The translations under genes were made by a program, and so were the position numbers. The notes beneath the pieces are model-generated. The model was given only the letters and a program-made list of their open reading frames with translations, was not told where the DNA came from and ran no database searches. A stretch of DNA of 64,000 bases from Neocallimastix sp. 'constans' (lineage: Eukaryota): the NCBI GenBank assembly GCA_050613775.1, contig JBODTK010000105.1, positions 124,001 through 188,000 of the forward strand, written 5' to 3'. Numbering within the stretch: position 1 is the first letter of the stretch; each line of letters starts with the position of its first letter. Shown here one piece after another: positions 1 to 64,000 of the stretch.

Positions 1-3000
1 TGACATTAGCGGCCTGAATAGCATTATGAATATCTTTAACGGGGGAAATGTGCGAAAGCATCACCGCCAATGGACTTTGATTTTCGAGTTCTGGTTTTGG
101 ATTAAAACGTGCCACATTCATACCATTCACGACGGGATAAATATTTCTGGCGACACGTTGTCTCTCGGCATCATCACCATACTTACCACCACCAAGCCAT
201 TGCTCCCACGTAACATTCTGTATACTGGTACAAGGGGTAACATAGTCGGCATTGGCATACACCAGACGGGAGACCAACCGGGTCAACCCGACAAATCCTA
301 TCTGGACAAACTTTGGCATATCGTCGGACGAGCAGAGACCAAAGAGACGTTCACGCCACAAGATACCGTGATCCCAAACGACCAACGTGGAACCATGAAT
401 CTTCTTCGCAATGACCCCAAGAATAGCTTGAATACCATGATGCGAGGCATGAACGACCGGAACCTTATCCAACTTGGCCGAAAGTGGGAAAAGCAAACGA
501 TTAATGAGCGAGAAAAGCATATCAATTTCCTTCAACGTCGGCATCTCTATATCAATCAACTTACCCTCTCTCAACTTCTGTTCCGAAACTTCTAACCAAG
601 TACAAATCCAGGTACGTTGGGTGACGACATGATTCCATGAAATGGTCCAATCACACTTTTGGAAGTAAAGGTACAAATCGACAAACAGTTCCTCATACTC
701 CTGTAACTTATCGTTCGTTAAGTCCTCGTCCATACAGGCATAAATTAACTGATAAATGATCGGTGAGAAAATATTGGAAACAATTTCATCCTTCGTATGC
801 ATCTTCTTCCGACAAAGCTCACGATAATTCAACTTACGGTAAATGTTTTCATCAGGCGAGGCAAAATCAACATCCCAAAGTGGTAAATAGGTAATGGAAG
901 CGATATTTCTTTCAATTTGATAATCACGTTGAACCGCTTCGGCCGAACCAATTTCAACCAACGCATGCCAACGAATGTGTTCCAAATAGTCGATAAGATC
1001 TCTACGACAACTACCGACACCACCACCACCAGTTGGCCAGGTACCACTATCCAAGTTCATGACGGAAAGAATGGTTTGATCTTGCTCCGTCTCGGATTGA
1101 CGACCTACCTCAGTACCATCACCACCAGTACCCAAGATCTCCAAATCGGAATACTTCAAGTGCATATTAGTACGGGTGGTAGGACGATCCGTGACCACCA
1201 AGATGACATCCAAAATATGCTTAACCTTCGTCAACGACTCTACCGCTTTTTCCTTTTCACCATGATCACGGTATTCCCAATACTTTTGAAGAACCTTTTC
1301 TTCACGAAGAAGATGTTCATCCAAGTTACGCGCAAAGACCCCTTCAATCTTATTGGCACGCCAGTACGTCCATAATTCTTGACGACGGAGGGAGGTGGAA
1401 TACTTGGAACTGAAGTAGGAAATGGTCTTCACCTTGTTATGCGAGATCCAACCCTTTCTTGATTTTAGGTCGTGGGTGAGCACTTCATTGTTGGCATAGA
1501 AGGAAGGCGAAGGGATATCGGTTAAGATCTTTAAGGGATCATTGGCAACTTCATAGGGCGTCTCCACCTGGACATAGTTATTCGTGACTTCAGAGTAAAG
1601 GACGGTATTGGTCTTCGTATTCTGTGGGTGAGAGTAGTCAAAGGTGGTGATGTAGACGACATTTGGATTATTCAAACGACGGAATTCAATACGCGAGAAC
1701 TTTGGGGCCTCGGCAAGCGTTGGGTTTTCAATCTTATAACCGGTGGCGTAAAAGGTGACCATCGACCAGTTCAGCTGATTACACTTGTACGAAATATACT
1801 TTGGTATGGGGTGAGTGACATTGTTGTTCGACGCCTTCTCATAGACATAGGTCGCATAGACATCAATATTTTCGCCGGTTTTTTCTTGTTTGACACGAAG
1901 GATGACCGTTGAGATACGATGGTTTTCTCCCTGATCATAAAAGATACGCTTCTTAAGATACTTTTGATTTTCGGCATGATTATCCGTAAGTTTAATATCC
2001 TTTTCAACGTAGTACGCCTCCACCGGGAATTGTTGTTCGCCATTCTTATAGACGTACACCTTCGTCTGAGTAATCTTACCATCCTTATCCAAATCCTGTT
2101 CATACAACAACTGTTTATTCTTTTGATTGTAGTAACCCTTACTGATTGGAACATCGTTGGCAGAGGGTCTCCAGACGGGTTCCTTTGGACCCGTGAAACG
2201 ATTAGCAATCATATAGCCATCACGGAATTCCATGATACTTACAATGGTTTCGGTACCCGAGTTGTAGGCATCCACTCTTTGAAGTTGACCTCCACTGATG
2301 AAATGAGTACGGAAGAGACCATCCTTCATTTGTCGCATCAAGGTGGTCGTTTCGGTTTTATGGGTGAGGTAGAGATTCTTGGTGATATTCCAGGAGAGCT
2401 TACGCGAGAGCTTATAGATGAAAATAGCCATGGACTTCAACGGGAACATAATCTTCATACTACTCAATTCCCTTCCGAATCTTGGATCACCCGTAAGGGC
2501 CAAGAACAAAATAAGTTCATACTCCTTCAAACGAATAGAAATATTTTCGAGGAAGGAAGGTTTTTCATTTTCAATTTCACGTTGGGAACGTCTCATGGTT
2601 GTATTGACGGTATTAGCGCTCACCTTCGACTTGAACGGTTGAAGGGTCTTGAAACTGACAACAAACGAATATCTCGTATTCTTTCGGAGAACATTACCAT
2701 TACCTTCATTGTTATTACCTCTTCTACCAATACGGAAGGTGGAATTTGGATTCAAGTCTTGAAGAATTAAACGAGAATTATAGATGGCAATGACGTTCAT
2801 CGCAACTAATTCACGAATATCTAATGCAGGATTATTGTAGCGATGGATGGTAGCCATTAAATTTTCAGGAATGTTATTCAAGAAGGTCTTAATCTTGGAG
2901 ATATTAAAGTTGTAGGTACGATTATCAAATTCGGAGATGACCCTTTCTAAATCGGATATCCAACGAATTAACCATACACGCGATTCACGAGAAAGTCTTG

Positions 3001-4714
3001 GCCATTCAATATCTACTCGAATATCAAAGAGACCCTTTTGAAGCGTAATATTATCGGTATTGTAATACATCTTACGAATTTCATAGTCAGAACTGTTCTT
3101 AATTTGATAGTCATAACGTGATGGAAGCTTCTTTAATACCTGATCGGACGGACAGCAGAGGTATTCACAGACACAAGCGCCGGCGTGAGTGTAACCGAAA
3201 ACTTGTTCACAGAATTCATGGACAATACAAGCACAAATCCAGTTCGTCACCTCCTCATTAATGGTATCTGAAACAACACCCATGGTACGTTTTTCAAAAG
3301 TATACACCTCCAAAATACTATTTTCATTCATACGAGAAATTGCTGTATACTTATGACCGGCAATATCAAAGAGTTGTTCCGGCAAGAAGTAGACTTGAAC
3401 CTTTCCATTCGATAGGTCATGAACAATCGTGGAGAGAATAAGCTTTCCCTTAGGGAAGGCCAATTTCAAGATATGATTTTCTGGTAGATAGGAAAACTGT
3501 TCCAAATAATAGTTCATCTTATTGAAAATTAATTGATGGGATTGAGAGGAAAGCGCAATCTTGGTTTTAGGGGCCTTCAATTGACAGAACGTATTCAAGG
3601 TCTTAATAGCAAGCGAATCATGCGTATCATTAATAAAACGTTGACCAGACGAAGCTAAATGAGGAGAAAGGGTAGTGGTGTAGTGGACATTACTAAAGGT
3701 TTCCTTAAAGTATAAAATGATACAGGTAATACCAAAGAGCCAACCACTGATGGAAGTAGAAATGGCGGTGTACCACTTCATACCAAAGATGTAGGATAAC
3801 ACCACAGGTATCGTGACAGAAATGATAATGATGAAGACAATGATCTTATTCAATAAAACTTCCGTATCCTGAGACTTAAAGAAAAGTTTATGGAAGAGAC
3901 CGACCAAGAATCCAACGAAACCAAGACAAGAACAACAGAAAACAATCAAGGTTGACATCTTAAGCGAATCACTATACAATTTAAAGTAGAAACCAACAAT
4001 AGCCATCAACACTAAGAACATTAACGATAAGAACTTCACCAATTCCGTATGATAAATCTTTCTACTGTTACTCTTGAACGAAGCAAACATTTCTTTACCC
4101 TTGTGTGTATTCATACGTACCTGAATGGTATTTTGACTTTCATACTTTAATAAGGCAGCTAACGTTAATTCCAAGAAACCAGAAGTAATCAACATGAACA
4201 ATGTACCAAACAACGTAGCGGTAATATAGTCATCATTAGTACCATCTTCTATATAAATAGCTGGAGTACCTGTGATAATAAGCATAGCCCATTTATCGAT
4301 GAAAATGAAGATGAAATAGAAGATACCATAGTAGATAGCAGAATTTTCGAAAGAGAAAAGTAAATCACCACGATTCAATTTTTCAATTTGATATTTTTTC
4401 TTTAAATCAATAATACCACCCTTTACCATCGTATCCCATTGATTACTATATCTCTCCGGATAAACGGTAGTACCAGTACGAAGGAAGAACCACTGCATTA
4501 ATTCTAATTCCCAACGTTCTTGACTGACACGTTGTTTAATAAGTGCTGGTGGAGATTTAATAGAAGGGGAATGAATTGAATTATTGACTTCTCTCATATA
4601 GTATTGACGAGCTGCTCTCTTCCATAAAAGAATACGTTTATCATATACATCTTGTGGTTCATTTGGGAATGGTTTTGGTTTTGGATGACTACTTTCAAAG
4701 AAATTTTGTACTTC
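1..4714 (-). CDS. gtb3: Exon 2 (3'-partial, runs off window) of a large membrane-bound GT4 glycosyltransferase, Gtb3/PelF-like (DUF3492 + GT4)
   Basis: I translated this frame by hand; it is missing from the ORF track, presumably because it has no stop inside the window (continuity was spot-checked, not verified codon by codon). It starts EVQNFFESSHPKPKPFPNEPQ...WELELMQWFF, has several hydrophobic segments, and near the edge reads VVHASHHG...LVVWDHGILWRERLFG...ADYVTPCTS...PVVNGM...VMLSHISPVKDIHNAI, matching PelF/Gtb3-type motifs (TEHGIY.ER; RIVPIKD). The acceptor TAG lies at 4717-4715. Plus-strand ORFs at 26, 917, 1628 and 1919 are in-register antisense shadows. Confidence 0.75.
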
Positions 4715-5388
4715 CTATTATCATTTCGAATTATAAGAATTAATTAATTAATTAATTAATAGGAATTAAATAAAAAAAAAAATAAAAATTAAAATAAAAA
4801 TAAAAGTAAAAAAAATAAAAAAAAAAAAATAATAAAAATTAAAATAAAAATAAAAGTAAAAAAAATAAAAAAAAAAAAATAATAATAAAAATTAAAATAA
4901 AAATAAAAGTAAAAAAAATAAAAAAAAAAAAAAAAATAAAATAAAATAAAATAAAATATATATAGCATTAATAAATAAATATAATAAATAAAAGTAAAAA
5001 ATAATATAAAATAAATATAGCATTAATAAATATATATAATAAATAAAAATAAAAAATAATATAAAATAAATATAGCATTAATAAATATATATTATAAATA
5101 AATGTAAAAAAATAAAAGTAAAAAAAATAAAAATAAAAAAAAAAAAAATAAATAAAGCATTAATAAATATATATATTTATAAAGTTAAAAATAATAAATT
5201 AGTATATAATTTATTAAACAAAATAAAAAAAAAAAAGGATAGAAAAGTATATAAAAAATAAATAATAGTAAAAATGGTTTTAATTTTAATTTTATAAAAA
5301 ATAAATAGAAAAAAAAAAGTTTCAATTTTAATTTTATAACATAAAAATAAAATAAAATAAAATAAAAAAAGTTTTTTTTTTTTTTTAC
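4715..5388 (-). other. Spliceosomal intron (GT..AG, phase 0) of the gtb3-like gene
   Basis: Donor AG|GTAAAA at 5388 and acceptor TAATAG| at 4715 flank almost pure A/T sequence. Splicing joins ...IPSEE to EVQNFF in frame. Confidence 0.85.
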
Positions 5389-8300
5389 CTCTTCGGATGG
5401 AATCTTTAACTTATATGGCCAATCCATATATTCATGCGCAATATGTTTAAATTTAAAGATCATAAATGTCACCGAACAAATAAAACCAACATCATAAAGT
5501 GCCCAAACAATATTTGATTTACTATCATCATGAAAAACGAGGCGAGAAATAAGCATTGGAACCAAAAGAATACAGACACCTATGATAGCTGAACGGGGAC
5601 CTTCACACTTCAAGAACAATAATTCCGGATTTTTAATGGAGGTAAGAATGGAAAAGAAACACATGTAGAGACAGAATCCCATACAATATAAGAAGGTCAA
5701 CCCCACCGCAAAGTAGTTAAAGTGCGAAACAAACAACGACAACACAGAAAGGGCAACGGATCCCACGGTAAAGACGATCAACGCTGAGGATAAACGTTTC
5801 GAAAAGGCTTCCAACATCAAAGGCATCGATTTACAGAAGAAATAGTAGGTACACGTCTTGGCGATAGAATTGATCACACCTCCGACCACCGGGAAAATAA
5901 TAAGGAAGACAAAACTGATACAGCGACGAGCGTCAACATCCAAACGATTACTAATGAAAATACCAGAACCGACAAACTTCACCAAGATTAAATCAACCAA
6001 CACGGGATAGACGAAAATGAAAGCATTGGCAATGGTTTTCGCCTTATGATCACTTTCACTATGCGTTTGACTTAACTGATTTTCATAACTACCGATCGGT
6101 ACTCGCTTACCACGAGAACGTAACAACGAATGCATAGCCTTCGACAGCTGATGACTATTCAGATCAAATAAGAAATTCATGTTGTGATGCGTGGTCGTCA
6201 TTTCCATACCGACGGCGACTTGATCCGAATCCTCCAGATACAGGGAATTAATATCTAAAAGGGAGGCAAATAAATTCATCCAGGCAATACGACGACACGC
6301 CTTCCAAAAGGCAAAGAAAAGATAACAGAGACATACGGAATACGGTGAATCCGACTTGAAATACTTATTATTGACCACCCGTTGAATACATCGACAATAT
6401 TCATTCATTAATTCTGGACCCTTTGGATCTAAGGTTGCCCAAGCGACAAACCGGGCTAATTCTTCTTCAAATTTACTGGTAGGAAGGAATCCTTGATAGG
6501 TAGCTTCGATCAAACGATCTTGATAGTTTTGTTTCTTAATCAAAATATAATTACAATATTGCTTGATATACTTGGCAATTTCTACGGCATAGACCATTTC
6601 ATGGCTATTGATAGAACTAATTTTACTTTTTTGAATGGATTCAATCACCTTCTGTGTTCTTCTTACCAAGTCAATCTTCTCGGAATAATCCAAATTATTC
6701 AATTGCCAAATGATACGTTCCGAGATGGGAAGGACACAACGCTTTTGCGTCTGACCAACCACGGCGGATTCCATAATAACACATTGTTGGGTGGAGAAGA
6801 CATATTTCTGTTTACAGTAGATGTGAAGGACGGCTTCTAAAATACTTGGGGCAGTTTCAGAAACAAAGATATAAAGGATATTGGGTTCCTCTTGAACTTC
6901 ACCACCAATGGCCACCACTGGCTTATAGGGTAATTGATTCTCCTCCTTGAGATTAAGGGCACCACTCGTTACCGTCAACACCTCCACCTTATTATTTAAC
7001 AAGTCCTCCTTCAATTGACGGAAGATCATATTTATATTTTTATCCTTAAATACCGAGTTTTCTATGTAACGAATACAACGAGAAGGCTTCTCAATCATTT
7101 CCGTCAACGTATCGATCATATTATTGAAGGCTGGAGTATATTCGTTGGAAGGTACATCAATGGAATTACGTACTGGACTAAGCAACTTTTTCGTTAAAAG
7201 CTTAAATAACACCTTTGCAATGGACATATTAATTTCACTGGTTCTCTTCACATCATAACTGATACCAACATTATTCATACTGGTCACACGAACAATATTG
7301 TAGGTTTTTTCCTTTTCAACTACCGGCTTATTCTTTCTATTCTTAAAACTGACCGAGTGATGAATTCTTAAACTACCACCAAAATTTAAATCTCTGGAAG
7401 GTCTTGCGGAAATAGTCACCGTAGGTCTCTTACGTAGCGTTTCACCATTATCATCATCATCATTCTGAGTTGCTTTTTTCAATTCGGCAATTAAAGGTAT
7501 CTTAGGAGGTATTGGTTTAGAATAGATGGTATCCACAAAGTCTTCTTTCTTTGTTTCAGCAATGGAATTAAAACGAGTGGCTAAACTTGCAGGGAAATTT
7601 ACAGCTCTTAAAACTTTTTCCCAAATAGCAGGTGTAATTTCATATTCATAGGGATCTAACTTTAGTACTAAACCTTCAATGGCTTTCTTTGTTTCCACGA
7701 TAGCTTCTGCATTTACATATTCAAACACATTATCATCAGCAATAGTTAAATAGGGGAGAGGACGAACATCATTTGGATCATTCATTTCATCACTATGAAC
7801 AATGGTTCCCAAGAAATTCTTTGCATTTAACCATTGGATAATTTTATGCATAAAACAAAATTCTTTATGATTACCAACAAATGGTGGTAAAATTTCAACA
7901 TCAAATACCATGAAATCTGCCTTATTATTGATTTCATTTTTTAATTCATTAAGATAATCCAAATAACCCGGAGTAGGCATATCATGTCTTGTTTTTTGAT
8001 TTCCATCTTGGAAGTAGACACAACTCTTTAGGAAGACACCATCAATGGTATCTCTTACCTTCTTAAATATTTCAATATGATCCACATCGGCAATGAGAAT
8101 AACATTTTGGAAATATTCACGAAGACTAGTAAGAAATTCGACGCATTCTTCATTGGAACATATTAATCTTAACTCTGGTAAACCTAAAATAGCAATACCA
8201 TCCGGTTTTATATTAAAATCTTTTACAATGGGTTTTAAATTATGTTTTACAACTTTGGCAAAACTACTTGCACCATTATATTTCTTTATAAACTTTGAGA

Positions 8301-8643
8301 TATCAATGAAACCCAAAATCATCTTTACACCACGAAAGATAAACGAATCTGATTCACGATTATAGATTCCAAGATTATTTTTATTAGTATCAAATATGAT
8401 AGGTGAGTTTTGATATGGAGAATTATACCCTGAACTGGAAGCAAATGACTTTTCATTACCATAACTACCAAGAGCAGAGTTGGTTAATTTATCTATAGGG
8501 AGAACAAGAATATCTACAGCTGTTCTTGGATGCCATTGAATTAAGTTTACTGGTCCATTATAAATAGCAAAAGTTTTAAAATTCTTAAAGTTAAATTTGG
8601 CCTTGTTATAGGCAATAATTTTATTATTTTTCTTATTTTCCAT
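5389..8643 (-). CDS. gtb3: Exon 1 of the Gtb3-like glycosyltransferase (soluble N-terminal region plus first multi-TM bundle)
   Basis: This is ORF 5185..8643 trimmed at the splice donor, giving 1085 codons. About 8 hydrophobic helices occur in the last 220 aa. The ORF tail after IPSEE is intron read-through. Confidence 0.75.
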
Positions 8644-10960
8644 TTTAATTTATCTATATCTATTATTTTTTGTTTTTCTCTTCTCTCTTTAAAAAAAAAA
8701 TATATATATATATATATATACTATTATATATTTATCAATAATTTACTAATAATTACAAATAAAGAATTTATTTTACTGAATTATTCATATAAAGTGGTAT
8801 ATATGTTCTATTATTTATAAGATATTCAAAACTAAAATGTCGTTGTTTTTCATAGCAGTTGATTATTATATATATAGATAGAAATATAATTGATAAAATT
8901 AAAAAAATATATATATAATATATTTAGAAAACAATATAAAATATAAAATACAATATTTATATAAATTATATAAGATGGTTATAATAAAAATTATATATAA
9001 TATATAATTAATATATACGGTTTTAAATATATTTAAATAATCTCTTTTTTATGGTTCTTACATATATATATAAATCCTTTTTTTTTTTTAAATATATACT
9101 ACAATAATCTATTGTTTTTTAATATTTCTTATAGTATTGATTAAAAATAGTCTGGTTTTTTTTTTAATATTTCCTATAGTATATATTAAAATAATCTATT
9201 TTTTTTTTTTTTTAATATTTTTTTTTAGTCTATATTAAAATAATCTATTTTTTTTTTAATATTTTTTTTTTAGTTTATATTAATATAATCTATTGTATTT
9301 TAATATTTTTTATATTGTTTTTTAATATTTTTTATTGTAATAGTAAAATAAACTATTGTTTTTTTTTTTTAATATTTCTTACAGTATATATTAAAATAAT
9401 CTATTATTTTTTATATATTTCTTATAGTTTTTCTTTTAAATATATATATATTTTTTTATAATATTTAAAATTTCTTCCTTCTATATTAAAATAATCAATT
9501 TTTTTTTTCTTTTCTTTTAATAACTCTTTTGCTTCTTCCTTTAATTTTTATTTTATTAATATATGAAATATTGAATATTATTTGACTATATTTGACTATA
9601 TCTAAATAAATAAAAATCATAAATCTCTAAAAAAAAAAATAATAATAATAAAATAAAACTTTACTATATTTTTTCCTATTATACTAAAGTGCCATTTGGA
9701 TTTTCGATTTTATTATACATTAATTTTTTTTATATAAAATAATTTTTAATATTACTTTAAAATATATATTTATATGTACCTTAAAAATATATATATATAT
9801 AAAAATTCTTTCTCTCTTTAGTTTCTTTAAATACAATCTTTATATTTTAAAATTCTTTAATTTTAAATATTATAAAAAATATTTAAAATATAAGATATTA
9901 TTCAAATTTCAACACTTTTTTCTTTATCGATTAATATTAAAATTTAATAAATAATTTATAGTTCTATTGGTTACTTTTATTTTTAAATTTTAAAAGTTTT
10001 ATATATATATATAATATATATATAAATAAAAAAGTTTTTTTTTGGTTTATATTCTTCCTTTCTTTTTTTTTTTTTTTTAATATAAAATATTTTTGATTAT
10101 TTTTTTTTATTTAAGAATATAAACTTTTTTTTTTTTATAACTTCTTTTTCTTTTCTTTTAAAAGAAAATGATTAAAAAAAATAAATTAAAGTTTATAAAA
10201 TAAGATTTATATTAAATTTCTACTTCATTATAATAATATTATATATTTAATATTGAGATTATGTCTGTTATGTATGTCTGTTACGTATTGAAATTAATAA
10301 ATATTATAAATAAATAGTTCTATTAAATTAAAAATTAAAGATTAATTGTTTAAAAACTACTTTTAAATTAATCTATTGTGTTATTATCTAGGTTTAAAAA
10401 AAGAAGAATAATAATATGATTAAAAAAAACTAAAAGAAAAAAAAGAGAGAAAAAAAAAAAAAAAAAAAAGGAAAAAAAAAGTAAAAAAGTTAAAGAGTCT
10501 AATAATAGGAAGAGAGTAAAATTTTTAAGGTATGACAGAAACTAATAAAAATAAATTTAATTTAGAAACTATAATAGATTTTAATTAAAAAAAAAAAAAA
10601 GGATTTCATTGATTTATTAATTAAAAAAATTTAAAATTATATTATTTAATACTAATTTTATTTAATAATTAAAAAAAAAATTGATTTAATAAAAAATAAA
10701 AAATAAAAATAAAATAGAATATAAATATAAATATAAATATAAATATAAATATAAATATAAATATAAATATAAATATAAATAAAATTTATTATGATTATTA
10801 TTATTATTAATCAAAAACTAAATTATACTAAATTAATACTAATAATAATACTAATTAATAATCATAATCATAATCATAATAATAAATAGATTATTAATTA
10901 ATTTAATTTAATAGTAACAATCAAATTAACATAGCTAAATTCCTTTTCATAATATTTAAT

Positions 10961-12112
10961 TAATAAATAATAATAATAAATAATAAATAATAAATAATAA
11001 ATAATAAATAATAAATAATAAATAATAAATAATAAATAATAAATAATAAATAATAAATAATAAATAATAAATAATAAATAATAAATAATTGAATAATAAA
11101 TAATAAATAATTGAATAATAAATAATTGAATAATAAATAATAAATAATAAATAAAAAATAATAAATAATAAATAATAAATAATAAATAATAAATAATAAA
11201 TAATAAATAATAATTGAATAAATAAATAATAAATAATAAATAATAAATAATAAATAATAAATAATGGAATAATAAATAATAAATAGTAAATAATAAATAA
11301 TAAATAATAAATAATTGAATAATAAATAATAAATAATAAATAATTGAATAATAAATAATAAATAATTGAATAATTAATAATAAATAAATAAATAATTGAA
11401 TAATAAATAATAAATAATAAATAATTGAATAATAAATAATAAATAATAAATAATAAATAATAAATAATAAATAATAAATAATAAATAATAATAAATAATT
11501 GAATAAATAAATAATAAATAATAAATAATAAATAATAAATAATAAATAATAAATAATGGAATAATAAATAATAAATAATAAATAATTGAATAATTAATAA
11601 TAAATAAATAAATAATTGAATAATAAATAATAAATAATAAATAATTGAATAATTATTAATAAATAATAAATAATAAATAATTGAATAATAAATAATAAAT
11701 AATTGAATAATTAATAATAAATAAATAAATAATTGAATAATAAATAATAAATAATAAATAATTGAATAATAAATAATAAATAATAAATAATAAATAATAA
11801 ATAATAAATAATAAATAATAAATAATAATAAATAATTGAATAAATAAATAATAAATAATAAATAATAAATAATAAATAATAAATAATAAATAATAAATAA
11901 TAATAAATAATTGAATAAATAAATAATAAATAATAAATAATAAATAATAAATAATAAATAATAAATAATAAATAATAAATAATGGAATAATAAATAATAA
12001 ATAATAAATAATAAATAATAAATAATAAATAATAAATAATAAATAATAAATAATAAATAATAAATAATAAATAATAAATAATGGAATAATAAATAATAAA
12101 TAATAATAAATA
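10961..12112 (+). repeat. (AATAAAT)n 7-bp satellite with interspersed AATTGAAT variants
   Basis: Directly visible tandem array of about 1.15 kb. Confidence 0.9.
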
Positions 12113-13365
12113 AATGATTATTAAACTAATAATAAAAACAATAACTAATAAAAATATTAAAACAACAATGAATTAATGAATTATTAAGCTTGGAATAGTT
12201 TTTAAATATCACAAATTAAAATATTAAAATAATAATGAATTATTATCAATGGTAATGATCTTTATATAAAATTGATTAAAATATTACAATAATAATAAAA
12301 AAACTAATAAAATTATACCGTCTACCATGACACAAAAAAAACTAATAGTATATATGACACCAACTTACAAATAAATAGTATGCCAATTTAAAATAGTATT
12401 AATAATAATAATATTTAAAAATAATATCACTTCTATAACTAGTATTAATACTAATTATAGCTTCGGCTATCGTTATTTCATTGAGTATCCACCTTCATCA
12501 ACCGACCTACTTTTTTTTAAAAGTAACAAAAATAATTTATAAATATAAAAAAAAAATAATAATAATAAAGCATAAATAAGAAATAGCAAACTAAATAAAT
12601 AAATGTATTAATAACTAAGTAATGAAGTAAATTTATTAATAAATGTATAAAAATATTAATAAATGAATAAATAAAAATATTAATAATTAAATGTATAAAA
12701 TATTAATAATTAAATAAATAAAAGGATTAATAATTAAATAAATTAAAGAATTAATAATTAAATGTATAAATATAGTAATAAATAAATAAATAACAGTCGA
12801 TAATTAAAAAATTTTATTTATTAATCAATTCAAAGTAATTTATTGCAATTAATTTGATTTAATATAAATATATTAAATGGTTTTATAATAATTATATTTA
12901 ATTATATAAACAATATATGATATAATATATTTGCAATAGTATTGAAGTGTCCATATCTACTATTTTCAATTCATCGGTCCATATAAATGGAATATAAGTA
13001 GTAATATATGTCAATGAATAAATCAATTGACTATTTAAATCCATTCCTTTTTAATTTTAATTTGTTGAAAATAAAGAATTTAAAGTTTTAATTAAATAAA
13101 TGATACAGAAATAATTAAATAAGTAAAAAAGTAATTTATATTAAAAATTAAAAGGAGGATTTAAAAATTTATTATTTATTAAAGTTTTATTTTTAATATA
13201 TAATAGAGTTTAATTTATTTTGTGTAATCTTTTTTTTTGTTACTTCATGGTCAAATTTATTAAATAGATAATATTATATAAACTAAATAAATATAAAAAT
13301 ATAAATATAAATAAAAAATAATATAAAATTAAGTAAATATATATATAATAAATTAAATAAAAATG

Positions 13366-13535
13366 AGTGAAATATATATATAAATTAAATGAATGAATAG
13401 GATGAAATATATATATAAATTAAATGAATGAATAGGATGAAATATATATATAAATTAAATGAATGAATAGGATGAAATATATATATAAATTAAATGAATA
13501 AATAGGATGAAATATATATATAAATTAAATGAATA
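13366..13535 (+). repeat. 35-bp minisatellite, about 5 copies (GATGAAATATATATATAAATTAAATGAATGAATAG)
   Basis: Units start at 13401, 13436, 13471 and 13506, with a degenerate copy upstream. Confidence 0.85.
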
Positions 13536-15514
13536 AGTATATATTAAATCAAATAAATATTTAAATAGATATATAAAAAGTTAACAACAACGGTTATATT
13601 AATATCTAATTTAAATTAATAAAAAAAAAAAAAAAGCATAATATATCTACTTTTGGTAACTATTAATGCTTAAATGAGAATCAACTTTAATACATTTACA
13701 TTTACATTTACATTTACATTTACATTCAATATTGAGTTTGACATTAATAATAATAAATTTCATTTTCATTTCATTTCATCGCCTAATCAATGATGTTCTA
13801 TTAATAGCATTAACTATATAAATAGTATTACTATATTAAATTTAATGTAATGTATTATTATTATATTATTATTTTATTTTTATACTAATATTATTATTTG
13901 ACATATAAATATTTAATATACTATTTATTATATTTTTATAATAATTATTATATTTTCATAATAATTATTATATTTTTATTAACTATTTCTATTCATATTA
14001 ATGCCATTAATTATATAATATTTTTATCATATTGATAATAAAAGTATGCCATAATCTATTAATTAAAAACTATTAATTTTTTTTTATGTTTTTCCAAAAT
14101 CTTTTCATAATACGCATTGTTGGACATTTTATATATGTATTACATATATTGAAATATACTATAATATATGCATTGATATAAATATAAATATAATAAATAT
14201 AAAATATAAATATAAAATATAATAAATATAAATATAATAAATATAATAAATATAATAAATATAATAAATATAATAAATATTCTACTCTATATAATAGATT
14301 ATAGTTGAGAGAGGCTTTTTTTTTTTATCTTTATTTGATTTCATTATATATTCTTATATATTTCATATATTTTATATATATAATTTATATATTATACAAT
14401 ATTTTATATAGTTTATATATATATTTTATATATTATACAATATTTTATATAGTTTATATATATATTTTATATATTATACAATATTTTATATAGTTTATAT
14501 TTTATATATTTATATATATATATTATACAATATTTTATATATTTTATATATTTATATATATATTATACAATATTTTATATAGTTTATATTTTATATATTT
14601 ATATATATATTATACAATATTTTATATATTTTATATATTTTATATATTTATATATAATTCTCATAATATTTATTATAGAATGAAAATAAAATTTTTATTA
14701 TTCTAAAATGTTAAATAATGAAATTTTTGATGGATATGTAAAATGATGGTCACTCTGTAGAATAAAAAGGATGGAAAGGTCCTTCTAAATGTCAACTAGT
14801 AAATAGTAATAAAAGGAAAGGAAATTTTAATTTTTAAAATCTCATTTCGCTTTAATTGGTGGTAAAAAAAAAAAAAAAAATTTATTAGAAAAAAAAAATT
14901 CTCATGTTGGTGAAAACCATTAAAGTTAAAAATGAAAAAAAAAAAAAATTAATAATAATTAATAATTAATAATAATAATTAATAATTAATAATTAATAAT
15001 TAATAATTAATAATAATAGATAATAATTAATAATTAATGATTAATAATACTAATTGTTTTATAATAATAAAATAAAAAAATTAAAAAAAAAAAGAATATA
15101 TTTAACATATCCTCTTTTATTTAATGGTAATGAATAAAACAAAAAAAAACAAAGACTAATACTATTAGTATTAATGAATATTCAAGTTATTCAAGTAATG
15201 ATAAGAGTATAAGAATGAATAATAATAAATATTGATAAAGAAAAAAAAAAATTTTAATAATAAATGGTTTTTATAGAAATAAAATAAAATATATATAAAA
15301 TATATAAAATATATAAAATGAATTCCAATTAATTAAAAAAATTTTTTTATTAAAGCTTTATAATTTTATTTATTAATAATTTCAAAATTTCATTTAAAAT
15401 TGGATTAATTCAATGGAGGTAGAGAGAGAGGAGATAAATAGATTTAATGAACATTTTAAAGGTTCTATAAATCACTATTGAAGCATTCTATATTCTTTCT
15501 ATTATTTATTATTC

Positions 15515-15727
<213 letters not shown>

Positions 15728-16914
15728 CAATATTATTATTCCATTATTATTCATAATGAATTATAATTTATTTTACATTATTATTTTTTTTTTAATATTC
15801 ATTATTCATTATTAAAGATTCAATATAATGAATATGGAATATTTGATATTATTAATAATAGCTTCCTAATTCTTAATTTCATTTTTTTTTTTTATAATAA
15901 TTATGAATGATAAATATAATATGTAGATATATATAATATTTTATTCATATTAATTTCATTAAAAAAGAACAATATACAATATCACATAATACAATAAAAT
16001 AAAAATAAAAAATTATGAAAATGAAAAATAAATATAAATAATAATAATAAAAATGAAATCTATAATTAAATGTCAATTAAATTTTTAATGAAATTTATCT
16101 TTTTAATAAAATGTTTCAAAAATACAAAAGATAAAAATATAAAATAAAAAAAAAAATTAAGATTATGATTTATCAATCAAATTAGAAAAACTTTTTCTAA
16201 ATGAAATTTTTTTTTTTAATATAGATTAAGATATTATTGGAAAAGGTTAATAGCAATACGAATATAATTCTATTGGTATTGTATTGGATATTGGTATAAT
16301 AACAACTATAATATAAATTAATTATTATAATGATTATTATTGTATAAAATTGAAATAATAATATACAAAAAAATTATTATAATGATTATTATTTTATAAA
16401 ATTGAAATAATAATATACAAAAAAAATTAGCAAGTGTGAAAAATAAAATAAAATAAAATTATTGTAATACATTTAGATGAATAAAAAATAAATAATAATA
16501 AAATTTAAAAATCTCTAATTTTATTGAAAAAAAAAAAAAAAAAAAAAAGATATAATTTTTTAAAGTATTAAGGTATTAAAGTTAATAACTTTTATATTTT
16601 AATACTTTAAATAATTGTATCACTTTTAGTTTATTATTGACAATAAAAGTTTAACATTAACTTTGATGCTTTAATACTTTAAATAATTGTATCACTCGTT
16701 AATTATCGTTAACACTAAAATATAAACTTTTTTTTTTTTTTTTTTTTTTGAAATTTTAAATACCTGTTAAATTATTATAAATTATTAATTTTTTTTTATT
16801 TTAAGAAGTTGTAATCATTTTACACAGTTATTCAATAAAAACAAAAAAAAATAATAAAAAATAAAAAATTTACATAAAAAAAGAATATATATATCTGTAT
16901 AAACCATCAATAAA

Positions 16915-16948
<34 letters not shown>

Positions 16949-17533
16949 GTCTCTAATATATAAAATAAAATAATAAATTTTGAAAAAGTATTCTTATTCC
17001 CTCAAATAAAATAAAAATAATAAATTTGGAGAGGTCTCCTTATTAAATTAATTAACATACTTCAACACGTGCCAGATATTTTATATCTATATTTATATCT
17101 ATTGTTTTTATTCAATTTAATTTATCCACTGTACTATTGATTATAAAAGATTAGGTTATAATAGTACAAATTTTTATTAATTAACTAAATAATTAATTAA
17201 AAAAATAGATAGATATATATAGATATATATAAATATAGAGATATATATATTTTTTATATTTTATATTTTAATAATTTTTACTATATTTTTAATAATAATA
17301 TATTCAATATTATAAACAAGGAATATGAACACAGATTTATTTTTTTTTTTACACTTTTTATCCTATTTTTATATTTATATTTGAATAGGATAATACTCTT
17401 TTTTCTTTCTACCATAAAAATTAAAATAATCCTACTTTAAAATTAAAATTCGTTAAAAAAAATATATATATATATATATTTAGATACATTTACATATATA
17501 TAGTTGTGTGTGTGTGTTAAATATACAAAAATG

Positions 17534-17584
<51 letters not shown>

Positions 17585-18920
17585 CAAATAAAGAAAATAG
17601 AGAAACTATAGAATAATATAAAAAGATAAATAAAATTAAATAGATAGAGCCATATTCATTTTTTTAAATTTTATTATTTAGTTTATGTTAACATTAATAA
17701 ATAGTTAAATATAAAAAAAAAATTAATTAATTAATTAATTATATCTTAATATTAGAAGAATAAATGTAATATTCACCTCACTAAAATCTATATGAGATTA
17801 TATGATAATACATATTATATTATATTATATAATATATATTATATATATAATATATTTTTAAATTTTTTTTTTCTTTTTGTAATAAAATTTATACAGAAAA
17901 AATTTTTTTTTTTTTTTTTTTGAATAGAATGTATCAAAAAAATAATAATTAAATAATATAAAAATATAAAAATATAAAAATATATAAATATAAAAATATA
18001 AAAATATAAAAATATATAAATATATAAATATAAAAATATAAAAATATAAAAATATATAAATATATAAATATAAAAATATATAAATATAAAAATATAAAAA
18101 TATATAAATATATAAATATAAAAATATATAAATATAAAAATATAAAAATATTAAAAAATTTTTTTTTTCATTAAAAAAAAAAAAAGTATCGAATGTTCAT
18201 TAAAAAAAAAAAAATGAACAAAATATAAAAAAAAAATATTTTTTTTTCCTAATAATAAATAATGAATAAATAATTAATAAAAATATTACTATTTTTTTTT
18301 TTTAATTTTTTATTATTCTTTTTTTTATTTTTAATTATCATTCTAACATAATAAAATATTAACTCTTTTTTTTTTTTTTTTTTTTTTCACATTGAATCAA
18401 CTCTTTTCTTTTTTTTTTGTATTGCAATAGATTAATATAATTAATTTAACTCTTATTTTACTTTATGATAGGTTAGCCATCCATTATTATTATTATTATT
18501 ATTATTATTATGTTAGCCATTTATGATTATTTATTGAATTAAATTAACTTTGTGATATGTTTGCCATTTCTTATTTTTTTTTATTATTATTATTATTATC
18601 ATTTTTAATATTTTAAAAATTAATTTAATTCTTATTTCTGAAATTGTTCATATTTCCTTAGAGATTATTATAATGGTGTGTTTTATACATATTTTAATTA
18701 TATTTTCTTTCATTTTAATTATATTTTCTTTTATTTTTTATTTATTTTTTTTTTTTTAATTTGTACTTTTTTATTTTTATTATTAACAATATAAAAAAAA
18801 AATTTTTTTTAATTAAAATAAATTATTATTAAAATTATTTTTATATTTTATTTTACATATTAATTTGATTGATGATCAACTCAATAATTCTTATTATTAC
18901 TTTACAGCAGTATTTATTAA

Positions 18921-19236
18921 TTACTTGTAACAACCAAACTCTGTATTCTCATCATCCATTACTTGTAACAACCAAACTCTGTATTCTCATCATCCATTAC
19001 TTGTAACAACCAAACTCTGTATTCTCATCATCCATTACTTGTAACAACCAAACTCTGTATTCTCATCATCCATTACTTGTAACAACCAAACTCTGTATTC
19101 TCATCATCCATTACTTGTAACAACCAAACTCTGTATTCTCATCATCCATTACTTGTAACAACCAAACTCTGTATTCTCATCATCCATTACTTGTAACAAC
19201 CAAACTCTGTATTCTCATCATCCATTGCCTGTAACA
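18921..19236 (+). repeat. Perfect 38-bp minisatellite x8 (TTACTTGTAACAACCAAACTCTGTATTCTCATCATCCA) plus partial degenerate copy
   Basis: Identical units start at 18921, 18959, 18997, 19035, 19073, 19111, 19149 and 19187, with no spacers between them. Confidence 0.95.
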
Positions 19237-19919
19237 TTTTATATTTAATTTATTTGAAAAATTATATATATTTTTATATTCTTTTTTTTTTTTTTAATTT
19301 TGATTTTTTCTTTTTTTGGGTGTATTAAAAATTAATTAATTAATTAAATAAACCATAATCATAAATTATTATTTTTTTTTTTGGAATATTAAACTAAAAG
19401 TTTTTATTTTATATGAAATTAGTATTAATCATCTACAATAAATAGCATTAGCATTGATAATAGTAATAAACAGCATAAGTATTGATAATAATAATTATTT
19501 ATTATTTGTTATTTATTATTTATTAATAAATACTCTTATTATTATTTATTATTTATTATTTATTATTCAATTATTTATTATTCAATTATTTATTATTTAT
19601 TCATTTATTATTTATTATTTATTTTTATAATTATATTATTATAATTTTAGAGATATTATGTTATTTTTTCTTTTATTTTTTATTATTATATTATTATGTT
19701 TCACTATTTTTAAATATTAATTATTTATCTATTTTTTAAAATTATTATTGATTATTTCTCTTAATTAATATTATTATTATTATTATTATTTTCGTTGTAT
19801 GATTATTATTATTTATATTATTATTATTTTAGTTATATCAATATAATTAATTACTATTTATAAAAAAAAATTTTTTAATAATTTTATTTATATTTATTAT
19901 ACTATTTAAAAATATTTTT

Positions 19920-20406
19920 AATTATTTATTATTTATTATTTATTATTTATTATTTATTATTTATTATTTATTATTTATTATTTATTATTTATTATTTATT
20001 ATTTATTATTTATTAATAATTATTTATTATTTATTATTTATTATTTATTATTTATTATTTATTATTTATTATTTATTATTTATTATTCAATTATTTATTA
20101 TTTATTATTTATTATTTATTATTTATTATTTATTAATAAATACTCTTTTTATTATTTATTATATATTATTTATTAATAAATACTCTTTTTATTATTTATT
20201 ATTTATTATTTATTATTTATTATATATTATTTATTAATAAATACTCTTTTTATTATTTATTATTTATTATTTATTATTTATTATATATTATTTATTAATA
20301 AATACTCTTTTTATTATTTATTATTTAATTATTTATTTATTTATTATTTATTATTTATTATTTATTATTTTATTATTTATTATTTATTATTTATTATTTA
20401 TTATTT

Positions 20407-20438
<32 letters not shown>

Positions 20439-20930
20439 TTATTTATTATTTATTATTTATTATTTATTATTTATTATTTATTATTTATTATTTATTATTT
20501 ATTATTTATTATTTATTATTATTTATTATTATTATTATTATTATTTATTATTTATTATTTATTATTTATTATTTATTTATTTATTTATTATTCAATTATT
20601 TATTATTTATTATTTATTATTTATTATTTATTATTTAATTATTTAATTATTTATTATTTATTATTTATTATTTTATTATTTATTATTTATTATTTAATTA
20701 TTTAATTATTTATTATTTATTATTTATTATTTATTATTTATTATTTATTATTCAATTATTTATTATTTATTATTTATTATTTATTATTTATTATTTAATT
20801 ATTTAATTATTTATTATTTATTATTCAATTATTTATTATTTATTATTTATTATTTATTATATATTATTTATTATTTAATTATTTATTATTTATTATTTAT
20901 TATTTATTATTTATTATTTATTATTTATTT
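19920..20930 (-). repeat. (AATAAAT)n satellite in opposite orientation (ATTTATT on +)
   Basis: Reverse complement of the 10961-12112 array type, including the ATTCAATT variant. Confidence 0.85.
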
Positions 20931-21016
20931 TTTTAATTGATATTACAAATTTTAATAAAGAATTTAATACATTTATTTTATGTGCCGTTGTAAAGGAGAA
21001 TCAAATCTTTTCAGTT

Positions 21017-21047
<31 letters not shown>

Positions 21048-21288
21048 GATGGATATTTAATATATATATCTTTTTTCATAAATAAAATTTATATTTACTT
21101 TTTCTTTTATTTTTATTTTTCTTTTATTTTTTTTTATTGTCATTATTTTCATTTTTTTTTTTACTACTTTAAATTTTTTTTATTTTTTATTTTTTTTTTA
21201 CTTTCTTCAGTTTTTTAAATGTCACCAAAAGATATTCACCCATTAATTTTTTTTCTTCTAAACTTGCTCCTAATTGGTTAAAAAAAAA

Positions 21289-21326
<38 letters not shown>

Positions 21327-22638
21327 TTAAAATTACTTTAATTTATTATATATAATTATATATCTATATATATTTATATATTTAATGAATTTAATAATAT
21401 TTAATGAATTTAATATTTAATGAAAATCATGGTAAGAAATCATTCACATGTGATTCTTCAAACCCTGCGGTCACATAATATAATTTTACAAAAATAAAAT
21501 AATAATAATAATAATAATTAATAATAATAATAAATAATAATAATTAATAATAATTAATAATAATAATAATAATAATTAATAATATAATAATTAATAATAA
21601 TAATAATAATAATTAATAATAATAATAATTAATAATAATAATAATAATTCTTAAAATTATATTGTTTTAATATAAAATATATAAATAATTTTATATAATT
21701 TGTTTATAGGATTTAATATTAATAGCACAATATAAATATTAAATATACAAATTACATATAATTAATAAGAAAAGTGTAAATTGAATTTAGTATATTTAAC
21801 TTATTTTTATTATAAATTAACATTTATTAAATGCTAATTTATAATAAAAATAAGATATATTAAGAAAATCAATAATTAAAATCTAATCTTATGTATATAG
21901 TATTATTTTTTTTAATACGTCCATATACAACTACCACTTTTATTATTATTATTATTGATTTAATTATTACTATTACTATTAATACTATTATTGCTTTAAT
22001 TATTACTATTACTATTAATACTATTATTGCTTTAATTATTATTATTACTATTACTATTACTATTACTATTAATACTATTATTGCTTTAATTATTATTATT
22101 ACTATTACTATTACTATTACTATTAATACTATTATTGCTTTAATTATTACTATTACTATTACTATTACTATTACTATTAAGTCTGTATTTAATTACAAAG
22201 ATTTTAAATTAAATACATCAAATTTTGAAAGACTGGTTTATTGAATTAAATACGTCATTTAATCGCACAAAGACAATGATGAATATACAGAAAAAAAAAA
22301 AAAAAAAAAAAAGAATTTATCTATGATAATAAGACCAGAAAAAACAAATAAAATGAGATAACGCTGTTCAAGCAATCAAAACTTTTTAAATAATTATAAA
22401 AAAAAAAAAAAAAAAACCTTTAAATTCTGGGGAAAAATTTTACCGCTTTTCTTTAAGGATTCTATTGTTCAAATGGGCTTGCCTTTTTTTTTATATATAT
22501 ATATAACTCGAATCCTCAAGTCTAATTTAAATTCTTGAAAAAAAAAATAAAAAATAAAAATAAAAAAAAAAAATTCCAAATAAATAAAAATATATATATA
22601 TATATATTTTTTTTTAATAAACCTGTTAATATATTTCA

Positions 22639-22678
<40 letters not shown>

Positions 22679-23399
22679 TCGGTGGTAAAAAGATTGGAAT
22701 TATTGCCCTACAAAAATTATATATAAAATATATATATATATATATGTAGGATAAACAATGTTAATGACAGTAGTCGATTATACGATAAATAACATTCTGA
22801 AGGATTCAAAACATCATTGATACAAAGAGGGGTATTAGTAATTAAAATAAAAAAAAAAACGACAATTCCCAAAAAAAAAAAAGTTAAGGTTAGTTACAAA
22901 AAAAAAAAAAAATGTCAATAAAAAGAAAGTACAACTGAAAGAAGCTAAATGATAATTGATGATCCTATGGATTGAAAAATACTTGTTTATGATTTGGGCA
23001 ATCATCAATGCTCTTTCTTAAGATACCTATCCATAGGATATTATTAATGTTGAAACTCAAAAAAAAAAATAATAATAATAATATAGGGTAAAATTCCAAT
23101 TTCTAGTGATGTCTTCTATACATCATTATTAAAATAATTTATGTTTTACAAGTGATGTAAATATTAATAAAACTATTATTGCTTTTTTTTTTTTTTTTTA
23201 AATGATTGTAATCCTTAATAGTGTTATTATATGAACATCAATAATATAATACATTATAACAGGTGAAAAGTATTACATCTCAATGAGATAAAGATTAATG
23301 TTTCGGGATTATTTCAATCAAATAGATTCCTATTGAATGAACAATCGTTTTTAAATTTAAATATAAGTGTTGATTCTTTATATGACCGATTATCATTGG

Positions 23400-23800
23400 G
23401 AAATAATGGTTAAAATGCAGTTGAAATAGGAAATATTGGAAAAAAAAAATAAAATAAAATGTCCATAGGGTTAATGTTTATCAGTAAAAGAAGGAAAGGT
23501 ACTTTGTTGAGCAATACTATTATAAAATAATATATGATATGGTGTTAATGGTCAATCTGAATTCGGTTAAAAAAGTAATATAATAGCTATAACAACAATA
23601 ACAATAACTACTACTACTACTACTACCACTACAATAAATCTTTCACCAACGTCTGCCTCTGTATAGATATACAATATAATGAATATTACTGATATATGGT
23701 CCAGAATATATCGACGAATCTCTAATTAATGAAAAAAATGGGATGATACAGATAGCCATCAATGGTATATTATAAATACCAAAATAGGAGATTACTTCAA

Positions 23801-23831
<31 letters not shown>

Positions 23832-24291
23832 GGGATGATACAGATAACCATCAATGGTATATTATAAATACCAAAATAGGAGGTTACTTCAAGTTAAAAA
23901 AAAAAAAAAAAAAAAATTTGAATTTGAACGCATAGTTGGTATAAATTTATCAGATGGTTTTTATGTCTCGGAAATTCTCTTAAATTCTATTTATTAGTAG
24001 TAAATCATCAAAAGTAAGTCACAAAAAGTAAAAAAAAAAAAAAAAAAAAATTTTATATGACTGTGATGATGATGAAATTACATGAAGATCAAATATAGAC
24101 AATATTAAATAAAAAAGATTATTACTTCTACCTACTACAACCATTACTACTACTAAGAATATTACAACTACTACTATAACTACAACTACAACTACTACCT
24201 CTAAACCAACACCTACTACTTAACTCCATCTTTTTTTTTCAAGAAATGGAAAATATGGTCCAAATGTAGAGGGTGCCATCTATTTAAACAG

Positions 24292-24326
<35 letters not shown>

Positions 24327-24610
24327 AGATTGTAGTAAATACGGATAGGGTGGAAGAATTTGAAGATTTATTATGGGTGGGTGGGTACAACATGTTCAAG
24401 ATGATGATGGAATGAAAGATGTCGCTAATGGTGGTGGTCGTTACGATGTAGTCTATGATTATCAACTTTAGGAATAAAAAAAAAAAAAAAAAAAAAAAAG
24501 GTTAAATCCAAAAGAAGATTGTAGTTCAATATTACCTCTTGTTGGAAATTCCAGAGATTATTATTGGAAGAGGACCGTCCACTAAACCAACGTAGAGTGG
24601 GATGCAAATA
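23400..24610 (+). pseudogene. Decayed modular CAZyme-type gene remnant with CBM18 (chitin-binding)-like repeats, Thr-rich linkers and possible dockerin (CBM10) fragments
   Basis: Fragments: KCP*G*C (about 23457), YGVNGQSEFG* (about 23538), a Thr-rich linker, KWDDTDSHQWYII (duplicated at about 23736 and 23828), TTTTTTSKPTPTT then NGKYGPNV (about 24245), CSKYG*GG (about 24331) and a frameshifted CS-QYY-L-GNSRDYY-GRG (about 24520). The sequence is interrupted by stops and poly-A tracts. It may extend upstream to about 22260. Confidence 0.45.
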
Positions 24611-24636
24611 AAAAAATTTAATTAATAAATTAAGAT

Positions 24637-24667
<31 letters not shown>

Positions 24668-24867
24668 TTTATATAAAAAAATGAATATGAATCTATCTAT
24701 TAAAAACAATAAAAAAAAAAAATTAAAATTATAATACAAAAAAAAAAAAAAAGAAAAGAAAATATTAAAAAATAATATAAAATAAAATAAAATAAAAAAT
24801 AAATAATCAATAAAAAAAAAAATAAAATAGAAAACTATTATTACAAATTTATTTTTTTATTTTTAAA

Positions 24868-25297
24868 GAATGTGTATCATTTCACAATGTGGCTTAAATT
24901 TTTATAATCAATTGCTACATTATTTAATTTTTTTAACCAATAAATAAATAATTAAATAAATAATAAAAATCATTTTTGAAATAAGTAAAGTCAAAGTATT
25001 TTTATAAAATATTTTTAAATAAATAAATAATTGAATTATAAATAAATAATAAATAATAAATAATAAATAATAAATAATAAATAATAGATAATAATATATA
25101 ATAAATATAAAAAATAATAAATATAATAAATAATAAATAAATATAATAAATAATAAATAAATAAATAAATAAATATCGATATCAATATTTTATAGTTTTT
25201 TTAACATATTTATTTTTTTTTTATTTATATGTTTATTTTTTAAAAATATTTTAAGCCACATTTTTCCAAATGCACAATTGTGAAACGCAAACCTCCC
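24868..25297 (-). mobile_element. Degenerate Mutator-like MITE (related to the 28784 and 52049 elements, opposite orientation)
   Basis: A 9-bp direct repeat ATTTTTAAA sits at 24859-24867 and 25298-25306. The imperfect TIRs share TTTCACAAT and ATGTGGCTTAAA. The right end (reverse complement GGGAGGTTTGCGTTTC) resembles GGGAGAGTTGCATTTC of the other copies. The TSD is AT-rich, so support is weaker. Confidence 0.55.
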
Positions 25298-26193
25298 ATT
25301 TTTAAAAAAAATATATATATATTTTTATTGATATAAATTTATTTAAAAATTAATCATTATAGAATCAATTTATAATCAATAATTTTTTATATTTTTATAT
25401 ACATTTTTTTTTTAAAAATGCAATACAATTAATGATTAAAATATTTTTTATTTTAAAAATTATGTTAACATTAATATAGGTTATACAATTCAGTTTAAAA
25501 AAAATAATTATTAAATGACTATTAAATGCTTTTATTTTAAATAAAATTAAACATAATATATATCATAATGATTTAAATAAAAAATAATAATAATAATAAA
25601 TAATAATTAACAATTATAATAATAATAATAATATAAAATAATAATTTTTTTTTTTATATATATATATAAGTATATATATAAGGAAATATAAATTTTTAAA
25701 TAAATTTTTTAATAAAATAGAAAAATCTATCCATAAAAAAAAATATTAAAGATAATTATTATTTTAATTTATTAATTTTTTTAATTAATAAATTAAAATA
25801 GGTTTATTTTATTTATTTTATTTATTTATTTTTATTTTGTATTTTTTATTATTATTTTTTTATTAAAAATAATATTAATAAAAAAGATAACATTAAAATT
25901 AAACATTACAACTTACAACAATCTAAATATTTTAAAGTCATATTTTATTTACACTAAAACATATAACTATAAGATATTATTAAATAAATATTATCAATCT
26001 ACAATAATTAAAGTTTCTATAAATATTTTATTCGTTTGACTAACATATTATTAGAAGCAGAAATTTTAATTTAATTTCCAAGAAGTATCACTATTAATAA
26101 TACATTAAATCGATTTTTTATGAATTTATTTACCTCAATCTTCAAATATACATATCAATTGAATCATTTATTTATTATTAAATTTTTTTAATC

Positions 26194-28365
26194 ATGCATC
26201 TAAAGTTTAATTTATATTCTGATGAAGAATTCGAAAAGGAAACAATACTTATTAAACATAGGAATGAATTAACAGATAATACAACATCATTTATAATTAA
26301 TCCTGAATTACCATGTAAACAATGTAAATCTATTATAGAATGTCCAGGACACACGGGAAGAATACCACTCTTTTACAGAATTGTTCATCCTCTATTCGTA
26401 GATACCCTGTGTAAAGAAATAACCCATATTTGCCCAATTTGTAAAAAATATAATCCTTCACTTTCCCCTAAAGATGTTTGTTGCGATAAACGTATTGTTT
26501 CTACCGCATTTAAACTTCATAAAGTCAAACCTAAGGAAACCGCTCCAAATAATTACAAATACAGAAATTACAACAGATTTGAAAAAAAGTCAACGAATAT
26601 TTCTGAATATTCTTTCACTTTTGGTAAGGAATTATTATCTATCCGTCAAATGTACGAAGTCGTTCGTTCTGCTGATTTTTCAGAAAACCCAGATCTTCAA
26701 AATCGTTTGCTTAATACATTTATCAAAAATATTCCAGTTTTACCAATTAATATGAGACCATCTATCCTGGATTCTTCTAACACTATCATTTATCATAATT
26801 TAACAAGATTATATCAAATTTTTCTAGATCTTAACCGCCAATGTCAAAATGGAGATATAGCTGATAGTAATGACTATATTGTACGTTCGTTTCTCTTGTA
26901 CAGGAAAATTTTAGGCATTCGTAGTAAAAACGATTCGTGGCAGGATGCTAATGCAATGTATATTAAACAAATGTTATCAGGAAAAAATGGTATCTTCCGA
27001 AGTATGTGTTTAGCTAAGCGTCAAAACTTTTGTCTTCGAAGTGTTATCGTACCAAATATTGATATCCCTTTAGATGTAGTATTAATTCCTAAAGAATTTA
27101 CTGATTCCTTAATTCCCTACGGGTATAAATCCAATGACTATATTATCATCAATAGACAGCCAACACTTCAAACTACCTCAATCTTAGCAGTTCATTCTCG
27201 TCCAAGCAACTGTCGAACCATTCAGATCAATCCACTCATTGCTAATATCTTTCAAGCTGATTTTGATGGTGACGAGATGAACATTTTTTGGCTACCGGGT
27301 GAAGAAGCTAAAGAAGAGATGGCCACAAAATTAAATATTGCAAATAACATTCGTTCCTATAAAAATGCTTCCCTTATGATAAAATTTATACAAGATACCC
27401 TAACGGGATTGTATAATATGACACGAAATAAAGAAATCATTGATACTGATATTGTAAAAAAAATGTGCGATAAATTGAGCATTTCCGATGGCGATTGGAA
27501 AAAATTTTGTAAATACTACAAATCGCGTATGAATAGTACGGATATCCCGTATGCTCACTTGTTATCTTTATTACTTCCTAGAACGCTTACTTTACATGAT
27601 CAGGAAGGTAAATTGCTGATAGATAAAGGAATATTACTAGGCGTTATCAGTGATGAAAATCAAACCCTCTTACTTAATGCTATTTCAAACTACGGTAATG
27701 AATTTTATTTAAAATTTATGTGGGATGTCCAACGTATGGTGCATGTGTATAATCTTCATCATGTTATTACTATTTCTATTGCTGATTGTATGGCCAGTGA
27801 TAAATTAAAAGAAGCAGGTATGCCCATAATGGACAGTATCCTAGGAAAAATGGATCCCATACCCGTCCTAAATCTGGACTCATTGATCGAAAATCAAAAT
27901 AAATTTGAAAACATTGATGAATTTAAACATCAAATTTTTCGCAAATATACTGAACTGACAGAATTAGTGGAATCCAATGTTGATAATAATTTAACGAATA
28001 TCATTAAAAGCGGATCAAAAGGAAATATGGATAACATGATTCAAATGTTGATGTCTGTTGGAGTTCAAGCTGTTCTACCCATTTGTTATATTAGAAATTC
28101 CTATTCCGAAGGATTGACAGCAAAAGAATTATTTATTCATTCAAAATCTGGCCGGGCAGGTATTATTTCTACTTCTCTTAATACATCATCTACCGGTTAT
28201 TTACAAAGAGAACTTGTGAAAAGTATGGAAGATTTAGTCACCGATGAACAAGGAATGGTTCATAACAGCAACAATGAACCCATAGGTTATTACCCATTTA
28301 GTACAAATAAGCCAGACATTGATGATGCATTTTTAGAACATGCATTTAATATGTCTTGTCTTTAA
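26194..28365 (+). CDS. Divergent, streamlined multisubunit RNA polymerase largest-subunit homologue (Rpb1/RpoA'-like N-terminal portion), intronless, 723 aa
   Basis: Collinear Rpb1 motifs: Zn clamp CKQC..CPGHTG and CPIC; IPVLP..RPS; LSGKNGIFR..LAKRQNFCLRSVI; NRQPTL; QADFDGDEMN (27253-27282); QDTL; SGSKG; NSYSEGL..ELFIHS.SGRAGII.T..TSSTGYLQRELVKSMEDL (bridge helix). The stop follows about 45 aa later. Confidence 0.93.
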   Translation: MHLKFNLYSDEEFEKETILIKHRNELTDNTTSFIINPELPCKQCKSIIECPGHTGRIPLFYRIVHPLFVDTLCKEITHICPICKKYNPSLSPKDVCCDKRIVSTAFKLHKVKPKETAPNNYKYRNYNRFEKKSTNISEYSFTFGKELLSIRQMYEVVRSADFSENPDLQNRLLNTFIKNIPVLPINMRPSILDSSNTIIYHNLTRLYQIFLDLNRQCQNGDIADSNDYIVRSFLLYRKILGIRSKNDSWQDANAMYIKQMLSGKNGIFRSMCLAKRQNFCLRSVIVPNIDIPLDVVLIPKEFTDSLIPYGYKSNDYIIINRQPTLQTTSILAVHSRPSNCRTIQINPLIANIFQADFDGDEMNIFWLPGEEAKEEMATKLNIANNIRSYKNASLMIKFIQDTLTGLYNMTRNKEIIDTDIVKKMCDKLSISDGDWKKFCKYYKSRMNSTDIPYAHLLSLLLPRTLTLHDQEGKLLIDKGILLGVISDENQTLLLNAISNYGNEFYLKFMWDVQRMVHVYNLHHVITISIADCMASDKLKEAGMPIMDSILGKMDPIPVLNLDSLIENQNKFENIDEFKHQIFRKYTELTELVESNVDNNLTNIIKSGSKGNMDNMIQMLMSVGVQAVLPICYIRNSYSEGLTAKELFIHSKSGRAGIISTSLNTSSTGYLQRELVKSMEDLVTDEQGMVHNSNNEPIGYYPFSTNKPDIDDAFLEHAFNMSCL

Positions 28366-28535
28366 CTCTAATATAATTCCTAGAGATCATCAATTAAGAT
28401 ATTATATATAACTAACATAATACGTATTAAATATAGGATAAAATAAAATATATTTCCTTTTTTTTTTTTTTTTTTTTTTTTTTTGTATTAAAAATAATTT
28501 TTAAAATATAAATAAAATAAAAAATAAAAAAAAAA

Positions 28536-28578
<43 letters not shown>

Positions 28579-28783
28579 AAATAAAATAAAATGAAATAAA
28601 ATATAAAAATAATTAAATTGAAGTAATTATTTTTTTTTTTTTTTTTTACCTATATACATTTATTTAAAATATAAAAAAATAGTTGTTTAAGAATATAATA
28701 ATATTGTATATATTAAAGTATTATAAAGTTTATAACTGTATTGATAGGTTAGAACGACTTATAGGCTTGCTGATCTTTTTAAC

Positions 28784-29882
28784 GGGAGAGTTGCATTTCG
28801 CCAAGTGGCGTATTATCAAAATGTTGCATTTCCCAAGTTGCATTTCGACAAATGGCTTATTGATATAAGTAAATGAATGAATAAATAAATAAAAATTCAA
28901 AATAATTTTTTTAAATAAATAAAAATTCAAAATAATTTTTTTAAACTTGTTTTTATTATATTTTATAATTAATTACAGATATTTTTTAAAATAAAATAAT
29001 TATTAATAATATTTAATTATAAAAATAAATTTAATTATAAAGATATATTTTAATATTTTGTAAAAAAATAATATTATAGCAATACTTTAATTATAAAAAT
29101 ATATTTTTAAAATAATAATATTTTATCATAAAAATATATTATAATGTTCTTAAGCTAACCTAATCTAATAAAGATTAAAAATACTTTAATAATTATTGTA
29201 TTTATTCATTTATTCTCTTTTTAAAATAATTTTTACTATTAAAAAAATTATTATTATATATTTTAATATTTCGTAAAATAGTAATAAAATAATAATTTAT
29301 AATATTTAATTATAAAGATATATTTTAATATTTTGTAAAATAGTAATAAAATAATTATTTAAAATATTTAATTATAAAAATAAATTTAATTATAAAGATA
29401 TATTTTAATATTTTGTAAAAAAATAATATTATAGCAATACTTTAATTATAAAAATATTATAAGAAAAACTTTTTACATTTTTCTTAAGTAGGTAAATATT
29501 ATTTTTATTAATTCATTTATATATATATTTGTAAATAATAATAATATTATTTATAATTTAATCGTCATTATTATTATTAATGACAATCCTTTTATAATTA
29601 TAGCAATAGTGTTTATATTATTATTTTTTTTATTAATTATATTACTATATTGTTTATTTTATTATTATTTTTTTTTTTATTTATTATTTATCAATTTATT
29701 ATTTATTTAAACAGATATTTGTAAAGCTATTTATATATGAAAAAAATTTTTTTAATATTTAAATATTTACTTCATAATTATAAATACATCAATATTAAAA
29801 ATATTTAATTTTATTTATTTATTTATTTTATTTAATAATTCTCAATTTGGCGAAATGCAACTTGGCGAAATGCCCCACACCC
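28784..29882 (+). mobile_element. Non-autonomous Mutator-like element (MITE), about 1.1 kb
   Basis: Perfect 9-bp TSD CTTTTTAAC (28775-28783, 29883-29891). Termini are GGG...CCC with repeated TTGCATTTCGCCAA subterminal motifs inverted at both ends. The interior is AT-rich and non-coding. Confidence 0.85.
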
Positions 29883-30188
29883 CTTTTTAACAAAAAACTA
29901 GTTTCTGGCATTAATATATATGTGTAAAAAAAAAAGGAAAAAAAAAAAAAAAAAATTAAAAAAATTAAATTAAAAAAATTAAATGATAAAATAAATAATT
30001 AATAGAATGTATAATAAAATAAAATGAATGAATTAAATCTAATATATTATAAGTCATAATGTAAGGGGAAATCTTAAAAATAGATCGTCAATAAGATGAA
30101 AGCCCATCATGCTTTTTTTTATTATTGACAAAAATTAATTATAAAAAAAAAAAAAAAATACATGGCTTGTAATTGTTATTATCTTTAC

Positions 30189-30220
<32 letters not shown>

Positions 30221-30523
30221 TTGATTTTGATTTTTTTTAATTCTTCTCTATATTAAATTAACAAATAACAAATAAACACACACTCTCTATACATATTATT
30301 AATGGAAAGGAAAGGATGAATGATTTTATTCCTATTAAGAGACGGACATCACTAAACACTTAAAAAAAAAAAGATGTTAAAAAGATTGTTCATTTCTTTT
30401 CTTTTTTTTTTTTATTTTATTTTTTTTAATTTTTTTATTTTTTTAATTTTTTTATTTTTTTTAATTTTTTATTTTTTTTTAATTTTTTTATTTTATTTTT
30501 CGTTTTATTTTTTTTTTTATAAT

Positions 30524-30886
30524 TGTTAGAAAATTAGTATTTTTAGTTTAAATTTTTAATTAACACTTTGTTCAATACTTTTATTTTATTATAATTTTAA
30601 ATATTAAATATTAAATAGTATATTATAAATAAATAGGATATATTACAATAATATATAGTTTATATAGTTTATGATACAAATAATATAGTTTTGAAATTTT
30701 TTATAAGCCTCTTTTATATTATTTCTAATAAGTCATGTATTTAATATAATAAATATGTATGTTCCATTGAATGTAATTTTTATGAATATAAAAATATTAA
30801 ATCATGTATTATTATTAAAAAATAGGTTCTTTAATAAAAATAAAACTTTTAGTAAAAAGTAAATATTTATTTACGATTTTTTGTCA
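30524..30886 (+). repeat. Copia 5' LTR
   Basis: TGTTAGAAAA...TTTTGTCA, a direct repeat of 50809-51171. Confidence 0.95.
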
Positions 30887-30900
30887 GATTAAGAGTCTCA
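30887..30900 (+). promoter_or_regulatory. Copia primer-binding site complementary to the anticodon arm of tRNA-Lys(CUU) (half-tRNA priming)
   Basis: GATTAAGAGTCTCA abuts the LTR. Its reverse complement TGAGACTCTTAATC is the anticodon-arm sequence of typical eukaryotic tRNA-Lys(CTT). Confidence 0.75.
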
Positions 30901-31029
30901 GTGACTCTCTAGTGTTTTTAAGATACATTTATGTGTGAAAAATATATTGAGGAATTTAGTAATTAGTTATAATTAGTGTTGTCGATAATTGAGTAATCGA
31001 CAAAATAAATAAATAAAACTTTTATAAAT

Positions 31030-31657
31030 TGTAACGAATATTGGAATATCCGTGTTTTAAAGAGTGTAACACAATAGGTAAGCACTTTTTGATTAATAAG
31101 TAATTTGGTTTTTTAAAATATAGTTTTATTAATTAAGAAATTTAAAAATATTAATTATAAAGATTAATTATTGTAATATTTCGAATTACTTATTAATTAA
31201 TTCAATAATTAATAAAAACACGAAGAAAAATATTTTCATTCGTGAAGTTCGCACTATTTATACTTTTAACGGAAAAACAGTTTTAACATGTAAAAATAAT
31301 TTTAAAGAAATATTTAGAAACATGTTTGTAATAATTAATAATGTAAAGTTTCTAGAATATAGATTTTAATTGATGAAAATGAATCTTATCAAAAAAGAAT
31401 AAAATAATTTATATAATAAGAATTTCTAAATTCATTTCGGTTAAATTACAAACCGAAAGAATCTTTAACTTTCTATAATTTTATACAGAAAGAATATTCA
31501 AGAAGATATTATTAATAATTAATAAAATAATTAATAAAATAATTATTTATGCAAAATGGGTTGAGGTGTGAGTCGAACCCATGAAGTATTGGTCATGGTC
31601 AATGTAACTAACCATTGAACCAAGGTTCTAATTTTACTAACTGAAGATTTCGTTACA
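31030..31657 (-). repeat. Gypsy-1 3' LTR
   Basis: Matches 36420-37034 with one mismatch (31505 G vs 36895 A). Confidence 0.95.
31553..31629 (-). promoter_or_regulatory. tRNA-like Pol III cassette (A box, B box, T4 terminator) inside gypsy-1 LTR U3; second copy at 36943-37019
   Basis: On the minus strand, TGGTTCAATGG (31622-31612) and GGTTCGACTC (31579-31570) have tRNA-like spacing, followed by ...CCA TTTT. The acceptor stem does not pair, so this is not a functional tRNA. Confidence 0.6.
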
Positions 31658-31984
31658 TGGTCCGCCTCCAGGATTCGGATACCAGACGAATCTAACAGTT
31701 AGGCATAACTATACTAAAATTAAGCAAACTAAACTAAACTAAACTAAATTAAAATAAAATAAAATATAATAAAATAAAAATAATTAATTAACCATTTTAT
31801 AGTACGAACTTTTTTGAATAAAATTACATGATATTAATAAAGTTACATGAATATAATATATAATAAGAATACATGAATATTAATAATATTTAATAATATA
31901 AAATAATATTTAGTAATATTGATATTAATAAATTAATATAAGTTTAATATTAATAAAGTAAAGATTCATTTTCAAGTTTTAATT

Positions 31985-34900
31985 TTAGTTATTATTGTTA
32001 AATTCTTTTAAGAGTTTAGGGCAATTTAAGTTTTCTTCGGGTTCCCAAGATGCTTCAGATAAAGGATAGCCTTTCCATTTAATAAGATATTGGGTTTTGC
32101 CATAATGTTTTCTTTTATCAAGAATTTTTTCAACTTCGTATTCTTCTTCATTGTCAATAATTATCGGTGGTGGTGGTTCTTTCTTTCGTCCAAAGTGATC
32201 TTCATAAAATGGTTCAAGTTCAGAAACATGTATTACAGGATGGATTCTGATTTCTTTTGGTAAGTCTAACTTATATGAAACGGGAGAAATTTTCTTAATG
32301 ATTTTATATGGACCAAGTTTTCTAGGTTTAAGTTTTTTATTTCCATTATGAATTATAAGTGAACTATTAATCCACACTTTATCACCAGGTTTAAAATTTG
32401 GAGCTTCAATACGATGTTTGTTAGCGAATTCTTCTTGCTTTTTTCTTGCTTGTTGTAAATTTCCATTAAGTGTTTTAAATAATTCTGAAAAATCTTTTGT
32501 AAATTCATCAGCTCTAGGAACATCTGTACTGTTTGGAATTGATGGTGAATATCTTGGATTATATCCATAGTTTGCATAAACAGGTGAGTGCTTAATTGAT
32601 TCTTGAATTGAATTATTATAACTGAATTCTGCTAGGAATAAAAAATTATACCAATCAGAACCTTTAAAGTTTGAATAACATCTTAAGTATTGTTCAATAA
32701 CGGAGTTCACCCTCTCCGTCAAACCGTTAGTTTGGTGATGGGATGGAGAAGAGAACTTCAACTTAATGTCGAGGGCATCGCAAACAGCAGTCCAAAATTT
32801 AGAGGTAAATTGGGTTCCTCTATCGGATAGAATTTCATTTGGTAAGCCGTGGAGTCGAAAGACGGTTTTCAAAAAAGCAGAAGCAGTGTCAGGGGCGGAA
32901 GGAACGTTTTCAAAAGGAATAAAGTGGCACATTTTAGAGAAGCGGTCGACAATGACAAAGATACAAGTAAAACCAGAAGATTCAGGGAGATCGGTAATAA
33001 AATCCATAGCAATAGAGATCCAAGGGCGATTAGGAATTTCAAGCGGTTGTAAGTATCCATAAGGATTGTGTCTTGAGTCCTTAGAACGGCAGCAAGTTTC
33101 GCAGGAGCGAATATAGTCTTTAGCATCAGAGTTAAGCGAGGGCCACCAAAAGTCGCGATTTAAAAGATTAATTGTTTTTCGAATTCCGAAGTGACCAGCG
33201 GAGGGAGAGTCATGGCAGATCTTAAAAGCGTGTGAGCGGCAGTTAGGCGGAATATAAAGTTTGTTGTCAAAGAGAAGGTAACCGTTACTAAGTGAGAATT
33301 TATCGATTTTAGGATGTGGGATTGGGAGCTTGTTATTTCCAAGGTAGTCACAAACGTTATGATAAAATGAATCGTTTTTACATTCGGAAAGGATTTCTTC
33401 AGTGAAAGGTACAGCGGAAGTTGGGAAAGCAGCAAAGTTTTCAGGACGGAGCACTGAGAAGGGGATTTCATTAGAATTTTGTTCAGAAGTAGCATAATCA
33501 GGTCTTCTTGAGAGCGCATCGGGTTTTCCATTGATTGAGCCAGAGCGATAGACAATTTTGAAGTTAAACTCGGATAAGAATAGAGACCAACGAATAAGCC
33601 TTTGTGTCATCTTTTCAGGTTTTTTCTGATAGAGAAGGTTGCGATGATCAGAATAAATTGTAAACGGTGTAGGTGTTCCTTTCAGAAGATGTCGCCAGTT
33701 TTCCAATGCAGAGATGATTGCTAAGAGCTCCTTATCGTAAATCGGGTAGTTTCTTTCTGGTGAAGTAAGAGATCTTGAATAAAAGGCAATGGGATGAATT
33801 TTATTATCTTTTGAAGAAGTTTGGGAGAGAACAGCACCTATAGCAAAATTACTGCTATCGGTTTCGACCATGAATGGGAGATTTCGGTCAGGATAAGCGA
33901 GAACGGGAGCAGAAGTAAATTTGGATTTGATTGTATTAAAAGATTCTTCAGCTTCTTCGGACCAGAGAAATTCGGAGTCTTTCCTTAAGAGAGCATTGAG
34001 GGGATGAGCTAGTTTTGCGAAATTGGGTATGAAGCGTCTATAGTAATTGGCTAAACCTAGAAACGATTGAATATCTTTAACACATGTTGGAGTAGGCCAT
34101 TCGAGTATAGAAGAGATCTTTTTTGGGTCCATAAATATACCATTGGAGGAGATTCTATGACCAAGGAAATCGATAAATGGAACGCAGAATTCGCATTTTT
34201 CGAGCTTTGCGTATAATCCTGCTTTACGGAGTCTAGTGAGAATTTCAGCGAGATGTATCCAATGAGAATCCAAATCAGGAGAAAAGATAATTATATCATC
34301 AATGTAGCTGAAAGCGAATTTTCCAAGACAGTCTTCAAGAACGTCATTTATGAAATGTTGGAATACTGCTGGTGCATTTTTCAAGCCGAAAGGCATCACG
34401 CGGTATTCGTAGTGGCCATAAAACAGTTTTGCATCGGGTTTTAGTTTTATCTCACAATCATATTGACGATGAGGTGGTAGTTTGTTGGCAGATTTTTCAT
34501 CGAAGACATCAATAAATTGCAAAAGCTTTTCAGGAAGATTGTTCGTTTCAGGTTGATTAATTGATTCTAGGGTTTCATCATCAAGTTGGGGTTCTTTTTC
34601 TGTAACGTGAGCAGTGAAAGTCATAGGAATAACCAGGCAATTATTAGTGCAATAACTTGATTTAAAGCAAAGTTTCTTTTCAGAGAAATTTATCATTGGA
34701 TTATGGGTACAGAGCCATTCAGAGCCAAGTATGCAGCAGTAAGAGGGTAAATCGATGATGTAGAATTCAGCTAAGCATTTGTGATTATCATAAGTGAGGG
34801 AGAGTGGCATGGTTTTGCCTAATATAGTTTGATTTCCACCTATACCGGAGACTTGTGGGACAACATTTTGTTTTTCGAAGGGAATATTATTTTCTTTTGC

Positions 34901-35844
34901 GAAGTAGATATCCATAAGATTTAATTGTGATCCGGAGTCAATTAAAATTTTGGTTTTAACAGAAGCGTTTGAGGTACTTATATTGAATTCAAAGGTTGCA
35001 GTTTTAACATTGGGATTATCAGAGAGTCTTGGTCTTGGTTTGGTTGTTTCTGGATTTGTTACGTAAGTAGTATTACTGCTTGTACTGTTATTATTGTTTC
35101 TTTTTCTGTTTTTGATGGGGCAATTATCAAGTTGGTGGTCAGTAGATCCACAATAGAGGCAGAGGTTTTCCTTTCTTCTTCTTTCTTTCTCTTCTTTTGA
35201 AAGGGGTCCATGGGTTTTATTAGGTTTGGATTGAAAAGGTTTTTTACCAGCGTTTCTTTTAAAATTGTTTCTAGTATTACTATTATTGTTGTTTTGTCGG
35301 TTGGTTAAGTTATTAAAGTTTCGATGGTTTGATATGCGGCTATCGATTCTGGAAGCAATTGTTTGCATTGCGAATAATGAACGGGGTCCTGGAAACATTT
35401 CGAGTATTCTGGTAGCTATTTGGTCTTGTAATCCATCCAAGAAAGCATCCATCTTGGCTTCTTCGTTCCAAGATGAATCATCAGCATATCGGTTGAATTC
35501 CATGATGTAATGTTGAATATCACCGATTCTTTTTTGCTTTATTGTTCTTAACCTATGGTTTGCCACGAAAGTTGCGTCATTATTCCCAAAAACCGATTTC
35601 ATTCGTTCGATGAATTCTTCGTAATTACCTAGGCATGGATCCATGTTTTCAATTAACGTTGCTGCCCAGTTCATAGCGGTTCCATATAGTCTTGAAATAA
35701 TGTATACCACTTTTGATTCATCATCAACGAATCTATCTGGATAGATCATAAAAAGAAGTTCAATTTTAGCGAGGAATCCTTTAAAATACCTTCTATCGCC
35801 GGCGAATCCATCCTTGAGTGTTGCATTACTATTGTTTACTTCTT

Positions 35845-35848
<4 letters not shown>
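31985..35848 (-). CDS. Gypsy-1 Gag-Pol polyprotein (Gag-CCHC-protease-RT(partial)-RNase H-integrase-chromodomain)
   Basis: Motifs [34 protein letters not shown] and SDRG..F integrase, GPY, and a C-terminal chromodomain [19 protein letters not shown]. The likely start is MEEVNN at 35848, since the upstream ORF part is poly-A. There is an in-frame deletion of the RT N-terminus. Confidence 0.92.
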
Positions 35849-35904
<56 letters not shown>

Positions 35905-36140
35905 TATAATTATTAATTTTGATTGAATAATAAATATACAATATAATTAATTATTAGAAGAAGTAAATATTTAATTTCAATATAAATAATTTTAATTTCA
36001 AGGATGGCTATATGGATTATTGAAAATATTAATAATTTTAATATATAGTAAAATTCAAGGGTTCCGATTGAATTTATAAATTCATGAATGAATTTTGGTA
36101 GAAAAGTTTATAGTCTTGGTAAGTGGTTTCAAAAATAGTA

Positions 36141-36374
36141 GAAAATGGGATTCCTTAACGGGGTTCCAAAAAGAGTAATAGAGAATGGGATTACTTAACG
36201 GGGTTCCAAAAAGAGTAGTAGAGAATGGGATTCCTTAACGGGGTTCCAAAAAAGAATAGTAGTAAATGGGATTCCTTAACGGTGTTCCAAAAATAGTAGT
36301 AGAAAATGGGATTCCTTAACGGGGTTCCAAAAATAGTAGTAGAAAATGGGATTCCTTAACGGGGTTCCAGAAAG
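36141..36374. repeat. About 40-bp tandem repeat x6 in the gypsy-1 5' UTR (core AATGGGATTCCTTAACGGGGTTCCA)
   Basis: Six visible copies with a conserved core and variable A/G-rich linkers. Confidence 0.9.
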
Positions 36375-36409
36375 AGTAAAAGTGCAAAGGTATTGTGCTT
36401 AGTTTAGTG

Positions 36410-36419
36410 GTGTTTTTAT
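36410..36419 (-). promoter_or_regulatory. Gypsy-1 self-priming PBS (ATAAAAACAC), complementary to LTR positions 36611-36602
   Basis: There is no TGG tRNA-type PBS. A perfect complement lies in the LTR about 35 nt downstream of a TATAAATA box (36652-36645, minus strand). Confidence 0.7.
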
Positions 36420-37034
36420 TGTAACGAATATTGGAATATCCGTGTTTTAAAGAGTGTAACACAATAGGTAAGCACTTTTTGATTAATAAGTAATTTGGTT
36501 TTTTAAAATATAGTTTTATTAATTAAGAAATTTAAAAATATTAATTATAAAGATTAATTATTGTAATATTTCGAATTACTTATTAATTAATTCAATAATT
36601 AATAAAAACACGAAGAAAAATATTTTCATTCGTGAAGTTCGCACTATTTATACTTTTAACGGAAAAACAGTTTTAACATGTAAAAATAATTTTAAAGAAA
36701 TATTTAGAAACATGTTTGTAATAATTAATAATGTAAAGTTTCTAGAATATAGATTTTAATTGATGAAAATGAATCTTATCAAAAAAGAATAAAATAATTT
36801 ATATAATAAGAATTTCTAAATTCATTTCGGTTAAATTACAAACCGAAAGAATCTTTAACTTTCTATAATTTTATACAGAAAGAATATTCAAGAAAATATT
36901 ATTAATAATTAATAAAATAATTAATAAAATAATTATTTATGCAAAATGGGTTGAGGTGTGAGTCGAACCCATGAAGTATTGGTCATGGTCAATGTAACTA
37001 ACCATTGAACCAAGGTTCTAATTTTACTAACTGA
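36420..37034 (-). repeat. Gypsy-1 5' LTR (major part; remainder at 45106-45118)
   Basis: Direct repeat of 31030-31644, split by the gypsy-2 insertion at CTGA. Confidence 0.95.
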
Positions 37035-37530
37035 TGATAAGAATGTACTAAATAATGCATTCTTAATTAAATCTACGATTTATTTCTAATACATTATGTG
37101 TACATTATTATTTTTGTACTTTAATAAATTTTTAAATCCAAAGATCAAAAATTAAATCAAAAATTATATTAAACTTTATATTTTTATATTAAATCTTATA
37201 TTAATAGTAATATTTTTATATATTTAAAACTTATATTAGCAATATTAATAATAAATCTTATTTTTTTTATATTAATAATGAAAATTTATATTAATAATAT
37301 TTTTATATATTGATAATTAAAAATTTATATATTATATTTTAACTTTTTATTATAAAATTTTATATCGAAATGTTTTATTTTATATTGAAAAATATTTTAT
37401 TTTATTAAAAACCTTTATATTAGAATAGTATTTTTATTTTTATTTGAATATTTTAACAGATTGTAATAAAAATTATAGCCAATTAAATAAATTCTTATTA
37501 GTAATATTTTAGATATTTTTAAATAAATAA

Positions 37531-37610
<80 letters not shown>

Positions 37611-37911
37611 TTTTATTAATATTATAAATGTATTTTATTTATATTGTTATAATTAAATTTTATATAATTAATTATAAAAATCAATTTAAATTTAATAGTT
37701 TTTAAAAAAAAAAAAAATAAATAAAATGTAATTTAGTGGCAAGAACAACTTTTATGCCTTGAAAAAAAGTATAAATAGTTGTAAATTTTGCTACTAATTT
37801 TTAAATATCATCAAATAAAATCAAATAAATTTATAAATAAAAATAATAAATAAATAAATAAAATTTGTGTTTCCTTACTTTATTTTTATTTAATTCTCTA
37901 AAACCTTAACA
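37035..37911 (+). repeat. Gypsy-2 5' LTR
   Basis: Repeat of 44226-45101, with an internal poly-A of about 75 nt and a TATAAATA at about 37770. Confidence 0.95.
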
Positions 37912-37917
37912 TTTATA

Positions 37918-37937
37918 TGGTGGAGATATCGGGGAAT
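37918..37937 (+). promoter_or_regulatory. Gypsy-2 PBS, complementary to the 3' end of a tRNA-Ala
   Basis: TGGTGGAGATATCGGGGAAT resembles the reverse complement of eukaryotic tRNA-Ala 3' ends (..CCCCGGCATCTCCACCA). It lies 6 nt from the LTR. Confidence 0.7.
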
Positions 37938-38934
37938 TAAATAGAAATAATAGTAAATAACATAGATTTTTTTTTAATTTTTTTTTTTATTTTATATTGA
38001 TAAACAAGTAAGTCGTTAATCCTTTGATTAACCCATGGCGCTTGTTTGATATATATATATAAAAAAAATTTTTTTTAAATAAGTAAAATTAAGATTCTAA
38101 AAAAACAAATTTTGTAAAATTATAACAAGGAGCGGATAGAGCTCATACACAGTGTATTCTCAGATAGCAACAAATTAACTCTATTCATAGTAGGTTATTG
38201 AATAGTAGTTAATTTGGAGATTAATTGGAAAGTAGACGAAGGTATTTGGTTACCGACCCGGTAATAATAGTTCAACCTTCAACGTTTCAACACACGAAGG
38301 TGCGGGTACTTTCCAAGCACTGGCGAATAAGGAGCTTACGTCACCGAAGGCGTAAGATTGTTTTTTTTATATAATTTTTTTTACTTTTCTTTGTGCTAGT
38401 TATAAGGCACTTTATTATATAAAGTATCAGACTTTGGCTAACTTCGCCATTTAAATTTTTTTTATTTTTTTTTATTACTGGTACTTTATTTGTTATATAA
38501 TTCCTGTAATAGAATCTTAATTTACTTTGAAAATATTGTGTTTTTAGTTAATTTTTATTAGTTAATAAAAATATTATTGAATACTTTTAAAATTTTTTTA
38601 TTCCGTACATAGATTATCGGATTAAGTTTATCCTACATAGTAATTGGGCTAGTGGGCTCTGAACTGCTATATTTTATATTGAATATAGTAATCGTGGCAC
38701 ACGCGTGGCATGACACCATTAGGTAAGCTGCACGTCAGACAGTGTGTACTATCAGATTGTACGACAATAAAGATTATTTTTTTGTATTTAATAATTATAA
38801 TTAATTAATAATTTTATTAGCTATAACAATACAATATTTATCGTTTAAAAAGAAAAATTTTTGAAAGGTGAAAATAATAAATAAAACTTTGCTTCTAAAT
38901 TTATTACTACAAATATACTAAATTACAAAATTCA

Positions 38935-39130
38935 AGTGGTCGATAAAGATTTCGAGCTTGAAAAATATTCTATTAAGTTGTCGATAAAGATTTCGAACTT
39001 AAAATTATTCTATTAAGTTGTCGATAAAGATTTCGAACTTAAAATTATTCTTAAAAAAGTAGTCGAAAAGAACCTCGTGCTTTATAATTTCTACTAAGTT
39101 GTCGATAAGGATTTCGAGCTTATACTTACT
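38935..39130 (+). repeat. About 40-bp tandem repeat x5 in the gypsy-2 leader (AAGTTGTCGATAAAGATTTCGAACTT...)
   Basis: Five diverged copies, each an imperfect palindrome AAGT..TCGA/TCGA.CTT. Confidence 0.8.
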
Positions 39131-39297
39131 AAAGAAAGCAAATAAAATTATTATTTTCAAAAATTACTAAGATATATTGTTTTAAAATTTGATTCGATAT
39201 TAAATTACTTGTTAAATTATATTTTTAAAGTTGGACTTTCCAAATTTATTCTTATTTAATCACCTCATTAATATACAACAAGAAATATTTAAACAAA

Positions 39298-40209
39298 ATG
39301 TCCAAGGAAACAACTTTGAGCTTTAAAGAATTAAAAAAAGAATTAAGAGATATTGTGAAACTTAGCAAGGACAATTTAGATATTAAGTCCTGGGCTACTG
39401 AATTAAAACTTTGGATCAAGATACAAGGTATTACAGATCCAGAAACAATATTTAATGCTTGTTTACTTACCAGCTCTGGTGAAGTACAACGCGTTATTGA
39501 AGATTTGGGAGAAGATAGTGATGATGAAAGTGATGATTCATCAGATGAAGAAGAAGATGATGATGAAGAAGAAAATGTTGATGATGATATTAAATTTCCT
39601 TCCCTTGAAAAAATTATTTCAAGTCTTGAAAATTTTTACGGTATTAAAGAAGACCAAAATTTACTTCTTAAAGAACTTCGTGCAATGCGAATTAAAAGAA
39701 ACGAAAAGATTAAAGACTTTAATGTAAGATATAGAACTTTGTACACTAAACTTGATAAAAAGAGAAGAAAGCGCATTGGTGTACTAGATTATATTGATTC
39801 TATTCAAAATAATTATGAAGCCTGGAAGAAATTATCCCTTAAAGATGATATAAGTATGGATAAAGCTTTCAAAATTGCCGAGAAAGTAGATAGACTTTCT
39901 GTAAGGAACAATAATATTAATACCTATAATGTTAATAATTCCCAACATAATCAAAATAATCAAAACAGTACTACTTCAAGACTTTATCCTAAAAGAAGAA
40001 ACGAAACTTTCCAAACAAATCAAACAAATAATAAACCGAAACCTCAAGATATTATAGAAGAATCAACCCAGAAAATGAGAAATTTATCCGTTAAAACTTG
40101 CTTCTTCTGTAAGGAAGAAGGTCATTACTCATACTATTGCCCTCAATTAAATAAGATTATGGAAAAAAATAAAAAAGAAATATATTCCAAAAAGTCTTTA
40201 AACTTCTAA
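39298..40209 (+). CDS. gag: Gypsy-2 Gag
   Basis: 303-aa ORF with an acidic tract and a C-terminal CFFCKEEGHYSYYC zinc knuckle. Confidence 0.9.
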   Translation: MSKETTLSFKELKKELRDIVKLSKDNLDIKSWATELKLWIKIQGITDPETIFNACLLTSSGEVQRVIEDLGEDSDDESDDSSDEEEDDDEEENVDDDIKFPSLEKIISSLENFYGIKEDQNLLLKELRAMRIKRNEKIKDFNVRYRTLYTKLDKKRRKRIGVLDYIDSIQNNYEAWKKLSLKDDISMDKAFKIAEKVDRLSVRNNNINTYNVNNSQHNQNNQNSTTSRLYPKRRNETFQTNQTNNKPKPQDIIEESTQKMRNLSVKTCFFCKEEGHYSYYCPQLNKIMEKNKKEIYSKKSLNF

Positions 40210-40249
40210 ATGGGAGCAGAAGCACTCCCAATGACAAAACAATAGCTTC
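40197..40249 (+). promoter_or_regulatory. -1 programmed ribosomal frameshift signal (T TTA AAC + H-type pseudoknot)
   Basis: The slippery heptamer 40197-40203 is in the gag frame. After a 7-nt spacer come stem 1 TGGGAG/CTCCCA and stem 2 GAAGC/GCTTC. The -1 frame is open from 40203 into pol. Confidence 0.85.
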
Positions 40250-40391
40250 ATTAAATAATTTACAAAATAATACTTTTACCAAGAATACCCCAATTGATAA
40301 TAATTCCTTTAATAAAGAATCTGAAGAATCTGATTTTAGTGACACAACTGAAAGTGAGGATGATATCATTATAAATGCTATAAAAAGAAAA

Positions 40392-43300
40392 ATGAATGAT
40401 AATAACAGCGAAAAGGAAGAAAATAATTCCAAGAAAGTACATAAAAGTTTAAAAGATAATCCACGTCCTTTCGCAACTCCTGCTTTAAGAAAGAAGAAAG
40501 AAAATGAGCTACATAATAAACCAAATAAAGTTTATAAAAATCAAATACTTCCTTCAATTTTAACTCAACCAAATATTAACAAAGAAAAACAAAAAGAAAA
40601 GGAATTAAGAAATATAACAAGAGTAAGAGAAAGTAAAGAAGAAAACAACAATTATTCATCAAAAGGAAAGAAAAAAGTTGAATCTGAAGATATACTTGTA
40701 ATCGATAAGGAAATAGAAGATATAGAAATGAATAAAGATAATCAACAAAATAAAACTAATACTTTGGAAAAATTAATTTCAACAAAAACTAAAGAAACTA
40801 ATAATGAAAATACTCAGTTAGTAAAAAGGAATATCAAAATGATGAATAATAAAGAACCTTACAATATTATGGATGATTTAAATAATCTTAAATCCAGTAT
40901 TACGATAGGTCAACTCTTGAATGCATGTCCGAAAATTCGTTCACAATTAACTCAAGGTTTAAAGTTAGAAAAATCTAAAATAATTGGAACTGTAGACAAT
41001 GTAATAGCACGAACTTTATTAGTGAATAACTATGATCATAGCTACATAAGTAAAAGTAATGAGGTAGCCGAAGAAGACTTAGCAATGGTTGATGCAAGTG
41101 TTGACGGAGTACTAGGAAAACTTTTAATTGATTCTTGTAGTAACCTAAGCATCGTTACTAAGCAGTATTTTGATAAATTACCTGGTGAATATGAAACAGT
41201 TGGAAAAAGTCGTGGAAGAATCCAACTAGCAACACAAGATGAAGAATACTCGGAAGGAATTATTGTTCAATTACCAGTAAAAATTAATAATTATGAATTT
41301 AATGCGGACTTTAGAATTATTGAGAAAGAAGACTCATTTTATGATATGTTAATAAACTTTAAAACTCAAATCGATCATTGTTTATTTATTCATCCGACCT
41401 TAAACAGTTTATGTAAACTTTTGTCAGAAAGTGAATACGAAGAAATAGCTAAAATAAATAATCAATATTATGATGAAGAAAGTATAATTTGCACTATTAG
41501 AAAAGTTAAAGAAACGAATAATGAAAAGGAAATTATAAAGGAATTAACTCCAATGGAATTTATTGAGAGTGATGAATTTTTAAGTACCTTAAATAAAGAT
41601 TATAAAGAACAAATTATTAAAATTCTCAAAGAAATGATTGACATAGTTGCCACTTCAACAGAAGAACTAACTCCTTCTAAACTTTCACCACATAAGATCC
41701 GTTTGAAAGCAAATGCAAAGCCAGTAAAATTAAGAAGTTATAGGTTAACTAAATTAAAATCAGATATCTTAAAAGAAGAACTTACAAAGCTTATTAAGAA
41801 AGGATTGATAGAACCATCCTGTTCAGAATGGTCATCTCCAGTAGTACTCATTCTAAAACACAATGGAAAGTGGCGCTTGTGTATTGACTACCGAAAAGTC
41901 AATGATATGACAGAAAAAGATTCTTATTCAGTTCCATATATAGATGAAATTTTTGATAGTCTCGGAGGATCTAAAATATTTACAACTCTTGATTTATTTT
42001 CTGGTTTTCACCAAATCTTAATGGATGAAGAAAGCGTTGAAGTAACCACTTTCACTACTAAGTTTGGAAATTATCAATTTAAGGTTATGCCTTTTGGACT
42101 TACTGGAGCTCCCTCAACCTTCCAAAGAGAAATGAATAAAATTTTATTCCCTTTTATTGGTGAATTTGTTTATGTATTTATTGATGATGTTTTGATCTAT
42201 TCAAAAAGTATCGAAGAACATTTAATTCATATTAAACAAGTATTAGAAGTATTTAAAGAAAACAAGTTAAAAATTAATATTGAAAAGTGCCATTTTCTTC
42301 AAACTGAAGTTGATGTATTAGGTCACAAACTTACTACTAAAGGATTAAGTCCCATGGAAAGTAAAATAACAGCTATTAAGAAGTGGGAAGCCCCTTCATC
42401 AATTCATGAATTAAGATCATTTCTAGGAGCAATAGGGTATTATCGTGACTTTATCCCTAAATATGCTCAAATTACCTCACCTTTATGTAAATTATTGAAA
42501 AAGAATACTAAATATGAATGGAATAAAGAACAACAAGAAAGCTTTGAACTCCTAAAAGAAAAATTAATCAATGCACCTATTCTAAAATTTCCGTCATTTG
42601 ACAAACCTTTTATCATTAGAACTGATGCTTCGTATAATGGAATTGGTGGAGTTCTTTTACAAAAAGAAGAAGAAACCGGTAAGGAGCATCCAATACACTT
42701 TATAAGTAGAAGTTTGAAGAAAACTGAAAAGAATTATGGTATCACAGATTTGGAAGGAACAGCTTTATTTTACTGTATGACTAAATTTAAATCTTATATT
42801 GAAGGAAATCCATTACCTACAACTATTTACACAGATCATAAACCATTAGTTGGTTTATTTAAGAATAAAGAACCTTTGAATGCAAGGCAAACAAGATGGT
42901 GTCTAACCGCTAGTATGCTTGGAATTAATATAAAATATGAATCAGGCAAAAAGAATGTGTTAGCTGATGCTCTTTCAAGAATGAAAAGTAAGGAAGAGAG
43001 AAAGATATTATTAACAAAAATTACTAATGGAAATAATGAAGAATTATTATCTAAGGTTATAAAGGAATTTATTAATGAAAAGTTTACTGTTATTGATGGT
43101 GAAGATTACTTTATCGACAATGGAAATTATAGAAAATTAATAACGGACGAAAATGAAAGGTTTAAATTAATTTTAGAAGCTCATAATATTGGCCACGAAG
43201 GATATTACAAAACATATCAAAGACTTAAGAAAAACTTTTATTGGAATCATATGATTAAAGATATCAAAAGAATTGTTAGTAATTGTGAAAAATGCCAATT

Positions 43301-44207
43301 AAATCGTCCTCAACCATATCCAGAACCAACCGAAAACCATCCAACTAAAGTGGAGGGTCCCTTTGTGCATTTAGGATTAGATATTATAGGACCGTTACCA
43401 AAAACAAGAAATAATAATCAATATATTATAGTAACTGTTGATTACTTTACCAAATGGGTTGAAGCCGAACCCACTGAAAACATAACTTCCTCTGATATAA
43501 TTAAATTTTTAATAAACGTTTTTGCAAGACATGGTGTACCTCAAGTTATTACTACTGATAATGGAGTCCAATTCACTTCTGATATGACTAAAATCTTTCT
43601 TGATCTTTATGATGTATATGTTAAATTTGTAGCTACTTACCACCCTGAATCAAATGGCCTTACTGAAAATCGAAATAAAGAAATTGGAAAATTACTCCGT
43701 TTATTAGGAAGGAAAAATCAAGATTGGGATGAAGTTTTACCTTCTGCTTTATGGGCACTTCGAACTACCAAAAATACAGCTACTGGACATTCTAGTTTTG
43801 AATTAGTATATGGAAGAGAAGACCAACAGCCTTATGATATAGCCATAAGAACAATTGAAAATGCAGGTAAATCATATGATGAAATCTTAATGGAAAAATT
43901 TGTTCGTCATTATCAATGGACTAGAGAAGCATGCGAAAATGTGAAGAATGCTAACAAGTATTGGGCAACAAGACGAGAAGAACAAATAAGTATGAAAAAA
44001 GGAAAAGAATTAAAGGCTGGTGATCTTGTTCTTGTTAGAAACTTTAGCCGCACTAAGCTAGAACCATATTACAATGGACCATTTAAAATTTTAAAAATTC
44101 AATTCAACACGGCAACCCTAATCGATCAGAAGACTGGAAAGCAACTCGATAGGAATGTTCACTTTAAAAATTTAGTAAAGTTTAACTCCGCTTACAGAGA
44201 AGCTTGA
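40392..44207 (+). CDS. pol: Gypsy-2 Pol (protease-RT-RNase H-integrase); probably expressed as Gag-Pol by -1 frameshift, frame open from 40203
   Basis: Motifs LIDSCS, SEWSSPVV..WRLCIDYR, LDLFSGFHQI, FIDD, IRTDAS, HNIGH..C..C, TDNG.QF and GPF. Confidence 0.95.
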   Translation: MNDNNSEKEENNSKKVHKSLKDNPRPFATPALRKKKENELHNKPNKVYKNQILPSILTQPNINKEKQKEKELRNITRVRESKEENNNYSSKGKKKVESEDILVIDKEIEDIEMNKDNQQNKTNTLEKLISTKTKETNNENTQLVKRNIKMMNNKEPYNIMDDLNNLKSSITIGQLLNACPKIRSQLTQGLKLEKSKIIGTVDNVIARTLLVNNYDHSYISKSNEVAEEDLAMVDASVDGVLGKLLIDSCSNLSIVTKQYFDKLPGEYETVGKSRGRIQLATQDEEYSEGIIVQLPVKINNYEFNADFRIIEKEDSFYDMLINFKTQIDHCLFIHPTLNSLCKLLSESEYEEIAKINNQYYDEESIICTIRKVKETNNEKEIIKELTPMEFIESDEFLSTLNKDYKEQIIKILKEMIDIVATSTEELTPSKLSPHKIRLKANAKPVKLRSYRLTKLKSDILKEELTKLIKKGLIEPSCSEWSSPVVLILKHNGKWRLCIDYRKVNDMTEKDSYSVPYIDEIFDSLGGSKIFTTLDLFSGFHQILMDEESVEVTTFTTKFGNYQFKVMPFGLTGAPSTFQREMNKILFPFIGEFVYVFIDDVLIYSKSIEEHLIHIKQVLEVFKENKLKINIEKCHFLQTEVDVLGHKLTTKGLSPMESKITAIKKWEAPSSIHELRSFLGAIGYYRDFIPKYAQITSPLCKLLKKNTKYEWNKEQQESFELLKEKLINAPILKFPSFDKPFIIRTDASYNGIGGVLLQKEEETGKEHPIHFISRSLKKTEKNYGITDLEGTALFYCMTKFKSYIEGNPLPTTIYTDHKPLVGLFKNKEPLNARQTRWCLTASMLGINIKYESGKKNVLADALSRMKSKEERKILLTKITNGNNEELLSKVIKEFINEKFTVIDGEDYFIDNGNYRKLITDENERFKLILEAHNIGHEGYYKTYQRLKKNFYWNHMIKDIKRIVSNCEKCQLNRPQPYPEPTENHPTKVEGPFVHLGLDIIGPLPKTRNNNQYIIVTVDYFTKWVEAEPTENITSSDIIKFLINVFARHGVPQVITTDNGVQFTSDMTKIFLDLYDVYVKFVATYHPESNGLTENRNKEIGKLLRLLGRKNQDWDEVLPSALWALRTTKNTATGHSSFELVYGREDQQPYDIAIRTIENAGKSYDEILMEKFVRHYQWTREACENVKNANKYWATRREEQISMKKGKELKAGDLVLVRNFSRTKLEPYYNGPFKILKIQFNTATLIDQKTGKQLDRNVHFKNLVKFNSAYREA

Positions 44208-44225
44208 GTCTTCGTCGGGGCATCT

Positions 44226-44721
44226 TGATAAGAATGTACTAAATAATGCATTCTTAATTAAATCTACGATTTATTTCTAATACATTATGTGTACATTATT
44301 ATTTTTGTACTTTAATAAATTTTTAAATCCAAAGATCAAAAATTAAATCAAAAATTATATTAAACTTTATATTTTTATATTAAATCTTATATTAATAGTA
44401 ATATTTTTATATATTTAAAACTTATATTAGCAATATTAATAATAAATCTTATTTTTTTTATATTAATAATGAAAATTTATATTAATAATATTTTTATATA
44501 TTGATAATTAAAAATTTATATATTATATTTTAACTTTTTATTATAAAATTTTATATCGAAATGTTTTATTTTATATTGAAAAATATTTTATTTTATTAAA
44601 AACCTTTATATTAGAATAGTATTTTTATTTTTATTTGAATATTTTAACAGATTGTAATAAAAATTATAGCCAATTAAATAAATTCTTATTAGTAATATTT
44701 TAGATATTTTTAAATAAATAA

Positions 44722-44801
<80 letters not shown>

Positions 44802-45101
44802 TTTTATTAATATTATAAATGTATTTTATTTATATTGTTATAATTAAATTTTATATAATTAATTATAAAAATCAATTTAAATTTAATAGTTTTTAAAAAA
44901 AAAAAAATAAATAAAATGTAATTTAGTGGCAAGAACAACTTTTATGCCTTGAAAAAAAGTATAAATAGTTGTAAATTTTGCTACTAATTTTTAAATATCA
45001 TCAAATAAAATCAAATAAATTTATAAATAAAAATAATAAATAAATAAATAAAATTTGTGTTTCCTTACTTTATTTTTATTTAATTCTCTAAAACCTTAAC
45101 A
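44226..45101 (+). repeat. Gypsy-2 3' LTR
   Basis: Repeat of 37035-37911, 1 nt shorter. Confidence 0.95.
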
Positions 45102-45174
45102 CTGAAGATTTCGTTACATAAATAATAAAAAATAATAACAAACAAAAGAAAAGTAAACAAAAAAAAAAAAAAAA

Positions 45175-48100
45175 ATGTCTGATGTAATCATTCATAGTAT
45201 GGACTACGTCCTGACAGAGACCAATTATAAAGATTGGTACGAAGATTTCAAATTGGAATTAGATGGAGCCGGACTTGGGGAATATGTAGAGAGAGATATC
45301 GAAGAGATTATAAATGAAACTACCGCCAAGTATACTGATAAACACACCGGACTATCTGAAGAAGGGGAAGAGAAAATTAGGAAGCACAAGATGAACAACT
45401 CAAAGGTCATTAGTTTCACCAAAAGGTCTGTGAATTCAAAAATCAAAGCGTTTATAAAGAATAAAACAGAAGAAAAAAAATCAGCTTATGCATTAATAAA
45501 GTTACTAGAGAAAAAATATAAGGAAGAAGAACTGAATGAAATCCCCAAACTCTATAGGAAACTAGAAAACTTAAACGCCAGTAATGAAAAAGAAGTAATA
45601 AACTACATTGATGAATTTTTGGAAATCATAGAAAAATTGAGCGAGCTGAATATAAAACTTAATAATAGAGAAAAGTTAACTTATTTATACAAAGGACTGC
45701 CCGAGAAACAAATAAACTTTCTAGAAATTAGATGCAGTATCTCTGACGACATTGATAAAATTTTAGAAGACATGAAAAAACAAATAAGAAACCGTCAGAC
45801 ATATATCCATGAGGATGAAAAAGAAGTATCATTCATTTCCAGGAATGACAGCAGAAGTAAATATAGTAAATTGAATACTCACCATAATAAACATGGTAAA
45901 AGTGAATATCATCACTCTAAACATCATAATAAGGAGTTTGGCAAAAAAAGATATAGTCAAAATAATAATCATTATAGAAATAGTAACGATAATTTCGGTA
46001 ATAATAGTTATAATAGAAAAAATTATTCAAATAAAAAATACTGCTTTATATGCAATAATGAAAATCATCTAGCTTTTAAATGCCCGTTTAACCCTAAAAA
46101 TCCGAATAACAAAATAAAAGTCATAGCTAAGAAATTTAGTCAATTAAATCTGAGAGAAGATGAACTAAATGATATTGAATTTTGCTATGATAATGATACA
46201 TCATCATCTGAAACTGAAACAAGAGAAATTAACTCAATAGAAATTCAAAGTTTAGGAGAAGAAAGTGAAAATGAAGAAATTCCAGAAATCCCTCTTTATG
46301 AAACCAATAATTTAAACTTCATCAACCGTCAACACACCCCAAAAAATGCTGGAAGAATAACCAAGAATATCTCAAGAGTTGATAACATTATTGATAAAAT
46401 AATTCCGCCAATAATTAACAAAATTGTCACAAATGACGAAAACAAGGAAATAATTAAACAATATATTGAAACTAATTCGTGTAATTGCATAGGTGTTCCA
46501 TCGTTGTTATTCACTATTGATTCTGGAGCATCAGTTCATGTTACAAATTCCATTGAATTCCTTAAAGATATAAGAGAATACAAAATAAATCTCATCCTGC
46601 CAAATAAAGCAAAAATTAGGATTACCAAAATAGGAACATTATCAGGATATGTCAATAATAAACCTTTCGAAATAGAAGATGTACTATATTCCAAGGAACT
46701 CAACAAGAATCTTATTTCGTATAGTATTTTAAGGAAAGCAGGTTATCTAGCTGATTATATACTTATAGATGACAACATATATTTTAGACTCGCCAATAAG
46801 AACCAGAATTTATTATGTATCGCAAAAGAAAATGATGCCAATATATGCAATATCATTGTGTCTAAAAGATGGAATATAAACAACGACCAAAATATTTATA
46901 ATCTTGAGCTAGACGACTATTCCGAAAAGATATGGCATTTAAGACTATGCCATTTTTATAACAATAACTTAAGAAAATATCTTGAAGGACACAATATTAA
47001 GAAAAGTAATTGTATTGACTGTGAAACTTCAAAATTAAAAAAGGCATCATTCAATAAATCTACCTCCCGCGCTTCAAGACCTTTGGAATTAATTCATTCA
47101 GACGTGCTAGGACCTCTTAAATTATCGAGAAATAATTATAAATATGTAATTACCTTTCTGGATGATTATAGTCGGAAAAGCCGGATCTATTTGATGAAGA
47201 AAAGATCTGAGGTCACAGATATTTTCGCTCAATTTGTTAAAATGGTCTCCAATGAACAAAACTTAACTGTTGTTAAGATTCAATCAGATAATGGAAAAGA
47301 ATACACATCTAATAAATTTGTAACATTTTGTTCAGAAAATGGTATTCAAAGAAGACTTACCGTTCCAAGAAACCCCCAGAGTAATGGCAGAGCTGAAAGA
47401 CTTAATGGTACCTTGGAGAATGCAGTGAAAGTAATGTTAAACCAAGCAAAACTTAGTGAAAATTTTTGGGAAGATGCAATTAAAACCGCTAATTATATTT
47501 ATAATATAACTCCAAGAAGTTCTATTGACTTTAAAATCCCTGATGAACTTTATTACAAAAAACCGGTGAATATAGATAAATTAAAAGTCTTTGGTTGTAA
47601 AGCTTACTATTATATAGATCCAAATTTAAAAGAAAATAAATTTCATTCAAACTCAAAACCAGGTATATTTTTAGGATATGATATAAATGCAAATGGATAT
47701 ATTATTATGGATTATGAAACATTAAAAACTCATGTAGTTCGAGACGCTGTTTTTGAAGAAGAAATTCCAGGAAATTTCAATCTAATAAACAAAAAACCTT
47801 ACGACGAAGAATATAATTTACCTTCTTTATATGCTGACGACGATATAGATGATTATGAAGATATAAATATTGAAGATAAAGAAACATTTGATGATAATCC
47901 AAAGTCAGGTATATTTATTAATCCTATGTTATCTACTCAACAAACTTACACCCATATAAATAATAATGAAGACCATAACATCAGTAATAAAAAAAGAAAA
48001 TTAGAAAAAGCCATAAACAATGATAAAAATATGTCCAACACTAATACAACAGTTGAAAATATGAATAATAAGGATAATAAATTAAACAATACGGATAATA

Positions 48101-50814
48101 TAATGAATAACATCAATAATACATTTAATAACAAACATGACACGTCAAATAACACTAACAACACGAAAAAGTACACGAAAAATGATATTGATAATAAGAA
48201 CAATAGAAAAGTTTTATTTGAGAATAATAATAATTTTATTAAAGATTCAAATATTAATGAAGATAAACAAAAATATGAAAATACTATAATAGATACTTAT
48301 AATAAAGATAAAATTATTGATAGTAATAATTCTAATCAAGAATACATGAAGAATAATAGAAATGAAAATAACGATATAGATAAAATAAACAAAGCAGCGA
48401 ATAAAAATATTCAATATTATAAAAATAAAATAAGAAAATCAAATTATAATATTTATAAATTAATGAATGGATTAAATGATGTAATCCAAAATAATAATTA
48501 TATTAAAAAATTAATTGAAAATAACATACCTTTCAATGTACAAGAAGTAAACAAACAATATAATAATAATAAATATAATAATAATATTAAATTACTTTCC
48601 TATCAGGATAATCAAGGCAATAATGACAAAATATTGGATAAATTTCAAAATAGTCCTGATAAATATGAAAATTCAAATTATTCTAAAATTGATCCTGCTA
48701 ATAAAATTTCTAATGAAGTAAACAAAGAAATTTTAATTGAAAACAAAAATAATTCAATTGAAAATCCTGTAAATCCTGAAAATCCTGAAAATCCTGAAAT
48801 CCTGTGCAATAAAAACCTAGATTTAAATGAAAATAATTCAAAAAATAAAAATGAAATTAAGTTGTTAGTAAAGAATAAAAAAAGTGAGGATTTAAATTTC
48901 AAAGAGAAAGAAGAAGTAAAAAATAAAACTAAAATTAAGATTTTAAAAAATAAAAAATATAAAATTACAAACGAGAAAAAAAATTTTATTAATGAAAAAT
49001 TTTCAATTATTGAAAAAAAATTAAATAAATTAAATAATTTTAATAAATTTAATTTTGCCAAAAATAAAGTTATCCATAATAAGGATGAAAAATTTCGTAC
49101 GAAAAATTTTAATGAAGAATTTGATAAAAATTTGATTAAAGCTAATACTAGCTGTAATAATAATATCAATAATGACCAAAAATTAATAATTAGAGTTAAA
49201 AGACCAGGTATGCCGCTTGAAAATAATAAGCATAAAGTTCAGAAATTGGAGGAAATATCCAACATTACAAATAATAATCCAAAAGACTATTATGAAGCTA
49301 TTACTTGCGAAGAAAGTGAAGAATGGATTAAAGCTATATCTACCGAGTTGCAAAATTTAAAGGAAAATAATACAATGACCATAATATCAGAGCTACCAGA
49401 AGGAATTAAACCACTTAGTCCTAGATGGGTATTTACGAAGAAATATGATGGGAATAACAATTTAGAAAAATACAAAGCAAGATTAGTAGTAAAAGGATAT
49501 AATCAAATTGAAGGAGTAGATTATGAATTAACTTTTTCTCCAACACTACCAGTAGAAAGTTTGAGATTAACAGTAGCGTTAGCTTCTTTATTTAATTGGA
49601 ACATTCAACAATTAGATGTGAAAGGCGCATATCTCAATGCGAAATTACATAACGATATATATATGAAACTACCAGAAGGACATGAAAATTATAATGAAGG
49701 TTATTGCAAATTAAATAAGGCACTTTATGGATTGAAACAGGCTGGTCGAGAATGGAACCAAACTATTAGCAAATTTTTGATCAAAAAAGGACTATATCAA
49801 CTAAGAAGTGAACAATGCTTATTCGTTAAGTGGGATAATAAAAATAATGTAATATGTTTAGTAGCTTTATATGTCGATGACATGTTAATAACAGGTATTA
49901 AAGAAGAAATTTTTAATATTATTAATATTATTAAGAGCAATTTCAAAATATCCAAGTGTGAAGAAATAAATCATATTTTAGGATTAAATGTTAGGAAAAA
50001 TAAATTCGGATACACAATCTCTCAAGAAAACTATATTGAAAATATTTTAAAGAAATTTAATATTAAAGAAAATCAAAAAGCTTCTACTCCATGTACTGGT
50101 GATGACGTTAAACTAATTAATAAAACACCTTTCGATAAGACTATTTATCAGAGCGCAGTTGGTTGTTTAATACATGTATCTAAATCGACAAGACCTGATA
50201 TATCATTCTCTGTTAGTAAGGCATCAAGAAAAAACTCAAATCCAACAGTATCAGATTGGAACAAAGTAGTCAACATCCTTAAATATTTAAACCAAACTAA
50301 GAATTATTGCATTTCATACAAAAACAAAGGAGAATTAATTGGTTACACAGATTCTGATTTTGCTAGAGACTTATCAAATAGTAAATCCACTTCAGGAAAT
50401 ATTTTTTTCTTAGCCTCAGGACCAATCGCTTGGATGTCCAGACAACAACAATCAGTAACAAGATCTACTGCAGAAGCAGAATATATTGCCCTTTCTGAAG
50501 CTGTAGCAAATGGTTTATGGATTAAAAATATGCTAAATGAAATGTTTAAAAAGAAATTTGTAATAAATTTAAATGGAGACAACAGAGCATCTTTATTTGC
50601 TGCTGAAAATTATGCTATTAGTAAAAAACTTAGACATGTAAGAGTTAGCTATCACTACTTTAAAGAAAATATTGAAAGAAAAGAAGTAATTTTACATTAC
50701 ATTAAATCTGAAGAAAATTTAGCAGATATTTTAACAAAAGATGTTAATAAAAATCAAATAACTAATTTTGCAAACAAAGTCTTTGATAATACTTTGTTTA
50801 GGGAGGAATGTTAG
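45175..50814 (+). CDS. Copia Gag-Pol polyprotein (Gag-CCHC-protease-integrase-RT-RNase H), 1879 aa
   Basis: Motifs CFICNNENHLAFKC, IDSGASVH, WHLRLCH..C..C, IHSDVLGP, SDNGKEY, YKARLVVKG, LYGLKQAG, LYVDDML and GYTDSDFA, in copia domain order. The stop lies inside the 3' LTR. Confidence 0.95.
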   Translation: MSDVIIHSMDYVLTETNYKDWYEDFKLELDGAGLGEYVERDIEEIINETTAKYTDKHTGLSEEGEEKIRKHKMNNSKVISFTKRSVNSKIKAFIKNKTEEKKSAYALIKLLEKKYKEEELNEIPKLYRKLENLNASNEKEVINYIDEFLEIIEKLSELNIKLNNREKLTYLYKGLPEKQINFLEIRCSISDDIDKILEDMKKQIRNRQTYIHEDEKEVSFISRNDSRSKYSKLNTHHNKHGKSEYHHSKHHNKEFGKKRYSQNNNHYRNSNDNFGNNSYNRKNYSNKKYCFICNNENHLAFKCPFNPKNPNNKIKVIAKKFSQLNLREDELNDIEFCYDNDTSSSETETREINSIEIQSLGEESENEEIPEIPLYETNNLNFINRQHTPKNAGRITKNISRVDNIIDKIIPPIINKIVTNDENKEIIKQYIETNSCNCIGVPSLLFTIDSGASVHVTNSIEFLKDIREYKINLILPNKAKIRITKIGTLSGYVNNKPFEIEDVLYSKELNKNLISYSILRKAGYLADYILIDDNIYFRLANKNQNLLCIAKENDANICNIIVSKRWNINNDQNIYNLELDDYSEKIWHLRLCHFYNNNLRKYLEGHNIKKSNCIDCETSKLKKASFNKSTSRASRPLELIHSDVLGPLKLSRNNYKYVITFLDDYSRKSRIYLMKKRSEVTDIFAQFVKMVSNEQNLTVVKIQSDNGKEYTSNKFVTFCSENGIQRRLTVPRNPQSNGRAERLNGTLENAVKVMLNQAKLSENFWEDAIKTANYIYNITPRSSIDFKIPDELYYKKPVNIDKLKVFGCKAYYYIDPNLKENKFHSNSKPGIFLGYDINANGYIIMDYETLKTHVVRDAVFEEEIPGNFNLINKKPYDEEYNLPSLYADDDIDDYEDINIEDKETFDDNPKSGIFINPMLSTQQTYTHINNNEDHNISNKKRKLEKAINNDKNMSNTNTTVENMNNKDNKLNNTDNIMNNINNTFNNKHDTSNNTNNTKKYTKNDIDNKNNRKVLFENNNNFIKDSNINEDKQKYENTIIDTYNKDKIIDSNNSNQEYMKNNRNENNDIDKINKAANKNIQYYKNKIRKSNYNIYKLMNGLNDVIQNNNYIKKLIENNIPFNVQEVNKQYNNNKYNNNIKLLSYQDNQGNNDKILDKFQNSPDKYENSNYSKIDPANKISNEVNKEILIENKNNSIENPVNPENPENPEILCNKNLDLNENNSKNKNEIKLLVKNKKSEDLNFKEKEEVKNKTKIKILKNKKYKITNEKKNFINEKFSIIEKKLNKLNNFNKFNFAKNKVIHNKDEKFRTKNFNEEFDKNLIKANTSCNNNINNDQKLIIRVKRPGMPLENNKHKVQKLEEISNITNNNPKDYYEAITCEESEEWIKAISTELQNLKENNTMTIISELPEGIKPLSPRWVFTKKYDGNNNLEKYKARLVVKGYNQIEGVDYELTFSPTLPVESLRLTVALASLFNWNIQQLDVKGAYLNAKLHNDIYMKLPEGHENYNEGYCKLNKALYGLKQAGREWNQTISKFLIKKGLYQLRSEQCLFVKWDNKNNVICLVALYVDDMLITGIKEEIFNIINIIKSNFKISKCEEINHILGLNVRKNKFGYTISQENYIENILKKFNIKENQKASTPCTGDDVKLINKTPFDKTIYQSAVGCLIHVSKSTRPDISFSVSKASRKNSNPTVSDWNKVVNILKYLNQTKNYCISYKNKGELIGYTDSDFARDLSNSKSTSGNIFFLASGPIAWMSRQQQSVTRSTAEAEYIALSEAVANGLWIKNMLNEMFKKKFVINLNGDNRASLFAAENYAISKKLRHVRVSYHYFKENIERKEVILHYIKSEENLADILTKDVNKNQITNFANKVFDNTLFREEC

Positions 50815-51171
50815 AAAATTAGTATTTTTAGTTTAAATTTTTAATTAACACTTTGTTCAATACTTTTATTTTATTATAATTTTAAATATTAAATATTAAA
50901 TAGTATATTATAAATAAATAGGATATATTACAATAATATATAGTTTATATAGTTCATGATACAAATAATATAGTTTTGAAATTTTTTATAAGCCTCTTTT
51001 ATATTATTTCTAATAAGTCATGTATTTAATATAATAAATATGTATGTTCCATTGAATGTAATTTTTATGAATATAAAAATATTAAATCATGTATTATTAT
51101 TAAAAAATAGGTTCTTTAATAAAAATAAAACTTTTAGTAAAAAGTAAATATTTATTTACGATTTTTTGTCA
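50809..51171 (+). repeat. Copia 3' LTR
   Basis: Direct repeat of 30524-30886, preceded by the PPT. Confidence 0.95.
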
Positions 51172-51742
51172 TTTCTAAATAATAAAAATTATTATAAATT
51201 TTTTTTTTTTTTTTTTTTTTTTTTGAAAAAGTATTTCCTAACCTATATAAAAATTATGATCAAAAGGTTATGACTTACAATGATTCTTAATATTGATTGA
51301 TTTTTTAATATTTATTTTTTAGTAGAAACCTTTTCATGATGCCACTTATTATATAATGTCTTTAATATTATATACATATATATATATTGTTTGTTTGTTT
51401 GTTTACTTTTATTATTTTTTTCTTTTTTTTTAATTAATTTATTTCATTTTTTTTTAAAATAAAATAATTTTTTAAAATCATTTCAATATAATTTTATTAT
51501 ACAATTTATTTAAAAAAAAAAAAAAACAGAAAAAAAAATAGAGAAAAAAAATAGAAAATAAGAATAAGAATTACTATAATAAAATAATATAGTATTTTTA
51601 GTTCTTTGAATTCCTTATATATATATGTGTATATTTTTTTTTAAAATATTCATTATTATATGTTTTTTTTTTTTTTTTTTTTTTTGGAAAAATTTATTTA
51701 ACAATAGTTAATTGTTTAAATCTCTCTGTATGACATAATAAA

Positions 51743-51773
<31 letters not shown>

Positions 51774-52048
51774 TAAAGATTTTTATTGATATTTTAATTA
51801 TATTAATATATAAAAAATAAAAATAAAAATAAAAATAAAAAATAAAAAATAAATTAAAATAAATAAAAAAAAAAAATAATTTATAAAATTAAAATTAAAA
51901 TTTTTCGACGACTTTAAAAAAAAAAAAAAAAAAAAATAAAATTTTCGACGACTTTAAAAAAAAAAAAAAAAAAAAACAAGAAAAAATAAACTTATTGTAT
52001 AAAACTATAGGATAAAAAATAATTTTCATTTAATAAATAGATAAAAAT

Positions 52049-52241
52049 GGGAGAGTTGCATTTCGACAGGTTGCATTTCTACAAGTGGAGTATTAATATA
52101 AATAAATAAATGAATAAATAAATATTAATTCAAAATAATTTTCTTTAAAATTGTTTTTATTCCATATTAATAATATTTAATTTTATTTATTTAATAATTT
52201 TCAACCTGGCGAAATGCAACCTAGCGAAATGCCCCACTCCC
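52049..52241 (+). mobile_element. 193-bp Mutator-like MITE, same family as 28784-29882
   Basis: Termini GGGAGAGTTGCATTTCG... and ...GCGAAATGCCCCACTCCC. The 9-bp TSD is GATAAAAAT / GATAGAAAT (1 mismatch). Confidence 0.85.
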
Positions 52242-52287
52242 GATAGAAATAATAAAATAAAATAAAAATTATTTAAAAAAATATATA

Positions 52288-52359
<72 letters not shown>

Positions 52360-52451
52360 TTTTTTTTATTAAATTTTTTTTTTTATTTATTATAATAATA
52401 AAAAATCACAATAGAATTGATATGAATTTATTTATTTATTTATTTATTTTT

Positions 52452-52486
<35 letters not shown>

Positions 52487-52573
52487 AAAAATTAAAAAAT
52501 GGATAGAATAGAATAGAATCGAATAATTTTTTTTTTCTTCTTATATAATTTATAGATAAAGTAATATTAACAT

Positions 52574-52612
<39 letters not shown>

Positions 52613-52932
52613 TATATAATTAATAGAGATAAAGTATATTAAATATTTTTATATAATTTATAGATATAAAGTATGTTAATTTTTTTTTTATATATTAATA
52701 TATATCTATATAATATCTATATTTATATTTTATATACATATAAATATATTTTTTGTTTAGATAAACAATTTCTTTTTCTTTTTCTTTTACTTATTCATTT
52801 TCTTTTACTTATTCATTTTCTTTTACTTATTCATTTTCTTTCTTTTTTTTTTTTTTTTTTTTTTTTCTTAAACTTTTTGTTCAATAAAAATACCAAATTT
52901 GAAACAAATAATAGCTTTATATGCCTTTGTAA

Positions 52933-52963
<31 letters not shown>

Positions 52964-53440
52964 TTTTCTAATTAGATATATAATTATAATTTTTTTATTA
53001 TTATAAATCATTATTATTAAATTTATTTATAAATATATATATCTGTACGTTTAGTTTATTTTATTATTTTATAATTTTATTATTTTTTTATTATTTTTTA
53101 TTTTATTTTATTTTATGTTTTATTCTTATTATGGTTATTATTAGAAATAAAAAAAAAAATATATATTTTTTTTTTTTTTTTAATTTTAATATTTATATAT
53201 TTTTAAATATTTAAATCATTTTAAATTAAATAAATGATATAACAATATTTTACTATGGTATTAATATATTAGAATTATTTAATATTAATATTAATATTAT
53301 TATTACTAATGATTACTAATGATTATGATGAATGATCATGATGATGATGGTAATAATGATTTATGAAGATGATTTTATTTTTATTTTTATTTTTTAATTT
53401 TTATTTTTTAATTTTTATTTTTTTTTATTTATTTTTTTTT

Positions 53441-56400
53441 TTATTTATCTATATCATTAATATTTTCATCTTCTACTGTCTTAAACCATAAATAGAAACA
53501 AATAGTATTGATACATTCAGAAACAAAAGGTAATTCTTTTTCTGAAAGTTGAATATCCGGATTTAAACAAATTAATTCACAATCAACACGTTTATCTTGA
53601 TGAAGTGAAAAATGAACTAAATAGCCAGTATAATTGGTATCGAAAAGAATAAGATGTCTAGTAAATTTATCATAAAGTTGACGATGATTTTGACTATAAT
53701 GTTCAGCAAGGAAATTAAAGATATCTGGCCAACATAATTCTTGATTGAGGAAAAGATTACTGAGTTGAGGATCAATTTCAAGAAGTGAACGACGATGACT
53801 AGACCAAGTTTCAAAGAAAAGTTTTGTCCAATGACCCATACTGAGATCTCCCAATGGTTGTTCCCAAACATTTGGTGTATTTGGATCAATTTTAGCACAA
53901 TATTGACTAATTTCCCCATTCAAAAGTTGACGCCATAAAGAATCCTTAGAATAGTATCGGATGGCTTGTTCTGCTAAGATTTCAATTCTTCTTTCTGCAT
54001 ACTTTACAATATCACCAAGGGTATTAGAAGCTGATAAATATTCTTGTAGTGGATCATTATCATCATCATTATTATAGTATTTTTGAGAGGTTGGATTTTG
54101 AGGTTTAATTTTGGAAATATTGGTTTGACGAATGGCAAAATGTGGGAAAAGGTATTTACGATTAAGAACAATTAAGAAATAGTCTAAATTAAGCATTCCT
54201 TTATGCTTCAAGGAAACGTTAATATGATTATCATCATCTAATAATGGATTACTGTTGTAAACTACTAAGGTATATTGATATAAGTTATCCTCTTCGGTAT
54301 ACATGTCTTCAGTTTGACTAAAGTCAGCATAGTTAGAGGTAAGATAGCAAGCCACGGTCTCACCATGAGATCTTACAGGTCTAAAACGATATCGATCTGG
54401 ATTTCTTAAAATGTATTGGAAGAGCCTTTGATTACCGGAGAAGGAGGAACAATCCACAGTGCATTGTCCCTTAATAATACGATTTCTAGCAAAATCTTGA
54501 TGCTTTGGATTATAGCGAACAAAGGTATTTAATATATCTAAAATATCCAATGGGAAATAACCTGTTTTTTCATCTAAAATCATTTGACAATATCTTAAAT
54601 GGAAATCATAGACAAACGATTTTACATGTACAAGATTTTTAAATTTGGCGCATTCTTGAGCAAATAGTTGGTAATTTTGCCAGGTTGAATTAGAATATTG
54701 ATTTTCACTCTTATGGGTATGACGACCAATTTGAATGGTATATAAGTCGACACATACAAAAATACCTTGAATTCCTACTTGAACAATCAAAACACCCTCT
54801 GAAAATGTTTTTTGAAGATAGACCATAAAACTATCCACGGAGAGTGATTTGGAAATGGTAAATTTTGGAGAATTTTGTAAATCTTGACGGGTAGTGACGA
54901 GACTGAGACCTAAATTCTTCAAATACTCTACATATTCTTTGAAAATCTTGATCATTAAATCCTTAAACCAAATGATTGAATTCTTATCAAGATTAACAAG
55001 ATCATCTGGATCATTATCAGTATCAGTACGAAGATAGGTTTCATTACTCAAAAGAACAAGAGAATCACGAATATGCGGAGAGGCAAAAAGTAATGGAGTA
55101 CGACAACTGTGAATTAAACGTGACGAACGTAAATTTAATTCAGGATTAAATTCATTATCGTTATGTGAATCTTGGAATTTACCCCATTTCGTGTAAACCT
55201 TTTGGAAGCTTTCTTGCTTTTGCTTATTACGTTTTTGACGATTATAAGATTCTAAAAATTCTACACCGTAACGTTGAATAAGATCAGGTTGAAGCTCTTG
55301 AATATCTTGAGATTTAATGAAATTATATTTCAAAACAGATTTCAATGGAATACTTAAACGGATATTACCATTATCATTCATTAAATTATTAAGTCGTTGA
55401 CTTGCTTCATTATTTTCATCTAACTTGCTGAGTGGACAAGAACAATTTTCAACAATACTTTCAATATCTGAAATTTGGGCATACTTTTGAGATGAGCCCA
55501 TATTACGGAGAAGACGAGGTCTACTAACAATAACTACCTTGGATTCTATTTGATGATGGAAGAAACCAAGTTTTTGATAGATAATGTTATTTAAAAGTTG
55601 TTTACGTAAATTATGCCACGAAAGAAGACGAGCTACAGAAGAAAAGATCTGTTCACAATAGCTTCGATTCCAATTATAGGTGTAAAGTGACACACCATGA
55701 ACATCAATATAAACGGCCAAAAGACAAGTTCTAAAGCTATCACTTACAGATTGATAAAGCATGATATCTTCTACTGACTTACTAGAGTACGCATTAGAAG
55801 CAGAATTGAGGTAACGATTTTTGGAATGATTGTAAGATTGAATCATGTTACTTGTACTGACATCAGAAGAGGAATGACGACTTCTAAATGAATCTGTGGA
55901 ACTTTTTCTCTCTACCATTAAGGTTTGATTATGCATATTTCTATTTTTGGTATTGATACCATTACTAAGAATATATAAGTAGGATGAAATTTCGGAATTA
56001 TCTTGACTAGAATCATAAAGATGAAGCGGGGATTTTTCACTCAGTGTTTCAACATTTGCAGCAGGATGAAGAATAATTTGAGACATAATATTTTGATAAT
56101 CGGATAAAGCTTCCTTGATTTCCAACACTAAATTTTCCATCATCCATGGTAAAAGTTGAATATTTGAAGTGAGTTCACATATTACTGGATTATTATTTAT
56201 GGAAGCATTTTCAAGAACATGACGGCAAGCGGTAAAGAAACTATTGAATTTTTTAATTTCATTACTTGATAATTTAAGTATTTCATTACCACTAATACTA
56301 CCAATACCACCTATGCCACTCATACCGCTGATACTACTCATACCGTTGATACCATTAGTAAGACTACTAATACCGCCATTTGTGGATTCAAGGTATTTAT

Positions 56401-57710
56401 TAGATGATAATGACACTTCTGCATTTGCAGTAGTAAGTGGGTGGGCATCCTTCAAATTGGAAATACCAATTTCAATAATATAATCTGAAAGGGTCTCATT
56501 CAAACTTTGCTGAATTCTTTCTACTAAAACATCAACATTAATGGATCCTTGAATCCATACTTCAACAATTACATTAGTGGAACCTAATGATTCATGATCT
56601 TCAATATTATCAACAATTTGAATAGTGTCTTGAGGATTTATATCCTCATGTATATTTTCATCGATATCTGTTTGACGAGTAATAACATTACCATCACGAT
56701 CAAAGAAAGATAAGAAAATACAAGCGATACCACTACCAACTGCTGATTCTAATGGTGATGGCCCCTTAAAGTTTTGGAAGTAGTTATATAGGAAGGAAAT
56801 GTCACCAAACAGCTGTTGCTCTTCAGCGTTACTATTACCAGGTGTAGTAGGTTGAGCTGCTGGATTTGTGTGTTTTATGAACGAACATGCATTTGAAGAA
56901 TTATAGTAGTGTTGAAGTGCATTGACAACATCAGAACCATTCATAGATAAAAGATAGAGAAGCATATTTTGCTTTAAATAGTTAATATAAATATGTCTAT
57001 ACTTTAATCCATATGGTAAACGGTAAACAATACGTTTCAACGGACGACTATTTCTTGGAAGAATAAAGTCAATATCTTGTGAGGTAAGACGAACATTTCT
57101 TAAGAGGGTAGAACTCATAATGGAAAGAGTGAAAAGATTCAATTTACCTTCAATCATAGCACAAAATTCATCGGTAATATCTTTACCTGGTTGATCAACC
57201 CCATAAACTTCAAGAATTAACGAATGTTCTGTATTACGATTAGAATTTTTACGGAAACCAGAAGAAGAATTATTACGGTCCAATTGATTTGAATCTGGAG
57301 ACATGGAACGAACATTTTCCTCATTGCCACTTTCAAAGTCAACATTAGTTTCTGAAAGTTTCATATAGAAGATAGGATCATCTTTATTCTTTGAGTAAAA
57401 GTACATATTTTTACGATTTTCAATAGCTAATGGTTGTAATGCTCTTGAGAGATATTTCAAAGCTTGATTAACACGGAAACGCCAGTATAATGGGAATTGT
57501 TTAGTAAACATCAATGGGCAAGCAAATTGACCATATGAAAAAGTTCTATTTTCATCCATTTTAATTGAAAGTGCATTTAAGAGATCACCCGTACCACTTG
57601 TAACTTCTTCATCTGAAACAATATTATGTTCATACCCATCAATTTCTTCATCAGACATTTGTTCATTATCAGATCCTTCATCATCTTTTCCTGGGATAAT
57701 AAGATATTTA
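53441..57710 (-). CDS. SZT2: SZT2-like (KICSTOR scaffold) protein, terminal exon
   Basis: The ORF is extended to the acceptor TAG at 57713-57711. The phase-2 join gives ..HRA-S-KYLIIPG. SZT2-like segments include LQPLAIENRKNMYFY..IFYMKLSE, LEVYGVDQPG, LYTYNW, HVKSFVYDFHLR and DSLWRQL. Confidence 0.8.
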
Positions 57711-57711
57711 C

Positions 57712-57757
<46 letters not shown>

Positions 57758-58255
57758 GAAAATGTATATAAGAATAAAAAAATATAAATGTAATATGAAG
57801 AAAATTAGTATAAATTTAATTATAAATATAGATTATAATAATAAAATTATATATAATAAAATAAAAAAAAAAATATTTATAATAAATAAAAATTATTTAG
57901 GATAAATACAAACAAATAAAAAACAAACAAACAAACAAATAAATAAATAAATAAATAAATATAATAAATATAAACAAATAAAATAAATAAAAATAAATAT
58001 AAATAAATATAAATAAATATAAATAAATAAATATAAATAAATAAATATAAATAAATGAAAATAAATAAATATAAATAAATGAAAATAAATAAATATAAAT
58101 AAATGAAAATAAATAAATATAAATAAATGTAAATAAATATAAATATAAATAAACAATAATTATATAAATAAATAAAAAATAAATAAATAAAATAATCAAA
58201 ATAAAATATTAGTAATAATTTTTTTTAATTGCTATTTTTTTTTTTTTTTTTTTAC
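57711..58255 (-). other. Intron (GT..AG, phase 2) of the SZT2-like gene
   Basis: Donor AG|GTAAA at 58255 and acceptor TAG at 57711, with an AT-only interior; the reading frame is preserved. Confidence 0.85.
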
Positions 58256-61200
58256 CTTGCACGATGTTTATCATGAAGCATTCTTAATAAAATTAAACGA
58301 TTAACTCTTTCACATACATCTTGAATAGCTTTACGAATACAACGCATAATGGAAGCTCTTTCCATACCAAGAACTGTTTTTGAATAATAGTAGAGTTGAA
58401 CGGAGGATTGACGAAGTGTTACAATTAACCAAAAACGAAGTTTATTATTGGAGGAAGAATGATTTACGACTGAAGAATCAAAACTTTCTTCACTTTCACC
58501 TTCACCTTCACCTTCATCATCTTTTTCTTCTTCTTCTGTATTACTGCCTAAATCACCATCACCGCTACCATCACCAATACTAATACCAAGACTTTGACTA
58601 AGTTCATATTTTACGGCTTCTTGATCGGTACTACCTTGATTATTATTTTCTTTAGTATCTGTAGTTTCAGCCTTGTTCTTTGGTTTTTTTGGATCTTCTG
58701 TGATGTAGAAGAAGCCACCTAAATTCTTAATGACATAAGGATAAGTAAATTTATTTGCCTTCATAAATTCTTGAAGGAAAAGAATTTGACCAAGTTGAGG
58801 TGAAACGAAAGCTAATGGCATAGCAGTATGTGTTGGAACTTCTACGAAGGGATTTTTAGTACGAAGTTGAGTTTCGACATAACGAAGAATAGATTCAGTA
58901 ATTGGTTGGAATTGTAGAAGACCATGCATAACTTCTTCCTTTAATAACCATTCAATTCTATTCTTGGTTTCGAGAAGTGCTTCCTGTTTATCCATAGAAA
59001 CTTCTGGAAGTTCATTAAATGCTGGTTCTTCATAGAAACGTTTACCTTCACCGTTGCTCTCTTCCATGCCGTTGTGAAGGATTGGTAAGGTCATACATAC
59101 AATACGTAAAGTAGCCTTATAACCATTATCCACACCAACACCATTACTTCCGAAATCAAATGCAGAGATATTTGGCACGAGATGAGTATGACTATCACCA
59201 TGGCCATGACCTTCACTGTCTTCATTGAAGAAGAAATCATATGAGGAAGGAATATCAAAAACAGGAAGACTAATAGTTTTATAGCCTTGACGTTGATAAC
59301 AAACTTCTAAACGGATGAAAAGTGGACTTTCAGAGTATTCTAACGATTTTTCCAAGATTATTACTTCCTGTAAATTCTTATCTTGATGATTAGCGTACAT
59401 GTGATTACGAGTATCGAATACAGGACGATAAAAGTAAATATTTTTACCATAAATTTCTTCGGTGGAAATCAATTTGAAGTGATGGTTTAATACTGCAGCA
59501 AATTTTTGAGTTACATCCTTAAATTCATTATCAGTATCATGATTCCAGGAACGACAAAGGGTACGAACATCTAAATAGGATGTAATATCAATATCAATAG
59601 GTGATTCTTCACAATGCTTTAATACCATTTCAAAATCGTTTGAATTAATAGAGTTTCCTTGAATCAATCCAGTATAGATACTCTTAATAAACGCATGAGA
59701 ATAGGCCTTTTGAATATCTTCCGTAAATCCTATGGTAGGGCCTGAAATTGGTAAATTGGTGGTATTAGGATTTTGATGATTACCATAACCATAAATAATC
59801 ATTTGACCATTCTTTATTTTTTTCAATTTTTTAACTCTTCCTCTCAATCCATCGGTTTCGGAAGGTTCTATCTCTGAGACTTCCGAAATAATTTGTGAAG
59901 CTTCTCTGGATTCTGGATCTTGTGTTTCTGTTTCTGTAAAGGCAGAAATATCTGTATCATGAATGATTTCACTTTCATCATCTTCCACAATAAGTTTTAA
60001 AGTGGGTAAACTTTTCACCTTTTCTTGTTCAAAATTTTCTGGGGAACGAAGAAGATCATGAATACTACCATTGTTATTATTGCTACCACGACCTTCCCAC
60101 ATGGGATTAGAAGGTTGTTGACGTTGACATTCAAAAATGGCAACAGCAAAGTATTGATAGAGTGGCTCCACTGCATTCTCTTGTAAGTTAGGATATTCTG
60201 GAAGGAAAGCAAGCGAGAATGAATTTGGATCACGATAACGGACAAAGCAACTATTATATCTGAGTTCCTTCATAAGAATGGTAGAATCATCTTCATCGAA
60301 TTCACCTGCTTCTTTCTTATCATGAAGGAAATCTATAACATACTGGAGAACATCTAAATCATTAAAATGATAAGCTTCATCTAAAATAATCTTTGAATTC
60401 GAAACTTGCATTAATTCTCTTTCAAAGAAATAGTGAAGAACATAACAACTCTTCGTGTAGAGACTATAATTTTCACGATTATCTAAAAGAGTTTCAGGGC
60501 AAAGAAGTGGTAATTCAGAGAAATACTTATTGGATGAAGCAATGGAACCATTATCATCTTCCATTTGAAGTAATGGATTCAACATAATACCAAGATCATT
60601 CAATGGTACTTCCTTGACACGGTTAAGTGGTGTAGTTGCTGAGGATGGTATCGTTTCGGTATTTTCATTGACTGCTGAAATAGCATTGGAACTGAGAAGA
60701 ACATCAAAAGCATTTTCTCCTTCCAATTTTTCATCACTTACAGTACTGGTATCATCACTCGTATTATTGACCACATTCTTAATAATGATTGGAACATTAT
60801 AGAGAGAAACAACAAAGTTGGATGTAATAAGAACTGGACTTATACTGAAGAGGGATGGAACAGCAATAACATTATCTTGATTAAGATCATTAGCAAGCTT
60901 TGTAGGTTCTTCATCAAGCCAAGCACGACTGTTATAATGAATTTTATCAAAAGTATAAATTTTAGAAATGAGATGACGATCCTTATAAAGAATACGATCT
61001 CTAATGATTGAATAAACATCCTTCATATCTTTGGTATAAATAGGTTCCATCCAAAGTTCGGTGATGGTTAACATATTAGTATTATCTTTGAAAATAATAT
61101 ATTGAACTGAGCATACTGAAGTACTTTTTCTTTCTTTTGGACCATATCGTATAAGTTTAGAAGATAATGAATCTGAATCTGAATTTGATGGTTTTGACGT

Positions 61201-63950
61201 TGTTGTTGCGGTTGATATTTTATCTTTTTCTTTATCTTTTTCTTTGTCATTATCATTATCATTATCATCATTATCATTATTACTATTATTATTATCATTA
61301 TTGTTATCATTAATAATATCATTATCATTATCATTATCATTATTATCATCATTATTATTATCAATATTATTATTATTATTATCATTCTCTTTCTCCTCTT
61401 TTTCTTTTTCTTCTTCTTTTTCTTTTTCTTTCTCTTTATCCTTATCTTCATCTTTATTATTTTTAATTTCATTTTCAATAGATTTTTCTTGAGCATCGAT
61501 TGTATTAGTGGCAGTTGTATTTGTTGACGCTTCTGCTGCCTTAATTTTATCTATAAGATCTTCAAATTCCGAAAGATCATATTCACGTGCTAATATTAAA
61601 AAGTCATTTGATTCTGAAACAAGCATAAAACCATCCTCTAAACGACTTTGATATAATAAATAAAAGGCTAATTCATGCATATGAGTTTTCATGCTGAGCG
61701 ATTTAACTGAAACATCTGAAAGATAAATCCATCGATAATGTTTCATATAATCTAATACAATAGGATGAGAATGGAATGGTATCAAAATATTCATTTCATT
61801 AATAAATTTACGTAGAGAACGTGTTGATAATGTTGCACGTCCATTACCGGAATAAAAGTTAGAATTTTTATAACGAATGAGTATACGAGAAAGATTCTTT
61901 TTCAAAACGTAAATTGGCCTTATCTTATTATCAAGACCATTTCGAGCGATATGCTCTAGAGCTGAAATTTCGGAACGCATATTATTAATGATGGCTTCAC
62001 GATCTTCTACAGAAACGTTAAAGAATACCAAGCATAAAGAAATAATACCTTCTGCTTCTAAAATAATACGAGCCATACAAAAACCAGTAGGTTTTTGAAT
62101 GGTACTAATGGAAGTAGCCGGAGTAGAGGAGGTTGAAATTGGCGTTGGACTGTTTAAACTTGTTGCGGAAATTTTAATTGAAGCAGAAGATTCACCATTT
62201 ATTCTACCCGAACCGGAACCAGGAAGTGATTCTTGACTGAGAGTAGTTGTATTTTGTGGTGCTGATCCAACTTTAACAGTTAATTTTTGACGACTGGTTT
62301 TACGTGATGAAATCGTTGGTGTATTAGAACGAGATGATGATTCAGTTTGATGAGAAGTTTCACTCTTACTTTGAAGATTTTCTTTATCTAATGTATGATT
62401 TGAATTAAGAAGGGTAGAAGCAGAAACTGAAATACTTCTAGGTCTTTCTCCACCACCATTTGAATTTGAAATTAATGGAGTTGAATTGGTGGTCATGCTT
62501 GAATTAAACGAGGGAACAAATCGAATAAAAGTATTTTTTGGAACAACAAAGGAAGCCCATTCATTGAAATAACGTGAAATGAGTGTCAACGCGATTCCAC
62601 GTTTACTACGACTATTATCTGTAAGGTTACCATTTTGTAAAAGTGAATTAATGTTTGCATATGTAGGACAAATAATTAATTCAATACGAGCTTCATCGAC
62701 TAAACTACGAGTAGATTTATTCAAAACGATTTGATTAATATATTGCCAAAAACTAATATGTTGATCATCATTTAAATCAATACCATGATTTGCCATAATA
62801 CTTCTGGAACTACTGTCACTATTGGAATGTGGACGACCACTACCACTTGCACTAGTAATTGCAGAGGAATCTTGTTGAGAGTTGGCAAAAAGAGAATGCT
62901 TAGCATTAAAGGATGCGACAAGTTTTAGATTTTCATCGGTTTCCCAAATAGATTCTAAAATGGAATGAAGACTAACCAGGTTCTCATGATTTGGATTAAT
63001 GAACGAACCTCTGGATTCAAAATGATTGATAAAGAAAAGAGCAAAAGTATGATGTGCTAATATATTCAAACTTACTTCAATCTTATAGCGTTTAGATAAT
63101 GGGGGTGGATTGAATAGCGGTGAACCACTAGGGCCACCATTGCTACCTACAGTAGATGAATTAGAACCTGAAGTGATAGAAGTTCCACCAGCTGATGGAG
63201 AAGAACCAATTCCTGAAATACTATTAGATTTTTGGGCCATTGACATAAGACTGGAATAATACATACTGGAATTATGAGAACGCCATGGAGCTCTTAATGA
63301 ATATTGAATAGTAACATTGGAGAAAAGATGTAAATTCATTACAATTTCAATTTTATCAGTTCGACCACTCTTAGTAGACGAATGAAGTATAACACCATGA
63401 ATACAAAATCCTTCGCGTAAACGTGTAGATAGTATATGATCCAATTCCACGTTTAATGTATATTCCTTATATCCACAAAGAATTTCACTAGAAATTGGAG
63501 GTTGACTATTAATATCCCATGGGAATTGAGAATCTTGTGAACTGAAATCATGAATGATTGACATCTTCGAAATTTTAATAAGACGAGGTCTTGGAATATC
63601 TACAATACGTTCACGACCATCATAAACAGAGTTATAACGATTATCTGAATTGAGTTTAGTAAATGAACGTTCTCTTAAAATTAGTGTATGATGATAAAAG
63701 TTTGGTGAAAGTGAGGAATCCTTTTCATCATATTCATCAAGTAATGGACAATCACTAGAATAAAGAAATTTTCCAGAGGTAGCCAAAGCAATAAATCTCA
63801 ATTGTTCATTATCTACAACGTATCCAAAATTAGAACTTGGTATATATCCATCGCATGAGCCTACCTGAATAACAGTTACTAATACATTATCTTTAACCAA
63901 TTTTCTACATGAATCCTTTAACATTGAACTTCTATATCTATTTACACCAT
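58256..63950 (-). CDS. SZT2: SZT2-like protein, large internal exon (gene is 5'-partial; upstream exons lie beyond the window)
   Basis: 1890-aa ORF; the acceptor TTAG at 63954-63951 restores ..DGV. SZT2-like segments include IQVGS..FGYV.D.E.LRFIALATSGKF, RLREGF, ELWMEP, F.KSIY..L, PLFIRLE and VNRLILLRMLHD. Low-complexity D/N/E/K inserts are present. Confidence 0.8.
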
Positions 63951-64000
63951 CTAAATATATTTATATATAATATATATTTACACCATATATATATATATAT

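What the first reader, a model, noticed from the sequence alone, without database searches (positions are those of the whole stretch)
26194..28365. Orphan, minimal 'split' RNA polymerase largest subunit: candidate extra (non-Pol I/II/III) or virus-derived RNA polymerase in an anaerobic fungus
Seen: an intact, intronless 723-codon ORF isolated in non-coding DNA. It retains both clamp Zn sites, switch 2, NRQP, the catalytic DFDGD, the funnel and the bridge helix, then stops. No downstream exon or second half is visible. Established: nuclear Pol I/II/III largest subunits are about 1400-1900 aa and include the trigger loop and jaw. The end point here coincides with the archaeal RpoA'/RpoA'' split, and split or minimal RNAPs also occur in some large DNA viruses and yeast linear plasmids. 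The motifs look much more diverged than any fungal RPA1/RPB1/RPC1. Inference: this is not a degraded paralog, because the catalytic residues and reading frame are preserved in a region where unselected DNA decays to A/T. It is more likely one subunit of an undescribed multi-gene polymerase whose Rpb2-like and A''-like partners lie elsewhere. It could be a domesticated viral/plasmid enzyme or a lineage-specific fourth polymerase analogous to plant Pol IV/V, conceivably linked to transposon control.
Basis: partly seen in the sequence, partly recalled or inferred. Interest (0 to 1): 0.9.

Follow-up and report, generated by a model that had tools for sequence, protein, structure and literature searches.

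The report
Stranded half of a viral polymerase
This intact gene encodes the front half of an RNA polymerase subunit from a giant-virus-related element reported in gut fungi in 2020; it stands alone in this window and would likely work only with partner subunits made by other copies of the element, so it is probably not a new fungal polymerase.

Summary
The ORF is real: 723 codons, Rpb1 domains 1-4 and the start of domain 5, no trigger loop. It belongs to a gut-fungal family (26 hits at 49-100% identity); 21 of 23 aligned members end at the same motif. Four named homologues lie on contigs whose species and exact length match contigs where Gong et al. 2020 drew RP1n, the N-terminal RNA polymerase half of endogenous 'fundsalphavirus' elements. 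Most of those maps also show RP1c, RPB2, DNA polymerase and D5. A tree places it among split viral-type polymerases and rejects grouping with Pol II or archaea. So 'virus-derived, partners elsewhere' holds; 'undescribed' and 'fourth polymerase' do not. Added here: this copy is solo in the window, held unspliced in RNA libraries, and its lineage shows dN/dS 0.18-0.32. A sister subfamily has at least 12 near-identical intact records in one species. The protein lacks the dock domain and F-loop and has Q for N in the catalytic motif. Published searches list no capsid in these fungi, so a living, capsid-less element is possible but unproven. Whether this copy is used or is a passenger is open.

The parts
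26194..28365 (+). RP1n: N-terminal half of a split, virus-type RNA polymerase largest subunit, 723 aa
26314..26352 (+). Clamp zinc site 1 (C41, C44, C50, H53)
   Evidence: aligns with yeast Rpb1 61-112; positions
26431..26484 (+). Likely clamp zinc site 2 (C80, C83, C96/C97), shortened spacing
   Evidence: conserved in most full-length rows of A1; alignment; metal binding not shown
26980..27048 (+). Switch 2 region (GKNG...KRQN...RSVI)
   Evidence: aligns with yeast Rpb1 325-374; the name 'switch 2' is recalled
27112..27129 (+). Six-residue link in place of the ~60-residue dock domain
   Evidence: span 6 here against 60-64 in Pol II, Pol III and archaeal rows; yeast 375-436 unmatched; the name 'dock' for this range is recalled
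27151..27273 (+). Active site: NRQP (320-323) and QADFDGD (354-360)
   Evidence: Q in place of N in 66 proteins, all of the gut-fungal family; N in 309, G in 6, H in 1
28060..28104 (+). End of funnel with the F-loop segment missing (7 residues against 22-39 in other rows)
   Evidence: the name 'F-loop' is recalled
28141..28239 (+). Bridge-helix region, followed by a family-specific C-terminal tail and the stop
   Evidence: aligns with yeast Rpb1 799-864; same ending in 21 of 23 rows
25901..28439 (.). Span covered by collinear contigs of RNA libraries; likely the unspliced transcript
   Evidence: 3 of 4 runs laid, no joints; L001 matches 25886-28444 at 100%. Contigs show no strand, and DNA carry-over was not excluded.

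Best explanation
The gene encodes the N-terminal half (RP1n) of a split RNA polymerase largest subunit, most likely from the 'fundsalphavirus' elements of anaerobic gut fungi, and it stands alone in this window, where it would be catalytically useful only together with RP1c and RPB2 made by other copies of the element. RP1n carries the clamp, the Mg-binding DFDGD loop, the pore, the funnel and the bridge helix (shown by alignment). RP1c would supply the trigger loop and jaw, and the element's RPB2 the other half of the cleft (inferred from published gene maps and from a relative's contig). The enzyme would transcribe the element's own replication genes: DNA polymerase B, D5 primase-helicase, SNF2 helicase, UDG and methyltransferase (inferred). 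Without a dock domain it is predicted to start without the usual TFIIB contact. This copy was likely separated from its element by deletion or decay of its neighbours. The identity is about 0.92 likely; that this copy's product is in use, about 0.5.
For: Family: 26 hits at 49-100% identity, 11 named to gut fungi, then a fall to E 2e-44. 21 of 23 aligned members share the C-terminal ending. No longer relative exceeds 43% local identity among the 120 listed of 1,937. Link to print: P0008, P0019, P0025 (Piromyces finnis) and P0018 (Piromyces sp. E2) lie on contigs of 127,315, 168,386, 246,453 and 68,043 bp. These are the lengths of MCFH01000089.1, MCFH01000083.1, MCFH01000069.1 and KZ151082.1, which carry RP1n beside DNA polymerase in Gong's Fig. 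S2; the three P. finnis contigs also show RPB2, D5 and RP1c. All four are in the RPB1 tree. Tree: the gut-fungal clade (100/100) is sister to a group holding chytrid and Sphagnum proteins (97/89), inside a 100/99 group with IMG/VR viral proteins. AU tests reject grouping with Pol II (p 3e-80) and with archaea (p 4e-99). A relative's IMG/VR contig holds RP1n (780 aa) and a separate RP1c (373 aa, Rpb1_5 from position 70) beside DNA polymerase B, D5 and a capping enzyme. Multi-copy: 12 full-length accessions of the series named N. lanati among 15 listed of 75 cluster members; 13 full-length members differ by 1-21 of 719 residues. dN/dS is 0.32 and 0.18. 6 of 24 listed runs are on record as RNA (5 studies) and hold 0.90-1.00 of the words.
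Against: The contig link is by species and exact length, not by sequence, and covers 4 of 11 named homologues. No whole genome was held, so RP1c and RPB2 were not seen in this organism. A search with the distant RP1c found 14 proteins, none named to a gut fungus. The gut-fungal stem is long (1.84), several rows have odd composition, and the columns came from a profile built on the short clade, all of which can pull it toward other long branches. Pol I was not in the tree. dN/dS reflects the whole path between copies, not this locus. The F-loop loss and the N-to-Q change could mean lowered or altered activity. RNA libraries may hold DNA, and no silent control stretch was laid. One of four runs laid nothing.
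Confidence: 0.75

Rival explanations
1. Same viral identity, but this copy is a passenger: a recently stranded RP1n whose frame has not yet decayed and whose transcript does nothing.
For: Solo in 64 kb. Broken or shortened copies exist in the family: P0014 has lost the catalytic aspartates and L004 has a stop at codon 633. The dN/dS values need no selection at this locus.
Against: Seven full-length members of its own cluster differ by only 0-3 residues and are all intact. Faecal metatranscriptomes of two studies carry it with the same upstream DNA. The coding-like DNA 2-4 kb upstream is full of stops and poly-A runs while this frame is whole.
Confidence: 0.35
2. A domesticated host enzyme: solo RP1n, RP1c and RPB2 genes form a fourth nuclear polymerase with a host role, in the manner of plant Pol IV/V.
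For: Intact, solo, among host genes and retrotransposons, held in RNA libraries, and 18% diverged from the expanding subfamily.
Against: Family members are multi-copy, several per genome, and sit in viral gene clusters. Pol IV/V descend from Pol II (recalled), and that grouping is rejected here. No synteny across genera was shown.
Confidence: 0.1
3. A truncated or diverged copy of cellular RPB1/RPC1/RPA1, or an archaeal RpoA' gained from rumen methanogens.
For: The best sequence hits among solved structures are yeast Rpb1 (E 8e-37) and archaeal Rpo1N (E 4e-35). The end point resembles the archaeal split.
Against: AU tests reject both groupings. Pol III rows (P0420 checked) are separated by two branches of 100/98 and 100/99. 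The dock deletion is shared with the short viral-type clade and not with the cellular rows. Pol I was not tested.
Confidence: 0.03
4. A contaminant or misassembled viral read in the assembly.
For: Intronless, higher in GC than its flanks, and no long read was laid across its junctions.
Against: 20 of 24 listed runs (18 studies) hold at least 0.90 of its words. RNA contigs continue about 290 bases upstream with no other letters. GC by codon position (0.40/0.31/0.25) is like the neighbouring host ORFs. Homologues lie on contigs up to about 1 Mb.
Confidence: 0.03

Closest known systems
RP1n of endogenous fundsalphaviruses (Gong, Zhang and Han 2020, PMC7017919)
   Different: The paper found elements through DNA polymerase and called them fossils. 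This copy has no DNA polymerase or other element gene in 64 kb, is intact and is held in RNA libraries. In the parts I read, the paper does not discuss expression, selection or lost modules.
Split largest subunits of Pitho-like and related Nucleocytoviricota
   Same: The top Foldseek match of the low-confidence model is a 905-aa subunit of Pithovirus LCPAC104; the tree groups it with stand-alone 850-1000-aa proteins and IMG/VR giant-virus contigs.
   Different: Those keep a dock of 63-135 residues and an F-loop of 37-39 residues. No capsid gene is reported for the gut-fungal elements.
Archaeal RpoA'/RpoA'' (Rpo1N/Rpo1C)
   Same: Split just after the bridge helix.
   Different: Grouping rejected; archaeal halves are adjacent genes and keep the dock and F-loop. 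The shared split point is likely convergent.
RNA polymerase of yeast cytoplasmic linear plasmids (VLEs, YKP6)
   Same: Capsid-less elements in fungi with an RNA polymerase of Nucleocytoviricota origin (10.1101/2025.10.13.682091, passages): a working model for a capsid-less lifestyle.
   Different: VLE DNA polymerases are related to those of polintons and adenoviruses; fundsalphavirus DNA polymerase groups with Pithovirus. No VLE sequence was compared here.
Plant Pol IV/Pol V (recalled)
   Same: Extra polymerase subunit genes in a eukaryotic nucleus.
   Different: They derive from Pol II and are unsplit; this family is rejected as part of Pol II and is tied to a multi-copy element.

Membership tests
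Fundsalphavirus RP1n | Homologous to the RP1n genes in the published elements | tested here: met
   4 of 11 named homologues match published RP1n-bearing contigs by species and exact length; indirect, not a sequence comparison
Fundsalphavirus RP1n | Largest subunit split into separate N and C genes | tested here: met
   Conserved end in 21 of 23 rows; no close fused form; separate RP1c on a relative's contig
Fundsalphavirus RP1n | Groups with Nucleocytoviricota, not cellular polymerases | tested here: met
   long-branch caveat; Pol I not included
Fundsalphavirus element (this locus) | DNA polymerase B, D5, RPB2, RP1c and helicase next to it | tested here: not met
   No such ORF or tblastn hit in the window. 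The locus is a solo gene, not a whole element.
Fundsalphavirus element (this organism) | Pithovirus-related DNA polymerase elsewhere in the genome | not testable with these tools
   No genome held
Cellular Pol II / Pol III largest subunit | One chain with trigger loop, jaw and dock; inside the cellular clade | tested here: not met
Cellular Pol I largest subunit | Inside the RPA1 clade | not tested
   No Pol I row in the tree; Pol I scores lower than Pol II, archaeal and Pol III chains (E 4e-20)
Archaeal RpoA' | Inside the archaeal clade, with RpoA'' adjacent | tested here: not met
Mycodnaviridae | Major capsid protein and placement in that clade | not tested
   PMC13533422 (passages) calls earlier fungal EVEs distant from Mycodnaviridae and lists capsids only in other phyla
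Active RNA polymerase subunit | Assembles with RP1c and RPB2 and makes RNA | not testable with these tools
   Catalytic aspartates kept in 21 of 23 rows, 2 altered; partner sequences were not obtained

The most novel reading that the evidence does not exclude
Gut-fungal fundsalphaviruses are not fossils but a living, capsid-less family of giant-virus-derived mobile elements, still multiplying, that transcribe themselves with an unusually stripped multi-subunit polymerase: split, no dock, no F-loop, QADFDGD. This solo copy is kept and expressed to supply RP1n in trans, a first step of domestication.
Probability: 0.3. Interest if true: 0.72.

Novelty: new member of a known kind. Interest (0 to 1): 0.37.

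Why it matters
As a gene it is a further copy of a family reported in 2020, so the claim of a new fungal polymerase falls. What remains of value: the family has one paper in the library searched, which treats it as fossil, whereas these data show intact frames, purifying selection, recent copy expansion and RNA. If the elements are active and capsid-less, they are a route from giant virus to chromosomal mobile element in rumen fungi. Their polymerase would be a natural test of whether the dock, the F-loop and the asparagine before the catalytic loop can be spared in a eukaryote-type enzyme. It also matters for annotation, since these genes are filed as ordinary RNA polymerase subunits.

Tried and rejected
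No whole genome was held, and the record behind L015 was not held for genome search, so 31.5 of its 40.1 kb were read through flanks. No capsid family appeared among 14 ORFs scanned there, but the contig is likely a fragment. IMG/VR gave no close relative with the gut-fungal profile: 1 distant locus, and 9 distant loci with P0180. Metagenome contigs gave only 4 short loci of 1.9-2.6 kb, too short for gene context. A search with the distant RP1c did not reach a gut-fungal RP1c (14 hits); the search needs shared words, so this is no evidence of absence. The AlphaFold model of the lone subunit was poor (pLDDT 56, pTM 0.39), so its Foldseek ranks (TM at most 0.38 for the top 25) are only a lead. 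The region 22200-24620 looks by eye like a decayed gene with a chitin-binding-like piece, which would fit the ChtBD1 drawn beside RP1n in the published maps. Pfam gave no such hit in 17 translations, so it is not counted. No terminal repeats stood out from the AT-rich background. Run X1 laid nothing, and four added runs held next to no words; neither is counted. No complex was predicted, because no gut-fungal partner sequence was in hand. Earlier scan notes had nothing by sequence or place.

Full report
Observation. The ORF at 26194-28365 is real: 723 codons without a break, in DNA of about 10% GC. Pfam finds Rpb1 domains 2, 3 and 4, domain 1 weakly, and only positions 1-56 of 267 of domain 5. 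Against yeast Rpb1 it runs from the clamp zinc site to residue 864 and stops, so the trigger loop and jaw are absent. The rest of the window holds three LTR retrotransposons, an SZT2-like host gene (E 1e-5) and non-coding DNA. Of 233 tblastn hits from 1,943 viral and archaeal proteins, none falls outside this ORF. Those queries are only 25-30% identical to the family, so decayed partners could be missed, but no intact one is present.

A family, not an orphan. The protein search gave 26 proteins at 49-100% identity, 11 of them named to Neocallimastix, Piromyces, Anaeromyces or Orpinomyces, then a sharp drop (120 of 633 listed). In an alignment of 23, 21 end in the same C-terminal motif and two stop earlier, so the end is a family trait. 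Among longer proteins none is close (120 of 1,937 listed). The sister subfamily at 82% identity has 75 members. Of 15 listed, 12 full-length accessions belong to the series named N. lanati and 13 to a second Neocallimastix series, and 13 full-length members differ by 1-21 residues. Some of this may be haplotype redundancy, but so many variants point to recent multiplication.

What it is. Gong, Zhang and Han 2020 (PMC7017919; I read main-text parts 1-2 of 3 and supplement parts 1-4 of 7, plus term searches) describe endogenous 'fundsalphaviruses', related to Pithovirus by DNA polymerase, in five gut fungi. The shared genes are D5, a SNF2 helicase, a methyltransferase, RPB2, RPB5, and RP1n and RP1c as separate genes. 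Four of my named homologues lie on contigs whose species and exact length match contigs drawn there with RP1n (127,315; 168,386; 246,453; 68,043 bp), and all four are in the paper's RPB1 tree. The other seven named homologues do not match: three are from genomes the paper did not use, three have other lengths and one has none. The link is indirect, but four exact matches in the right species are unlikely by chance.

Tree. I aligned 131 proteins to a profile of the short clade, drew a quick tree of 130, and took 51 into IQ-TREE with LG+C20+F+G4, leaving out near-duplicates and several very long or partial rows. The gut-fungal clade (100/100, stem 1.84) is sister (97/89) to four proteins, including ones from the chytrid Gaertneriomyces and the moss Sphagnum. 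These sit among 16 short stand-alone RP1n proteins (93/97), inside a 100/99 group with IMG/VR viral proteins. Grouping with Pol II or with archaea is rejected (p 3e-80; p 4e-99). Long branches, composition and the profile-based alignment are caveats, and Pol I was not included. One member of the short clade lies on an IMG/VR contig with a separate 373-aa RP1c next to DNA polymerase B, plus D5, a capping enzyme, a FEN1-like nuclease and MutS. That shows the split directly in a relative. Two more RP1n/RP1c pairs share contig lengths (9,667 and 27,881 bp).

Anatomy. Two segments are missing. Yeast 375-436, which I recall as the dock, is 6 residues here, 3-20 in other short-clade rows and 60-64 in cellular rows. 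TFIIB contacts Pol II near the dock (PMC7111264, passages), so initiation is predicted to do without that contact. The segment before the bridge helix that I recall as the F-loop is 7 residues against 22-39, a loss seen only in the gut-fungal rows. The catalytic motif begins with Q in place of N in 66 proteins, all of this family, against N in 309. I recall that asparagine as a ribose contact, so selectivity may differ.

Selection and RNA. dN/dS is 0.32 against L002 (719 codons) and 0.18 against L004 (685 codons, near saturation, with one stop in L004). This covers the whole path between copies, not this locus alone. Twenty of 24 listed runs hold at least 0.90 of its words, and six of them, from five studies, are on record as RNA. 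Contigs of 3 of 4 runs laid cover 25901-28439 with no joints; two stop at 28439, just before a poly-T run, which is only a weak hint of a 3' end. Contigs about 9% different show other copies in the same libraries. DNA carry-over was not excluded.

How it likely works. Shown: an intact RP1n with catalytic residues, alone in the window. Inferred: it pairs with RP1c (trigger loop) and RPB2 from complete elements elsewhere in the genome, perhaps with host small subunits, since the paper's RPB5 tree has no gut-fungal entry, and the enzyme transcribes the element's replication genes. Not shown: that the partners exist in this organism, or that this copy is used. A passenger (0.35) and a domesticated host polymerase (0.1) remain as rivals.

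Capsid. The fungal labels in the paper's A32 and capsid trees include no gut fungus (all 48 occurrences of the search term seen; labels of other form were not checked). PMC13533422 (passages only) reports capsids in Chytridiomycota, Monoblepharidomycota and Blastocladiomycota after searching 2,543 genomes and does not mention gut fungi. Six of its ten supplementary files could not be read and may bear on this. A capsid-less lifestyle like that of yeast linear plasmids (10.1101/2025.10.13.682091, passages) is therefore possible but unproven.

Novelty. Eight searches of the library (listings and abstract starts) found only the 2020 paper on these elements in gut fungi. I saw nothing there on expression, selection, copy expansion or the lost modules; most subscription journals are not searched. 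PMC10881513 was seen only as a listing. Two earlier scan notes reach the same family for other fungi; they are not independent support. Verdict: a new member of a known kind, interest 0.37. The bolder reading, a living capsid-less element with a stripped polymerase, has probability about 0.3 and would merit 0.72.

Noticed in passing
window 53441-63960 (-): Two very long exon-like frames (1463 and 1902 aa) of an SZT2-like host gene; weak match to KICSTOR SZT2, no Pfam hit.
   Followed up: partly
window 31985-50814: Three LTR retrotransposons with long open frames: a chromodomain Ty3/gypsy (31985-35950, -), a Ty3/gypsy with gag and pol in overlapping frames (39229-44207, +) and a copia (45157-50814, +).
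   Followed up: partly
window 5185-8649 (-): 1154-aa host-like frame with hydrophobic segments near its end and no Pfam hit.
   Followed up: no
window 1-4000: GC of 38-44%, far above the rest of the window; the three + strand frames scanned have no Pfam hit.
   Followed up: no
window 22200-24620: Decayed coding-like DNA broken by poly-A runs, with Thr-rich linkers, a short tandem duplication and a piece that recalls a chitin-binding domain; no supporting Pfam hit.
   Followed up: partly
window 18925-19230: Tandem array of a roughly 39-bp unit, about eight copies, seen in the sequence.
   Followed up: no
window 28790-29880: A short GC-richer motif repeated near 28790-28850 and inverted near 29845-29875, possibly the ends of a small non-autonomous transposon; not among the 25 longest inverted repeats.
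   Followed up: partly
L015, L175, L176 (one 40-kb IMG/VR contig): Compact virus-like gene set with short RP1n, RP1c, DNA polymerase B, D5, capping enzyme, MutS-HNH and, by eye, a dUTPase and a small globin; no capsid family among 14 ORFs scanned.
   Followed up: partly
P0178 (Gaertneriomyces) and L175 6374-7246 (-): The C-terminal extension of this 1025-aa RP1n resembles by eye the separate 290-aa ORF of L175: a fusion or a merged gene model.
   Followed up: no
P0189, P0186: Short RP1n proteins in Sphagnum troendelagicum and Geranomyces michiganensis assemblies extend the host range of this clade.
   Followed up: partly
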